From positions 65,426 to 129,425 of the forward strand of contig JAUYRN010000012.1 in NCBI GenBank assembly GCA_030696775.1: 64,000 bases of DNA. The letters run 5' to 3'. Numbering within the stretch: the stretch's first letter is position 1; each line of letters starts with the position of its first letter. Positions 1 to 64,000 of the stretch are shown here, piece by piece. Source of the DNA: Sulfuricurvum sp. (GTDB lineage Bacteria; Campylobacterota; Campylobacteria; Campylobacterales; Sulfurimonadaceae). Below the pieces are notes generated by a model that did no database searches, was not told where the DNA came from, and worked only from the letters and a program-made list of their open reading frames with translations. The position numbers were made by a program, and so were the translations under genes.

Positions 1-516
1 TATTTGTGATGCTTCTATGGTTGCTTTTTGAGATAAAGCACTGTTTTTAGCCGCCAAAATTCGTGATTCACGTGCATTCCAAAAATCAAAATCGTAATCT
101 AGCATCAATGATGGCTGATACTGTGTATACGTCCCTCCTCCTAATGGTGGAGGAAAAATATGATTTTCACTGAAACGTTGCCGAACTACACTGGCATTAG
201 TAGAGATGTGTGGCAGATTACGAGATTGAACGGATTCAATAATAGTATTTGCTTGGGCATATCGAGCTTCTATACTTTTAAGTGAGGGGGAATTTGTGAG
301 CGCTTCGGAAATAATCCTATTAAGCTGCAAATCGCCGTATCCTTTCCACCAGTCGCTCACAAGCTGTGTTTCATTATCATTACTTACGTCGATGCTTTTT
401 TCTACATCACTATTTACCACTTTTTTTGAAATTACAGCAGCTTTATCAATTTTAGGAATGCAGCCTGTTAGCAATAACAAGGATAAAAAAACGATTAAAA
501 GCGTTTTAGTATTCAT
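1..516 (-). CDS. Efflux outer-membrane lipoprotein (NodT/TolC family), truncated by window start
   Basis: Manual translation from the ATG at 516: MNTKTLLIVFLSLLLLTGC (lipobox LTGC) ... WWKGYGDLQLNRIISEALTNSPSL ... DFDFW, typical of NodT-type OMFs. Start overlaps the MarR stop. Not in the ORF track. Confidence 0.85.
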   Translation of the reverse strand, partial: MNTKTLLIVFLSLLLLTGCIPKIDKAAVISKKVVNSDVEKSIDVSNDNETQLVSDWWKGYGDLQLNRIISEALTNSPSLKSIEARYAQANTIIESVQSRNLPHISTNASVVRQRFSENHIFPPPLGGGTYTQYQPSLMLDYDFDFWNARESRILAAKNSALSQKATIEASQI

Positions 517-950
517 TATAAACCGTTTTTTAGATTTTCATAAATGGTTTGAAGAAGATGTGACATTTCCTCTTTTTGTTCAGAACTAACTCCTTTAAAA
601 GCCCTTTCAATGACTTTCTCTCCCAATGTAATGAGCTCATCTTGGAGGTCCCTCCCTTTCGTAGTAATCGTTACGAGATAAGCTCTTCGATCATTTTCTT
701 TGGGCTCACGCTTTACCAGTCCTTTTAATTCCAATTTATCCAGCATAAGAGTTAGATTAGATTGCTCAAAATAGGTATCTTGGGCCAACTCTTTTTGAGT
801 CAATCGGTCTTTTTCACACAAACGAATGAGTATTACACGCTGTGCATACGATATAGAATAAGGCTTTAGTTCTTTTTCCAATTCATTTTTAAGAATATTT
901 CGTGTTTTAGCGATCATAAAAGCAATCGACTTATCAGATTCAAAACTCAT
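516..950 (-). CDS. MarR-family transcriptional regulator
   Basis: 144 aa winged helix with LTQKELA...LDKLELKGLVKR...DRRA; lies directly upstream of an efflux gene. Confidence 0.93.
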   Translation of the reverse strand: MSFESDKSIAFMIAKTRNILKNELEKELKPYSISYAQRVILIRLCEKDRLTQKELAQDTYFEQSNLTLMLDKLELKGLVKREPKENDRRAYLVTITTKGRDLQDELITLGEKVIERAFKGVSSEQKEEMSHLLQTIYENLKNGL

Positions 951-996
951 GCATTTCCTTTGAAGTAATTATGCAATTCTAAAACGATACTGCTTA

Positions 997-1018
997 AATA
1001 GTTATTATAATAACTATT
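997..1018. promoter_or_regulatory. Perfect 22-bp palindrome AATAGTTATTATAATAACTATT, candidate MarR operator
   Basis: The palindrome is read directly. It lies about 47 bp upstream of marR in the divergent promoter region. The operator role is inferred. Confidence 0.65.
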
Positions 1019-1178
1019 ATGTGTATAATGTTATCTAAAGTCCTAGAAAACAATTAAACTTCGCTTTTATTCAATCTATCACTGCTGGATTAAATAAAAA
1101 TTAGTTAAAACATGCTTCTATATTTTTTATGGACTTAGTTTATAATGATTATAATTTAGAGATTAAAAAAGGAAATTT

Positions 1179-2324
1179 ATGAATACATTTACCTATTACA
1201 ATCCGACACGTATTGAATTTGGTCAAGACAAAGAAAACACGATAGGATCTATGATCGCTGAACAAGGAATCAAACGGCTGCTTCTTGTTTATGGTACCGG
1301 TTCGATCAAGAAAAAAGGGTTATATGACCGTGTTATCGCCAGTTTGATTTCCGCAGGTATTGAATACGAAGAGCTAGACGGTATTGTCAGTAATCCCTTG
1401 CTTTCACGTGTGCAAGATGGAATAACTCTTATTAAATCTAAAAATCTTCAAGCTGTTTTAGGTGTAGGTGGAGGTTCTGTTGTCGATTCGGCCAAAGCGA
1501 TGGCAGCAGGAGCTTTGTACGAGGGTGATGTGTGGGACTTCTTTGTTCAAAAAGCAGCCATTACCCAAGCACTTCCCGTTTATGCCGTAATGACCTTAGC
1601 AGCAACCGCAAGTGAGATGAATGGGAATTCCGTGGTTATGAATGAAACAACAAAACAAAAATATTCTATCGCATCTGTTTTACTTAATCCAAAAATATCG
1701 GTTATCAATCCCGCGCTTATGTCAAGTGTCACAAATGACTATTTGGCCTATTCTGCAGTCGACATCATCGCGCACACTATTGAAGTTTATTTTACAGCCA
1801 CCGATCACCCTCATCTGCAATCCAGATTTGTCGAATCTATTATTAAAACGGTTATTGAAACAACCGAGATTCTTCTTCATGACCCTGAGAACTACAACGC
1901 AAGAGCAGAATTCGCATGGGCATCGACTCAAGCTCTCAATGGGCTTACCTCTTCCGGTACTGCAGGAGGAAATTTTCCAAACCATATGATCGAACATGCT
2001 TTATCGGCTCTTTTTAATATTGCTCATGGGGCAGGACTTTCTATTGTTATCCCCGCTTGGATGAAATGGTACAAAGGAAATAATCTCCCTCAATTTGAAC
2101 GATTAGCAAAAGAAGTTTTTGGATTGCAAACGGCAGACCAGGGAATTGCCGCCCTTGAGCGCTGGTTTCACTCCATTGGAGCACCGATTCGTTTGTCTGA
2201 CGTAAATATACCTCGCCAGAGCATCGATGAATTAGCCCAAAATGCGCATGGTTTGGCGGTTCTTTGGGGAATGGGTGACAGGTACAGTACAGAGACAATT
2301 ATTGATATATTAAAAAAAGCCTAA
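1179..2324 (+). CDS. Iron-containing alcohol dehydrogenase (BdhA/YqhD-like)
   Basis: GGGSVVD and TLAATASE motifs plus the metal-binding His residues (HTIE, NHMIEH, HGAGL). Confidence 0.92.
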   Translation: MNTFTYYNPTRIEFGQDKENTIGSMIAEQGIKRLLLVYGTGSIKKKGLYDRVIASLISAGIEYEELDGIVSNPLLSRVQDGITLIKSKNLQAVLGVGGGSVVDSAKAMAAGALYEGDVWDFFVQKAAITQALPVYAVMTLAATASEMNGNSVVMNETTKQKYSIASVLLNPKISVINPALMSSVTNDYLAYSAVDIIAHTIEVYFTATDHPHLQSRFVESIIKTVIETTEILLHDPENYNARAEFAWASTQALNGLTSSGTAGGNFPNHMIEHALSALFNIAHGAGLSIVIPAWMKWYKGNNLPQFERLAKEVFGLQTADQGIAALERWFHSIGAPIRLSDVNIPRQSIDELAQNAHGLAVLWGMGDRYSTETIIDILKKA

Positions 2325-2347
2325 ACAACAACTGTGTAGAGAGTTAT

Positions 2348-2953
2348 TTACTTATTTTTGTTAGCCGTTACAACAAAAATAGGGTAGCTTTGCGCTTCCT
2401 TTTCAACCGTATAAGCATGATGAAAACGGACATTCACAAAACCTGCTTTTTCCATCAAGTCACGCAATGTATCGCGTTCAAATCCAAAATGATATACTCC
2501 TTCATTTCCATGCGTATGGAAACTTCCATCTTCAGCTTCCAAGTCAGCAAGTGCAACAAATCCATCTCGTTTAAGATGAGAGTAAAATGTCTTAAACAGT
2601 GAAGCAGTATCCTCCACGTGATGCATTGCCATTGAACTAACAATTCCATGGAACTCTTCATCCAGAGGCTCACTGATGATATTTTGACACGCTACTTTTA
2701 CCTGCAGCGTATCACTATTTTTTGCGAGTATTTGTTCAAGCATTTTCTCGGATAAATCAATACCTGTAACCGAGTGGACCATGGGTGCGATTTTAAAACT
2801 CAGTAGTCCCGTTCCCGCACCAAAATCCATAATGTTCATAGTATTGGCTAAAGCAATACGGCTGACAATCGTTTGGAATACACATTGAGCAATATTTTGT
2901 CGTGTGTCTCCTTGATCCCATTGAGCCGCAGCATTATCAAAATGTTTTGACAT
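2348..2953 (-). CDS. Class I SAM-dependent methyltransferase
   Basis: DFGAGTG motif I, GIDLS and SSMAMHHV. Confidence 0.9.
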   Translation of the reverse strand: MSKHFDNAAAQWDQGDTRQNIAQCVFQTIVSRIALANTMNIMDFGAGTGLLSFKIAPMVHSVTGIDLSEKMLEQILAKNSDTLQVKVACQNIISEPLDEEFHGIVSSMAMHHVEDTASLFKTFYSHLKRDGFVALADLEAEDGSFHTHGNEGVYHFGFERDTLRDLMEKAGFVNVRFHHAYTVEKEAQSYPIFVVTANKNK

Positions 2954-2969
2954 CGTGTTCCTTTTTCAA

Positions 2970-3437
2970 TTACATTGCAAATAAAAACAAATAAATACTA
3001 CAACCCATCACCGAAGTAAGGGTTAAAGCTCCAAAAATCCATTTTCCCATACGGCGATGTTTTGCCATACCTTCTATTCCTTCTTTTGTATACGTTTGAT
3101 AGGAGGTGATAATCAGATAAATCCAGCCCCCGACTGCCAATAATGCAATCAAAATATGCACAGCTAAAAAGAGAAGCAAAAAATCATAGGAGACATTTGA
3201 GAGTTTAACGTATTCAACAAAACCGCCGCCAAGTCGAACACCGATTTCAAAGATTAAAACCATGACAACGGTCAATGCCAAAATAACCATTTGTGACTTG
3301 TAATGAAGATCAATACGTCCAACAACTGCTTGACGTATTGAAAAAGCCAATAAAAAAGGCAAAATTGCGAAATATAAGGTGACGATATCCATGTATACAG
3401 CAGCACGCGTCCCTAAAAATCCAGGTTCAAAAAACAT
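2970..3437 (-). CDS. DUF420-like membrane protein
   Basis: Four hydrophobic segments, with HYKSQ, HILIA and HRRMGK His motifs. Start moved to MFFEPG (or 3443); the ORF track starts at 3551. Confidence 0.7.
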   Translation of the reverse strand: MFFEPGFLGTRAAVYMDIVTLYFAILPFLLAFSIRQAVVGRIDLHYKSQMVILALTVVMVLIFEIGVRLGGGFVEYVKLSNVSYDFLLLFLAVHILIALLAVGGWIYLIITSYQTYTKEGIEGMAKHRRMGKWIFGALTLTSVMGCSIYLFLFAM

Positions 3438-3586
3438 TTTCATCCATTGTATTAAAATTATCGCATTATAGGTTAAGAGAGTTTCATAGATAATTAATCT
3501 GAAGAGGCATTTAAGTAATTTTTTATCACTTATAAGGGTACAATACTCCAAATTTCAATATTTAACTTAATAGGAGAGTCTTTTTC

Positions 3587-4528
3587 ATGGATGAAGCAAA
3601 AAACTCAATTTACGACAGAATAATAAATATTCACGATGAGGCGCTCGCCTCATTAAGTGCCAAGCATATCCCTCCTTATCCTGTCCATTACGAAAAACAA
3701 TTTAACCGAATTTTTGAATCGCTTTCTGATCATACACTAAAGACTGCTTTAAATCATGACAGTACTATGGATGATAAAATAAATTCAATTAGCAAATACA
3801 TTGAATTAGCCAAAATAGCAGTAGAAGCATTTTCACAAAGCCATGCCAATATGGCGCTCGTTGCCGCTCAACAAAATAATCTCTTAAGCTCATACGATAT
3901 GAGTAACAATATGAATGAGCAGGCTCGTTTAAATATTATTAATGGCTTAATGGAGCTTAGCACCAATATGAACCAAGAGCTTCAGCGATCAGAAGAAAAA
4001 ATTGTTGATCTTAATGAACGGCTTGATGATGTTTTATTGGATGTCACAACCGATCCTCTGACGCATCTCCTTAATCACCGTAAATATATGGAAGATTTAA
4101 CCAACATACTCTCCAATGGAATGGATAATGAACTTTCCTTTTTATCGTTAATGATTAATGCTGATGACTTCAAAAAAATCAATGATACCTTTGGGCATAC
4201 AGCAGGAGATAAAGTACTGTATTTTTTAGCGCAAACGATCAAAGGAATGGTGCGTGCAGGTGATATTGTTTACCGCTATGGCGGTGATCAATTTGCTGTT
4301 TTGATTAATCGCTGTGATAAAGAAAAAGCACTAAGTGTTGCAGAAAAAATATTGCATAAAGTTGAAAATTCTCATCTTATCTACAGTGGTCAAAGTATTG
4401 AACTTACTGTCAGTATAGGGGCTACAATGCATCAGTCAAGTGATGACATCGATACCATTATTAAACGAACCGATAGTGCTCTTTTGAAAAGTAAACAAAG
4501 TGGAAAAAATAAAATTACGTTAGTATAG
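3587..4528 (+). CDS. GGDEF-domain protein with degenerate active site (GGDQF)
   Basis: TDPLTHLLNHR, NADDFKKIND, GHTAGD and RAGD-x5-GGDQF, after a coiled-coil N-terminus. Confidence 0.9.
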   Translation: MDEAKNSIYDRIINIHDEALASLSAKHIPPYPVHYEKQFNRIFESLSDHTLKTALNHDSTMDDKINSISKYIELAKIAVEAFSQSHANMALVAAQQNNLLSSYDMSNNMNEQARLNIINGLMELSTNMNQELQRSEEKIVDLNERLDDVLLDVTTDPLTHLLNHRKYMEDLTNILSNGMDNELSFLSLMINADDFKKINDTFGHTAGDKVLYFLAQTIKGMVRAGDIVYRYGGDQFAVLINRCDKEKALSVAEKILHKVENSHLIYSGQSIELTVSIGATMHQSSDDIDTIIKRTDSALLKSKQSGKNKITLV

Positions 4529-4576
4529 GTAAAAGTAAGGTTATGCTATAATTTCAAAAAAATTAAAGGCACAACA

Positions 4577-5743
4577 ATGCTAACCGATCGCGTTAATACC
4601 CTATCAGAATCGATTACCATCGCTATTTCAACCTTGGCTCAAGAGCTAAAGGCTCAAGGCAAAGACATCATCAGCTTTTCAGCTGGTGAACCTGACTTTG
4701 ATACTCCTCAAGTCATCAAAGATGCTGCCATTCGTGCAATTAATGAAGGTTTTACCAAATACACTGCAGTTGACGGTATCCCTGCCCTTAAATCTGCTAT
4801 CGCATTAAAGCTAAAACGTGATAATGGCCTTGAGTATAAAGCTGACCAAATTATTGCCAATAATGGCGCAAAACATTCTCTTTACAATCTTTTTGCCTGT
4901 ACTATTCAAGCCGGAGATGAAGTTATTATTCCAGCACCATATTGGGTTACCTATCCTGAATTAGTACAATATTGTGGCGGTACGGTTATTGAGATTATGA
5001 CCGATGATGCCAGCGGTTTTAAAATTACTCCTGAGCAACTTAAAAATGCATTGACACCTAAAACAAAAATGCTTATTTTAACCTCTCCTTCGAATCCTAC
5101 AGGAGCCGTTTATACACGTGATGAGCTTACAGCATTGGGTAAAGTTCTTGAAGGAACAGATATTATTGTTGCCAGCGATGAGATGTATGAAAAACTGATC
5201 TATGACGGTGAATTTGTATCGGCAGCTGCGGTCAGCGATGATATGTTTAAGCGCACCGTTACCATCAATGGGCTGAGTAAATCTGTGGCTATGACTGGAT
5301 GGCGTTTTGGCTATATGGCGGCTGCTAATACCGAAATCATACAAGCAACGAAAAAACTTCAAAGCCAAAGTACGTCAAACATCAATTCTATTACTCAAAA
5401 AGCAGCTATTGTTGGACTTAATGGCGAAGCAGATGCAGACATCGAGACAATGCGTCAAGCATTTATGGCACGACGAGATGAAGCTGTTCGTCTTTTTAAT
5501 GATATTGACGGGCTTTCGGTTCTTTCACCGAATGGAGCATTCTATCTCTTTGTAAACATCAAAAAAATCAGTAATGATTCAATGACTTTTTGTAAAGAGC
5601 TACTTGAAGAACAAGGTATTGCGGTAGTTCCAGGAATCGGTTTTGGTAGTGAAGGGTATTTTCGCTTTAGTTTTGCAACCGATATTGACAGTATACGTGC
5701 AGGAATTAAACGGATTGCTACATTTGTAGATACGAAAAAATAA
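4577..5743 (+). CDS. aspC: PLP-dependent aminotransferase class I/II (aspartate aminotransferase)
   Basis: GEPDFDTP, SPSNPTG, DEMYE and GLSKSVAMTGWRFG (PLP lysine). Confidence 0.92.
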   Translation: MLTDRVNTLSESITIAISTLAQELKAQGKDIISFSAGEPDFDTPQVIKDAAIRAINEGFTKYTAVDGIPALKSAIALKLKRDNGLEYKADQIIANNGAKHSLYNLFACTIQAGDEVIIPAPYWVTYPELVQYCGGTVIEIMTDDASGFKITPEQLKNALTPKTKMLILTSPSNPTGAVYTRDELTALGKVLEGTDIIVASDEMYEKLIYDGEFVSAAAVSDDMFKRTVTINGLSKSVAMTGWRFGYMAAANTEIIQATKKLQSQSTSNINSITQKAAIVGLNGEADADIETMRQAFMARRDEAVRLFNDIDGLSVLSPNGAFYLFVNIKKISNDSMTFCKELLEEQGIAVVPGIGFGSEGYFRFSFATDIDSIRAGIKRIATFVDTKK

Positions 5744-5765
5744 TAGATTTTGAACTTCATTATTA

Positions 5766-5791
5766 GTCATTCCCGTTAATGCAGGAATGAT
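5766..5791. terminator. Hairpin TCATTCC-N10-GGAATGA between convergent genes
   Basis: Inverted repeat read directly, between the aspC stop and the stop of the 73-aa ORF. Confidence 0.5.
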
Positions 5792-5795
5792 TAAC

Positions 5796-6017
5796 TTATT
5801 TTATGCTTTGCAGCGCAGCAATAACTTCATCAAGATTCCCCAACGGAAGATGTACTTTCCACTCTGGATTTTTTGCATCACCTGAAAGTGATATTCCAAT
5901 ACTTGCTACGCTGTCACTGCCTTCACCATATGGGGCATCGATCTTACTGACCGCAATTACCCCTTTTTTAGTCCCGTTCAATGGTATTTCTTTGATAATA
6001 GCTGCAGATGAACTCAT
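5796..6017 (-). CDS. Small hypothetical protein (73 aa)
   Basis: Clean ORF with upstream GGAG and protein-like composition; no family recognised. Confidence 0.65.
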   Translation of the reverse strand: MSSSAAIIKEIPLNGTKKGVIAVSKIDAPYGEGSDSVASIGISLSGDAKNPEWKVHLPLGNLDEVIAALQSIK

Positions 6018-6089
6018 AAATTCTCCTAGTAAAAGTGATATAAATAAGAGTGTATCGGGATTTTTGCTAAAGAAAGCTTAAAAAAAGTC

Positions 6090-6644
6090 TTATTGGTTAG
6101 AGGTTAATGATTCAGAAGGATTTCCATAAATAAATGCGTACATTTTGCGGTAATATCGCTCATTACGTGTACGGTCTGTAGCACTAAAATGATGATATCT
6201 TCCTAAAGTTTCCCAAGAATAGCCAAAACTTTTTACCAAACTAGTAATAATACGATTGGCATGTTCTCGTTCAGTTGCATCCACGAAATATTCAGAAAGA
6301 GTCGTATTAGGATGATATTTATAATTAATTTGATAGGGTCCAAGGTCAAGATTTGTAATTCCGCCATTAATAAGGGCTTGAGTCTGTGATGAACACTCTT
6401 CTGTCGAATTACATCGGATAATATGCCCTTGCACCGCAAAACCTGCCATTTTGGCACGTTGAGCATCTTCCTCGACATTAATACGAATAACATTTGGATT
6501 ACATTGTCCATCTGCTTCTTTTAAACATTCACAATGCTTAATAGCGTCCAAAACGATATCAGGCATACGCACGCCAGATGTATCCATACCCTCACCCATG
6601 AGGTGAGCAGTAAGTATCAATAGCGTACTTAATTTTTTCATCAT
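6090..6644 (-). CDS. Secreted protein, probable lytic transglycosylase (SLT-like)
   Basis: Signal-peptide-like N-terminus. DLGPYQIN resembles the SLT GLMQI motif; AIKHCEC could be the AIxxxES catalytic Glu helix; C-terminal LGRYH. Confidence 0.55.
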   Translation of the reverse strand: MMKKLSTLLILTAHLMGEGMDTSGVRMPDIVLDAIKHCECLKEADGQCNPNVIRINVEEDAQRAKMAGFAVQGHIIRCNSTEECSSQTQALINGGITNLDLGPYQINYKYHPNTTLSEYFVDATEREHANRIITSLVKSFGYSWETLGRYHHFSATDRTRNERYYRKMYAFIYGNPSESLTSNQ

Positions 6645-6656
6645 GACTATCCTGTC

Positions 6657-7607
6657 TTAAGCTTGTAACATTTTAGCTAACTTTGCTTGAAGTTTCAGCC
6701 ATAATTTATGTTCCATAAGTGGAAAGCCGCTGTAGACTCCCCCAATTTTGATACTTTTTGTAACACCCGAGCGTGCAGCTAATGTCGTAAAGGGTGCAAT
6801 AGTGAGATGACCAGCCGTTGCACTTTGCCCGCCCATAACCACATTACGACCCAATGTCGTTGATCCGGCAAGACCCGATTGTGAGACCATAATACAATGT
6901 TCGCCAACAACACAGTTATGACCAATTTGAATAAGATTATCGATTTTACTTCCATGCTTAATGATAGTAGAGCCAAATACTGCACAGTCAATCGTCGTGT
7001 TCGCCCCAATCTCAACATCATCTTCAACTATAACATTACCATTTTGATAGAGTTTAATATGCTCGCCTATCTTGGTATGTGCATACCCAAAACCATCACT
7101 TCCAATAACACTACCCGAATGAATCATTACATTGTTGCCAACAATACAATCACGATACACCGAGACGTTAGGGTAAAGAATAACATTATCCCCTATAACC
7201 GCATCAGTGCCAATGTAAACACCACTCATGATCGTACAATTCGAACCGATACATGCACCATTTTCGATATGTGCAGTTGGATAAATAACACTTCCAGAAC
7301 CAATAATAGGTGCAATGTCGCTGCTGGCAATAGGTTTAGCAAATACTTTTGAGAGTCGCGCTACCATAAGATAAGGTTCATCACTGCACAAAGCTAAAAC
7401 ATTTTTGGGTAATAAATGAACTTTTGATGCAGGAAGAATAACGGCAGATGCCAGAGTTTCCTCTAAATCTTTTTCATATTTAGAATCCGAAAGAAAAGAT
7501 ATTTCTCCTTCACTTGCTTCTTTGAGAGTATTCATTCCCGTAATATTACAATTATGTTCTGATAGAGCATCAAATTCAAGAAGATGAATAATATCGTTAA
7601 GTGTCAT
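6657..7607 (-). CDS. lpxD: UDP-3-O-(3-hydroxyacyl)glucosamine N-acyltransferase
   Basis: Hexapeptide repeats with [15 protein letters not shown] and [11 protein letters not shown]. Confidence 0.96.
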
Positions 7608-8078
7608 TTATCGCTCCATGGCTACTGAGCCGCTTCGAACAATCTCTTTTGGATGAAAACGTTTAATGGCTTCCAAGAAATGTCCTACACGCATAGGCTC
7701 ATCCGCAACCATAACGATAAGCGTATCACTGCCAACATTCACAATCCGACCGTTATAGGCATGTGCTAATGCTTCAATATCTCCCAGAGATTCAGTCAAT
7801 GGAATTTTGACCATTGCCATCTCTTTTTCTACCAAATCTGCATGCTCATATACTTTCAAAACAGGAATAAGTTTATGCAGCTGTTTGATGATTTGTTCAA
7901 CAACTTTGATAGAGCCTGCTGTCACGATGGTAATACGTGAGTATTTAGAATCAGGGATAGGAGCAACCGTAAGGGACTCAATGTTGTATCCGCGTCCTGA
8001 AAAAAGACCTGCTATGCGAGAAAGGACACTCGCCTCATTTAAAACGATAACGGAAATTACGCGTCGTGCTTGTTCCAT
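7608..8078 (-). CDS. ilvN: Acetolactate synthase small subunit
   Basis: ACT domain with LSRIAGLFSGRGYNIESL; coupled to the large subunit. Confidence 0.96.
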   Translation of the reverse strand: MEQARRVISVIVLNEASVLSRIAGLFSGRGYNIESLTVAPIPDSKYSRITIVTAGSIKVVEQIIKQLHKLIPVLKVYEHADLVEKEMAMVKIPLTESLGDIEALAHAYNGRIVNVGSDTLIVMVADEPMRVGHFLEAIKRFHPKEIVRSGSVAMER

Positions 8079-9772
8079 TATTTATCCTTATATTCTAACA
8101 TCATATTGAAGAGTGATCCACCTGCAGGAACCATTGGAAGTACATTCTCAAAGCGTGCAACTACAACGTCGATAAGTGCTACTACATTTTTTTCTACTGC
8201 ATCTTTCAGCGCCGTATCAAACTCTTCTTTGGTCGTTACACGGTAACCGACTCCGCCAAAACTTTCAGCAAGTTTCACAAAATCAGGCTGAATCGAAAGA
8301 TCGGTTGATGAATGGCGTTTGTCGTAAAACATAGTTTGCCATTGACGAACCATTCCCAAGAAATTATTGTTCAAAATAACGTTGATAACGGGCAGATTGT
8401 ATTCAACAGCTGTCATCAATTCTTGAATATTCATCAAGATCGATCCATCACCTGTGATGTTGATACTGACCCGATCCATATCCGCTCGTTTTACTCCGAT
8501 TGCAGCTGGGAAACCATATCCCATAGTCCCTAATCCGCCTGAACTGTTCCATTGGCGCGGACGGCTAAATGGATAGAACTGAGCCGTCCACATTTGGTGC
8601 TGGCCTACATCGGTAGAGATGTTGGCATCATCACCTAAAAGCTGACCTATACGCTGAACAACCCATTGCGGCTTGAGTCGATCACCCTCTTCAGTGTAGG
8701 ACAATGGATGAAGCTTGTTAAAATTCGCAATTGTATTGTGCCATGGGGCATAACGTAATGGATCGACTTGATCTTTTGCTAAGGTCATCATAGATTCGAC
8801 TACATTTTTAACATCTCCAACAATCGGGAAATGAGCATTTACCAACTTAGATATGCTTGCAGGATCAATATCAACATGAATAATCTGTGCATTTTTTGCA
8901 AATTCAGAAAGTTTACCCGTTACACGGTCATCAAAACGAGCGCCCAAACCAATGACCAAATCCGTCTCGGACATCGCCATATTTGCTGCATACGATCCAT
9001 GCATTCCCAACATTGAAATAAGTAACGGATCTGCATGATGAAGCGTTCCTCGTGCCATAAAAGTCTCAACCGCTGGAATTTGAGTCATTTTTGAAAACTC
9101 ACGCACCAGTTCAGCTGCACCCGAGCTGATAACACCGCCACCAAGATAGAGTAAAGGCCGTTTTGCATTGGCTATCGCTTCAACCGCTTTTTTAATTTGA
9201 CGCATATTCCCTTTTACCGTAGGCTTATAGGTCTCAAGCTCTACTTCTTTGGAATAATCAAATAAGGCTATTTGGGCCGTAACATCTTTTGGAATATCGA
9301 CATGCACTGGACCTGGGCGACCGGTACGTGCTAAATAAAATGCTTCTTTGAGGATACGCGCCAAATCCTTGGCATCCGTTACCAAATAGTTATGCTTCGT
9401 ACATGGACGACTGATTCCTACAGCATCGATCTCTTGGAACGCATCTGTACCAATAAGAGACATGGGAACTTGCCCGCTGATTACTACAAGAGGAACAGAA
9501 TCCATATAAGCATCTGCAATACCTGTAATAGCATTGGTAAATCCAGGGCCTGACGTAATCATCGCTACGCCTACTTTCCCTGAAGCCTTTGCATACCCTT
9601 CAGCAGCGTGTACGGCTGCTTGTTCATGACGTGTAAGGACGTGTTGAAACGAACTTTGTTGATAAATTGCATCATAGACGTTCATAATTGCACCGCCTGG
9701 ATAACCGAATATGACTTCGACTTCCTCCGCGATAAGAGCTTCGATAACCATCTGTGCGCCGCTTATTTGCAT
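8078..9772 (-). CDS. ilvB: Acetolactate synthase large subunit
   Basis: FGYPGGA, RHEQAA, TSGPG, DVGQHQMW and the ThDP motif GDGS...NN. Confidence 0.97.
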   Translation of the reverse strand: MQISGAQMVIEALIAEEVEVIFGYPGGAIMNVYDAIYQQSSFQHVLTRHEQAAVHAAEGYAKASGKVGVAMITSGPGFTNAITGIADAYMDSVPLVVISGQVPMSLIGTDAFQEIDAVGISRPCTKHNYLVTDAKDLARILKEAFYLARTGRPGPVHVDIPKDVTAQIALFDYSKEVELETYKPTVKGNMRQIKKAVEAIANAKRPLLYLGGGVISSGAAELVREFSKMTQIPAVETFMARGTLHHADPLLISMLGMHGSYAANMAMSETDLVIGLGARFDDRVTGKLSEFAKNAQIIHVDIDPASISKLVNAHFPIVGDVKNVVESMMTLAKDQVDPLRYAPWHNTIANFNKLHPLSYTEEGDRLKPQWVVQRIGQLLGDDANISTDVGQHQMWTAQFYPFSRPRQWNSSGGLGTMGYGFPAAIGVKRADMDRVSINITGDGSILMNIQELMTAVEYNLPVINVILNNNFLGMVRQWQTMFYDKRHSSTDLSIQPDFVKLAESFGGVGYRVTTKEEFDTALKDAVEKNVVALIDVVVARFENVLPMVPAGGSLFNMMLEYKDK

Positions 9773-9953
9773 GTCGTCTCCTTTACGTAAAATAGGTGTG
9801 AATAATATTAAAAAATTACGAAATTATAAGTGATATTAACTATAAATTACGTTAAATAGCCTATTGGCTTCAGAAAAATAGGTTAAAATTGATATTCATC
9901 AATCTATCACAGAACAAAGAGCGTTAAAATTCTAAAAATTTAAAGGATACTCC

Positions 9954-10358
9954 ATGAAAATGATCTTTTTGACAACTTTAACCACTGCGATATTAAGTGC
10001 AACGGACGGTTATTCTCTCTATAAAAATAATTGTATGAAATGTCATGCAGAGATGATGACGAAAGCGGAGGTTATGAAATCTTTTGGATCCCTAAAGGCA
10101 CCGCCTATGGTGGAAATTTCCAATCGACTCAAAGCCAATATCCATATTGTGGATGAAGACAAAGACGTCAAGCGTCGCGTGGTAATCGCTTTTATCAAAG
10201 ACTATATCGATAATCCAAGCATTCAATACAGTATGTGTGAACCAATGGCATTGGAAAAGTTTGGTGTAATGCCCTCTCTAAAAGGTAAGCTCAATAACAA
10301 ACAAAAAGAAGCGGTTGCTGCGTGGATATATGACCGGTATGAAGGTAAAACGTTTTAA
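9954..10358 (+). CDS. Periplasmic monoheme c-type cytochrome
   Basis: Signal peptide, CMKCH heme motif and distal Met candidates (PPM, GVMP). Confidence 0.85.
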   Translation: MKMIFLTTLTTAILSATDGYSLYKNNCMKCHAEMMTKAEVMKSFGSLKAPPMVEISNRLKANIHIVDEDKDVKRRVVIAFIKDYIDNPSIQYSMCEPMALEKFGVMPSLKGKLNNKQKEAVAAWIYDRYEGKTF

Positions 10359-10359
10359 T

Positions 10360-11259
10360 TTACACTTTTTTTGAATTAAAATACTCCAGCGCGACTCCTT
10401 CGCGCAAGCCGTCGTCGATGACAATGGCATTCTTTAATCCAAGTGCATCAAACATCATCATGACAATGTATATCCCTGCAACAATTAAATGCTCTCTTCC
10501 CACGCCCACATAACGTGATCGCATTGTCTCATCCATTTCAAGTAACTCATCCAATACACGTATACAATCAGAGCGCTTTAAAAAAGTACCATTAATTCGA
10601 TTAGCGTCATACGTTTGATAATCCATTCCCAACAAATAAGCTGCCATGGTAGTTGGAGTACCCGCAGTTAAGACGAGAGTTTTCGGGGTTGAGTCTAAAG
10701 CCAATGATTGAATATAAAAAGCAATATTTTCACGAAATAACTCTAACTCGTAATCCATAATTTCACTGGTTTGTGATTTTTCACTGAGTGTAACAATTCC
10801 CAGAGAAAAGCTTTTTGATACTGATTTATTGTTTGAAACAATGACCACTTCCGTCGAGCCACCGCCAATATCAACCAGTACCAATTCATCACCGCTGATA
10901 TTTAATGAATTAAGACGATTTTGTACTGCCATCAAGGTCAAGCGCGCCTCTTCATCTCCATCAATAATACGAAATTTTATTCCTGTATTCTGATGAATTT
11001 GTTCCAATACTTCACTTGAATTATCGGCCATTCTCATTGCAGCAGTGGTAACAGCAACGACTTCATGATCTGTAAAATTTATCGTTTTTTTAGCCTCCTT
11101 CAAACCGTTTAAAATTCTCTCCAAGGCAAATATACCAATTTTATTGGTTTGATTGAGACCCTCAGCCGTACGAACAATTTTTTCAAAACTTTTTCCCCAA
11201 GACACCCCGTCATACTCAATTACGCGAAGGGTATTAGAACCTAAATCAATAGCAATCAC
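10360..11259 (-). CDS. ppx: Ppx/GppA exopolyphosphatase-family protein
   Basis: AIDLGSN, VDIGGGSTE and GLREG motifs. Start placed at the GTG overlapping the upstream TGA; the ORF track gives 11304. Confidence 0.9.
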   Translation of the reverse strand: MIAIDLGSNTLRVIEYDGVSWGKSFEKIVRTAEGLNQTNKIGIFALERILNGLKEAKKTINFTDHEVVAVTTAAMRMADNSSEVLEQIHQNTGIKFRIIDGDEEARLTLMAVQNRLNSLNISGDELVLVDIGGGSTEVVIVSNNKSVSKSFSLGIVTLSEKSQTSEIMDYELELFRENIAFYIQSLALDSTPKTLVLTAGTPTTMAAYLLGMDYQTYDANRINGTFLKRSDCIRVLDELLEMDETMRSRYVGVGREHLIVAGIYIVMMMFDALGLKNAIVIDDGLREGVALEYFNSKKV

Positions 11260-13388
11260 AACGCTTTTACTGTTATATCGTTGATTAACATAGCCGGTGT
11301 CCATGCTTCTAGGGAACCTTGTTTTAGTAGTGTAAGATCAAGATTCGTTTTATAATCACGTTTGTACAAATTAAAGAAAAAAGTAATGTAATCTTCTACA
11401 CCAAACATCGCTACATAATTACGGATACCATTTTCCAGCTCAACGGATGGAGCATGTGCCCGCAATTTATTCTCCAGTTGAACAGCGTAGGATTGAGAAA
11501 AAACACTTCCCATTGCCTGGTATTTTGCACTGATCGGTAAATAAAACTCAAATTGTTTGCGTAGACCTGAAATTTCACCTTTTAGGGCATAACGCAAGGC
11601 CTGATCAAGTACTTTATTCCAAAATCCTTCTAATTTTTTTGCTTCGGGAGTCTCATAGAGCAATGGATAAGAAACAAGATAGGCAAATGCATTAAGATAA
11701 TTTTCTGAAGCAATCGAATCATAAAATAGATGTTTTACTTTAATTGCCTCTAAAATTTCTTTCGCCTCTTTTGAAAAATCCGGGAAAAAGACCAATACTT
11801 CACAAGCATTTTTTGCAACAATGAGATCATTTTTTTTGTACGCTTGTATTGCCTGTATGTACAACTTGTCGGCATATTCCATAACAATGTTATATTCGGA
11901 AAATTCTTTTAAGAAAGGATGATTCTTTACTAAATTAAAGAATTTAAGAAAATTACGTGATGAAATAACCTTAACAAAATACTCATAGAGCTGTTTCTCA
12001 GCAAAAAGCTGTTGTATCAGAAGTGTTTTATCACTTATACCTCGGTATGAAGCCAATAACGTCCGAGCTTTCTCTTCACCGCCTGGCCCTAAAATAAGTT
12101 CCTGCGCTTTTGCAAACAATTTTTTCCATCGTGATTCCATTTTACGATACGGTTCTGAATCTTGAAAAGAAGTATATTGTCTTGCAATAGAATAAGCTAA
12201 AGGAAGGCGCCCTTCTTGTGCACATGCTTGAAACTGAGCATATTTCTCGTAATCATGAACAATTTGTATAACAAGATTGCTTTTTTGTGGAATACCGATG
12301 AAAAGCTCGAGAAGGAGTTTCGCTTTTGCCTTGTCCCCTTTTTCTAAGAAATAGCGCGCTTTGGCTACCACATCATTCCAAATTTTTTCTACTAATTCAT
12401 ACGGCTTGGAATAAAGAAGCATAGGATTATCGTCTACTAGCAGATAAAAATCTTTATACTGGCGCTGACGCAAAAGACTCATCATCATTTCATCATTACC
12501 GAATAAAGAATAAAATCGAACATTTCCCTCTGTTGTCCCAATAGCCAGACTAAAATTATGTTCTATAATTGCAAGAGAACTGATTTCTTCATTTTCCTTT
12601 ATATATCTCTGCTTGAGTAATTCCATAGATTGCAAATCATACAAACCAACATACCCAAGTTTTGTCCCGACGAAAACAAATCGTTTGTCATGGCTGATAG
12701 TCATTGCTGTAATTTCATCGTTCATTTTTGCTAATCGCTTCAGCATCCTTCCAGAACGAATATCCCAAACGATCAACCCTCCATCTTTCTCAGCAGATAG
12801 CAGACGTATATCCGGTAAAAAAATCATACTTATAATAACACTGCCATGACCTATGAGCTTTAAAGGATTTTTCATTGTTCCAAGATTGACAAGGTTAATG
12901 GTTCTATCAAAACTACCAGTAGCGGCCCACTGTCCGCTATCACTAAAAGCAATTGATGTCACAAAATCAGTATGAGGAGGAAAAGAAAATGCTAGTCGTG
13001 CCGTTTTGATCACCCATACAAATACTTTTCCATCTTGTCCACACGTTATGCAGTATCGACTATTGGGATCTATACCAACTGTCTCGATTTCACCTTGATG
13101 TCGTCCAACTTTATATAAAAGTTCTTTTTTATTAACACTAAACAATGCTGCTTTATTGCTTTTCGGAATGACAGATATGGAATAATCTCCCAAAAGAGAG
13201 ATATCTACAATAGCTCCACTAGTTCGTTCATGATGAATATTACTTTTAAATCCCGCAATAACTTTGTAATCCTCAATGGAGACAATACGCACAGTCGTGT
13301 TAGAATCAATAATTGCGAGTGAGCCATTAGAAAGTGTTTTGATTTGAAGTATTGGCACTTTAATATTAAGTAATTTTACTACTTCCAT
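11256..13388 (-). CDS. WD40-repeat protein with helical C-terminal region (710 aa)
   Basis: GH...WD-like repeats (RHQGEI..VWV, PHTDFV..GSFDRTI, GHGSVI..VWD) in the first ~290 aa, then a helix-rich tail. Confidence 0.85.
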   Translation of the reverse strand: MEVVKLLNIKVPILQIKTLSNGSLAIIDSNTTVRIVSIEDYKVIAGFKSNIHHERTSGAIVDISLLGDYSISVIPKSNKAALFSVNKKELLYKVGRHQGEIETVGIDPNSRYCITCGQDGKVFVWVIKTARLAFSFPPHTDFVTSIAFSDSGQWAATGSFDRTINLVNLGTMKNPLKLIGHGSVIISMIFLPDIRLLSAEKDGGLIVWDIRSGRMLKRLAKMNDEITAMTISHDKRFVFVGTKLGYVGLYDLQSMELLKQRYIKENEEISSLAIIEHNFSLAIGTTEGNVRFYSLFGNDEMMMSLLRQRQYKDFYLLVDDNPMLLYSKPYELVEKIWNDVVAKARYFLEKGDKAKAKLLLELFIGIPQKSNLVIQIVHDYEKYAQFQACAQEGRLPLAYSIARQYTSFQDSEPYRKMESRWKKLFAKAQELILGPGGEEKARTLLASYRGISDKTLLIQQLFAEKQLYEYFVKVISSRNFLKFFNLVKNHPFLKEFSEYNIVMEYADKLYIQAIQAYKKNDLIVAKNACEVLVFFPDFSKEAKEILEAIKVKHLFYDSIASENYLNAFAYLVSYPLLYETPEAKKLEGFWNKVLDQALRYALKGEISGLRKQFEFYLPISAKYQAMGSVFSQSYAVQLENKLRAHAPSVELENGIRNYVAMFGVEDYITFFFNLYKRDYKTNLDLTLLKQGSLEAWTPAMLINDITVKAL

Positions 13389-13398
13389 ATCTTATCCT

Positions 13399-14610
13399 TT
13401 AGTTTTCTTCACTACTTAAATAATGATTTTCATGCAAAGATAAACGAATTTGAGCTTGATGCTCTTCCCCTTTGGTTTCTAAGTGGATGCGAACGTTAGC
13501 GTCACCATAAGCCAATGAAGTTGAGGTACGATCGTATTCAATATGGACAATATTAGCGTTGAGCTCTTGTAACATTCGTGTCAACTGCATCAATGCACCT
13601 GGTTTGTCGATCAGCGTTACGGTGAGTTTCATCTTTCGACCTGATTTAATAAGACCTTTTTCTATAATAATAGAAAGCAACGTGACGTCCATATTGCCGC
13701 CACTAAGGACAATTCCTACTTTTTTACCTTTGAGATGTGGTAATTTATCGTGAAGCAATGCAGCTACTCCTGCAGCTCCTGCTCCCTCAACAACCAATTT
13801 TTGGCGTTCAAGCAAGAACAAAATAGCATTTGCAATCTCTTCATCGTCTACACCAATAATCGTATCCACTGTCTCTAAAATATGCCCCAACGTTAGCGCA
13901 GATGTATCTCGTACTGCAATACCATCCGCAATCGTACGAACACTTAAACTGTCAATGGCTTTTTTGGCTTCAAACGATTCTCTCATCGCCGGAGCGCCCA
14001 TTGCGCTGACACCTATTACTTCGATTGAGGGAGCCATTTGCTTGATACACGATGCCATACCAGAGATCAGTCCCCCTCCACCAACAGGAATGACAATAGC
14101 ATCTAAATCAGGAATAGCGTTTAGCATTTCAAGAGCTATCGTTCCTTGACCTGCCATAACCGATTCATCCGCAAATGGATGGACAAAAATCATTTCATTT
14201 TTTTGGCTATATTCGTATGCATACGCATACGCCTCATCGTAATTTGAGCCTGACAATATAACTTCGGCTCCATAATAGCGAACACCGTTGATTTTTGTAA
14301 GCGGAGTGGATTCCGGCATCACAATAAGTGCATTGATGGCAAAAATTTGGGCTGCCATAGCCACACCTTGTGCATGGTTTCCTGCACTTGCCGTGATTAC
14401 ACCAAGAGAACGCTCATGATCGCTGAGTGAAGCTATTTTATTATAGGCACCCCGTATTTTAAACGCTCCGGTTACTTGCAAATTTTCTTTTTTGAGGTAA
14501 ATCTCGCATCCGCTTTGTTCACTTAGGCGTGGTGCATAGGAAAAAGGGGTTTCATCTACAATCCCGCTTATTCGCTCGTGTGCTGCTACTATCGTTTCTA
14601 AATCGATCAA
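13399..14610 (-). CDS. ilvA: Threonine ammonia-lyase with C-terminal ACT domain
   Basis: ENLQVTGAFKIRG (PLP Lys), SAGNHAQG, PVGGGGL and SGGN. Confidence 0.95.
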   Translation of the reverse strand: MIDLETIVAAHERISGIVDETPFSYAPRLSEQSGCEIYLKKENLQVTGAFKIRGAYNKIASLSDHERSLGVITASAGNHAQGVAMAAQIFAINALIVMPESTPLTKINGVRYYGAEVILSGSNYDEAYAYAYEYSQKNEMIFVHPFADESVMAGQGTIALEMLNAIPDLDAIVIPVGGGGLISGMASCIKQMAPSIEVIGVSAMGAPAMRESFEAKKAIDSLSVRTIADGIAVRDTSALTLGHILETVDTIIGVDDEEIANAILFLLERQKLVVEGAGAAGVAALLHDKLPHLKGKKVGIVLSGGNMDVTLLSIIIEKGLIKSGRKMKLTVTLIDKPGALMQLTRMLQELNANIVHIEYDRTSTSLAYGDANVRIHLETKGEEHQAQIRLSLHENHYLSSEEN

Positions 14611-14619
14611 TGTTTCCCT

Positions 14620-15051
14620 TTAAGCATTAATAAGTCGATGTTCGACCATACTGCAATGATTCTGAACTACTTGCATGCCCGCATCTAGTGCTTTAGCTGC
14701 GGCTTCATTGTTGACAATACCTTTTTGTGCCCAAAAAACTTTTACATCACCTCGTACGATACATGCGTCAGCAACAGCATTAAGAGCGTCAGGCTTTCGA
14801 AAGATATTGACCATATCAACCGCAAATGGGATCTCTTCAAGAGAACGATAGACTTTTTCCCCTAAAATCATCTCTTCTTTTGGGTAGACGGGGATAATGG
14901 TATACCCTGCATTTTTCAGATATTCCGCCACACGATAACTATCTTTGGTTGAATCTGGCGATAAACCCAGTACTGCAATAGTTTTTATCTGCTTAAAAAT
15001 AGCTTTTATTTCTTCATTATTAGCATTAACGGTCGGAAATTCACATTCCAT
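14620..15051 (-). CDS. CoA-binding protein (YccU-like)
   Basis: IAVLGLSP...SYRVAEYL, DMVNIFR and WAQKGI. Confidence 0.9.
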   Translation of the reverse strand: MECEFPTVNANNEEIKAIFKQIKTIAVLGLSPDSTKDSYRVAEYLKNAGYTIIPVYPKEEMILGEKVYRSLEEIPFAVDMVNIFRKPDALNAVADACIVRGDVKVFWAQKGIVNNEAAAKALDAGMQVVQNHCSMVEHRLINA

Positions 15052-15117
15052 AAAATTCTCCTCAAAAATTCTAAATAAACTTTATTATACCCTAACAACG
15101 TCCAGTGTGCAGGAAAA

Positions 15118-16386
15118 TTATAACGTTTTAGCCTCTTCACCCATATAACGCTGTCGTGGTCGAGCAATTTTCATTTCTGGATCATCTTTCAATTCAATCC
15201 ATTGAGCGATCCATCCAACGCAACGACCGATAACAAAAATAATGGTAAACATGGATTGAGGAATTTTTAACGCTGTCAAAATAAGCCCTGAATAAAAATC
15301 GATGTTCGGATACAGTTTTCGTTCTATAAAATAGGAATCATTAAGGGCAATTTCTTCTATTTTTTGGGCGATTTTAAGAAGATTGCTGTCAATTCCCAAA
15401 TCATCTTTGAGTTCATCAAGCAATTTTTTGAGGATTTTTGAGCGCGGATCAAAGTTTTTATAGACACGATGCCCAAAGCCCATAAGCTTAAAATCATCAT
15501 GTGGGTCTTTAGCTCGGGCAATAAATGCATCGACGTTTTCTACGCTTCCAATCATTTCCAGTTGTGCGATAACGGATTCATTCGCTCCGCCGTGTGCTCT
15601 TCCCCAAAGTGCATTTATCCCCGCTGAAAGTGCCGCATACGGGTGTGCTCCCGTCGAAGCCACCGCACGTACTGTTGAAGTAGAGGCATTTTGTTCATGG
15701 TCAGCATGGAGGGTAAAAATCGTATCCAAAGCCCGTATTTCCACATCACGAATTTCAAGATTTTCTCCCGGATACGCACGCATCATGTAGAGAAAATTTT
15801 CGGTAAAAGGGCGTTCAATATCGGGATAAATATAAGGGATACCAAACATTCGTCTATGTGTGAATGCTGCCAATGTAGGAATTTTAGCGATGATCCGTCG
15901 AGCCATCACCTGCGCTTCCTCATCACTAGAGACATTTAGATGTTCAAAATAAAAAGTGGATAGCGCTGAGACTGCCGATGACATCATCGCCATGGGATGC
16001 GCTTTATCGGGAAATGCATCAAAAAGCCGTTTCAATCCTTCGTGCACAAAAGAACGTTTACGAAGTTCGATGTCAAATTCAGCACGCTCTTTCTCATTTG
16101 GAAGTTTGCTGGTCAGGAGAAGATACGCTACATCCAAATAGCTTTTTTTCGTAGCTAAATCACAAATATCATATCCGCGATAACGCAATTCTCCTTTGTC
16201 TCCATCAATGTAGGTAATGGCGGAACTGCAGCTTGCGGTAGAAGTAAACCCAGGGTCGTACGTAAACATCCCTGTCTCTTTATACAAGGATCTTACATCG
16301 ATAACATCAGGTCCCATAGTAGGATTTAAAATGGGAAATTCATAACTTTTGCCGGTTCGATTATCGATAAGAGTAATACTGCTCAT
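15118..16386 (-). CDS. gltA: Citrate synthase (type II)
   Basis: YDPGF, LHADHEQNAST, AHGGANE, MGFGHRVYK and NIDFYSG. Confidence 0.97.
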   Translation of the reverse strand: MSSITLIDNRTGKSYEFPILNPTMGPDVIDVRSLYKETGMFTYDPGFTSTASCSSAITYIDGDKGELRYRGYDICDLATKKSYLDVAYLLLTSKLPNEKERAEFDIELRKRSFVHEGLKRLFDAFPDKAHPMAMMSSAVSALSTFYFEHLNVSSDEEAQVMARRIIAKIPTLAAFTHRRMFGIPYIYPDIERPFTENFLYMMRAYPGENLEIRDVEIRALDTIFTLHADHEQNASTSTVRAVASTGAHPYAALSAGINALWGRAHGGANESVIAQLEMIGSVENVDAFIARAKDPHDDFKLMGFGHRVYKNFDPRSKILKKLLDELKDDLGIDSNLLKIAQKIEEIALNDSYFIERKLYPNIDFYSGLILTALKIPQSMFTIIFVIGRCVGWIAQWIELKDDPEMKIARPRQRYMGEEAKTL

Positions 16387-16459
16387 GTCTTATCCCTAGT
16401 ATAATGAAAATAAATACCTATACTAATACCATCAAGCTTTGCTATCGATAAAAATAATT

Positions 16460-17302
16460 CTAAATTAACTGAATCCCCATCATTTCATCAACCGTAAGCT
16501 CAAAACTAAAAATCTCTAAATCTTCTTTCATGTGCTGTTGCGACGTTGACCCGATCAAAGGGACGATCCTCATTTGAGTCAGGTAACGATATACGATTTG
16601 TGCCGGAGTTTTATCATATTTTTGTGCCAAATCAACGACAGCTTTACTTCCAAGTATGTGAGGATTTGCAGTCAAGCTCCAAAAACTTTGATAAATAATC
16701 CCCTGTTCATCGCACCATTGGCGTAATTCGACATCGTATCCACTCTCGGAATAAAATCGATTTTGCACGACAGATGGCTTCACATCCGCATCAAAATAGA
16801 GTCGTTGCAAGAGTTCCAAATCATAACAGTTGCTAATTCCAAGCTGACGTGCACCGCCACTATGATAAATTGCTTCCATAGCCTTCCATACTTTCAGAAG
16901 ATTGGCATACGGGAAAAGAGGTGAATGCAATACCAGAGAATCGACATAGTCAGTGCCAAGATTACGTTTTGATGCTTCGAAAGAATTTGTTACTTGTATC
17001 TCTAACGGATCCTTGGGATCATAGGGGATACGCTGAGGATCTTGACCTGCGAGAGGGGTAAATTTGGTTTGAATAAACAAATCTTCTCGCATAATACCGT
17101 GATTGCTCAAACGTGCAATCGCCTCACCGACGAGTGATTCTTCATAATGTTTGGGCTGGCATGCTGTATCAATGCCTCGAAATCCATTTAAAACTGCCTG
17201 AACAACCAAATCAGAGGTATGCTCTTTTTTCCATGCTGTACCGTATATAAGGGCTGGCATCTTGACATTTGCATTCGTCATAACGTGAGGGTGGACGTGC
17301 AT
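16460..17302 (-). CDS. Aldo/keto reductase
   Basis: GFRGIDTA, FIQTK, DSLVLHSP and LGISN. Confidence 0.9.
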   Translation of the reverse strand: MHVHPHVMTNANVKMPALIYGTAWKKEHTSDLVVQAVLNGFRGIDTACQPKHYEESLVGEAIARLSNHGIMREDLFIQTKFTPLAGQDPQRIPYDPKDPLEIQVTNSFEASKRNLGTDYVDSLVLHSPLFPYANLLKVWKAMEAIYHSGGARQLGISNCYDLELLQRLYFDADVKPSVVQNRFYSESGYDVELRQWCDEQGIIYQSFWSLTANPHILGSKAVVDLAQKYDKTPAQIVYRYLTQMRIVPLIGSTSQQHMKEDLEIFSFELTVDEMMGIQLI

Positions 17303-17452
17303 AAGTATCTCCTACAAGTTGGAACTTAACCGCAGTATAGTCAATGCAATCTCAGAATTAACTTTGCAACTTTTGTTCTTTATACTCTTCAGAGGAAATT
17401 TAAAAATATCCTATCATGCTATAATGGTGCACTATCATAGCTGGAGGATTGG

Positions 17453-17557
17453 ATGAATACTTATTGGATGTGGTTCAGTATTTTGGCAGTTATATTTCTT
17501 CTGTACAAAGTTGTTTCTCGTAAAACTCCAGACGATGAAAATGAAGATTGCGAATAA
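17453..17557 (+). CDS. Small single-pass membrane protein (34 aa)
   Basis: MNTYWMWFSILAVIFLLYKVVSRKTPDDENEDCE*, with a GGAGGA RBS and an extended -10 TGCTATAAT upstream. Below the ORF-track cutoff. Confidence 0.6.
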   Translation: MNTYWMWFSILAVIFLLYKVVSRKTPDDENEDCE

Positions 17558-17586
17558 AATAAACTTTTAATATAAGGAAACACTCA

Positions 17587-18816
17587 ATGTCATTTTCCAC
17601 ACTCGGTCTCGGAGCTCAAATACAAAATGCGCTCGACGAAAGCAATTATTATGAACCAACAGCTATTCAAAATGAAGTCATACCACTCGTACTGGCTGGG
17701 GATGACATCTTAGCACGTGCGCAGACAGGAAGCGGGAAAAGTGCAAGCTTCGTTTTGCCAATTTTGGAACTTTGGTCAAAAAATATTGGTGAAGGGAAAG
17801 CGAAAATAAAGGCGCTGGTATTGACTCCCACACGTGAGCTGACACTTCAGGTTGCCCAGACTTTCGAAACGTTTGGAACCTACTTGCCAAGAAAGCCAAA
17901 AGTTGTGAGTGTCATCGGCGGAGAAAGCCTTAGCGATCAACTTTTTGCTATTCAAAAAGGGTGTGACATCGTTGTAGCAACCTCAGGTAGATTACTCGAA
18001 GTACTGAAAAAAAAGCAGATGAATCTCTCCCATCTAGAATTTTTTGTTTTGGATGAAGCAGACAAAATGTTGGATCTTGGTTTCGCTGAAGAACTTGAAC
18101 TTATCTTAAAAGAGATTCCGGCTAAACGTCAAAATCTCTTGTTCTCTGCAACTTATCCTCCTAAAATGCAAACCATTGCTTCTCGAATTACCCAAAATCC
18201 GGTAGAAGTGACTCTCGACTATGAAGAGCCTACTGTAGAAAGTATCGTCCAACGGGTTATTGAAGTTAACCATGAAAATCGCGGTCCTCTCCTTCGCAAT
18301 CTTTTAGAAACTGAAAAATGGGAGCAGGTGCTGGTCTTTATGGCGAACAAAAGAGCCACGGACAACATCGCTGCAAAGTTTAAAAAGTATGGCTTTTTAG
18401 CGGAATCATTTCATGGTGATTTGCTCCAAGACGAACGAAATTTTACTTTATCCCAGTTCAAGAGTAAAAAAATTCGTATCCTCTTTGCTACTGATATTGC
18501 TGCACGCGGATTGGACATTGACGACATTAGCTGTGTCATCAATTTTGACCTTCCCCGATCACCTGCTGATTATATCCACCGCATAGGACGTACTGGAAGA
18601 GCCGGAAAATCAGGTATTGCTGTCTCGTTCATTTCCCACGAGGACAAAGATCATTTTTCCCTCATCGAAAAACGATCAGGAATCAAGCTGGAACGAGAGC
18701 AAATAGCGGGTTATGAGCTTACAGGAACAGCTCCAATGAGAGAAAAAGGGCCGGAACCTGTCAAAGGTAAGGGAAAAAGTAAAAAAGATAAGCTTAGAGA
18801 GCAAGCACAGAGATAA
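17587..18816 (+). CDS. DEAD-box RNA helicase (RhlE-like)
   Basis: AQTGSGKS, PTREL, DEAD, SAT, ARGLD and HRIGRTGR. Confidence 0.95.
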   Translation: MSFSTLGLGAQIQNALDESNYYEPTAIQNEVIPLVLAGDDILARAQTGSGKSASFVLPILELWSKNIGEGKAKIKALVLTPTRELTLQVAQTFETFGTYLPRKPKVVSVIGGESLSDQLFAIQKGCDIVVATSGRLLEVLKKKQMNLSHLEFFVLDEADKMLDLGFAEELELILKEIPAKRQNLLFSATYPPKMQTIASRITQNPVEVTLDYEEPTVESIVQRVIEVNHENRGPLLRNLLETEKWEQVLVFMANKRATDNIAAKFKKYGFLAESFHGDLLQDERNFTLSQFKSKKIRILFATDIAARGLDIDDISCVINFDLPRSPADYIHRIGRTGRAGKSGIAVSFISHEDKDHFSLIEKRSGIKLEREQIAGYELTGTAPMREKGPEPVKGKGKSKKDKLREQAQR

Positions 18817-18823
18817 GGGAGTT

Positions 18824-19036
18824 TTAATAACTCCCCTCACCTACCGTGATAACATAGTTGTCATCCACTTCTACAACGCCAAATGAATGTTGGCCACAAA
18901 AGCTTTCATTCATCTCTTGTGCCCATGCTCGTGCGATACGCATAGCATTTTCTTTATCGTCTAATGTTTTAATCTGAGGCATTTGTTTACGTTTTGCGCA
19001 CGCGCATAGTTTTTCAACAACAACATGATGATCCAT
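18824..19036 (-). CDS. Small Cys/His protein, paralogue A
   Basis: 70 aa with CxC and FCGxH; aligns with the adjacent ORF. Confidence 0.75.
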   Translation of the reverse strand: MDHHVVVEKLCACAKRKQMPQIKTLDDKENAMRIARAWAQEMNESFCGQHSFGVVEVDDNYVITVGEGSY

Positions 19037-19045
19037 ATTGTCCCC

Positions 19046-19273
19046 CTATTTACAGCCACAGCCGCCGCCGACCATGCCTATGACAAAATTGTCGTTCACT
19101 TCTACCAGCTGAAACTCATGTTTACCGCAAAAGCTTCCATTCATATAGGCAAGCTTCGTTTCGGCCGCTTCAAATGCAGCATCTTTTGCTTCATAGGTTT
19201 CGATTTGGGAAAGTCCGTCTTTTTTTGCACAACTGCAAAGTTTTTCGATTACAACATGATGTTCCATAGTCAT
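19046..19273 (-). CDS. Small Cys/His protein, paralogue B
   Basis: 75 aa with CxC, FCGxH and a GGGCGCK tail. Confidence 0.75.
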   Translation of the reverse strand: MTMEHHVVIEKLCSCAKKDGLSQIETYEAKDAAFEAAETKLAYMNGSFCGKHEFQLVEVNDNFVIGMVGGGCGCK

Positions 19274-19328
19274 TCTCCAACAGTAATTTGAAGAATTAAT
19301 GCATAATGCATTCTATAATCACCTACAT

Positions 19329-20546
19329 TTAAAACTTTGCATTCGGTATAGGATAGTGTTCGATCACGAAATCGATATCCTTATCTCCTCTGCCGCTTAG
19401 ATTGACCAAAATTGTTTTGTCTTTACCTAATGTTTTTGCAAGTTTCATAGCATAGGCTACTGCGTGTGCTGATTCCAGTGCTGGAATTATTCCCTCTAAT
19501 TGTGAGAGTTTATAAAACGCATCTACGGCTTCATCGTCATTACATAGACCTACTTTTGTTCGTCCGATCTCTTTTAAGTAAGCATGTTCAGGTCCTACAG
19601 ACGGATAATCAATCCCTGAGCCAATCGAATATACAGGTGCAGGATCGCCGTTGGCGTCTTTAAGCATGATAGAATTAAAGCCATGCATTATCCCCTCTTC
19701 TCCATAGGTTAAGGTAGCGGCATGATCTCCTAATGCTTCTCCTCGGCCCAATGGTTCTACCCCATAAAGATTGACAGATGCATCATCGATAAATCCAGCA
19801 AAAATACCCATTGCATTCGATCCTCCACCGACACAAGCGATGACATTATCGGGCAGGTTCCCTTCCATTTCATGAAATTGTTCTTTGGCTTCAAAACCGA
19901 TCACTGACTGAAAATCACGTACCATCATCGGAAACGGATGAGGACCGACGACGGAACCAATGCAGTAAATGGCACTAACCGGATCTTTAACATACGCTTC
20001 GAATGCAGAATCGACTGCTTCTTTGAGTGTTTTAAGTCCATGAGTTGCGGGAACGACACGTGCCCCTAAAATCTTCATCCGTACAACATTGGGATATTCT
20101 TTTGCAATGTCTACTTCTCCCATATGAATCTCACACTCCAGACCAAAATACGCTGCTGCCGTAGCTAATGCAACGCCATGCTGTCCTGCTCCTGTTTCTG
20201 CAATCACTTTTTTCTTACCCAAATGTTTCGCGAGAATAACTTCCGCCATGCAGTGGTTGAGTTTGTGTGCACCTGTATGGTTTAGGTCTTCACGTTTAAG
20301 ATAAATTTTGGCTCCACCGCAGTGTTCGGTGAGATTTTTAGCAAATGAAATAGGAGTAGGACGACCTTGATAGTGTTTTCGAACATATTTTAGCTCTTCA
20401 ATAAATGCCGGTGAGTTTTTTAACTCAGCATACGCTTGGGCAATATCGGCAAACGGCTGCTCTAAGACGGGAGGAATATATGCCCCTCCAAATTTACCGA
20501 AATACCCGTTTTCATCTGGATGTGTTTCTAAGTACGAAGTTCCCAT
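19329..20546 (-). CDS. trpB: Tryptophan synthase beta chain (stand-alone)
   Basis: HTGAHK (PLP Lys), [21 protein letters not shown] and NLSGRGDKD. No trpA adjacent. Confidence 0.92.
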
Positions 20547-20739
20547 ATGTTATTTCCTTTTATTATTTTTAAAATTAACTCATTATAGATAAAAAGTATC
20601 AAACTTAACTTATTTAGCAATACATTTATTGCAATTATTTTTATTTTATATGATTTTATTATCTTAAGGTCTCTGTATCGCAACACTATTTTCTTATTAA
20701 AGTGTATAATATAATCATTAAGAGTAGACAAGGGAATAC

Positions 20740-22320
20740 ATGAATATCAAAGATTTTGAAAGTGTTAAAAGTGCTTTGAAAATTTCGTTTATTTACCTTG
20801 TTTTTGGATTACTTTGGATTTATTTTTCAGATTCTTTTGTAGCAGTAATATCTAAAAATGCTACGGAAATCAACCTTTTACAGAGCTACAAGGGTTGGTT
20901 TTTTATTTTGGCTACCTCTTTTTTCCTTTTTATTTTAAGCCATCGTTATTTTCATAAACGATTTATTGAGTACACGCAGTACATTAGCGAACAAAAAAAG
21001 CATGAAATTAAGATTTTTGAGGCCAAAGAACGATTAGATCGTTTAGCCCACTACGACACCCTTACCAATCTGCCTAATCGTCTCAGTTTAATCGAAAAGC
21101 TACAACTTAAAACATTCGAAATGGAAGATCACCCTTTTGCGCTGTTCTTCCTCGATTTGGATGGCTTCAAAGAAATCAATGATTCCTATGGTCACCGATT
21201 TGGAGATGAACTTTTGATTCGTGTTACCCACTTATTACAGGAAATATTTCCACCTGAAACTTTTATCGTTCGTACCGGAGGTGATGAATTTGTCGTACTG
21301 TTATCGTGTCAAAAAGAGAATAACATAATTGACTTGACTATGAATAGACTGGTAGATATTCTCAATCGACCGCTTCACATCGAAGAAACAGATGTTTATA
21401 TTACAGCAAGTATCGGCATTGCCATGTATCCAAACGATGCAAAAAATTCCGAAGAACTTCTCCAAAAAGCCGATGCTGCTATGTACAATGCAAAAAGAAT
21501 GGGTAAAAATACCTTTAGTTTCTTTACTCAGGATTTGACATTAAAAGCTCTCCAACAGACTACCATAACCACTAATTTAAAAAAGGCACTTCAGAATGGA
21601 GAGTTTAGTCTCCATTACCAACCTCAGATCGATCCTAAAAATCAAAAAATACTCGGCATGGAAGCATTAATACGATGGTTTAGCCCTACCGGTATGATTA
21701 TTCCTTCTCTCTTCATTCCAATAGCAGAAGATACGGGCCTAATTTTAGAAATTGGAGAATTTGTACTTCGTGAGGGGTGTAAAACTGCAACAAGATGGCA
21801 TAAAGAAGGAATATTACAGGGACGTATTGCCATAAATGTTTCAGCACGTCAACTGATCCATCCTAATTTTATTTCTCTATTAGATACCATAAGAGAGGAA
21901 ACACATTGTAATCCAGAGTGGATTGAATTGGAAATAACCGAAAGTTCTATTCTAGAAAAGCCAGAAAAAGTCATTGCTTTATTGTGGGTTATTAAAAGGA
22001 AAGGATTCCATATCTCGATCGATGATTTCGGTACTGGTTACTCTTCCCTTTCCTATCTCAAAAATCTTCCGATTGATAAACTAAAAATCGACATCTCATT
22101 TGTCCGAAATGTGACCCATGAACCCAAAAATCAGATCATCGTTAAAACAATTATTGCGCTGGCTAAAGGGTTAAACATGCAAGTATTAGCAGAAGGGGTA
22201 GAATCACAAGAAGAACTTGAGTTTTTACGTAAGAACGGCATTGACTCGATCCAAGGATACTACTATCATAAACCAATGGCTGCTGCTGCTATGGAAGAGC
22301 TGCTTCGTCGTACACTCTAG
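20740..22320 (+). CDS. Membrane-anchored GGDEF-EAL protein
   Basis: Two N-terminal TM helices; intact GGDEF, EAL and DDFGTGYSSL. Confidence 0.93.
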   Translation: MNIKDFESVKSALKISFIYLVFGLLWIYFSDSFVAVISKNATEINLLQSYKGWFFILATSFFLFILSHRYFHKRFIEYTQYISEQKKHEIKIFEAKERLDRLAHYDTLTNLPNRLSLIEKLQLKTFEMEDHPFALFFLDLDGFKEINDSYGHRFGDELLIRVTHLLQEIFPPETFIVRTGGDEFVVLLSCQKENNIIDLTMNRLVDILNRPLHIEETDVYITASIGIAMYPNDAKNSEELLQKADAAMYNAKRMGKNTFSFFTQDLTLKALQQTTITTNLKKALQNGEFSLHYQPQIDPKNQKILGMEALIRWFSPTGMIIPSLFIPIAEDTGLILEIGEFVLREGCKTATRWHKEGILQGRIAINVSARQLIHPNFISLLDTIREETHCNPEWIELEITESSILEKPEKVIALLWVIKRKGFHISIDDFGTGYSSLSYLKNLPIDKLKIDISFVRNVTHEPKNQIIVKTIIALAKGLNMQVLAEGVESQEELEFLRKNGIDSIQGYYYHKPMAAAAMEELLRRTL

Positions 22321-22322
22321 TT

Positions 22323-22736
22323 TTAGTCGTTCACTTTACCGCGCATCTTTTTGATATTCCCGTGCTTTGTTTTGCTGTCCATCCGTCTTTTTTGTGAATT
22401 TCTCGTCGGTTTGGTTGGTTTGCGCTTTTTCTGAACCGTCATGACACTTTTAATCAGCTCTTTGAGACGCTCTAGCGCTGCTTCTTTATTCTCTTCTTGA
22501 CTTCGGGACTCTTGGGATTTGATGTTGATGATTCCGTCTTTGGTGATCCGATGATCAGTGAGAGCTAAAAGACGTTCTTTATAAAGCTCTGGAAGTGAGG
22601 AAGCGTTGATATCAAAGCGTAAGTGAATCGCTGTCGAGACTTTATTGACATTTTGCCCGCCTGCTCCTTGCGAGCGTATTGCGGTTATTTCGATTTCGGA
22701 GTCGGGAACGGTCAGTGTACTGGATATTTCAAGCAT
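22323..22736 (-). CDS. arfB: Alternative ribosome-rescue peptidyl-tRNA hydrolase ArfB (YaeJ)
   Basis: [14 protein letters not shown] and a basic C-terminal tail. Start placed at MLEIS. Confidence 0.93.
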
Positions 22737-22754
22737 TATTTTGAACAATCATAT

Positions 22755-23618
22755 TTAGGAGTCTTGCTTCTTACGGCTGACGTAGTTTAATATTGCCATC
22801 GAAACAATCAAAATACCGACTCCGCTGATGAGATAGAAAGCATAATTCATGTTACGGATGTCGTCAATCGCTACTTTAAATACGACCATAAGTGATTCGA
22901 TAGAGAGGGCGATGATGATCGAAGTGAGGAATTTGGTGAGGGTTTTGTATTCGCTCCCTTCTTCTAGCGTCAATGAGCGGTAGAAAACTTCCTGTTCCAA
23001 AATCGTTTTTGCTAAATCATAGATTGCAATCGCAAGGGTTATCCCGATAATGGATTTGAAGACATAATGGAGTGTTTCATCTCCGAAATATATCACCGCT
23101 TTTACAAATCCGATCAGTCCATAGATGCCTAAAAATAATGCCAATAAGACTAATCCTCCACCCAACAATGCGTATACCCAAACTGATAGTTTGGAAATGA
23201 GGCGATTGCTGTCGATCAAATGCATTTTAGTCAAGACCGCAACAACATCCAAATCAAATACAGCAATCTTCCCATCAGGATATTTACGTGCAATTGAGAC
23301 TTTTGGCTGACCGCTGTTGGCACAGATATAGGGACTGGAAATATAGTTACCGTTCTCATTAAACTGGATACGGTTGATAAAATATCCTCTATCCGTCCCT
23401 TTCATGCTCATATCATGACTTTTTCTTCGCCACGTTGGGGTAATTTGTTCCCCATTTTCGTCAATCAGATACATATCGCTCAAACAAGGGAGACGTTTAA
23501 AGAAGTTTCGTACCTGTCCATCGTCCAAATCTTGGTGAGGGTTGTCACTGATCGTGGTCAGTAAAAACCCCTCTACTGCTTCTCGGTTATCACGATATAT
23601 CTGCATCATCTGTTTCAT
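22755..23618 (-). CDS. PDC/Cache-like sensor domain plus C-terminal PsiE-like membrane domain
   Basis: Cache-like DRGYF..YISSPYI segment, then four TM helices with IIIALSIESLM. Confidence 0.6.
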   Translation of the reverse strand: MKQMMQIYRDNREAVEGFLLTTISDNPHQDLDDGQVRNFFKRLPCLSDMYLIDENGEQITPTWRRKSHDMSMKGTDRGYFINRIQFNENGNYISSPYICANSGQPKVSIARKYPDGKIAVFDLDVVAVLTKMHLIDSNRLISKLSVWVYALLGGGLVLLALFLGIYGLIGFVKAVIYFGDETLHYVFKSIIGITLAIAIYDLAKTILEQEVFYRSLTLEEGSEYKTLTKFLTSIIIALSIESLMVVFKVAIDDIRNMNYAFYLISGVGILIVSMAILNYVSRKKQDS

Positions 23619-23771
23619 TGGCTATGTTCCGATTTATAAAGTTGTTTAGTGTACCCAAATCGCTTATGTGATGTCAAAAAAATACTAAGTATGCATCATC
23701 TCATTAATATATGTTATTATTAATAATAACATAAAATGTACGACTCAAACTATTTTAGAAAGAGGTGATTT

Positions 23772-24248
23772 ATGACTTATCCAGAACATCTAAAAAAAGA
23801 TTTTGGACAAATAGCTGAAAATATGGGAATCAATATTTTAGAATTGACTGTTGTAAGGATGAGATCAGGCAGTGATGAGCGGCATAAAAATTTAGAGCTT
23901 CTTCAAGGCAGCTGGGATAAAAAGTATCCGTGGATAATTCTTGACGATGAAGATAATATCTATACACTCTCAACGGCTGAATCGCTCACACAGATGGTTC
24001 GATTTTTGACCTCTGCACAGAGTGAAAACTTTAAGCTTAAACTTGAAAAAGTGATTTGGCAGCATCTACCGATCGATTTTAATGACGTATGGGAAGTTGC
24101 CATGGATCGAATACGTACACTTGCGCTAGGCCGTCCTGAGAGTACTGTAGTAAATCTTGATCTGAATTGGCTTCTTAATGAGATCAAACAAAAATATCCA
24201 AATCTTTTTTACCATCTTGACCAAATAATCGCACAGGAAAAAAAATAA
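23772..24248 (+). CDS. DUF2603 family protein
   Basis: FKLKLEKVIWQHLPIDFNDVWEVAMD and IKQKYPNLF match my recollection of this Campylobacterota family. Confidence 0.75.
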   Translation: MTYPEHLKKDFGQIAENMGINILELTVVRMRSGSDERHKNLELLQGSWDKKYPWIILDDEDNIYTLSTAESLTQMVRFLTSAQSENFKLKLEKVIWQHLPIDFNDVWEVAMDRIRTLALGRPESTVVNLDLNWLLNEIKQKYPNLFYHLDQIIAQEKK

Positions 24249-24258
24249 AGAATTTTAT

Positions 24259-24759
24259 ATGATACGTCTTTTCCTAGCCGTTCCAGTACGTCTTTACAAC
24301 TATGAACGAATTAAACAAGAATTTAGCCCACTGCTTGAAGGAAGATGGAGAGAAGAAGATTATCTTCATGCTACGATCGCTTTTTTTGGTCATCAATTTC
24401 AGCAGGATATACTGATCGATAAGCTTTGTGACTTTGATTGGTCATTTAAACCATCCGAATTAACAAAATTCGATTATTTTTCTGCAAGCCGCGTATTTGT
24501 AGCAACAACACAAAACCATACTCTGCAAATTCTTTATGACCGACTTGCACTTTTTCTTGGGCTTGAACCTATTGAATTAAATCCTCATGTCACTATGATA
24601 CGGGTTAAGAAAATCAATGACTCCGATATTTTCACCCATCTCCTCACAAATCCTCCATGTGAAACGATTGGTATTCTTGAATCTAAAATAGCCCTCTACA
24701 AAAGTGTTCTTCACAGTGATGGAGCACACTATGAAATAGTGAAGGAGTGGGCACTATAA
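24259..24759 (+). CDS. thpR: RNA 2',3'-cyclic phosphodiesterase (2H family)
   Basis: MIRLFLA N-terminus and two HxT motifs (HATI, HVTM). Confidence 0.85.
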   Translation: MIRLFLAVPVRLYNYERIKQEFSPLLEGRWREEDYLHATIAFFGHQFQQDILIDKLCDFDWSFKPSELTKFDYFSASRVFVATTQNHTLQILYDRLALFLGLEPIELNPHVTMIRVKKINDSDIFTHLLTNPPCETIGILESKIALYKSVLHSDGAHYEIVKEWAL

Positions 24760-24820
24760 TCATTTTTTATCTTTTTCCATATCACGAAGTAAAAATGGAA
24801 TAAAAATCAAAATACTGACG

Positions 24821-24846
24821 AAGAAAAAGCGTAAAATTTTTACGCT
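24821..24846 (-). terminator. Intrinsic terminator of the lipoyl/ATPase operon
   Basis: AGCGTAAAA/TTTTACGCT stem followed by a T-run on the minus strand. Confidence 0.65.
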
Positions 24847-24867
24847 GAATAAAGATCAATTAAATAA

Positions 24868-27477
24868 TTACCGGCTGCGTTTTTTATTCCAATACCGTAT
24901 TAACACTTTACGAGTCTCTTCTGCCAATAAAACAATCACCGTCACGCCTGTAACTGCCCACCAATAAGCTGGATCAAATGCGGCGGTTCCAAACAGTGTG
25001 CTCAAAGGAGGAAAGAAAATAAGCAAGAGCAAAAGAAGCAATTCGACAACAACACCGATCCAATAATATCCATTTTTCCACCATCCGATTTTCCATAAGG
25101 ATTCTCGAGTGCTTCGGCAAGAAAGACCGTTGGCAATCTGTGCAAAAACGATTGCGGCAAACGTCAGGGTTGTTGCTTGAAGATACAATGGATTAGTCCA
25201 ATCTAACGGTTCTCCATTCCAACCATGAGCTTTGAGATAGATCCAAAAAAGTCCCATCGACAATACCGCAGTAATCATTCCCAAAAAACCAAAAGCACGT
25301 AAATAGACACCAACGTTTAATATCCGTTCTTTTTTACTTCTAGGTCCCTGATTCATTAACCCCTCATGAGGAAGTTCTACCCCCAATGCCAATCCAGGCA
25401 TAATATCCGTCCCCAGATCAATTGCCAAAACAAGCGGAACCGGAAGTGCCAGAGGAAGTCCCATCCAAAAAAAGAAGACATACGGAACCGCTTCAGGAAG
25501 ATTACTGGAGAGCATGTAGGTAATAAAGCGTCGTATGTTTTCATAGACAGTACGCCCCTCTTCTATTCCTTTGACTATCGTTGCAAAATGATCATCCATC
25601 AGCACAGCATCTGCTGATTGTTTTGCCACATCCGTCCCTGATCCCATTGCAATTCCTACATCAGCTTTTTTAAGAGCAGGAGCATCATTAACTCCATCAC
25701 CCGTTACGGCAACCGTGTCTCCCATCTCTTTTAGCAATGTTACAAGATAGAGTTTTTGTTCTGGCGAGACACGTGCAAAGACATGATTATTCCGCAACAG
25801 TCTTTTAATGGCTGAGGGTGGTAATTTATCAAGATATTCCCCCGTTGTTACCTCAGTACTTTTTATAATAATTTTCGCACTCATCCCGATTGCTCCAGCA
25901 GTTAGCGGATGATCTCCCGTAATCATCAGCACTCTGATACCTGCTTTATGGCATAACTCAACGGCTTCTGTAATATCGTCACGTAAAGGATCAACCATCG
26001 CGATAAAACCAATAAAAATCAAAGCACTTTCAGCCTCTTCTCGTGACGTTGGCAATGTGTCGCACTCACGTTTGGCAAAACCGATGACACGATACCCGCA
26101 TGCTGCCATCGTGTCATGTTTTTCCATCAGTTTTTGATATTCATCCTCCAGTATCACTTTCTTCCCATTTTGAGTATAAACCTCATCACACAACTGTAAA
26201 ATTACTTCGGGTGCCCCTTTGCAAAGAACAGAAAAACCTTTTTTATTCGAGTGTACCGTGCTCATCCGTTTGAGATGATAATCAAACGGATAGTCATTCA
26301 CGAGAGGATAGACACTGCGACGTGATTCAATATCGATATAGTTAACCGCAAATTTATAAAGAGCCTGTTCTACAGGATCTCCACTGTTCGCGTCGGCAAG
26401 ATTACATAATAAAGCAGCATCGAGAAGTTCTGGCGAAGGATCTTGTGTCTCATCCTCTGCCCATGCAGCTACTTCCATCTTATTTTGCGTTATTGTTCCT
26501 GTTTTATCAGTTGCAATCACCGTCACAGCACCCAAATTTTCAATAACAGAGAGACCGTTGACCAAAAATCCTTTAGACGCCATCCGCTGCGCACCAAACG
26601 CCAATGCTAAAGTCACAGTCGGTAAAAGTCCCTCCGGTATCAAAGCGACCAAAACTCCCAATGCAAACAAAAAAGTTTTCCACAGCTCAAATCCTCCGGC
26701 TTGGGTTGCGATAAGAATCAAACTCCCTGCAATCACCAACGATGTCAAAGCAATGACTTTGGATATATGGGCAATCTCTTTTTGCAAATGACTCACACCC
26801 GAATCCACCGTTTGGGTCAACGCCGCTATTGTTCCATATCGGCTTTCCTTGCCTGTGGCGAACACCAAACCTCTGGCTTCACCTTTGACAACATACGTTC
26901 CTGAATAGAGGATATTTTTTTTATGATCGCTCTCGAGTGTATCTGCAAAAACCAATTCGCTCTCTCCGGTTAGAGTGCTTTCATTGACCCATACATCGGA
27001 TGCATGAATGATGTACACATCTGCAGGAACCTTATCTCCCTCTTTAAGGATTACAACATCACCAGGGACAAGCTGGGTTGCTAATACCATACGTTCGCTG
27101 CCTTGACGGCATACCATCACTTTTAGGGGAAGCATATTTCGCAAAGCTTCCAAACTTTTTTCGGTGCGATACTCTTGATAAAAACCAAATGCCCCATTCA
27201 AAACGATCACAATGACAATAGCCCATCCGATCGGTAACATATTGGAAGCGGGGTCAAACCAAGCTGCCGCAAAACTGATGGCCGCAGCAGCCCAGAGCAA
27301 AAGAGCAAAAAAATGGGTAAATTGTACTGCTAATTTAAAATACCATGGTCTCGTAGGAATAGAAGGAAGGAGATTCAACCCGTGCTGAAGCTGTCTTCGT
27401 TTGACCTCATCCTCTGTTAAACCCTTATTCGAAGAGCTAAACGTTAAAAATACTTCCGAAAGCGTCATCGAATTCAT
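24868..27477 (-). CDS. Cation-transporting P-type ATPase (type II, IIC-like)
   Basis: TGES, PEGL, DKTGT, KGAPE, MITGDH, GDGVND and IDLGTD. Confidence 0.93.
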   Translation of the reverse strand: MNSMTLSEVFLTFSSSNKGLTEDEVKRRQLQHGLNLLPSIPTRPWYFKLAVQFTHFFALLLWAAAAISFAAAWFDPASNMLPIGWAIVIVIVLNGAFGFYQEYRTEKSLEALRNMLPLKVMVCRQGSERMVLATQLVPGDVVILKEGDKVPADVYIIHASDVWVNESTLTGESELVFADTLESDHKKNILYSGTYVVKGEARGLVFATGKESRYGTIAALTQTVDSGVSHLQKEIAHISKVIALTSLVIAGSLILIATQAGGFELWKTFLFALGVLVALIPEGLLPTVTLALAFGAQRMASKGFLVNGLSVIENLGAVTVIATDKTGTITQNKMEVAAWAEDETQDPSPELLDAALLCNLADANSGDPVEQALYKFAVNYIDIESRRSVYPLVNDYPFDYHLKRMSTVHSNKKGFSVLCKGAPEVILQLCDEVYTQNGKKVILEDEYQKLMEKHDTMAACGYRVIGFAKRECDTLPTSREEAESALIFIGFIAMVDPLRDDITEAVELCHKAGIRVLMITGDHPLTAGAIGMSAKIIIKSTEVTTGEYLDKLPPSAIKRLLRNNHVFARVSPEQKLYLVTLLKEMGDTVAVTGDGVNDAPALKKADVGIAMGSGTDVAKQSADAVLMDDHFATIVKGIEEGRTVYENIRRFITYMLSSNLPEAVPYVFFFWMGLPLALPVPLVLAIDLGTDIMPGLALGVELPHEGLMNQGPRSKKERILNVGVYLRAFGFLGMITAVLSMGLFWIYLKAHGWNGEPLDWTNPLYLQATTLTFAAIVFAQIANGLSCRSTRESLWKIGWWKNGYYWIGVVVELLLLLLLIFFPPLSTLFGTAAFDPAYWWAVTGVTVIVLLAEETRKVLIRYWNKKRSR

Positions 27478-27496
27478 ACATTTACCTCATATTTTT

Positions 27497-28843
27497 TTAT
27501 AAATACCTAAAGATTTCAGAGACACTCGGGTGGACATGGATCATATTTATAATCTCCTTTGAAGTGAGTTTTTTCTCAACTGCCACGACCATTTCATGAA
27601 TTATTTCCGTTGCTTCCGATCCAATGATGCCTACACCTAAAATCACATCGCTCTGTGCACAGACAATCATCTTCACAAATCCGGAATCATCTCCTTTGAT
27701 CTTTGCTTTTGCATTGGCTTTGAAAAAAGCTTTTTTTATCTGTATTGATTTTCCTTGCTCATTTGCTTCTTTTTCACTCAGCCCGCAGCTTGCGATTTGA
27801 GGATTTGAGAAGACAGTGGAAGGATTAATATGGTCGTTGCATTCCGTACCGCCGCTAATGAGGTTACGAGCGGCGATTTTTGCTTCGCAGTATGCAGTAT
27901 GGGCATACGCCGGTGTGTCGATGCAGTCACCTAGTGCATAAATGTTTGGCTGGATGGTTTGAAAGGAATCATTAACACGGATGAAACCTTTGTGAGACAA
28001 TTGTACTCCTGCATTTTCAAGATGAAGTTCTTGGGTATACGGGTCTCGACCGATTGCGCTCAGTACGAGTTCGCACTCAATATCCTCTTCAGTTTGTCCC
28101 TGAACTCTCAATGTTACACTTTCAGTATGCACGTAAACTTTTAAAATCGATGTAGAGGTCATGACAATGATACCGGATTTTTTAAAAGCCCGTACCAAAG
28201 TCTTGGATATGTCTTCATCTTCACCGGAAAGGAGTTGAGTACCACGCGCTATGAGCGTCACATTGACTCCAAAAGAATTAAAAAATGTCGCAAATTCGCA
28301 TCCGATAGCTCCCCCTCCGATTATAACAATCGATTTAGGGAAAGTGGTCAGTTCAAATACCTCACGGCTGGAAAGGATACGTTTACCGTCTAGAGGAAGC
28401 AGTGGCATTTCTCGAACTTTCGCACCTGTAGCGATAATACACTTCTCAAAACCGATTTTCTCACCTGAGACATCAATCGTATGAAAGTCTATAAATGTTG
28501 CTTCGCCATAAAGTGTTTCAACCCCTACTTGATCCAGTAACCAAACTACACCTGAACGCAGCTCATTTTTAAGTGCTATAGTTCTCTCTCGAAGATGCTC
28601 CAAATCCAATCCGTTGACCTGCACGTCCAATCCGCAGTCGGAAAAATAGGAAGCTTTTGACGCATACGAAGCACTCTCCAAATAATTTTTGGTTGAAATA
28701 CACCCCTCATTTAGACACGTTCCCCCGATACGTTCTTTGCTTTTGTCAATCAGCAGGGTTTTTAGCCCTGCACCTCCCAGCTCAATGGCCGCTTCATATC
28801 CTCCTGGTCCTGCTCCGATTACGATTGCGTCATACTGTTTCAT
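27497..28843 (-). CDS. lpdA: Dihydrolipoyl dehydrogenase (E3)
   Basis: GAGPGG, GGTCLNEGC redox disulfide, GGGAIG and HPSVSE. Confidence 0.93.
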   Translation of the reverse strand: MKQYDAIVIGAGPGGYEAAIELGGAGLKTLLIDKSKERIGGTCLNEGCISTKNYLESASYASKASYFSDCGLDVQVNGLDLEHLRERTIALKNELRSGVVWLLDQVGVETLYGEATFIDFHTIDVSGEKIGFEKCIIATGAKVREMPLLPLDGKRILSSREVFELTTFPKSIVIIGGGAIGCEFATFFNSFGVNVTLIARGTQLLSGEDEDISKTLVRAFKKSGIIVMTSTSILKVYVHTESVTLRVQGQTEEDIECELVLSAIGRDPYTQELHLENAGVQLSHKGFIRVNDSFQTIQPNIYALGDCIDTPAYAHTAYCEAKIAARNLISGGTECNDHINPSTVFSNPQIASCGLSEKEANEQGKSIQIKKAFFKANAKAKIKGDDSGFVKMIVCAQSDVILGVGIIGSEATEIIHEMVVAVEKKLTSKEIINMIHVHPSVSEIFRYL

Positions 28844-29697
28844 TTTGTCTCCAAATATTCATGTGCCATATAGCTACTGCGAGTATAAGGCGAGCTTTTG
28901 ATATGCGAAAATCCCATTTCCATACCACGATTCTTGAGATACTCAAACCGTTTTGGCTCCACATACTCTACAACAGCTTCATGTTTATGCGAGGGGGAAA
29001 GATACTGACCGATACTCAAATAGCGACAGCCTGCCTCCCATAAATCTTCCATAAGCCTCAACACCTCATCATCACGCTCACCAAATCCCAGCATTATGCC
29101 GCTTTTGATTGCGATGTCAGGATTCAGAATGTGAAGAGTCCCCAATACACGAAGCGAACATTCATAATCAGAGCCTTTGCGTACATGATAGAGTCTCGGT
29201 ACCGTCTCGATGTTATGTCCGATAATCTCTGCACCGCTATGTACTATACGCTCAAGTGCCAATAGATTTTCTTTCATATCAGGTATCAGCAGCTCTACGA
29301 GAATAGAATCATCCAATGCTTTTATCGCACGAACCGTTTTATAAAAATGATCGGCTCCTCCGTCACTCAAATCATCACGCGTTGAACTGGTAATGACCAC
29401 ATGCCTTAATCCCAGATGTAAAACCGTTTGTGCGACATTCTCAGGTTCATAAGGGTTTAAAGCCAATGGAATTCCTCTGCTGACAGCACAAAAACTGCAA
29501 GCACGCGTACAAATCGTCCCTAAAATCATAAAGCTTGCCACATTTTTACTAAAACACTCACCGATATTAGGACACATCGCCTCTTCACAAATGGTATGAA
29601 CACGTCCTTGTGACAATACTCTCTCCATTGCACTTTGATCGCTCATCTTTATCTTTTTACGAAGCCAAAGTGGTTTATAACTGAGTGCTTTTTCCAT
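28840..29697 (-). CDS. lipA: Lipoyl synthase
   Basis: CEEAMCPNIGEC, CTRACSFC and RSSY. Start adjusted; the ORF track gives 29733. Confidence 0.95.
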   Translation of the reverse strand: MEKALSYKPLWLRKKIKMSDQSAMERVLSQGRVHTICEEAMCPNIGECFSKNVASFMILGTICTRACSFCAVSRGIPLALNPYEPENVAQTVLHLGLRHVVITSSTRDDLSDGGADHFYKTVRAIKALDDSILVELLIPDMKENLLALERIVHSGAEIIGHNIETVPRLYHVRKGSDYECSLRVLGTLHILNPDIAIKSGIMLGFGERDDEVLRLMEDLWEAGCRYLSIGQYLSPSHKHEAVVEYVEPKRFEYLKNRGMEMGFSHIKSSPYTRSSYMAHEYLETK

Positions 29698-30469
29698 GTA
29701 CATTCCAGCTTTCTTGAGTATATTTGTCCGCATTTAATTGCGTGGCGCGTTGCATTTGCAATACAGTTAGAGAATCCGTCACGAGCTCAACAGCAAACGT
29801 TTCACAAAATGATTTTCGTACCAATGTCGAAAGCTCCTCGTACGAGATAAGAGTTCCCAACTTCTCCAACGTTGCCGCCTTGTCCAATCCTGACTCTTCC
29901 AAAAAAAGCGGTTTAAAAAAAGGTTCATCGATTCTCATAGGGATACTTCCGTGCTGGAATACAGCATCTCTCGTATAACGCTGTGCATTTCCTCCCATCT
30001 TTTTTCCCTCGATTACAATATCATAGGGTTCAATTCCTGAAAGACATAGGTTTGAGCGTTGTTCATTGAGCTGAAGATCACACGCAAATCGAGCCTCAAA
30101 TCCTAGCTTTTGATACAAAGCGATGAGAAACTCACACACATAGCGATAATTTTCTTTGACCGCTGTGCCTCTCATCCAACTACGCGGGAGGATGAGAGTG
30201 TATGAGAGATCACCGCCATGGATCAAAATTCCACCGCCACTCATACGCCGAACGCACGAAATATTTTTTGCCCGAATATTTTCAGGATGCAGATTCTCTA
30301 TAAAAGTTGAAAAACGTCCGAGACTCAGTGACTTTTCCCATCCATAAAGTCGAATGATCGGCATATCCCCGTCTTTAAACTCATCTAAAAGAGTTTGATC
30401 TACCGCCATATTCCACGTAGCTTTTCCCATCCCTGTGTCGAGAAAACGCCATGCAGTATGCGTCATCAT
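29675..30469 (-). CDS. Lipoate-protein ligase / octanoyltransferase family (LplA/LipM-like)
   Basis: NMAVD, RRMSGGG..H..D, KKMGGNAQ and QHGSI. Confidence 0.88.
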   Translation of the reverse strand: MMTHTAWRFLDTGMGKATWNMAVDQTLLDEFKDGDMPIIRLYGWEKSLSLGRFSTFIENLHPENIRAKNISCVRRMSGGGILIHGGDLSYTLILPRSWMRGTAVKENYRYVCEFLIALYQKLGFEARFACDLQLNEQRSNLCLSGIEPYDIVIEGKKMGGNAQRYTRDAVFQHGSIPMRIDEPFFKPLFLEESGLDKAATLEKLGTLISYEELSTLVRKSFCETFAVELVTDSLTVLQMQRATQLNADKYTQESWNVHGKSTQL

Positions 30470-30577
30470 GATTGCGTCCTTCTACTTCATTTTTTTATCA
30501 CTAATTTAGACTATACTTTTTTTAATCGCCCTTGATTTTATCAGAGAGAACGAAGTTTTAAATGAGGTAGCTATACG

Positions 30578-32329
30578 ATGAAGAAAAATTGGATCGAAAA
30601 AAATTTGAACGCTTTTTCTATCAAACCAAATTTGATGGAGTACTTCCATGAACGGGAATCTTTCAATTGGGAAAATGTGGCTAAAGAGTTTGATGGACTA
30701 GACTCAGGTGGGCTCAATATCGCGCATGAAGCCATTGACCGCCATGCCAATGGTCCACTTTGCGATAAAGCAGCATTGATATGGCTGGGAGAAAACGGTG
30801 AGAAAAAAATCTATTCTTTTAGCGATATAAAAAAACAAAGCGCCAAATTTGCCAACGTACTCCAATCTCTTGGAATTTCCAAAGGGGAGCGAATATTTAC
30901 CCTCTCTACACGGTTGCCTGAACTTTACATTGCTGCTATTGGAATTCTAAAAAACCGCAGTGTTCTTTGTCCACTTTTTTCCCAATTCGGTCCCGAACCG
31001 ATATTACAACGGATGCAGAGGGGTGATGGCAAAGTTCTTCTGACAACCAAGGCACTTTTTGAAAAAAAAGTCCGTCCTCTGATGAAACAATTGAATGATC
31101 TTCGCTATGTACTCTTGATCGATGCCCAAGAAGATGAGAGTGAACGTATTCTCTCCCTCCCTCGCCTGATGGAAAAAGCCGCTGACTCCTTTACAATACT
31201 TCCCACGGATCCTGAAGATATGTCCTTGCTACACTTCACAAGCGGGACGACGGGTATGCCAAAAGGGGTAGTCCATGTCCACAAAGCACTTTACAATCAC
31301 TGGATGAGCGGTCGGTATGTTCTCGATTTTCATCCTGATGATGTTTACTGGTGCACCGCCGATCCGGGATGGGTGACGGGAACCTCGTATGGGATAATCA
31401 CCCCTTGGCTGCATGGCATTACCAACATCGTCGATGAAGCCGAATTTGATGCCGTGCGATGGTACAGTGTTTTGCAAAATGAGAAAGTCACAGTTTGGTA
31501 TACGGCACCAACAGCGATCAGACGGTTAATGAGACTGAATAATGAACCGACTAAAGAATACGATCTTTCTCATTTACGCCTCATCCAAAGTGTCGGTGAA
31601 CCGCTCAATCCTGAAGCAGTCGTGTGGGGAGTTGAAAAGCTAAAAATGCCGATCCATGATAACTGGTGGCAAACGGAGACAGGCGCAATCATGATAGCCA
31701 ACTTCCTCTCCCAACAAATACGCGCAGGTTCCATGGGACGACCGCTTCCGGGAATCGAAGCATCCATTGTCCATCACAATGATGATGGTACTGTTACGGA
31801 AGTTACCGAACCAAACAAAGAAGGAGAACTCGCACTCAAACCGGAATGGCCCTCCATGTTTCGTAACTATCTTCACGACGATGAACGCTATGCCAAGTGT
31901 TTTGTCGGAGGTTGGTACCTCTCCGGAGATCTCGCATACAAAGATGAAGATGGCTATTTCTGGTTTGTCGGGCGCAGTGATGACATCATAAAAACTTCCG
32001 GTCACATGGTAGGGCCGTTTGAAGTGGAAAGCTGCTTGATGGAACATCCCGCAGTTGCAGAAGCGGGCGTTATCGGTAAACCGGATGCGATGATAGGACA
32101 ATTGGTCAAAGCTTTTGTTTCTTTAAAAACTGGGGTTGAGCCAAGCGAAGAACTTAAACGCGAACTAATCGGATTTGGGCGCAAGAGACTGGGCAGTGCC
32201 GTAGCACCCAAAGAGATAGAATTTACTCCAAACATACCAAAAACACGAAGCGGAAAAATCATGAGGCGTTTACTAAAATCACGAGAAATGGGATTGCCTG
32301 AGGGTGATACCTCCACATTAGAAGATTAA
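30578..32329 (+). CDS. acsA: Acetate--CoA ligase (AMP-forming)
   Basis: [35 protein letters not shown] and TRSGKIMRR. Confidence 0.92.
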
Positions 32330-32340
32330 AAGGAGAAAAA

Positions 32341-33291
32341 ATGGATCTGACTTTAGCAAATGAGTTTTATCGCAAAATGCTTTTAATTCGCCGATTTGAA
32401 GAAAAATGTGTGGAGCTTTACAGCAAAGAAAAAATCAGAGGATTTTTGCATCTGTACATCGGAGAAGAAGCGATTGCCGTGGGTCTTATGCATGCCCTTT
32501 CTCCAGAAGATGCCGTGTTTGCTACCTATCGTGAACATGGACAAGCCCTCGCACGTGGAATAGATCCGAAAAAAATCATGGCTGAAATGTACGGAAAAGT
32601 AGAAGGATGTTCTCGCGGACGAGGTGGTTCCATGCACCTTTTTGATGCTGAAACACGATTTTATGGAGGCAGCGCCATTGTAGCAGGAGGTTTACCGTTA
32701 GCGGTCGGGATGGCACTCTCAGATAAGATGATGAATCGCAACCGAGTCACCGTCTGTATTTTCGGAGATGGTGCTGTTGCAGAGGGAGAATTTCATGAAT
32801 CACTCAATCTTGCTGCTTTATGGCATCTTCCGGTTCTCTTTGTCTGTGAGAATAACCTCTATGCAATGGGAACTGCATTGAAATTCACCGAATCGGAAAC
32901 CAATATTTCTCTCAAAGCAGCTTCATACCGTATCCATTCTCAACAAGTCGATGGTATGGATGTTGAAGCAGTATCAAAATCAGTACAACAAGCAGTATCC
33001 GAGATTCGCTTGGGTAATGGCCCTATGTTTTTCGAATACCTCACCTACCGTTTCCGCGCTCATTCGATGTTCGATGCAGAGCTTTACCGCGACAAAGCAG
33101 AAGTAGAAGAATGGAAGAAAAAAGATCCTCTTATTCTCCTGCATCAACGCTGGAAGGATATTAATATCAATAAATATGAAACTGAAATCGCGGATATTAT
33201 TGATGAAGCAGTGACATTTGCCGAAAACGGCACACTCGAATCTATTGAGGATCTGGAAAAATTTCTTTACTCTGACGAGGTTGCACAATGA
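32341..33291 (+). CDS. pdhA: Pyruvate dehydrogenase E1 alpha subunit
   Basis: [25 protein letters not shown]...ENN and YRFRAHS. Confidence 0.93.
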
Positions 33292-34271
33292 GCTCTATTA
33301 TGACCTATCGAGAAGCGGTACGGCTTGGACTACGAGAAGCTATGGAAAAGGATGAACGCGTTTTTTTAATGGGGGAAGACGTCGGCCACTACGGAGGAAG
33401 TTACGCCGTCAGTATGGGATTCTTGGAAGATTTTGGTCCACAGCGTATTATTGATACACCCTTGTCTGAGTCAGCGTTTACCGGTGCTGGTATCGGTGCT
33501 GCTTTGGGCGGGATGCGTCCCATTGTCGAACTTATGACCGTAAATTTCAGTCTCTTGGCACTTGATCAGATCATGAACAATGCAGCAACCCTTCTTCACA
33601 TGTCGGGGGGTCAGTTTAATGTTCCGCTGGTTATCCGAATGGCAACAGGTGGAGGCAAACAGCTCGCTGCACAACACTCTCATTCGCTGGAAGGGTGGTA
33701 TGCGCATATTCCGGGACTAAAAGTGCTAACCCCTGCAACCATACAAGATGCGCACAATATGATTGGTTTGGCGCTTGCCGATCCTGATCCGGTATTAATT
33801 TTCGAGAGTGCGATGCTTTACAATTCTAAGGGGGTACTGGATACCCAAGCACTTCCTTTGCCTATTGGAAAAGCACGAATACAGCGAGCAGGTAAAGATC
33901 TAACCATTTTAACCTACGGCAGCAGTCTCTTTAAAGCACTTGAGGCTGCAAAAACTCTAATCCCAGAAGGAATTGATGCTGAAGTAATTGATTTGCGTTC
34001 TCTTCGTCCTTTAGATGATGAAACGATAATGAAATCGGTTGCTAAAACTCACCGTGTGCTGATCGTTGATGAGGGGTGGAAATCGGGAAGTATATCAGCA
34101 GAGATTATGGCGCGAATCAACGAACAGGCTTTTTTTGAACTTGATGCTCCGATGGCACGTTTATGCACAGCTGAAATTCCCCTCCCCTATCCCAAACATC
34201 TCGAAGATGCTGCCCTGCCTCATGCGGACAAAATTGTTGCGATGGCAAAAAAACTAATGGAGAAATCATGA
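33288..34271 (+). CDS. pdhB: Pyruvate dehydrogenase E1 beta subunit
   Basis: GEDV, DTPLSE, QHSHS and [13 protein letters not shown] overlap with pdhA. Confidence 0.93.
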
Positions 34272-35344
34272 GCCAATTTGTTATGCCCAGTTTGGGCGCC
34301 GATATGGAATCCGCCATTTTGATGGAATGGCATGTCAAAGAAGGAGATCACGTCACCAAAGGTCAAGTCATTGCAGAGGTTGAAACGAACAAAGGCGTTA
34401 TAGAGATAGAAGTATTCGAAGAGGGATTTGTCGAAAAGATTCTCGTAAAAGAGGAGACGGAATGTAGCGTAGGTACACCACTGGCAATCATCCGAACTGA
34501 GGGAGAAAAACCAATAACCAAAGAAGCTCCCCAAAGCGAACGGATCAAAGTTTCCCCCGCAGCAAGGAAAAAAGCAAAAGAAATGGGTATCGAACTTAGT
34601 TCCTTAGCTGAGGGCACTGGAGAAATCCATCTTTCCCAAATAGAAACAACCTCAAAACCACTTTCCAATACTTCTCAACCAAGTGGTATGCGTCAAGCCA
34701 TAGCTCGCGCTATGAGCCGTTCCAATGCCGAAATTCCCCACTATTATCTCACGACCTCCATCAACATGACACCGGCACTTCACTGGCTCGAAGCACTCAA
34801 TGCTACCAGAGGTATCAAAGAACGGATTCTCCCGGCAGCCTTGCTGATTCGTGCCGTCGTCCTTGCACTAAAAACAGTACCAGAACTCAACGGATTTTGG
34901 GAAAATGATGCTCCAAACATCTCTCCTGCTATTAATCCCGCAATCGCAATAGCCTTACACAAAGAGGGACTGATTACTCCGGCACTTCTTAATGCCGATT
35001 CGATGGGGCTGGATGAGACCATGCATCAACTTGATGATCTTATCACCCGTACCCGTGCTGGAAAACTGCGAAACACAGAAATTACACAGCAAACTATTAC
35101 GATTACCAACCTTGGTGATTTAGGTGTAGAGAGCGTGTTCGGTGTCATCTATCCACCACAGATTGCTCTTGTAGGATTGGGTCGGATTATGGATGCTCCA
35201 TGGGCAGAAGGTGATGCTCTGTGTGTACGTAAAGTGATGAAGGCAACACTTGCCGGTGACCACCGTGCCACAGATGGACGAACCGGAGCCAAATTTCTGG
35301 AAAAACTAAACGATCTATTGCAACACCCACAGGAGCTACTATGA
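34268..35344 (+). CDS. pdhC: Dihydrolipoamide acyltransferase (E2), single lipoyl domain
   Basis: Lipoyl domain ETNKG, E3-binding SPAARKKA and catalytic DHRATDG. Confidence 0.92.
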
Positions 35345-35583
35345 CCCAAGAGCAAATAAAATCCGCCATCATCGAACAAATATTGGAAATTGCCCCTGAT
35401 ATCGATGAAGCGGATATCATCCCCGATAAAAATATTCAACGCTCACTGGAGATCGATTCGTTTGATTTTCTAAAAATATTGATGAATCTAAGTGAAATAC
35501 TAGGCGTTGAGGTTCCCGAATCAGATTATGCGAAAGTGGATACAGTAGATCATATGTGTGCGTATTTTATGGAGCATCGATAA
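35341..35583 (+). CDS. Acyl carrier protein
   Basis: 80 aa and acidic, with LEIDSFD phosphopantetheine Ser motif. ATGA overlap with pdhC. Confidence 0.88.
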   Translation: MTQEQIKSAIIEQILEIAPDIDEADIIPDKNIQRSLEIDSFDFLKILMNLSEILGVEVPESDYAKVDTVDHMCAYFMEHR

Positions 35584-35649
35584 TAAAATCATATTTATCT
35601 CATTAACTTTTGTTACGATAAATAAACTTATATAAATGAAGGAGTTACC

Positions 35650-36081
35650 ATGTCATCAAAACTTATTATCGTAGCTGATCTACAGCGCTTTAAACTCTTT
35701 AGTACCAAAGTGGATCCACTAGGAAGAGAAGCAGTTAAACTCATGGAAGGCAGTGAAAGCCTAGATATTCATCAGCGATTAAGTGAGAAAGTTTCAGATC
35801 AACAGGGTAATTTTAAAGGTGTTGGTGCCAGTGGATCAGGTGAAGATCATAATATAGAACTGGAAGAAGAGCGCCGCCGTATTAAAGATATTGCAGAACA
35901 AATCAATAAAACAATTGAGCAGCATGGACCGCGATCATGGTATTTTGCAGCACCAAAAGCTATCAATAAGCAAATAGTTGAATTACTGAATCCAGCGGTT
36001 AAAATGACTATGATTATGAACCTTCATTCGGATTTCACAAAAATTCCTGATGATCAGGTATTGGAACATTTTACAAAATAA
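35650..36081 (+). CDS. Host attachment family protein (AtsE-like, release-factor-related fold)
   Basis: LIIVAD N-terminus, SDQQG, FAAPK and DFTK, typical of the family. Confidence 0.75.
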   Translation: MSSKLIIVADLQRFKLFSTKVDPLGREAVKLMEGSESLDIHQRLSEKVSDQQGNFKGVGASGSGEDHNIELEEERRRIKDIAEQINKTIEQHGPRSWYFAAPKAINKQIVELLNPAVKMTMIMNLHSDFTKIPDDQVLEHFTK

Positions 36082-36104
36082 CGCAGATAATTAAAGGGGT
36101 CCGA

Positions 36105-37130
36105 ATGTCATCTATAGCATGGCTTTCCAAAAAACTTGACGATGGGAGGATTGCATGTGAAGCATGCAATCAACACTGCAAACTAAGCGAAGGTGAATAC
36201 GGTATTTGCGGGATTCGTAAAGTCGAAAATGGTGAGCTTTATTTACTGACGTACGGACTTGCAGCAGCAGTCAATGTTGATCCGATAGAAAAAAAACCCA
36301 TGTTTAATTTTTTACCCGGTTCAAGCGTCTTTTCGTTTGGAACGGTTGGATGTAATTTTTCCTGCAAATTTTGTCAAAATGCAGATATTTCACAATATCC
36401 GAAAGAACATAATCATGAGATAATCGGACATCCTTTATCTCCACAGCGAGCCGTTGCTAAAGCCCTCGAATATGGGTGTCAAAGCATTGCGTACACGTAC
36501 AATGAACCGGTTGTCTTTTTCGAATACACCTACGATACCGCAAAACTTGCGCATGAAGCAGGTTTAAAAAACATCTACGTCACAAGCGGGTATGAAACGC
36601 ACAAAGCCATCGATACCATAGCCCCTTATTTGGACGGTATGAATATTGATATTAAAGGATATAGCCAGTCTTTTTATAAAGACATCTGCGGTGCATCTCT
36701 CAAACCTGTGCTGGATACGATCGAATATGCCCACAAAAAAGGGATATGGATAGAGACAACGACTCTGCTCATTCCTGGATACAACGATTCGGATGATGAG
36801 ATTCGAGCAATCGCACAATTTCAAGCCAGCCTCGATACCAATATGCCGTGGCACATCAGTGCTTTTCATCCGATGTATAAAATGTTAAATGTTCCTCGTA
36901 CACCCGCGCAAACACTTCGTCGTGCCTATGATATTGGTAAGGACGTCGGATTAAAGTATGTGTATGTTGGAAATATTGACGATGAAGCAAGAGAATCAAC
37001 CTACTGTCCAAAATGCGGAAAACTGGTCATCGATCGTCACGGCCATATCGGGCAGTATGTAACGAACCATTTAGTCAATAATAACCAGTGCCCTTCATGC
37101 AGTTATACACTGCATGGTATTTGGCAATAG
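36105..37130 (+). CDS. amrS: AmmeMemoRadiSam system radical SAM enzyme
   Basis: N-terminal CxxC..C..C, DPIEKKP, GCNFSCKFCQN, YTYNEP and C-terminal CPxC pairs. Confidence 0.92.
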   Translation: MSSIAWLSKKLDDGRIACEACNQHCKLSEGEYGICGIRKVENGELYLLTYGLAAAVNVDPIEKKPMFNFLPGSSVFSFGTVGCNFSCKFCQNADISQYPKEHNHEIIGHPLSPQRAVAKALEYGCQSIAYTYNEPVVFFEYTYDTAKLAHEAGLKNIYVTSGYETHKAIDTIAPYLDGMNIDIKGYSQSFYKDICGASLKPVLDTIEYAHKKGIWIETTTLLIPGYNDSDDEIRAIAQFQASLDTNMPWHISAFHPMYKMLNVPRTPAQTLRRAYDIGKDVGLKYVYVGNIDDEARESTYCPKCGKLVIDRHGHIGQYVTNHLVNNNQCPSCSYTLHGIWQ

Positions 37131-37154
37131 TATCTAACCCTAAAAGGATATAAA

Positions 37155-37493
37155 ATGCATACTCGTAATGATTTAAACCACAAGGTTTTTGAAAAAATTC
37201 TGCTCGCAGATAAGGAGAAGATCATTGCTAATATTGAATCTTTAAAAGCAGAAATCGATGCGCTTGTTATTGAAGATGGGATTAATGATGTTGAAGATCT
37301 GGTCGAATTACAGATCGATAACACTTCAGATCAAGCACTTCTGCATAGGCTTGAAACTGAATTATCCGAAGTCAATGCTGCATTAAATCGTATCCAATCG
37401 GGCGTTTACGGTATATGTGAAAAAACAGCTAAAAAAATCCCCATTGAGCGATTAATAGCCAATCCATCCGCCAGAACCATTGTTCTTGTCTAG
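37155..37493 (+). CDS. TraR/DksA family protein lacking a complete C4 zinc finger
   Basis: Coiled coil with DVED, AALNRI..G.YGIC and IPIERL.A.P; only one Cys. Confidence 0.85.
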   Translation: MHTRNDLNHKVFEKILLADKEKIIANIESLKAEIDALVIEDGINDVEDLVELQIDNTSDQALLHRLETELSEVNAALNRIQSGVYGICEKTAKKIPIERLIANPSARTIVLV

Positions 37494-37518
37494 ACATATA
37501 CGGCAGATTTATACTATT

Positions 37519-38133
37519 ATGAACAGTAATCCAGAACTTATTAATCATCTCATCAGATCAGGTGCTCTTCACTCTACCGCACTGATAAAAGCATTTCGAG
37601 AATGTGACCGTAGTCTTTTTGTCCCAAAAGAACTGAATGATGAAATCTATGGTGATTATCCACTGCCAATCGGTATGGGACAAACTATTTCTTAGCCCAC
37701 AACGGTCGCTATTATGCTGGAACTTTTACAACCACAATCCGGTGAGAAGATTTTAGATATTGGTTCAGGTTCAGGATGGACAACCGCCCTTTTAGCGACA
37801 GCTGTCGGTAAAGATGGATTCGTAGAAGGTATTGAGCGTATTGAATATCTCGTAGAGTATGGACAACAACGTTTAAAAAATGCGAATATTGACAATGCAT
37901 CGATTGAATTGGCAAATCCATCTGTTCTTGGAAAACCTGGTCATCTGTATGACCGCATTCTCGTTTCTGCGAGTGCTATGGATATGCCAATGGAATTATT
38001 GGATCAGCTCAAACCTGATGGAATTCTGGTTATTCCGATTTTAGAGAGCGTTTGGCGTATTACAAAAGCAAGAAACGGTGAAATAAAAAGCTATGAATTG
38101 CCGGGCTTTCGTTTCGTTCCGCTTATCAGATAA
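37519..38133 (+). pseudogene. pcm: Protein-L-isoaspartate O-methyltransferase with in-frame TAG at 37693-37695
   Basis: The ORFs 37480-37695 and 37714-38133 are in one frame and read GQTIS*PTTV..MLELL..ILDIGSGSGW. The stop replaces the Gln of TISQP. Confidence 0.85.
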
Positions 38134-38211
38134 ATTGTCTAAAAAGTAAAAATCATAAGGCTTTGAGGGTTCACCTGATAGTATTATGCATCCTAGATTC
38201 AAAGATACAAC

Positions 38212-38763
38212 ATGAACCCAAAAATAGATGAACTTTTCCATGCAATACGTCTTCTGGAAGAGAACCTGTTAAAAGAAATAGACCAAGAAGAACAGAAACT
38301 TACGCGAGATCTTCTGCTTGCACAAAAAAAGTTTAAAATAAATTTACTTGTATATATCACTCGCGCACCGCTGTTACATCTTTTGACGGCTCCTATTATC
38401 TATGCCGGTATTATTCCCGCATTTATTTTAGAATTTTTCTTGTTTATCTTTCAAATGGTCAATTTTAGGGTTTACAAGATTGCTCCTGTAATCCGAAAGG
38501 ACTATTTTGCCTTTGATCGTGCTGGTTTAGAATTTCTAAATATTATAGAAAAAATCAACTGTTTTTATTGCTCATACTTTAGTGGTCTATTGGCTTATAC
38601 AACTGAAATAGTCGCACGTACAGAACAATTTTGGTGCCCGATTCGACACGCACGTAAACTGCGCTTTCACCATTCCCATTACTTTAAATTTACCCCTTAC
38701 GGAGACGGTGAACGTTATCGTAAAGAACTGCCAAAACTTCGAGATGATCTAAAAGAAAAATGA
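38212..38763 (+). CDS. Hypothetical membrane protein with NCFYC and FWCPIRH motifs
   Basis: 183 aa with a central hydrophobic segment and clustered Cys/His residues. Confidence 0.75.
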   Translation: MNPKIDELFHAIRLLEENLLKEIDQEEQKLTRDLLLAQKKFKINLLVYITRAPLLHLLTAPIIYAGIIPAFILEFFLFIFQMVNFRVYKIAPVIRKDYFAFDRAGLEFLNIIEKINCFYCSYFSGLLAYTTEIVARTEQFWCPIRHARKLRFHHSHYFKFTPYGDGERYRKELPKLRDDLKEK

Positions 38764-38836
38764 TTTATTAGTAACACATTAGTATTTCAACTGTTCTTGT
38801 TTATAATACCGCCCATTAAAATACGAGGTAACTATT

Positions 38837-39076
38837 ATGGATTTAAAACAGCAATTAGTGAACTATGGATGTGGAGCAGAATTTATTGATATTGCGTTGG
38901 GGTATGAACAATTTTATAAACCAGAGCAAGACATCGAAACATTTATTGATTATGTCGAAGAAGCGCATGCAAAAGTCGAAGAAGCTGAGTATGCAGAGAA
39001 TATGGAGAAAGAAATTGTCAATCCCTCTGACCTTACCGAAGCATTTCAAGAATTTGAAGACGAAGAATCACTTTAA
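38837..39076 (+). CDS. Small acidic hypothetical protein
   Basis: 79 aa with an upstream GAGG RBS and a TATAAT -10. Confidence 0.6.
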   Translation: MDLKQQLVNYGCGAEFIDIALGYEQFYKPEQDIETFIDYVEEAHAKVEEAEYAENMEKEIVNPSDLTEAFQEFEDEESL

Positions 39077-39261
39077 GATAACGGTGTCGTCTGAACCACA
39101 GAATACAGTTCGTCTTTGAGAGTGTTGAGATGTTTGATAACATTATCACGTCGTGTTTCATCCATCTCGAAATGCTGTTCGATTGAGTCGTAGATTCGAT
39201 CAATACTTGCGTAGATTTCAACCATAAGCTGCTCTTTTATCTTTTCGTGTACGTCTGCCAT
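39073..39261 (-). CDS. Small hypothetical protein
   Basis: 62-aa helical ORF with an upstream GAGG; convergent with the previous gene. Confidence 0.6.
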   Translation of the reverse strand: MADVHEKIKEQLMVEIYASIDRIYDSIEQHFEMDETRRDNVIKHLNTLKDELYSVVQTTPLS

Positions 39262-39307
39262 AAATTTTCCTCTTTGTTTGACTCAACATTCCTAAGAATA
39301 TTCAACC

Positions 39308-39331
39308 AAAAAATCTCTGCCGGAGCAGAGA
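39308..39331 (-). terminator. Intrinsic terminator after nifK
   Basis: TCTCTGC-CGGA-GCAGAGA stem with a T-run on the minus strand. Confidence 0.7.
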
Positions 39332-39374
39332 ATGACGAGAATCAATGAAATTTTGTCCCAAAAGGGACTAAGGT

Positions 39375-40919
39375 TTAGCGTATAAGGTCGAAGAAATAGT
39401 CGGTTGTTGCGATACCTTTGGTATCTTCATCCAACTGGTCAAGAACTTTGTTCGTGATCCAAGTAAGAAGGTTCAAAGCCCCATCGTACCCGCTGATAGA
39501 GTAACGGTGAAGGTGGTGACGGTCGAAGATTGGGAATCCGATGTAGATCAACGGAGTACCAGTATCGCGCATCAACTCTTTACCATAGCTGTTACCGATC
39601 ATGAAATCGACAGGCTCAGTGAAGAGAAGTGAACGCATTGCCCACAAGTCTTTACCAGCCCATACATTCAAACTGTCTTTTGCAGGAGACGTATCGAGCA
39701 TTGCTCTCATCTCTGCTTCCCAACCGTTTGGTGCATTGTGGCAAAGAACGTGAGTAGGCTCAGCACCCATCTCTAACAAGAATGATACTGCACCGATTAG
39801 GAAGTCAGGATCACCCCAGATAGCGAATTTTTTACCGTGCATGTACGGATAGCTGTCTTGCATAGCATCAACTAAACGGCCGCGCTCGATTTTTAGTTTT
39901 GATGGAACTTCTGTCCCTGTCAATTCTGCAAGTTTCATAACAAATTCATCTGTCCCTTTAAGACCGACTGGGTTAGAGAATCCACCTGCATGTTTCCAAC
40001 GTTTTTCGACCATTTTCATGGTTTTAACGGTAGCGTATTTTTGTAAAGAGATCGTTGCACTTGAATTGATACAATCTTTTGCATCATCCAATTTTGTTCC
40101 GCCTTGGAACATTTCGTATTGACCTGCTGGCATATCCCACTGATCAGAGTGGTCTCCCAACATAATATAGTCAGTTCCGAATGCTTCTACGATACTTTTT
40201 ACCGAACGAAGGCTTCCGATGTACGTTTCAAAACCAGGAATGATGTTGATACGTTGTTTCGTTTCGCCTTTGTTTCCTTCTGTAAGCTGTGACATGATAC
40301 CGTGCATCATGTTATCATATCCAGTAATATGACTTCCAACGAATGATGGAGTATGCGCATAAGGGATTGGATAATCAGAAGCAAGGTATTCGCCGCCGTC
40401 TTCTTCTTTTGCTGCAATGATAAACGCCATCAAGTCGTCACCGATTACTTCTGCCATACATGTGGTAGAAACAGCGATCATTTTAGGTTTATAAACAGCA
40501 GCACAGTTTTTAAGACCCTCTTTCATATTTACCAATCCACCAAATACTGCAGCATCTTCAGTCATAGAATCCGATACACATGGTGTAGGCTCTTTGAAGT
40601 GACGAGTAAAGTATGAACGGAAATACGCAACACATCCATGTGAACCATGAACGTAAGGCATAGTACCTTCAAATCCGAGTGCAACCATAACCGCACCAAG
40701 TGGTTGGCATGCTTTAGCAGGATTAACAGTAATAGCTTCCCTGGCAAGGTTTTTCTCACGGTAATCCCATGATTTAGTCCACTCAGCAATCTCTTCTACT
40801 TTCGCAGGATTAACAGCGAGCATGGACGACTCAAATTGTTTTTTGTTTTTAAGTACTTCTTGATACTCAGGTCGTTTAAACAGGTCTTTCCCGTTGACGA
40901 TTTTTTCTACTTCTTGCAT
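39375..40919 (-). CDS. nifK: Nitrogenase MoFe protein beta chain
   Basis: P-cluster Cys in KACQPLG, SHGCVAY and TTCMAE. Start MQEVEK has an AAGGA RBS. Confidence 0.97.
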   Translation of the reverse strand: MQEVEKIVNGKDLFKRPEYQEVLKNKKQFESSMLAVNPAKVEEIAEWTKSWDYREKNLAREAITVNPAKACQPLGAVMVALGFEGTMPYVHGSHGCVAYFRSYFTRHFKEPTPCVSDSMTEDAAVFGGLVNMKEGLKNCAAVYKPKMIAVSTTCMAEVIGDDLMAFIIAAKEEDGGEYLASDYPIPYAHTPSFVGSHITGYDNMMHGIMSQLTEGNKGETKQRINIIPGFETYIGSLRSVKSIVEAFGTDYIMLGDHSDQWDMPAGQYEMFQGGTKLDDAKDCINSSATISLQKYATVKTMKMVEKRWKHAGGFSNPVGLKGTDEFVMKLAELTGTEVPSKLKIERGRLVDAMQDSYPYMHGKKFAIWGDPDFLIGAVSFLLEMGAEPTHVLCHNAPNGWEAEMRAMLDTSPAKDSLNVWAGKDLWAMRSLLFTEPVDFMIGNSYGKELMRDTGTPLIYIGFPIFDRHHLHRYSISGYDGALNLLTWITNKVLDQLDEDTKGIATTDYFFDLIR

Positions 40920-41070
40920 TGTGTTTTCCTTGGTATAGACAATTTTCTGCCTCATACGAGGCAAGGAATTTTCAAAGCGCCAAAAGCGCAAGGGCCTTCT
41001 GCGAGAGCCAACTCAGTGTGTTTAATGCATCTGAGCTAGACTTTGCTCGCTCAGCTTAGGAAAAAAGGCT

Positions 41071-42537
41071 TCAGCCTTCTTTCTCCCATGGTGCTTTTGA
41101 ATGTGCCCATACAGGAGAATTGATCGCAAGATCCATATCCTGGGCGAAAATAGCGAATCCATCGTACCCGTGGTAAGGTCCGCTGTAATCCCATGAGTGC
41201 ATTTGACGGTATGGGAGACCCATTTTTTGGAATACATACTTCTCTTTGATCCCAGAAGCTACAAGATCTGGTTGAAGTTTTTTAACAAATGCTTCAAGCT
41301 CATACTCGTTAACGTCATCATAGATAACAGTTGAACGGAAGATCTCTTCTTTAGTACGTTTGTAGTCATCATCATGAGCGAACTCATATCCTGTTCCGAT
41401 TACTTCCATACCCAAATCTTCATATGCTCCGATAACGTGACGAGGACGAAGACCGCCGACGAACAACATAACCGTTTTACCTTCAAGACGTGGCTTATAT
41501 TTTGCGATAACCGCATCGATCATCGGTTGATATTTAGCGATAACTTCTTCACATTTTTTCTGAACACTTTCGTCAAAGAACGCCGCGATTTTACGGAGTG
41601 ATTTGATGGTTTGTGACGGTCCGAAGAAGTTGTACTCGATCCAAGGAATCCCGTACTCTTTTTCCATGTGACGGCTGATATAGTTCATTGAACGGTAGCA
41701 GTGAAGCAAGTTCAATTTTACTTTTGGTGTCAATGCCATCTCTTTAAGAGTTGCATCTCCTGACCATTGTGCAACAACACGAAGGCCCATTTCTTCCAAA
41801 AGGATACGGCTTGACCATGCGTCACCACCGATGTTATAGTCACCGATAATTGCTACGTCATACTCAGTCGTTTCAACATCGCTTGTATTAACATTTACTT
41901 TACCATCAAAGATAAAGTCACGTACTGTGTCATTTGCAATGTGGTGCCCAAGACTTTGCGAAACTCCACGGAAACCTTCACAGTTAACAGGAACGATAAC
42001 TTTATCAAGCTCTTTTGCTTTAACACGTGCTACTGCACCGATATCATCCCCGATCAAACCGATTGGACATTCTGATTGGACAGTGATACCATTATTAAGA
42101 GGGAAAAGTACTTCGATTTCATCGATACATTTACCCAATTTTTTATCTCCGCCGAAAACGATGTTGTTCTCTTGGAAATCCGAGCTAAAGTTCATCGTTA
42201 CAAACGTATCAACACCCGTTACACCGATGTAATAGTTACGACGACCTGCACGGCTATATTGACCGCATCCGATTGGTCCGTGACTGATGTGGATCATATC
42301 TTTGACAGGACCCCATACAACCCCTTTAGAACCTGCATAAGCACAACCGCGTTGGCTCATAACACCGGGAACGGTTTTTTTGTTTGAACGGACATCGCCG
42401 CACGTTTTTTGATTTTCATCATTTGGAGATCCGACACCTAAATGTTTTTCACGGTTTTTCGCCGCTTTTTCAGGATACGCTTTTAAGATCTCTTCAATGG
42501 CCGCTTTTTGTTTGGCTTCTAGTGATTCTGGTCCCAT
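41071..42537 (-). CDS. nifD: Nitrogenase MoFe protein alpha chain
   Basis: P-cluster [14 protein letters not shown] and SECPIG; FeMoco ligands LHCYRSM and MHSWDY. Confidence 0.98.
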
Positions 42538-42551
42538 AATACACCTCTTCC

Positions 42552-42911
42552 TTACGCGACTTCGATACGGAATTGTTCCATATTATCGAGGTTATGACAC
42601 AATTTCATTGTCTCATCGTCTGCTGCATCAACGCGTTTTGAGATTTCTGACATTTGGTAACGATTCATATAAATCATGTACTTTTGTACTCTGTCTGGAT
42701 TCTCTTCTTTGAAATAATGAACCATTGCACGGAACAAGAATGTATCTTTATTCGTGTAGCTCAACCATTCTTTATCTCTCTCTTTAGTGCCCATCAAAAG
42801 TTTAATCTCTTTAACGTCACTGATATCAACATCGGCAATTTTTTCTGCAACTAATTCGTCTGGAATATGATTCCCCATTGAAGCTGGGAAGTGAAAACCT
42901 AATACAAACAT
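42552..42911 (-). CDS. Hypothetical protein between nifH and nifD (119 aa)
   Basis: Clean ORF with an AAGGAGA RBS, same strand as nifHDK; no family recognised. Confidence 0.8.
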
Positions 42912-43013
42912 CTAATCTCCTTTTTCTGTTGTTTTCTTTTCATTATTAACAAGATGTTATTGGTCATTTGCATGACAGCCATTGAAGATTCCTCAAAAGA
43001 GGAACCGTTTTCT

Positions 43014-43937
<924 letters not shown>

Positions 43938-43963
43938 TTATTTTTGAACTTCACTGAGGTAGA

Positions 43964-43980
43964 TGCAAAGGATGTTCTAA
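43964..43980 (-). promoter_or_regulatory. Sigma54-like -24/-12 element upstream of nifH (TTAGAACATCCTTTGCA)
   Basis: AG-N10-GC spacing, with GC about 37 nt before the ATG. The same motif occurs at four other nif units. Confidence 0.65.
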
Positions 43981-44179
43981 GGTTTTTTGAACATTTATCG
44001 AAACAACCATGACAAAGCTACGACAATGAAACAAAATTGTAGGAATAGGTGATGCAGGGGTGATCTTTTTTAAATTTACGACATTTTTCCAATTTAAAAT
44101 CCAAACTGATTAAAAATTAGACTGCTAATCTCCTAATAAATGATCTTAAATGGCTACACTTCCTTAAAAAGGGGCTGAT

Positions 44180-44737
44180 ATGACCAATAAAGAAAAATTT
44201 ATCCATAATATGCATCAAGCCAGAACCGCACACATACGCTGGGTCAATGCAATCAAGCTCCTGGTATCCGGTATTGATGTTGATGAGAAACAAATCACAC
44301 TGGATGCAACCCATTCACAATTTGGTTTATGGTATTACAATGAAGCGATGCTTTTCAGCCTAGGATCAAGCCGATTGGTACTTGAAGAGATCGAAAACTA
44401 TCTAATGGAGCTTCATGATAAATACACGAAAATCTATCCTATCTATTATGGAAGTCGCAAACGCAATCTTCTAAGTGAACTTTTAGGAGGAAGATCACGT
44501 GCCAGCGCACATGAAATCGAACTTTCCCAACGATTTTATGAAGAGATCATCCAGCTCTCGGATAAACTCAAACATAAACTTCGTATTTTTGAAGCACAAC
44601 TGATGAGTTTGTCTGAAGAAAAGTTTGATGAATTAAGCAGTTTTACACAAAACGAGGAATTAACGTCTGAAGCAATAGAAATTGAAACTGCTTCTGAAAA
44701 TGAGGGAGCTTATCATTATGGAGCACGGGGGAGATAA
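44180..44737 (+). CDS. Stand-alone CZB-like domain protein
   Basis: AHIRWV, D..H.QFGLWY and LHDKY pattern; the Zn-binding Cys position is Ser. Confidence 0.7.
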   Translation: MTNKEKFIHNMHQARTAHIRWVNAIKLLVSGIDVDEKQITLDATHSQFGLWYYNEAMLFSLGSSRLVLEEIENYLMELHDKYTKIYPIYYGSRKRNLLSELLGGRSRASAHEIELSQRFYEEIIQLSDKLKHKLRIFEAQLMSLSEEKFDELSSFTQNEELTSEAIEIETASENEGAYHYGARGR

Positions 44738-45177
44738 TACATCAGCCCCATATTGCTCGTCTTAAATCCAAAAGTTTGATAAAAAGCAATCGCCGAATCA
44801 TTTCGTCTATCAGCACCTAATGTAATACGTCCATATCCAAGAGTATTTGCAGTATCAATCATAGAACCAAGAAGTAAACGACCAACACCGATTCTGCGAA
44901 ACTCGTTGGAAACAATCATGTCTTCGATCAACCCAACACGTTCACCCATCGCAGTCGAAACAAGTCCTTGCATGGAGATCATACCGATTACCTGCCCGGA
45001 AATTTCTGCAACCAAAACAAGGCAGTTTTTGCTTTCCAGTAAGAGTTCTAAACCCTGCATTTGTTTCTCAATGTCAATAATAAAATCATCTTCGATAAGA
45101 AATAGCTCTGCCAGTAGCCCCGCCATAACACTAACATCATCATAACAAGCATCTCGTATTTTAATGTCAGCGCCCAC
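44716..45177 (-). CDS. GNAT N-acetyltransferase
   Basis: IVSNEFRRIGVGRLL and AIAFYQTFGF. Confidence 0.88.
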   Translation of the reverse strand: MGADIKIRDACYDDVSVMAGLLAELFLIEDDFIIDIEKQMQGLELLLESKNCLVLVAEISGQVIGMISMQGLVSTAMGERVGLIEDMIVSNEFRRIGVGRLLLGSMIDTANTLGYGRITLGADRRNDSAIAFYQTFGFKTSNMGLMYYLPRAP

Positions 45178-45445
45178 TTTTCATTCTCTCTAGGATTTCG
45201 CCCAGTTTATCATTGCGTAATTGAATGAGTCGATCGATTTCATCGTAATCAAATTTCCCAGTATAAGCCATATCAAAGATTCTGAGAAGGGCTGCACGAC
45301 AGCAGCTCTTGTCACACTCTGTGACGAGTTTCTTGGCTTTTTTATAAGGTAGTGAGGTGTCTTGAAAGATCTTGATAGCATCGGCAACACTCTTGCCTCC
45401 GCATTCGCATATTTCGTGGACTAAAACCTCTTCTTTCGTAGGCAT
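45167..45445 (-). CDS. Small Cys-rich protein, possibly BFD-like [2Fe-2S]
   Basis: ICECGG ... CDKSCC in a nif context. Confidence 0.55.
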   Translation of the reverse strand: MPTKEEVLVHEICECGGKSVADAIKIFQDTSLPYKKAKKLVTECDKSCCRAALLRIFDMAYTGKFDYDEIDRLIQLRNDKLGEILERMKSGR

Positions 45446-45456
45446 GACAACATCCC

Positions 45457-45654
45457 TTAAAGAGAATGCTCTGCTTTATACGCATTTGCCTTTTCGACAG
45501 CAACGTAAAGCTTTTCAGCCAGTTCAGGCATTTTTACATGATTACTCCAAACCGTATCTTCAACAATGTCATGAATCTCAGAGGCAACTTCGATTGCCAA
45601 GCGTTTAAGTTTTGCCAACTCTTTTCTTTGTTCTTGTTCGGTCATTTCCGACAT
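45457..45654 (-). CDS. Rop-like / CCE_0567 family nif-associated protein
   Basis: Two-helix protein with an IHDIVED motif resembling the family LHDLxED. Confidence 0.65.
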   Translation of the reverse strand: MSEMTEQEQRKELAKLKRLAIEVASEIHDIVEDTVWSNHVKMPELAEKLYVAVEKANAYKAEHSL

Positions 45655-45747
45655 AATCAATCCTTTTTTTATTTAATTTTACACACTTAAACGAGCAAAG
45701 CCCGTTTAAGTGGCAAGGACAAGTTTGTCCTTTGCAATCCCCTAAAG

Positions 45748-45972
45748 TTAGGCTACACGTATCTCAATGTTTCGGGCTTGATCTTTTCCCAGTGCAATCA
45801 ATCTTTGACCGATTTGGACTTGGACACTGCTTTTAAACAAACCATAGCGTTTTACGCACACGGTAGCATTAGGGCACAGTCCCATATCACAAAGATGCTG
45901 CTTTAGATCATCACTCAAATCTATAGAAAGGACTTTGCATTTTTCATTCACACAACTTTCAAGCAGGTTCAT
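45748..45972 (-). CDS. feoA: FeoA family protein
   Basis: 74 aa with LCDMGL.P...V.V.R.G and IALGK..A..I.I. No feoB nearby. Confidence 0.85.
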   Translation of the reverse strand: MNLLESCVNEKCKVLSIDLSDDLKQHLCDMGLCPNATVCVKRYGLFKSSVQVQIGQRLIALGKDQARNIEIRVA

Positions 45973-46069
45973 GGAATAATCCTTTCAAAAATTCTGCCCC
46001 CAAAGGGGCAAGCTTTAGTGCCATAGCGGCAAGCGTAGGGGCAGGTGTTTTACTCCTGCCTCGTTCAAA

Positions 46070-46897
46070 TTAAAGTGAAAATGCGTAGATATTTTCAAAT
46101 TTGACAGCATGAGCTTCACCATACGACATGTGGATAAACGTCCCTTTTTGCTGAAAGTGGTATTTCTCGTACAATTCAACGGCTTTTGTATTTCCCATCG
46201 GAACATCGGCAAGTACTTTTTTAAGCCCTCTAAAATACAAAACTCCCTGCATCATCTTCTCTGCTTCATCTTCAAACCCCTCACGGCATTGCCATGGTCC
46301 GAGATAGACACCGCGTGCATTAATAACACTGGAGTGTTGGAATGAATTTGGAAGTGCAAATTTCAGTGAGCTGTTCCGTTCCATCTCATCGAGCATAAAT
46401 CCCATACGATTCTCACCAAATGTCTCAAAATCGATTTTACGAATCATCGCATCGAAATTTCCACCGTCAAGCTCTTTGGCCTGAGCATTCGTAAAACTAA
46501 AAGGGGGAACTTTTCCGACATTGAGAAAGCGCCCTACTTCCATAACCGCTTTAAAACCACTCTGCTCAAAAAAAGTCTTAAGCTGAGGATTAGCATGGAG
46601 GTAGAGAGAGGGATGTTCCTCTTTTAAAACACCAAAGAGGGTATTAAAAAGCCGTCGTCCAATCCCTTGTTTTTGATAGGTTGGTTTGACCATAAAATAT
46701 TTTATCATCGCTGAGGATTCAAACTCGATTGCCATGACTGCACCAACAAGCACTCCCTCATCGTAGGCACCATAACACAAATGAGGAGCATGCATCATCA
46801 TGAGTTTGACATGGTATCCATCCAGCAGCCAACCCGTCTCTTCGGCAATTTTAATCAAATCAGGAACATCAACGAACTTTATCCACCCTATATACAT
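46070..46897 (-). CDS. GNAT acetyltransferase (YitH-like two-domain)
   Basis: VKPTYQKQGIGRRLF and a second degenerate GNAT half; coupled to nifV. Confidence 0.8.
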   Translation of the reverse strand: MYIGWIKFVDVPDLIKIAEETGWLLDGYHVKLMMMHAPHLCYGAYDEGVLVGAVMAIEFESSAMIKYFMVKPTYQKQGIGRRLFNTLFGVLKEEHPSLYLHANPQLKTFFEQSGFKAVMEVGRFLNVGKVPPFSFTNAQAKELDGGNFDAMIRKIDFETFGENRMGFMLDEMERNSSLKFALPNSFQHSSVINARGVYLGPWQCREGFEDEAEKMMQGVLYFRGLKKVLADVPMGNTKAVELYEKYHFQQKGTFIHMSYGEAHAVKFENIYAFSL

Positions 46898-48003
46898 GCT
46901 GCATCCTGATAGAGAGATTTAAGTTCGAATACATCCAAAACGCGTTTACGTGAAGTAACAATCTCTCGGATTTTTGGAAGAAGCTCGCTTAATATGCTGT
47001 TATCTGCACTGATACCCATACGCTTTAAATGGTAGCGTATTGTTGCACTGCCAGAGTGTTTACCGATGGGATACGAACTTTCTAGTCCGACTTCTGAAGC
47101 TTGATAAGGCTCATACGCGCTAGAATCTTTCATCATACCGCTTGCATGAATGCCGCTCTCATGGGCGAAAATATGTTCACCCACGACAGGAGCATTGGAT
47201 GCAAGCGTCATATTCGCTGCACCCGCAACTGTACCTACTAAATTTCGAATAAGGAGTGGATCGATGGGACGTGCCTCACCATATAGATGTTTCAATGCCA
47301 TGAGAATCTGTTCAAATGAAGCATTTCCTGCCCTCTCACCTAATCCCATTACCGTAGTATTCATACTAATTGCCCCTGCATCAATTCCGCTAAGAGCATT
47401 TGCATTGGCGAGTCCAAAATCGTTATGAGTGTGCATTTCAATCGGGAGGAGATTTAAATTCGTCAACGATTTGACCGCTTTATACGTTTGTATAGGTGTC
47501 ATAATACCGATCGTATCGCAATAGCGGAAACGCTGTGCTCCACATTCACGGGAAAGCTCCATAACATCTTTAATAAACTCAAAACTGCCTCGTGAGCTGT
47601 CTTCACCGCCTATGCAGACAAACAATCCTTCGCGAGTGGCAGCAGTGACAACTCGTTCGAGTTCGTTTAATACTTTGATTTTACTTCCACCGAATTTTAT
47701 ATCGATCAAAAGATCCGAAATAGGAATGGATAAATCAACCGCTCCAATACCACACGAAAGGGATGCGTCAAGATCTTCCATTTTCATCCGATTCCACGTC
47801 ATCATTCGAGCGCGTAAGCCTAGAGATAAAAGTGCTTTTATATCCTCACGCTCTTTGACACCCATTGCCGCAATACCGATTTCGAGTTCATCCGCTCCGC
47901 ACGCATCCAATAATGTTGCGATACGGATTTTTTCCTCGGTATTGAATGCGACGTAAGCGGCTTGCTCGCCGTCACGCAATGTTGTGTCATTTATGAGTGC
48001 CAT
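46888..48003 (-). CDS. nifV: Homocitrate synthase
   Basis: INDTTLRDGEQ, HTHNDFG, GLGERAGN, HESGIH and GKHSG; downstream of nifB. The true start is MALIND. Confidence 0.92.
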   Translation of the reverse strand: MALINDTTLRDGEQAAYVAFNTEEKIRIATLLDACGADELEIGIAAMGVKEREDIKALLSLGLRARMMTWNRMKMEDLDASLSCGIGAVDLSIPISDLLIDIKFGGSKIKVLNELERVVTAATREGLFVCIGGEDSSRGSFEFIKDVMELSRECGAQRFRYCDTIGIMTPIQTYKAVKSLTNLNLLPIEMHTHNDFGLANANALSGIDAGAISMNTTVMGLGERAGNASFEQILMALKHLYGEARPIDPLLIRNLVGTVAGAANMTLASNAPVVGEHIFAHESGIHASGMMKDSSAYEPYQASEVGLESSYPIGKHSGSATIRYHLKRMGISADNSILSELLPKIREIVTSRKRVLDVFELKSLYQDAACI

Positions 48004-48017
48004 AATAGGTTCCTTCC

Positions 48018-48092
48018 CGTCATCCTCGGGCTTGACCCGGGGATCCATCTTCATTAATGCATAGCTGGATTCCCGCCTTCGCTGGAATGACG
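48018..48092. repeat. CGTC-tagged REP-like palindromic dyad
   Basis: CGTCATCCTCGGGCTTGACCCGGGGATCCA on plus and CGTCATTCCAGCGAAGGCGGGAATCCAG on minus. Each is self-complementary and they lie head-to-head in the nifB-nifV spacer. Confidence 0.75.
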
Positions 48093-48097
48093 ATGTA

Positions 48098-49513
48098 TTA
48101 GTTAACTTCCGCGTTTTCATCCACACCGAAATATTTACGTGACGCTTTGAGGACTGAAATCTCGATTGGCTCATAGGCATAGCTTTGATCCGCCACAATT
48201 CCGGCCGCTTTGAGATCATCTTGTGGACATCCGCCGATTTTAGCCGTCAAAACCATCTGTACATCTTTAAGTTTCTCTAAAATCGGAGCAAGCGGATTCG
48301 TCCCATCAGGACCTGCACAGTATTCTGCATCGACTTTACGGTGATGGATAAATCGAATCCCTTTGTCCCCCGCTTCATAAATCAAGAACTCTTTAACACT
48401 TCCAAAGTGCATGTTAATCATCCCCTCGCCCGCAGTCGTAACCGCAACGAGAATCGTCACACCGTTGGAACTGAGCTCTTCTTTTTCTTTTCGGACACGA
48501 TCATTTGCACGGTCGAGGAAGAATCGGAACTCTTCGATCTTAGCCTGAGCTTCTTGACGCGCTTCGAGGTCGTATTTAATTTGCAGTTCATCGAAACTCA
48601 ACCCTGCAAAGGTATCTTTCGTAAACTCTCCGCCACGGTCTTCACCGATAAGTCCTACGGCATCCGCACGACACTGACGGCAGTGCTGCATCAGTTTCAT
48701 ATCATGACCGCACGCTTCTTGCGCTGCCATTTGCTCTTGGTCAGTTGCACTAGGTACGCCATCAAGGGCAAATTTGGTTCCGAACTCAGGCTCTGAGAGG
48801 ATCGGCATAATGTTATGTAAAAATACCCCAATCTCTTTGAGTTTACGTGATACTTCCGGTAGATGCTGATCGTTAATACCTGGGATCAAAACTGAATTTG
48901 CTTTGATCAAAATCCCTTTTTCGACACATTTACGCATCCCCTCTAGCTGATTTGCCAAGAGTATTTTTGATGCCTCTTTTCCATAGATACGTTTATTGTC
49001 ATGAAAAATCCACGGATAAATCAAACTTCCGATCTCGCCCGTCTCATCAACGCTGTTGATCGTAACGGTAATGTGATCGATGTTGTATTCGACCATCTCA
49101 TCAACAAAGTTTGGTAATTCCAATCCGTTTGTAGAAAGACACAATTTTAAATCCGGTGCAAATTCGCGCACCATACCAAATGTTTCAAATGTCTTTTTAG
49201 GATTTGCCAACGCATCACCTGGCCCTGCAATCCCAAGTACGCTCATACGTTGCACTTCTCCGCCGACGAACATAACTTTCTTCGCCGCTTCCACAGGCGA
49301 GAGGCGTTCAGATGTTACACCCGGACGTGACTCATTCGAACAGTCGTATTTTCGATTACAGTAATTGCATTGGATATTACACGCAGGGGCAACAGCTACG
49401 TGAATACGCGCATAGTGGTGGTGAGCACCTTCTGAATAGCATGGATGATTGTGGATCTTTTCCTTAATATCATCGGGCATAAAAGCTTCGGTTCCAGTTG
49501 ATGAACAGCTCAT
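48098..49513 (-). CDS. nifB: FeMo-cofactor biosynthesis radical SAM protein with C-terminal NifX-like domain
   Basis: HPCY, CNIQCNYC, ESRPG, GIAGPGD, CRQCRADA and a C-terminal HFG. Confidence 0.97.
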   Translation of the reverse strand: MSCSSTGTEAFMPDDIKEKIHNHPCYSEGAHHHYARIHVAVAPACNIQCNYCNRKYDCSNESRPGVTSERLSPVEAAKKVMFVGGEVQRMSVLGIAGPGDALANPKKTFETFGMVREFAPDLKLCLSTNGLELPNFVDEMVEYNIDHITVTINSVDETGEIGSLIYPWIFHDNKRIYGKEASKILLANQLEGMRKCVEKGILIKANSVLIPGINDQHLPEVSRKLKEIGVFLHNIMPILSEPEFGTKFALDGVPSATDQEQMAAQEACGHDMKLMQHCRQCRADAVGLIGEDRGGEFTKDTFAGLSFDELQIKYDLEARQEAQAKIEEFRFFLDRANDRVRKEKEELSSNGVTILVAVTTAGEGMINMHFGSVKEFLIYEAGDKGIRFIHHRKVDAEYCAGPDGTNPLAPILEKLKDVQMVLTAKIGGCPQDDLKAAGIVADQSYAYEPIEISVLKASRKYFGVDENAEVN

Positions 49514-49587
49514 AGTATCTCCTTGTTATTATCATTTTTCAATGATCTTGCCTCATCCGGTGCCAATCATTATCTGAAATCCAGTTA

Positions 49588-49604
49588 TGCAAATAGCGTT
49601 CTTA
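49588..49604 (-). promoter_or_regulatory. Sigma54-like element upstream of nifB (TAAGAACGCTATTTGCA)
   Basis: AG-N10-GC spacing, read directly. Confidence 0.6.
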
Positions 49605-49642
49605 TCGATTAGGAAGTAATCGGGGTGGAATCGTGACAATTT

Positions 49643-49658
49643 TGTATTTATCCAAACA
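49643..49658. promoter_or_regulatory. TGT-N10-ACA NifA-type upstream activator site
   Basis: TGTATTTATCCAAACA, flanked by the inverted pair GTGACAA (49633-49639) / TTGTCAC (49665-49671), midway between two divergent -24/-12 elements. Confidence 0.5.
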
Positions 49659-49700
49659 AAGCCGTTGTCACCTTTTCAAAACTCTATAGATAATGTATGC

Positions 49701-49716
49701 AAGAACAAGAGTTGCA
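49701..49716 (+). promoter_or_regulatory. Sigma54-like element upstream of the NifX-like gene (AAGAACAAGAGTTGCA)
   Basis: AG-N10-GC, with GC about 30 nt before the ATG. Confidence 0.62.
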
Positions 49717-49744
49717 ATAGTTAGGTCAATACAAGGAGCTGACA

Positions 49745-50188
49745 ATGATTGTTGCTATACCGATAGATGCATTCAAGCGTGTCTACCACTACAATCCATG
49801 TAGCGCAACGATGTTCGCACTGTATGAACTTACAGGAGAACGCAACGATATTCGCTATCGACATATAGACTCCAAACTTAACCCTTGGAAGAAATGTGAA
49901 GGTGAGATGGTGTGCGACCCAAAGATGAAAGAAAGCAGCTGTGACACAGATAAGAGCCGTGATCCTCACCACATCAGTGAGCACTATGCCCTTCTCGAAG
50001 TCATCGGCAAATGTGACTATCTTATCACAGGTCAATATTGTCTCAATACCTTTTATGCAATGCGCAATGTCGGAATCAAAATCCATAAGATTCCTCCCTT
50101 TATGAAAACGACCCACGAAGCGATGAACCATTTTATTATAGGAGTCGAAATTGCAGATAGTCTACAACACATCCACGCTGTATCTTGA
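49745..50188 (+). CDS. NifB/NifX-like cofactor-binding family protein with Cys-rich insert
   Basis: MIVAIP N-terminus, FALY strand, CDYLITG and GIKIH; divergent from nifB. Confidence 0.6.
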   Translation: MIVAIPIDAFKRVYHYNPCSATMFALYELTGERNDIRYRHIDSKLNPWKKCEGEMVCDPKMKESSCDTDKSRDPHHISEHYALLEVIGKCDYLITGQYCLNTFYAMRNVGIKIHKIPPFMKTTHEAMNHFIIGVEIADSLQHIHAVS

Positions 50189-50657
50189 AGATATGCCTCT
50201 CGATGTCGGTTATGCCTCTGAAAAAGTGAGCCTTAAAAACCACAAAGATGAGACATTTACCATCGGAGGACAAAACGGATTTACCCAGCTCATATTTTCG
50301 ACCCCTTTTATAAATGATGTGCTTCTAGCACAGTTGGAAGAGATCGATACCTTGTTAGGCCTTAATGCACTGCAAGGTATTACGAAAGCTCTTGTCGTTG
50401 CCAATGGCCAACATGAATTGCCTACACTCGAAGAGTGGTTAAGCGGATATGATCATGATGAGGCTTACGGGGATTATTACGGTGTTCGACTTTCTAATAA
50501 AGAACTTGCCAAATCGCTATTTATTATCTCCAAAGATGGAGCAATCTTCTACCACGAGATTCTCAGTGATTTAAATGCACCATTTAGTATTGACAAAGCA
50601 CTTGCAAAGATCGTCGCTGCCAATAGCTGTTACACAGGTAAAGGGTGTCATGGGTAA
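50151..50657 (+). CDS. Tpx (thiol peroxidase)-like protein without peroxidatic Cys
   Basis: Aligns with Tpx (VGY..V.L, QLIFSTP, YGV, LAKSLFII) but lacks the DTxVC motif. TTG start with a GGAG RBS. Confidence 0.65.
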   Translation: MQIVYNTSTLYLEDMPLDVGYASEKVSLKNHKDETFTIGGQNGFTQLIFSTPFINDVLLAQLEEIDTLLGLNALQGITKALVVANGQHELPTLEEWLSGYDHDEAYGDYYGVRLSNKELAKSLFIISKDGAIFYHEILSDLNAPFSIDKALAKIVAANSCYTGKGCHG

Positions 50658-50693
50658 GTTTTTTTGTGGTAAAATCAAGGCAAGCTATTTGAT

Positions 50694-50757
50694 CCCATTT
50701 TCCCTGAGCTCGTCGAAGGGTAAGAAGTTCATGGTTCGACTGGTTCATCACGAACGG
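50694..50757. repeat. Degenerate REP-like element (CCCTGAGCTCGTCGAAGGG ... GGTTCGACTGGTTCATCACGAACGG)
   Basis: Partly complementary halves (GTCGAA/TTCGAC) that resemble an intergenic repeat family I recall from other bacteria. Family assignment is unverified. Confidence 0.45.
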
Positions 50758-50773
50758 AAAAAAGGTAATTTGA

Positions 50774-53272
50774 ATGGCAATAATAATTCAACCGAATATG
50801 CGACTTGAAGACGTCGAATTTTACAAATATCTACAATCTATCACAAGCCCTTTTCTATCAAATATCGAATCTATAGTTCAAGAAAAAACTATTGTTTTAG
50901 CTAATGAAATTCCAAAAGTTTTTGATACCTATACAATACACGACATAAACCATTCCCTCAGAATTCTTCAACATTGCTACTGTTTAGTTCAGGATAAAAT
51001 AACAGAGATGAATGAACTAGACATCGTCATCCTTTTCTATTCTGCAATACTGCATGACATTGGTATGGCTGTAAGCACAGAAGAGTTAGAACAAATCAAA
51101 ACACAGGGATACAACTATAACGGACTAAAATTTTCTGCAATGCTCCATCAGCGAAATAATGATGAAAAAATTGCGATGCAAGATTTTATCCGAACAATTC
51201 ACGCAGACAGAGCCAATAATTATGTCTTGAATGAACAAAAGAGTAAATATTTACTTCCTTATCAGGAATTTGCAGATTTTCGAGCAGAAGTAGGTAAGGT
51301 TTGCGCATCACATGGTAAAGACTTCTTATGGATTCTAAAAAACCTCTCCAGTGAAACGCTTAAAGGAACCTATAAATTCAATTTACAATTTTGCTCATTT
51401 TTATTGAGATTAGGTGATCTTCTGGACTTTGATAGCAACAGAACACCACCTGTCTTGTATAAGATGATTGAACCTACTGGATATGGAAAAGCTGAATGGC
51501 AACAGCATTTTATGATCAAAAATTTCCAAAAAATCATAGAAAATGAGTCAAAACAAAAAACGATTACTATCATTGGTGAGTCTGATAATCCAAAAATTCA
51601 TAGAAAATTCTTGATGTATCTTAAATGGATTGAAAATGAGGTCGCATCCGTTATTAATGCATTGAAAAAAATGCCGTTATCCTATCAACTCAATTTAAAC
51701 CCTTTTTTGGAGGTCAATATTACGACTTCCAGCTACACCTTCTCCGACAAAAAACTATCAATAGATTATCAGGCCATCACCAAACTTTTGATGGGTGAAA
51801 AAATTTATGGTGACAAAAAACTCGCCCTTAGAGAAATGATTCAAAATTCAATAGATGCGTGTAAACTCAGAAAAGAATTTGAAGATTACAAAAAGCAATA
51901 TGGAGATGAAGAATTCACTGCTTCAATCAAAATAATCATCAATCGTGAAGCGGGCTATGTTGCTATAAAAGACAACGGTATGGGAATGACTATGGATATA
52001 GTCAACAACTATTTTTTAAATATAGGGAAATCCTACTATACCTCGGAATCATTTTTATTAGAAGAGTATAGTTATAAACCGATCGGAAATTTCGGTATCG
52101 GATTTTTAGCCTGTTTTATGCTATCTGATGAAATAAAAATCAGGACAAGGCATATTGATTCAGAGAATAAAATTTCTATTTCATTGGAAAAAGAGAGTGA
52201 ATATATCACACTCCATGAAGAACAAGATGTCCAGTTTGACGGAACAGAAATACTATTTAACTACAGTTCATTTATGAATGAATTTGACAATGATATTGAT
52301 AAATTAAACAAATTTTTAATTCCTCTATTTCTAATCGATGATTTTTCTATTAAAGTTGTTGATGTAGGCGAAAAACAAACTTATGAACTAAAAAATACTT
52401 TATCGCTAAATTCTCAAGACTTGAAACCTAATGAACATATTTTACCTCTTACAGAGTTTTTAAATGGGATTGATGGAAGTATAATTGTCAGATATTATGA
52501 TAGATACATTGATGATTTAACTGATATCACGGAAAAAGAAACTTATTATGTTTATAATAATTTGCGTTTAGAAAAAATAAACTCATCATATAATTTAAGT
52601 GAACTATATCATGATGGTGCATTTTATTTTATAGAGATTCCAATTATTACTTATCAGGATAGAGAGAATTATGATAAATATGCAGAAGCTTTAGATGATG
52701 ACTTAGATAATGTTATTGACAAACTTTCAGAAAATTCTGATTGGATTACTATTTTTTACGATCCAAAAGAAGTAAAAAATATTACCGAAGGCTTTATTGA
52801 CATTGAAATAGATAATATTATGAACAATATTTCATTTAAAGATTTACTCCCATTTGGTCAGGATCAAATATTACCTACAAAAGTATATTTACATCAAACA
52901 AAAGCTCATTTGCAAAAAAATAGATATTTACCTTATGGGAATCGAGAAACAAGATTTTATTACTTTTTTAATAAAGAAGTGAAAACCTATTTAAGAAATA
53001 TTTTAATAAGTGATTTTAAACTTCGTCCTGAGAATTTAGCAGATATATTTACAATTGAAGATTATAAAATCAATGTTATTAACAGAGATATTATTCCATC
53101 TATTTCAAGAAACAATTTTGATCAAAAAACAAATGACAAATTAACTTACGCTTTAACAAAAGCCATACATTTGTCTGCATTAAAATATATAAATTTAGAT
53201 GATACGAAGAAAGCTTTATTAAAAAGTTTTATAGACGAGTATTTTAGTGAAGTGACAAATTTAGAATCATAG
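50774..53272 (+). CDS. HD-domain + HSP90-like GHKL ATPase fusion (832 aa), probable conflict/defence protein
   Basis: YTIHDINH..RI, LHDIGM and LRLGDLLD (HD domain); LREMIQNSIDA, DNGMGM and GNFGIGF (HATPase N, G1 and G2 boxes); AT-rich variable C-terminus. Confidence 0.85.
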   Translation: MAIIIQPNMRLEDVEFYKYLQSITSPFLSNIESIVQEKTIVLANEIPKVFDTYTIHDINHSLRILQHCYCLVQDKITEMNELDIVILFYSAILHDIGMAVSTEELEQIKTQGYNYNGLKFSAMLHQRNNDEKIAMQDFIRTIHADRANNYVLNEQKSKYLLPYQEFADFRAEVGKVCASHGKDFLWILKNLSSETLKGTYKFNLQFCSFLLRLGDLLDFDSNRTPPVLYKMIEPTGYGKAEWQQHFMIKNFQKIIENESKQKTITIIGESDNPKIHRKFLMYLKWIENEVASVINALKKMPLSYQLNLNPFLEVNITTSSYTFSDKKLSIDYQAITKLLMGEKIYGDKKLALREMIQNSIDACKLRKEFEDYKKQYGDEEFTASIKIIINREAGYVAIKDNGMGMTMDIVNNYFLNIGKSYYTSESFLLEEYSYKPIGNFGIGFLACFMLSDEIKIRTRHIDSENKISISLEKESEYITLHEEQDVQFDGTEILFNYSSFMNEFDNDIDKLNKFLIPLFLIDDFSIKVVDVGEKQTYELKNTLSLNSQDLKPNEHILPLTEFLNGIDGSIIVRYYDRYIDDLTDITEKETYYVYNNLRLEKINSSYNLSELYHDGAFYFIEIPIITYQDRENYDKYAEALDDDLDNVIDKLSENSDWITIFYDPKEVKNITEGFIDIEIDNIMNNISFKDLLPFGQDQILPTKVYLHQTKAHLQKNRYLPYGNRETRFYYFFNKEVKTYLRNILISDFKLRPENLADIFTIEDYKINVINRDIIPSISRNNFDQKTNDKLTYALTKAIHLSALKYINLDDTKKALLKSFIDEYFSEVTNLES

Positions 53273-53373
53273 GGTTGGAGTAAATTCGAACCAATATTAA
53301 ACATTTTTGTCTCTTCTCACCCCATTCTCTCCAAAATCCTACAAAATAAGATAATTTTACTCCTATTTCCAAC

Positions 53374-53389
53374 AAGAACGCAAAATGCA
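53374..53389 (+). promoter_or_regulatory. Sigma54-like element upstream of SIR2-clpP-clpX (AAGAACGCAAAATGCA)
   Basis: AG-N10-GC, with GC about 34 nt before the ATG. Confidence 0.58.
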
Positions 53390-53421
53390 ATATTCCATTC
53401 AAAGTTCCAAAAGGGATCACG

Positions 53422-54252
53422 ATGGACACACAAATCGAAACAATAAAAAAAGAATTACGCAATCAAACCACCATTCCCTACTTCGGATTGGGTGTCTTTG
53501 AGGGGATCATGACAAAAGAGGGAGAAGCCGTTCCTCATGACAGTGATTCGCTGATTTTGGCGATGAATGGCGGGCGGGCTATGGCTCCACGCCTCATGTT
53601 TGAGTACTCACGTGCGGCGATGCATTTGGAACAGCGTCGCGGTGTCGAGTACATGACACAGCTTATGAATCATATCTATACCAAACCATTCGAGCCGACA
53701 CCATTGCACAAAGCGATCATTGATATGTCACCACGCTACATCGTTGATACCAATCGCGACACGAAGTTTCAAGAACTTTTAGCGTTTACTCCGCATTGTC
53801 TCATCATTGGTAAATCACGCATCATGGGTGATTTAAACCGCTATGAAACGTATGAATACGATGTTGAGAATCAGAAATATTTTCTCGTAGATGATGAGGT
53901 GCTAGAGAGTGCGGAAAAAATCCTCTTCAAACCGATGGGCTCACCGTTACCTAATCCAACCTTTGTCATCTCCGATGCCGATTACGTAGATTGGCTTACC
54001 GAAGCGATGGGAGGATTTGCCGTGCCAAAAGTACTAAAAACCTACCGTAAAGCAAAAAAATATCTCTTTTTAGGCACATCTTTCGGTCACGATACCGATC
54101 GGATGGTGGCTAACGAGCTTAGCTTTGATTTGGAGGGTGGATATGTCATCACCGATCAAGAGCTGGGGAAAAAAGAGAAAAAGTTTATCGAGAAACACAA
54201 TATTGAAGTGATTCCTATGTCACTTCAAGAATTTATCCAAGCATTCATTTAA
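53422..54252 (+). CDS. SIR2-like family protein (nif-associated type)
   Basis: IPYFGLGV, IVDTNRD, LFKPMGS, ISDADYV and YLFLG, the SIR2_2 pattern. Confidence 0.75.
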   Translation: MDTQIETIKKELRNQTTIPYFGLGVFEGIMTKEGEAVPHDSDSLILAMNGGRAMAPRLMFEYSRAAMHLEQRRGVEYMTQLMNHIYTKPFEPTPLHKAIIDMSPRYIVDTNRDTKFQELLAFTPHCLIIGKSRIMGDLNRYETYEYDVENQKYFLVDDEVLESAEKILFKPMGSPLPNPTFVISDADYVDWLTEAMGGFAVPKVLKTYRKAKKYLFLGTSFGHDTDRMVANELSFDLEGGYVITDQELGKKEKKFIEKHNIEVIPMSLQEFIQAFI

Positions 54253-54263
54253 AGGAGATAATC

Positions 54264-54857
54264 ATGCCTTACTTACCTACAGTTAAAGATGTTTCGCCTC
54301 GCGGAGAGCGTTATTTCGATTTGTTTTCCAAACTTTTAGGCGATCGTGTCATCGTTATCACCGAAGCAATTGATGATCACATGATGGGGATTATCGTTTC
54401 TCAACTGCTGTATCTGGAAGCGATGGATTCCGAAGAACCGATTCATGTTTACATCAGTTCACCGGGTGGTTCAGTGATGAGTGGATTAGCCATATTAGAT
54501 ACTATGAACTTAATCAATGCCCCCGTGCATACCTATGCCATGGGGATGGTAGCATCGATGGCGGCGGTGTTATTTACCTGTGGGGAAAAAGGGCATCGTT
54601 ATATGCTCCCTAATGCAGAAGTGATGATTCATCAGCCATTGGGCGGCTATTCGGGTCAAGCAAGCGACATTGAGATTCATACGAAACATATCCTCAATCT
54701 CAAACGCCGTTTGTATGTGATCCTCGCTGAGGCGACGGGGAAAAGTGCCAAAGTGATCGAAAAAGAATCCGACCGCGACAACTACATGGAAGCCAAAGAA
54801 GCAATCGAGTTTGGCTTAGCGGATACGATTTTGACTAAATTCAGTGCGAAGGATTGA
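54264..54857 (+). CDS. clpP: ATP-dependent Clp protease proteolytic subunit
   Basis: YISSPGG, ASMA (Ser), MIHQP (His) and RDNYM (Asp). Confidence 0.95.
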   Translation: MPYLPTVKDVSPRGERYFDLFSKLLGDRVIVITEAIDDHMMGIIVSQLLYLEAMDSEEPIHVYISSPGGSVMSGLAILDTMNLINAPVHTYAMGMVASMAAVLFTCGEKGHRYMLPNAEVMIHQPLGGYSGQASDIEIHTKHILNLKRRLYVILAEATGKSAKVIEKESDRDNYMEAKEAIEFGLADTILTKFSAKD

Positions 54858-54860
54858 GTG

Positions 54861-56075
54861 ATGAATACTGAAAAAAACTGCTCATTTTGCGGACGACCAC
54901 AGCGTGAAGTGAAAAAAATGTTCTCCTCGGAGACAACCCATATTTGTAACGAGTGTATCACAACTTGTTCAGCAATACTTCAAAAGGAAGTACGCTACGA
55001 GCAACGCTCCGAAATGCAGCAACAGCTCCCTATTCCCGAAAAGATCGTGGAGTTTTTAGACAAATACATCATTGGTCAAGTGGATGCGAAAAAAGTCCTT
55101 GCCGTTGCATTGTACAACCACTACAAACGCATTGAAAACCCGATTTACAATAATGTTGAGTTGGAAAAAAGCAATATTCTCCTCGTAGGGCCTACGGGAA
55201 GCGGTAAAACATTACTTGCCAAATCGCTTTCAAAAATCATGCAAGTTCCGTTTGCCGTTGCTGATGCAACAGCACTCACCGAAGCTGGATACGTAGGGGA
55301 AGACGTCGAAAGCATCCTCTCTCGTCTCCTTGCCGCAGCCAACTATGACATCGAGCTCGCACAACGAGGAATCATCTACATCGACGAGATCGATAAAATC
55401 GCCCGCAAGTCAGAATCTTCTACTATGGGACGTGATGTTTCCGGTGAAGGGGTACAACAAGGGTTACTCAAAATTCTTGAAGGGGCAGAAGTGTACGTCC
55501 CAGTCAAAGGGAGCCGTAAAAACTCCACCACCGAAACGGTATTATTCAATACTACTCACGTCCTCTTCGTCTGTGGCGGTGCGTTTGTTGGTCTTGTACC
55601 CGATACCCATACTAAAAAGTCAAATAAAGTCGGATTTAGTAAAAGTACGGCAGAAACCGTCGTTAAACCTAAAAAGATCGATGCCAAAGCGCTCGTCCAT
55701 TACGGGATCATCCCTGAGTTTATCGGGCGTATCCCCGTCGTTGCACAGCTGACCGAGCTTACCAAAGAGCAAATGGTGCAAATCCTCCAAGAACCGGACA
55801 ATGCTCTTATCAAACAATTTCAAGCGCTGTTTGATATGGACGGTATCGAGCTAAACTTCGAAGCCAAAGCCCTCGATGCCGTTGCCCAAAAAGCAATCGA
55901 CCGTGGTGTAGGCGCACGCGGATTACGCAGTATTATCGAAGAAGCGATGCTGCCGTTGCAATTTAGCTGCCCATCGAAAAAGAATCTACAAAGCCTCACC
56001 ATCACTGAAGCGGTGATCGAAGACCCAACCAATGAACCGATTTACGTATACAAAGAAGAACAAGCCCAAGGGTAA
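54861..56075 (+). CDS. clpX: ATP-dependent Clp protease ATP-binding subunit
   Basis: CSFC..CNEC Zn finger, [26 protein letters not shown], a VGF loop and GARGLR. Confidence 0.96.
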
Positions 56076-56110
56076 GCTTCTGCATCATTACCGTAGAGAA
56101 TTTACTCTTT

Positions 56111-56137
56111 TGTATGCTTTGTCTGTCAAAGTATACA
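56111..56137 (+). terminator. Hairpin after clpX
   Basis: TGTATGCTTTG / CAAAGTATACA stem with one G-U pair. Confidence 0.45.
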
Positions 56138-56225
56138 ATTACGCTCAATCTTAAGGGTAGCCAGTTAATATGTATAAGCTTATTATGATCAATAAGTAAT
56201 AAGTTTATACAACAGGGAAATACCT

Positions 56226-59200
56226 ATGACAGTAATAACAGAGAATGCTCAGACAGACCAATTCTCTGAAACGAACAATACAATTGATCCTTACGATACT
56301 GATACCCAATTAAATTTTCCCATTGTAGGCATAGGCGCTTCCGCTGGAGGTTTAGCGGCTTTTGAGGCGTTCTTTTCAGGTTTGCCCGCTAATGTTGATT
56401 CTGAAATGGCGTATGTGCTCGTTCAGCATCTTTCTCCCGAGCATAAAAGTATACTGACAGAGCTCATCAGCCACTATACCAGTATGAAAGTTTTCGAAGT
56501 TGAAGATGGTATGGCGGTACAGCCCAATTGTGTTTATGTCATTCCACCCGGTCAGGATATGGCTATTTTAAATGGAATTCTGCAACTTTTTGAGCCTACT
56601 GAACTGCATGGTCATCGTTTACCCATTAATTATTTTTTTCGTTCTTTGGCACAAGATCAGGCACAAAAAGCTATCGCTATCATCTTGACAGGTACTGGCA
56701 GTGATGGAACATTAGGAATACAAGCCATTAAGGCAGAAGGTGGAATGGTGATGGCTCAAAGCCTCAATTCTGCTGAGTACGATGGAATGCCTAGCAGTGC
56801 CATCGCAACAGGACTTGTGGATTACGAACTTTCGCCCTCTGAAATGCCCCTCAAACTGATAGACTATGTGACCCATGCGTTTGGAACTCCGCCACGCACT
56901 CCCACCTCTCCAACATTGCAGTATGAAAATTCGCTCAAGAAAATTTTTATCCTTCTTCGTGCCCAAACCGGTCATGATTTTTCCCTCTATAAACCCAGTA
57001 CCATTTATCGTCGTATTGAACGACGCATGGTGGTTCACCAAATTGATGAGATAGGCAAATACGTTAAATATTTACAAAATACACCGACCGAGATAGTAGC
57101 ATTGTTTCGTGACTTGTTAATTGGTGTCACCAATTTTTTCCGTGACCCAGAAGCATTTAAGCTACTTGAAGAATATATCATTCCCAAACTTTTTATCGCT
57201 AAACCCGAAGGAAGTGTCATTCGAATTTGGTCGACGGGATGTTCTACGGGCGAAGAAGCGTACTCCATAGCAATACTTTTGTCAGAGTATATGGAAGCCA
57301 TGAAATTGCACCATGTGGTTCAGATCTTTGCTACGGACATCGATGCTCAAGCAATAGCAAAAGCACGTACTGGGCTATTTTCATCCAGTATATCAACTGA
57401 AGTTACAGCAGAACGACTGGGACGTTTTTTTACAGCTGAGCCCGATGGCAGTATGTATCGAATCCATAAAAATATTCGTGATATGCTGATTTTTTCAGAA
57501 CATAATATTATTAAAGATCCTCCCTTCTCTAGGCTGGACCTCATTTCCTGCCGCAATCTTCTCATTTATATGGGGTCAGAGTTGCAAAAAAAACTTTTTC
57601 CATTATTTCATTATGCACTTAATTCCAATGGTATCCTTTTTTTAGGCACCTCCGAATGCATCGGCGATTTTACCGACCTATTTTCGGTAATGGATCGAAA
57701 AGCAAAAATATACCAACGAAAAGAACAGCTCTATGGAGTAAAACGGACAAATATAAAACAGCTCCTTCCCTCGATAAGCACCATTCGCACGGTCATTTCT
57801 CAGCCAGCAGGAAAGCTCTCTGAGCGGAAACTACCCCTTCGCGAGCTAACCGAGCAGGCACTCTTACAACAAATTGCACCCTCTGGAGCACTTGTTAATA
57901 TAAAAGGTGACATTCTCTACCTTTATGGGCGTATGGGAATGTATCTGGAATTACCTGTGGGTGAAACCAGCAGTATTAATATTCTAAAAATGGCGCGTGA
58001 AGGTTTACAGCGTGATTTAACGATTGCTTTGCATAAAGCCGTCTCCTCAAAAGAGATTATTCGCTACTCTAGTTTGAGCATCAATGTTAATGGCCATTTC
58101 AATACCATCAATCTCACCATCCGACCAGTAGTGATTTCTGTCGATCCTACGGTAACACCTGAGTCTCCTTTGTACTTGATTATTCTTGAAGAAGTACCGC
58201 TGACAGAGGTACAAAGAGCTCAAAAAAAGGCTCTCCAAACATTATCACAAGAAGATGGATCAAATCAAGAAGAGCATTTTAGTATTGAGCTATTGAAAAA
58301 AGAGTTGTGGGCGAAAGAAGAATATCTTCAAATTGCCAATGAAGAGATGGAAAGCTCCAATGAAAAACTGAAATCCTCAAACGAAGAGATGCAATCCATA
58401 AACGAAGAGTTACAATCGACCAATGAAGAGCTTGAAACGTCGAAAGAAGAGTTACAATCCGCGAATGAAGAGTTGGCAACCGTTAATATCGAACTGCAAA
58501 CCAAAGTCTCTGATTTATCCCTTGCCAATAATGATATGAACAATTTACTCGCAGGAACGGGTGTGGGTACGGTTTTTGTGGATCACCAACTGCGTATTCT
58601 CCGTTTCACTCCCGAAGCTAAAATGATAATCAACCTTATATCCGGTGATGAGGGAAGACCTGTTTCTCATATTGTTTCCAACTTAATCGGCTATATTAAC
58701 CTAGTGGATGATGTGCAGGCGGTGCTGGATACCTTGATGCCAAAAGAGTTGGATGTCCAAACAGTGATTGGTAAATGGTACACGATGCGTATCCTCCCCT
58801 ACCGAACGATTGACAACGTCATTGAGGGTGCTGTCATTACTTTTATAGACAATACCGCCCGTAAAGATGCCGAAGCCGCACTCTATAAAGCAGGAACGCT
58901 GCAAAGAGCTATTTTTAACAGTACTAATTTTTCCAGTATTGCTACCGATAAAAAGGGCGTTATTCAAATTTTTAACGTTGGTGCAGAGAAAATGTTAGGC
59001 TATGCAGCCACGGAGGTGATGAACAAAATCACACCGGCTGATATTTCTGATCCGACAGAAATCATCCAGAGGGCTGAAAGTTTAAGTTTGGAATTCAACA
59101 CACCCATAGCCCCAGGCTTTGAAGCGTTGGTGTTCAAAGCTTCCCGTGAGATCGAGGATATATATGAGCTTACGTATGTTCGTAAAGATGGCAGTCGCTT

Positions 59201-59699
59201 TCCGGCAGTCGTTTCTGTGACGGCTTTACGTGACGATAAAGAGAAGATTATCGGCTACTTACTCATCGGTACAGACAATACGGCTCGCAAAGAAGCAGCA
59301 GAAGCACAGCTCAAAGTTAATGAGTTGCTTCGTTTAGCCGTAGTTGTACGTGATGCGCATGATGCCATTACCGTTCAAAGCTTGGATGGTACGATTCTTG
59401 CCTGGAATCCCGGAGCCGTGAGAATGTATGGTTGGAGTGAAGAGGAAGCACTAAAAATGAATGTACGCGACCGCATACCAAAAGCGCTCCAAGAAGAAGC
59501 GCTAGTGCGAGTACATCAGTTGAGCCAAGCTGAAGTCTTGGAGCCATTATTTACACAACGAATGAGAAAAGACGCTCAAACAGTAGAAGTCTGGCTGACG
59601 GCTACTGCTTTAGTAAATGAAAGCGGTAATATCTATGCAGTAGCCACCACAGAACGGATGATTGAATCAAAAATCAATATGAAGAGAGTAACCTCATGA
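56226..59699 (+). CDS. CheB methylesterase-CheR methyltransferase-PAS fusion (1157 aa)
   Basis: CheB S/H/D (GASAGG, VQHL, TGSDG); CheR VTNFFRD and GCSTGEE; a long coiled coil; three C-terminal PAS/PAC modules; no kinase domain. Confidence 0.93.
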   Translation: MTVITENAQTDQFSETNNTIDPYDTDTQLNFPIVGIGASAGGLAAFEAFFSGLPANVDSEMAYVLVQHLSPEHKSILTELISHYTSMKVFEVEDGMAVQPNCVYVIPPGQDMAILNGILQLFEPTELHGHRLPINYFFRSLAQDQAQKAIAIILTGTGSDGTLGIQAIKAEGGMVMAQSLNSAEYDGMPSSAIATGLVDYELSPSEMPLKLIDYVTHAFGTPPRTPTSPTLQYENSLKKIFILLRAQTGHDFSLYKPSTIYRRIERRMVVHQIDEIGKYVKYLQNTPTEIVALFRDLLIGVTNFFRDPEAFKLLEEYIIPKLFIAKPEGSVIRIWSTGCSTGEEAYSIAILLSEYMEAMKLHHVVQIFATDIDAQAIAKARTGLFSSSISTEVTAERLGRFFTAEPDGSMYRIHKNIRDMLIFSEHNIIKDPPFSRLDLISCRNLLIYMGSELQKKLFPLFHYALNSNGILFLGTSECIGDFTDLFSVMDRKAKIYQRKEQLYGVKRTNIKQLLPSISTIRTVISQPAGKLSERKLPLRELTEQALLQQIAPSGALVNIKGDILYLYGRMGMYLELPVGETSSINILKMAREGLQRDLTIALHKAVSSKEIIRYSSLSINVNGHFNTINLTIRPVVISVDPTVTPESPLYLIILEEVPLTEVQRAQKKALQTLSQEDGSNQEEHFSIELLKKELWAKEEYLQIANEEMESSNEKLKSSNEEMQSINEELQSTNEELETSKEELQSANEELATVNIELQTKVSDLSLANNDMNNLLAGTGVGTVFVDHQLRILRFTPEAKMIINLISGDEGRPVSHIVSNLIGYINLVDDVQAVLDTLMPKELDVQTVIGKWYTMRILPYRTIDNVIEGAVITFIDNTARKDAEAALYKAGTLQRAIFNSTNFSSIATDKKGVIQIFNVGAEKMLGYAATEVMNKITPADISDPTEIIQRAESLSLEFNTPIAPGFEALVFKASREIEDIYELTYVRKDGSRFPAVVSVTALRDDKEKIIGYLLIGTDNTARKEAAEAQLKVNELLRLAVVVRDAHDAITVQSLDGTILAWNPGAVRMYGWSEEEALKMNVRDRIPKALQEEALVRVHQLSQAEVLEPLFTQRMRKDAQTVEVWLTATALVNESGNIYAVATTERMIESKINMKRVTS

Positions 59700-61603
59700 T
59701 TGTCGATGAAAATTTTGATGGTGTAGAAATTCTTCCAAAAAATTTACGTTTGCAAGCCGAAAGAATCGCTTGCGAAAACATGGATGAGTCACGAGAAGAC
59801 TTAGAAAAAATGTTGCCCGAAGAAATCGGACGTATACTGCATGAATTACGTGTTCATCAAATCGAATTGGAAATGCAAAACGAGGAATTACGTCAAACGC
59901 AAATAGAGCTTGATGCCCAACGTGAGCGTTATTTTGATCTCTATGATCTGGCTCCGGTAGGCTATTGTACTCTCTCCGAGGCGGGATTAATATTAGAAGC
60001 TAACTTAACCGCTGCTGTACTGCTTGGGGTTAGCCGAAATAATCTAGTTGGGCGGCTCATGTCTAAATTTGTCCACAAAGAAGATCAAAACAACTACTAT
60101 CTGTACCGTAAAAAATTCTTTAAATCGGATGAAAAATTCTCTTTTGAATTACGTTTGCTTCGTGAAAATAATCCACCCTTTTGGGCGCATCTAGTAACGA
60201 TTGCTGCAAAAAATAGTGATAATATTTCCGTCGTTCGGCTAGTAATGAGCGATATTACCGAAAAAAAGCTATACGAAAATGAGTTAAACCGAATTGCCCA
60301 GTATGATGCACTGACCAATCTTCCCAATCGTGTACTGCTATCCGATCGCCTCAGTCAAGGGATGGCTCAGTCCCAACGTCATGGACTCCCTTTGGGCGTT
60401 GTTTATCTCGACTTAGATGGATTTAAAGAAGTCAATGATACTCATGGTCATGAAGTAGGCGATCATGTCCTCATTACCCTCTCCAATCAAATGAAACAAA
60501 CACTTCGAGAGGGGGATACCATTGCTCGAATAGGAGGAGATGAGTTCGTTATACTTTTGCTTGATTTGAATACTATCGAAGATGCTATTCCTATGATTAT
60601 CCGTCTTTTAGAGGCAACCTCCAAGCCATTAAATGTCGATGATCTATTATTGCAGATCACTGCAAGTCTAGGGGTAACTTTTTACCCGCAAGCTCAAAAA
60701 ATAGATACAGATTTACTCTTACGTCAAGCAGATCAAGCAATGTATCAAGCCAAATTAGCCGGCAGAAATCGCTATCATGTTTTTGATACACAGCAAGACA
60801 CACTTCTTCGAGAAAGATATGAATTTATAGAAAATATGCATAAAGCAATGCAATTATCTGAATTTCTCCTCTATTATCAGCCAAAAGTCAATATGAAAAC
60901 AGGAGTTGTTATTGGAGTAGAGGCGCTGATTCGATGGCAACATCCCAAAAATGGTCTCTTACCACCAGCTCTATTTTTACCTATGATTGAAGATCATCCA
61001 CTCTCTATTGAACTAGGAGAGTGGGTCATCAATGCGGCCTTAACCCAAATGGAACGTTGGCATCACGAGGGAGTCGATGTTCACATAAGCGTTAATGTTA
61101 GTGCTCGACAGCTTCAAGAAGATAATTTTGTCAACCGTTTACAGGAGATTTTAGCGTTACATCCGGACATTAATCCTGCTTATTTAGAGCTTGAAGTGTT
61201 AGAAACCAGTAAGCTAGAAGACATGACCCGAATCTCTAAAATTATTCAATCGTGCCGAGAGTTCGAAGTATTATTTTCGCTTGATGATTTTGGTACCGGT
61301 TATTCTTCTCTCACGTATCTCCAGCAGTTACCCATCGCCACGATAAAAATTGATCAAAGCTTTATTCGCGATATGTTTAATAATCCCAATGATATTGCAA
61401 TCTTATCAGGGATTATCAGCCTTGCTCATGCATTTCATTTGAATATAATCGCTGAGGGGGTAGAAACCATAGCGCACGGAGAACTGTTATTACAAATGGG
61501 ATGTGAATGTGCACAAGGCTACGCCATCGCTCGCCCAATGCCAGCACATGAGTTTCCTGGCTGGTTAGCTACTTGGTGTTCATACTCAGAGTGGATCAAA
61601 TAG
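59696..61603 (+). CDS. PAS-GGDEF-EAL protein
   Basis: HQIELEMQNEEL coil, PAS, intact GGDEF and EAL. ATGA overlap with the CheB/CheR gene. Confidence 0.93.
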   Translation: MIVDENFDGVEILPKNLRLQAERIACENMDESREDLEKMLPEEIGRILHELRVHQIELEMQNEELRQTQIELDAQRERYFDLYDLAPVGYCTLSEAGLILEANLTAAVLLGVSRNNLVGRLMSKFVHKEDQNNYYLYRKKFFKSDEKFSFELRLLRENNPPFWAHLVTIAAKNSDNISVVRLVMSDITEKKLYENELNRIAQYDALTNLPNRVLLSDRLSQGMAQSQRHGLPLGVVYLDLDGFKEVNDTHGHEVGDHVLITLSNQMKQTLREGDTIARIGGDEFVILLLDLNTIEDAIPMIIRLLEATSKPLNVDDLLLQITASLGVTFYPQAQKIDTDLLLRQADQAMYQAKLAGRNRYHVFDTQQDTLLRERYEFIENMHKAMQLSEFLLYYQPKVNMKTGVVIGVEALIRWQHPKNGLLPPALFLPMIEDHPLSIELGEWVINAALTQMERWHHEGVDVHISVNVSARQLQEDNFVNRLQEILALHPDINPAYLELEVLETSKLEDMTRISKIIQSCREFEVLFSLDDFGTGYSSLTYLQQLPIATIKIDQSFIRDMFNNPNDIAILSGIISLAHAFHLNIIAEGVETIAHGELLLQMGCECAQGYAIARPMPAHEFPGWLATWCSYSEWIK

Positions 61604-61617
61604 AGTGACCTTCCTTC

Positions 61618-61633
61618 TCGAACAAATCTTGCA
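61618..61633 (+). promoter_or_regulatory. Sigma54-like element upstream of nifS (TCGAACAAATCTTGCA)
   Basis: CG-N10-GC, with GC about 37 nt before the ATG. Confidence 0.58.
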
Positions 61634-61659
61634 TTAGTCCTTATAATAACGACACATGA

Positions 61660-62853
<1,194 letters not shown>

Positions 62854-62871
62854 TTCACTCAGAGACTAGCC

Positions 62872-64000
62872 CTATTTGCATAACAGTTCAAAAAACTCTT
62901 TTGCAGGTAGTGGCGGGCTTTTGTAATACCCTTGATACATTGTGCATCCACGCTCTTTTAAAAATTCAATCTGCTCGACACGCTCTGTACCCTCCGCTAA
63001 AATCTGAAAACCAAGTGCTGTCCCCATAGCGATAATGGCCGTAACAATCGCCATATCATCTGCATCAAACGGAAGATCATCCACAAAACTTTTATCAATT
63101 TTTAAAACATCAATCGGAAATCGCTTCAGATAGGAGAGTGACGAGTATCCAGTTCCGAAGTCATCAATGGCAAGTCGTATCCCCTGTGCACGAAGCATAT
63201 GAAGCATTGCCACCGTCTCCTCTTCCCTTTGCATAAGAGCGCTTTCTGTAAGTTCAAGCTCGAGCTTATCTGCCGGATATCCTGATTTTTTAAGAGCTGA
63301 TTCAACCATTGCCGGAATATTTTGGTGGCGTACTTGATGAGCAGATAGATTGACTGCAAGTGTCAGTCGATATCCAGCGTCTAGCCAAATTTTTCCCTGT
63401 CGGCATGTCTCATTCAGTACCCATTCACCAATAGCGCTAATGAGTCCCGTCTCCTCAGCAATCGGGATAAACAAACTTGGAAAAATCATACCTTTCTCAG
63501 GATTGTTCCATCGGACCAGAGCTTCAGCACCAACAATTTTCCCCGTTGCAATATGAACTTGCGGCTGATAATAAACTTCGAATTCATTGTTCTCAACTGC
63601 GCGACGTAAACATGTCTCATATTCAATCCGCTGACGTGCTGAATCGGTCAATTCATCGGTATAGTAGCGATAAATACCTCGCCCCTCCCCTTTCGCTTTA
63701 TACAAAGCTGCATCAGCATGCTGAAGTAACTCAGAAGCACTCTCTCCATGATCAGGAAAAAGAACAATCCCGGCACTCATCCCGATATGCACTACTGCGC
63801 CGCCGATCAGTTTATAGGGAGCATTCTGTGCATCGATCATTTCTTTTGCGATCCGACCTGCATCTTCGGGACGATTAAGATGTTCCAAGACAATAGCAAA
63901 CTCATCTCCGCCCAAACGGCTGATAATATCTCCATCGCGTAATCTCACATCAAACCGCTGTGCTACTTGCTGAAGCAGCTCATCTCCTGCTGCATGCCCG
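62872..64000 (-). CDS. GGDEF-EAL protein, 5' part outside window
   Basis: The frame stays open past 63948 to the window edge (GHAAGDELL...). GGDEF, EAL and DDFGTGYSSL are intact. Confidence 0.92.
   Translation of the reverse strand, partial: GHAAGDELLQQVAQRFDVRLRDGDIISRLGGDEFAIVLEHLNRPEDAGRIAKEMIDAQNAPYKLIGGAVVHIGMSAGIVLFPDHGESASELLQHADAALYKAKGEGRGIYRYYTDELTDSARQRIEYETCLRRAVENNEFEVYYQPQVHIATGKIVGAEALVRWNNPEKGMIFPSLFIPIAEETGLISAIGEWVLNETCRQGKIWLDAGYRLTLAVNLSAHQVRHQNIPAMVESALKKSGYPADKLELELTESALMQREEETVAMLHMLRAQGIRLAIDDFGTGYSSLSYLKRFPIDVLKIDKSFVDDLPFDADDMAIVTAIIAMGTALGFQILAEGTERVEQIEFLKERGCTMYQGYYKSPPLPAKEFFELLCK

Follow-up and report, generated by a model that had tools for sequence, protein, structure and literature searches.

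The window analysed here is a 64,000-nucleotide stretch of a Sulfuricurvum sp. contig (JAUYRN010000012.1, positions 65,426 to 129,425), in which a SIR2-like gene, clpP and clpX follow one another on the forward strand of a nitrogen-fixation cluster (Table 1). The earlier note had described these as three tightly spaced, co-oriented genes, and the ORF positions bear this out, with 11 nt separating the SIR2-like gene from clpP and 0-3 nt separating clpP from clpX, for which the ATG start (404 aa) is the call made in other assemblies.

Table 1. Genes and promoter-like motifs at the SIR2-like-clpP-clpX locus (window coordinates)
Feature	Coordinates	Strand	Remarks
nifH	43014-43928	-	~10 kb from the trio operon
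-24/-12-like motif	43964..43978	-	5' of nifH
nifB	48098-49513	-	divergent partner of the trio operon
-24/-12-like motif	49588..49602	-	5' of nifB; predicted promoter of the divergent partner
-24/-12-like motif AGAACAAGAGTTGCA	49702..49716	+	29 nt 5' of the o147 start codon
o147	49745..50188	+	147-aa conserved ORF, first gene of the operon divergent from nifB
o168	50151..50657	+	168-aa conserved ORF
HD-CE + HSP90/HATPase_c_3 protein	50774..53272	+	832 aa; Pfam match; GC 32-36%
-24/-12-like motif AGAACGCAAAATGCA	53375..53389	+	47 nt 5' of the SIR2-like start codon
SIR2_2-family protein	53422..54252	+	276 aa
ClpP paralogue	54264..54857	+	197 aa
ClpX paralogue	54858..56075	+	405 aa from GTG; 404 aa from ATG 54861
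CheB-CheR-PAS fusion and GGDEF/EAL protein	56226..61603	+	1157 aa and 635 aa; between clpX and nifS
NifS-family cysteine desulfurase	61669..62853	+	TIGR03403, 607 bits; usual 3' neighbour of clpX

Two small conserved genes lie upstream: o147, which is present in 68 of 80 loci and has no Pfam or NCBIfam match, and o168, for which a profile search returned just faint redoxin/peroxiredoxin-like matches. In many strains o168 abuts the SIR2-like gene, and in loci L002 and L004 the end of its 171-aa orthologue is the start of SIR2. The HD-CE/HSP90-like gene that lies between them here is missing from 86 of 86 related loci and is a strain-specific insertion that splits the operon and stands outside the conserved module; contigs from RNA-library run X25 join position 50413 straight to 53422, skipping this gene. 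The earlier note had not remarked on an insertion just 5' of the SIR2-like gene. On the other side, the stretch encoding the CheB-CheR-PAS fusion and the GGDEF/EAL protein is common to loci L007 and L009 only, and is likewise a variable insertion and not a member of the module. The nifS gene directly follows clpX in locus L001 and in 21 of the 80 genome loci.

Judged by its profile scores, the protease subunit is a ClpP (PF00574, 233 bits; ClpP subfamily model NF001368, 259.6 bits with a cutoff of 249), but a divergent one, scoring below the clpP equivalog cutoff of TIGR00493 (240.4 against 308.6). Its triad of S98 (VAS98MAA), H123 (MIH123QP) and D172 (SDRD172N) is intact in 73/73 orthologues. 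The unfoldase scores well above the ClpX equivalog cutoffs (NF003745, 547.9 bits with a cutoff of 359; TIGR00382, 508.5 with a cutoff of 370.75) and has a zf-C4_ClpX domain (PF06689, 53.7 bits) whose zinc ligands are C8, C11, C30 and C33, the CSFC...ICNEC pattern being present in 69-70 of the 71 orthologues. Conserved throughout these 71 are Walker A (residues 111-118, GPTGSGKT), Walker B (175-180, ID(E)(I/V)DK) and the GYVG pore-1 loop (144-147), while the sensor-2 motif GARGLR (352-357) is kept in 70 and the VGF docking loop (258-260) in nearly all, one orthologue having VGL. The complete Ser-His-Asp triad of ClpP and the zinc finger, Walker motifs and VGF loop of ClpX that had been read from this one sequence are in this way all located and found to be conserved. 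A change absent from the earlier note concerns the RKH loop, the part of ClpX that recognizes substrates and the ssrA tag: the nif-linked protein has RKN followed by STTET (SRKNST in 71/71 orthologues), where the counterpart in E. coli and in Campylobacterota housekeeping ClpX reads GGRKHP(N/Q)QEF.

The order SIR2-clpP-clpX is conserved across 80 species-level Sulfurimonadaceae genomes, and the SIR2-like gene was found in 184 genomes of the family. All loci that reach far enough (at least 70) have SIR2 followed by clpX, and all but two of them include clpP. The two exceptions, L062 and L070, are independent, clean clpP deletions in which SIR2-clpX and the VGF loop are kept; SIR2-ClpX is therefore the core of the module, and a ClpP would have to be encoded elsewhere in the genome. 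From these two losses with the docking loop retained we infer that the genome encodes a further clpP. In its usual setting the trio is divergent from nifB-nifV with nifS downstream, and in 60 of the 80 loci the opposite strand carries nifB no more than 10 kb away, so that the synteny survey which the earlier note had proposed finds the trio nif-linked across the Sulfurimonadaceae. The cluster also has two conserved GNAT acetyltransferases, beside nifV. The SIR2-like orthologues are 73-99% identical to each other, KPMG and DTNRD are invariant among them and the motifs of ClpP and ClpX are intact, which we read as strong purifying selection.

The nif-type motif reported ahead of the trio proved to be real. 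The window contains five copies of AGAAC-N5-WTGCA where 0.37 would be expected, a count reached in 0 of 100 shuffles, and the sites lie 5' of nifH, nifB, o147 and the SIR2-like gene, and also of a further operon. Across loci the general form is (A/G)GAAC-N5-WTGCA, with the consensus c(T/A)AGAAC-R-N4-WTGCA and an invariant TGCA at -12. Canonical sigma-54 promoters combine GG at -24 with GC at -12 over a 10-nt spacing; here AG predominates at -24, with GG in some orthologous sites. The motif precedes nifB in 55 of 60 loci, nifH in 21 of 25 and o147 in 40 of 68 (at about -45), and at -47 of SIR2 it is found in 31 of 80 loci, these being the loci in which a gap separates SIR2 from o168. At least one copy stands 5' of SIR2, o147 or o168 in 65 of 80 loci, and the distance from motif to gene is fixed upstream of nifH, nifB and SIR2/o147/o168. 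No copy was found directly 5' of clpP (0/75 loci) or of clpX (0/72 loci). The site upstream of o147 is likely to be the promoter of an o147-o168-(SIR2-clpP-clpX) transcription unit, and the site upstream of the SIR2-like gene is the predicted promoter of SIR2-clpP-clpX itself. There is no sigma-70-like enrichment at the trio, and no gene for a sigma-54 activator was found within the window; to judge from the motif, the trio may depend on sigma-54.

The trio is transcribed where nifHDK are highly expressed, as seen in contigs from RNA libraries, whose depth is 42-210 over SIR2-clpP-clpX, 400-950 over nifHDK and 10-50 over flanking genes; contig depth is a crude measure of expression, and one RNA-library run (X26) looks flat and DNA-like. 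Together with the motif, these metatranscriptome depths suggest that the trio may be induced by nitrogen limitation. We are fairly confident that the module serves the nif/N-limitation regulon as an accessory ClpXP.

That regulon may be wider than nif. The trio lies away from nifB in at least 7 of the 80 loci: in L045/L210 it adjoins genes for urea carboxylase and allophanate hydrolase and for an ABC transporter, nif genes being absent from the surrounding 10 kb, and in L036 and L046 it adjoins rpe-trpF and retains the motif at -41 although no nif genes lie beside it. Since one of the settings away from nifB is that of urea carboxylase/allophanate hydrolase, the regulon may be one of general nitrogen limitation, and because the motif also precedes an aldo-keto reductase/citrate synthase operon it may, together with these non-nif contexts, extend beyond nif. 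The same observations would suit a general N-starvation protease, induced along with the entire N-limitation regulon and serving proteome remodelling or amino-acid recycling, to which Nif proteins are substrates like any other. We regard this as unlikely, given that 60 of the 80 loci are divergent from nifB-nifV with nifS as the usual downstream gene, and that a dedicated partner and an altered RKH loop point to a narrow choice of substrates.

The partner is the SIR2-like protein, which matches PF13289 (SIR2_2) at 29.2 bits (cutoff 24.5) over residues 153-264 only; the same family is matched by 18/18 aligned orthologues. A PDB profile search with this protein returned no solved relative, and two AlphaFold2 runs gave poor models (mean pLDDT 48.3 and 49.0). 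The correspondence of its motifs to those of sirtuins was read by inspection, without a printed HMM or structural alignment, and on this reading the glycine-rich loop GAGxS is represented by FGLGVF here and by FGLG(V/I)F among orthologues, with FGLG mostly kept, and Asn111 of DTNRD (80/80 orthologues) is the Asn of the TTNYD-type motif. KPMG(S) is found in 80/80 orthologues, and Met172 therefore occupies the position of the catalytic His of KLHGS, a residue required for catalysis in sirtuins and SIR2-type NADases. The loss of this His, which the earlier note had suspected from a single protein, is accordingly a property of all 80 orthologues, with an invariant Met in its place. A SIR2-like protein without the catalytic His would be at most a reader of modifications, not a writer or eraser, and we tentatively suggest that it may be a non-enzymatic adaptor or regulator, or a sensor, of the nif-linked ClpX.

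An enzymatic role would resemble known systems of post-translational control. Nitrogenase is controlled through NAD+-dependent ADP-ribosylation by DraT/DraG, and GNAT/CobB pairs exert control through acetylation. As in those systems, a predicted NAD-binding fold and GNAT acetyltransferases occur together in the nif cluster, which suggests a link between protein modification and nitrogenase regulation; unlike in DraT/DraG systems, the window yielded no homologue of either DraT or DraG. The SIR2-like protein could be a non-canonical NAD+-using ADP-ribosyltransferase or deacylase of Nif proteins, functionally like DraT or CobB, or an independent regulator, with ClpXP merely co-expressed, and the retained TNxD-type Asn, the mostly conserved FGLG, the two GNATs and a very high conservation, such as an active site or an exacting binding site would show, all speak for it. 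This reading is nevertheless distinctly improbable in view of the invariant Met at the KLHGS His, the lack of a separate motif-type promoter between SIR2 and clpP-clpX, and the persistence of SIR2 with ClpX where clpP has been lost, which suggests that SIR2 and ClpX form a functional pair.

For the module to be accessory, its ClpX has to be distinct from the housekeeping one. The two belong to the same protein family and have the same domain architecture, yet the nif-linked ClpX shares only 44-50% identity with housekeeping ClpX from seven genera of Campylobacterota, where comparisons of one family with another give 62-77%, and it falls outside the housekeeping clade. It is ~51% identical to E. 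coli ClpX, a PDB search gave 433 bits for E. coli ClpX and 326 for H. pylori ClpX, and among representative ClpX sequences none exceeds ~54% identity to it save a fragment from the same family. Where housekeeping ClpX has RKHPNQEF and IPELIGRLH, the nif-linked protein has RKNSTTET and IPEFIGRIP. The housekeeping clpX of Campylobacterota lies in the order fabZ-lpxA-clpX-mreB-mreC without an adjoining clpP, as the earlier note had stated for Helicobacter/Campylobacter, unlike the nif-linked gene with its flanking clpP and SIR2-like gene. Both loci were recovered at similar depth from one Sulfuricurvum kujiense metagenome-assembled genome (MAG; run X4): a 3772-nt contig (depth 52.5) is identical to SIR2-clpP-clpX of L017, and a second contig, of 6121 nt and depth 61.4, matches L153 collinearly over fabZ, housekeeping clpX, mreB and carB, the latter match consisting of six short pieces at ~80-87% identity and the evidence being at the level of a MAG. 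With both loci in one MAG, the nif-linked clpX is an extra copy, as the earlier note had inferred, and to judge from its sequence a very divergent one.

That clpP and clpX of the trio are instead plain housekeeping copies lying near the nif cluster by chance is therefore very improbable. Such a view could draw on the equivalog-level ClpX scores, the intact catalytic motifs and the neighbouring nifS, which matches the epsilon-type NifS model, in whose own annotation it is the phylum's general Fe-S cysteine desulfurase; it is opposed by the divergence of ClpX, the housekeeping-context clpX contig in the same MAG, the nif-type motif at the trio in place of any sigma-70-like enrichment, the sub-equivalog score of ClpP and the loss of clpP in two species.

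Nor is a SIR2 effector with a protease for anti-phage defence any more credible. SIR2_2 domains are best known from defence, as the NADases of ThsA (Thoeris), DSR1/2, SIR2-HerA and SIR2-Ago systems, with which the SIR2-like protein has PF13289 and a motif skeleton in common (G-rich loop...TNxD...K-x-H-G-S...DY...G-x-S-x-x-D), and conflict-type genes adjoin the trio, namely the HD-CE/HSP90-like gene immediately 5' here and DarT-Macro and RelB-YafQ pairs in L210. Unlike those NADases, it has Met for His, no defence-type sensor or effector partner, a chromosomal nif context and a family-wide fixed position and conservation foreign to defence islands; PADLOC made no system match, its single hit to the SIR2-like protein being marginal (PDC-M30A, E 0.002) and those to ClpX being of the generic AAA+ kind, while ClpP had none, and the HD-CE gene is missing from all other loci.

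An accessory ClpXP has its closest parallel in Azotobacter vinelandii, where the operon iscAnif-nifUSV-cysE1nif-nifWZM-clpX2 ends with clpX2 (PMC9866876). Martinez-Noel et al. 2011, to whom both PMC9866876 and PMC3916325 refer, state in their title that ClpX2 regulates the levels of NifB and NifEN under N2-fixing conditions. In Azoarcus, clpX and clpP are ~2-fold up in N2 fixation in a NifA-dependent manner (PMC3916325). ClpX2 and the nif-linked ClpX are alike in being encoded by a second clpX in a nif context with nifS and in coexisting with a housekeeping ClpX; they differ in that the Campylobacterota module comes with a dedicated clpP and with a SIR2-like protein as obligatory partner. ClpX2 is not known to have an N-terminal zinc finger, unlike the Campylobacterota protein, which keeps the finger and has RKN for RKH. 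It seems likely that the two arose independently. The hallmarks of canonical ClpXP, namely a C4 zinc-finger N-domain, GYVG, an IGF-type loop and a Ser-His-Asp ClpP, are all present here too. Canonical ClpXP works with adaptors such as SspB, RssB and CpdR/RcdA/PopA, and similarly the small co-encoded partner could deliver or gate substrates via the ClpX N-domain; unlike in the canonical system, the ssrA-reading RKH loop is altered and the partner is fixed directly before clpP-clpX. No ClpX adaptor is known to have a sirtuin fold.

On balance, the explanation we favour is an accessory, lineage-specific ClpXP module with which the Sulfurimonadaceae would control Nif proteins as part of the nif/N-limitation regulon. 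A sigma-54-like -24/-12 promoter, of the kind common to nifH and nifB, would drive SIR2-like-clpP-clpX, often within a longer unit o147-o168-SIR2-clpP-clpX-nifS. The nif-linked ClpX would be a functional AAA+ unfoldase bound to ClpP via its VGF loop, and RKN in place of RKH should steer it from ssrA-type tags towards other substrates. The SIR2-like protein would act on ClpX without catalysis, as an adaptor or regulator, and NAD+, ADP-ribose or an acyl-lysine may be what it responds to. By analogy with ClpX2, the nif-linked ClpXP probably controls the turnover of nitrogen-fixation proteins, and the module could set the levels of NifB, NifEN and NifS/Fe-S scaffold proteins or clear damaged nitrogenase components. 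A bolder version, which we rate as a long shot, has the dead sirtuin recognize Nif proteins that bear an acyl-lysine or ADP-ribosyl mark and pass them to the dedicated ClpX; the mark could come from the two GNATs beside nifV, or depend on NAD+/ADP-ribose levels, and the RKH loop would have been rebuilt for the marked-protein route.

Nitrogenase assembly is costly and oxygen-sensitive, and Azotobacter ClpX2 is the sole known case of a dedicated ClpX that tunes the proteins of cofactor maturation. The Campylobacterota accessory ClpXP would be a second, apparently independent solution, and a fuller one, with its own ClpP, a rebuilt ClpX substrate loop and an invariant sirtuin-fold pseudoenzyme, the last of which would represent a new class of ClpX partner and is a candidate ligand-gated adaptor. 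If the mark-reading version were true, it would amount to a bacterial modification-dependent degron that couples redox/NAD and nitrogen status to nitrogenase assembly. Chemolithoautotrophic Campylobacterota are important dark diazotrophs of groundwater, sediments and wastewater, with the Sulfurimonadaceae among the sulfur oxidizers, and the module offers testable hypotheses on how Nif levels are controlled outside the Proteobacteria; it may also aid the transfer of nif clusters to new hosts, where the stability of NifB and NifEN is limiting.

The SIR2-like gene, clpP and clpX are co-oriented and closely packed, as the earlier note had described, with gaps of 11 nt and then 0-3 nt between the called open reading frames. 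The clpX start used here (see the table) has an alternative at ATG 54861, giving 404 aa, which is the call in other assemblies. The sole Pfam match of the SIR2-like protein is SIR2_2 (29.2 bits against a cutoff of 24.5, residues 153-264). ClpP matches PF00574 with 233 bits and passes the NF001368 subfamily cutoff, and falls under the TIGR00493 equivalog cutoff (240 < 308.6); ClpX passes both ClpX equivalog models and carries the ClpX zinc finger. The G+C content of the trio region is about 45% as against 32-36% in the gene immediately upstream.

Features of the nif region and of the operon that shares its promoter-like motif
Feature	Position	Strand	Remarks
Motif	17365-17379	-	precedes operon 13399-17302 (-)
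nifK, nifD, nifH	39.4-43.9 kb	-	
nifV, nifB	46.9-49.5 kb	-	
o147	49745-50188	+	conserved ORF, 147 aa; without Pfam/NCBIfam family
o168	50151-50657	+	conserved ORF, 168 aa; without Pfam/NCBIfam family
HD-CE + HATPase_c_3/HSP90-like protein	50774-53272	+	832 aa; HD-CE 168 bits; G+C 32-36%
SIR2-like gene	within 53422-56075, first	+	276 aa
clpP	within 53422-56075, second	+	197 aa
clpX	start 54858, third in 53422-56075	+	405 aa from GTG 54858
CheB-CheR-PAS fusion + PAS/GGDEF/EAL protein	56226-61603	+	1157 aa and 635 aa; between clpX and nifS

The ClpX encoded beside nif is distinct from the housekeeping enzyme of the phylum. In a PDB comparison it matched E. coli ClpX with 433 bits and Helicobacter pylori ClpX with 326, and its identity to housekeeping Campylobacterota ClpX (Aliarcobacter, Nitratiruptor, Hydrogenimonas, Caminibacter, Nautilia, Nitratifractor and Nitrosophilus) is only 44-50%, whereas these are 62-77% identical to each other between families. 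The 50%-identity representative library is ill-suited to counting clpX, having singletons and ClpX clusters that merge phyla, and served through representative P0181 to reach the named housekeeping proteins; a second ClpX profile search gave matches from Nitratifractor, Nitrosophilus and Nitratiruptor and no Sulfurimonadaceae. The same library contains a 1238-aa protein (P0121) built of three ClpX-like AAA+ modules in tandem; each module shows 35-39% identity to the nif-linked ClpX, and no zinc finger was seen in the protein. In the sampled genera the housekeeping gene lies in the order fabZ-lpxA-clpX-mreB-mreC, without clpP, and a metagenome pattern scan with the housekeeping-specific peptide IPELIGRLH yielded 112 loci, only two of which, both non-Campylobacterota-like, have clpP adjoining clpX; the separation of the two housekeeping genes, stated previously for Helicobacter/Campylobacter, is thus supported in Campylobacterota. 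Within this set the largest cluster (GC 33-47%) encodes a ClpX with 78% identity to that of Nitratifractor, 57% to that of E. coli and 45-50% to the nif-linked protein.

Both kinds of clpX could be followed in run X4, a 2.5-Mb single-organism data set in which 99% of the words sampled from the SIR2-clpP-clpX part of L017, a locus of Sulfuricurvum kujiense MAG UBA12443, are present. One X4 contig of 3772 nt (depth 52.5) is identical to L017 across DEAD helicase-SIR2-clpP-clpX. Another, of 6121 nt (depth 61.4), aligns in six collinear pieces with the housekeeping locus L153, covering fabZ, housekeeping clpX, mreB and carB, with nearly equal fabZ-to-mreB spacing (about 3.09 kb against 3.12 kb); L123 as reference for this MAG gave very short pieces only. 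The 3772-nt contig touches L153 solely at the stretch coding for GYVG, the flanks of which translate to [10 protein letters not shown] and [10 protein letters not shown], i.e. nif-linked sequence. The two loci lie on separate contigs, and therefore one binned genome carries both a housekeeping-context and a nif-linked clpX. The earlier proposal of a second, complete ClpXP accordingly holds for clpX, on co-occurrence in one MAG and on divergent sequence, and is plausible for clpP. There the argument comes from two loci, L062 and L070, in which clpX follows the SIR2-like gene directly and clpP is cleanly absent. Their nearest relatives (L049/L053 and L067) retain clpP, so the losses are independent, and because both left the VGF loop, with which ClpX docks on ClpP, intact, we infer a second clpP in trio-bearing genomes.

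The catalytic features read from the single sequence recur across the orthologues. Ser98, His123 and Asp172 of ClpP are intact in 73/73, and the nif-linked ClpX retains the four zinc-finger cysteines, Walker A and B, GYVG, VGF and GARGLR. What differs is the RKH loop, which reads [10 protein letters not shown] in the nif-linked protein and GGRKHP(N/Q)QEF in housekeeping Campylobacterota and E. coli ClpX; SRKNST is present in all 71 nif-linked orthologues. The RKH loop of ClpX helps to select substrates, e.g. ssrA-tagged proteins, and an altered substrate range would therefore be expected from the changed loop.

The SIR2-like protein is conserved about as much as ClpX, with identities of 73-99%. 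Its sequence shows, by inspection, a SIR2_2 motif skeleton, with FGLG(V/I)F for GAGxS, DTNRD (80/80) for TTNYD, KPMG(S) (80/80) for KLHGS, then SDADY (80/80) and FLGTSF...DTDRM. On this assignment the catalytic His, thought lost from the one sequence, is an invariant Met in the best 80 of 184 genomes, and the Asn is kept together with some of the Gly loop; such a pattern is more in line with a pseudoenzyme that binds a ligand than with an NADase or deacylase. A PDB profile search with the protein found nothing, and AlphaFold2 models reached pLDDT 48 (18 sequences) and 49 (121), all alignment members being at least 78% identical to the query.

Relatives of the SIR2-like protein number 2656 in the database at E up to 0.001, the best 120 being all at least 78% identical and labelled Sulfuricurvum, Sulfurimonas or Campylobacterales. 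A scan with one genome per GTDB species found a relative in 184 genomes, and the best 80 are Sulfurimonadaceae MAGs except for a few submitter labels. Among these the gene order recurs beside nif genes, in a tblastn synteny table, as nifH...GNAT-nifV-nifB, then divergently o147-o168-(variable insert)-SIR2-clpP-clpX-(variable insert)-nifS, with clpX after the SIR2-like gene in every locus of sufficient length. Complete genomes with the trio include Sulfuricurvum kujiense DSM 16994 and Sulfurimonas sp. HSL3-2 and HSL-1716. The ORFs o147 and o168, which head the trio-containing operon, have changed far more rapidly, at 34-99% identity compared with 73-99% for the SIR2-like protein. Three MAGs have two trio contigs each (L035 and L037, with gene layouts that look identical; L015 and L016; L059 and L084); either a bin that mixes strains or a genuine duplication might explain such pairs.

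The nif region of the window belongs to a Sulfuricurvum-like organism of the Sulfurimonadaceae and carries an insert at both variable slots. Opposite nifB the plus strand reads o147, o168, the 832-aa gene, SIR2-like, clpP and clpX. The 832-aa gene, of a conflict-system type, is missing from all 86 related loci and therefore represents an insertion specific to this strain, placed after o168 and before the SIR2-like gene; contigs encoding an identical SIR2-like protein have the slot empty or filled by a small PAS protein. In one of them, L001, nifS directly follows clpX, whereas in the window a CheB-CheR-PAS fusion and a GGDEF/EAL protein precede the NifS-family cysteine desulfurase (TIGR03403, 607 bits). 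Among the other loci only L007 and L009 have this second insertion, and the clpX-nifS slot is an insertion hot spot in many loci. On the minus strand, a 119-aa ORF without family match (42552-42911) lies between nifH and nifD. The stretch from nifH to nifV (44180-46897) has a CZB-domain ORF, a GNAT acetyltransferase of 153 aa, a second one of 275 aa that is a tandem GNAT and, from the gene calls of L002, which has the same SIR2-like protein, small Rop-like and FeoA-like ORFs; the GNATs adjoin nifV in most loci.

The nif-type motif reported ahead of the trio is present and enriched. The window has five copies of AGAAC-N5-WTGCA where 0.37 would be expected; none of 100 shuffles reached five. The sites lie 30-50 nt 5' of nifH, nifB, o147, the SIR2-like gene and an aldo-keto reductase/citrate synthase operon. 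In related loci (A/G)GAAC-N5-WTGC(A/T) precedes nifB in 55/60, nifH in 21/25 and nifS in just 1/57. In the 31/80 loci that have a gap between o168 and the SIR2-like gene it stands at -47 from the start of the latter; elsewhere it is 5' of o147 (40/68) or o168 (17/70), and it precedes neither clpP (0/75) nor clpX (0/72). The extended consensus, c(T/A)AGAAC-R-N4-WTGCA, with GGAAC at some orthologous sites, resembles a sigma-54 -24/-12 promoter in which A replaces the first G. Sigma-70-like sites and terminators were no more frequent between 49.4 and 56.4 kb than in shuffles. The NifA-type pattern TGT-N10-ACA is absent 5' of the SIR2-like gene and occurs once between nifB and o147, being too frequent by chance to count. 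From motif placement we conclude that SIR2-clpP-clpX is probably one transcription unit with a kind of promoter shared with nifH and nifB, and infer its dependence on sigma-54. The operon at 13399-17302, which comprises genes for an aldo-keto reductase, a citrate synthase and a PLP-dependent enzyme as well as a 143-aa ORF, may belong to the regulon of these genes and might provide 2-oxoglutarate or homocitrate precursors.

Four wastewater RNA-library runs contain 21-34% of the trio's sampled words. When contigs were aligned to 39-58 kb, three runs gave depths of 400-950 for nifHDK, 42-210 for SIR2-clpP-clpX and 10-50 for neighbouring non-nif genes; the flat depth of about 30 in the fourth may reflect DNA. 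In one contig 50413 is followed immediately by 53422, which puts o168 straight before the SIR2-like gene, without the 832-aa insertion. These data show that the trio genes are transcribed in communities with strong nitrogenase expression, which is not a test of induction. Contigs also cover the 119-aa ORF at nifHDK-like depth and 45974-46607 at about 500. At the nifB-nifV junction (47876-48509, mainly 48003-48095) depth rises to about 1800-2650 in three runs, with odd joints, one skipping 91 nt and another returning by 76 nt; either a repeat or an abundant RNA, small or processed, might account for this.

Linkage to nif varies in detail. At least 7 of the best 80 loci have no nifB within 10 kb; in L036/L046 the trio comes after rpe-trpF-RNase T, and in the Sulfuricurvum MAG locus L045 (= L210) it adjoins urea carboxylase, allophanate hydrolase and an ABC transporter. 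A broader role in nitrogen limitation, not nif alone, is a serious alternative to a nif-dedicated protease, set against the recurrent order beside nif and the motif shared with nifH and nifB. In L210 (1-9582 and 12768-15509) DUF1989 proteins also lie beside the trio, and a DarT-Macro (DarTG-like) pair and a RelB-YafQ toxin-antitoxin pair come after it. Membership of the trio in an anti-phage defence system is unsupported by a defence-model search and by the conserved synteny.

A nif-dedicated ClpX is already known, as the earlier note stated for Azotobacter: clpX2 ends the Azotobacter vinelandii cluster iscAnif-nifUSV-cysE1nif-nifWZM-clpX2 (PMC9866876), ClpX2 regulates NifB and NifEN levels according to the title of a study cited in PMC9866876 and PMC3916325, and in Azoarcus clpX and clpP are raised about 2-fold during N2 fixation, an effect that depends on NifA (PMC3916325). 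In contrast to A. vinelandii ClpX2, the Campylobacterota module has a cognate clpP and an invariant partner of sirtuin fold, as judged by sequence match; the rebuilt RKH loop and the lineage are also new. In the literature searched, no paper combines SIR2, ClpX, ClpP and nif in the sense of such a module or connects ClpX with the Sulfurimonadaceae/Campylobacterota taxa concerned, and the supplementary tables of two papers on diazotrophic Campylobacterota lack ClpX, ClpP and SIR2 entries. Our reading is that a second ClpXP, linked to nif and preceded by a nif-type motif, is encoded together with a catalytically dead sirtuin; the evidence supports this for clpX and makes it plausible for clpP. 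We hypothesize that in these organisms the trio would turn over Nif proteins, with the SIR2-like protein as a sensing adaptor.
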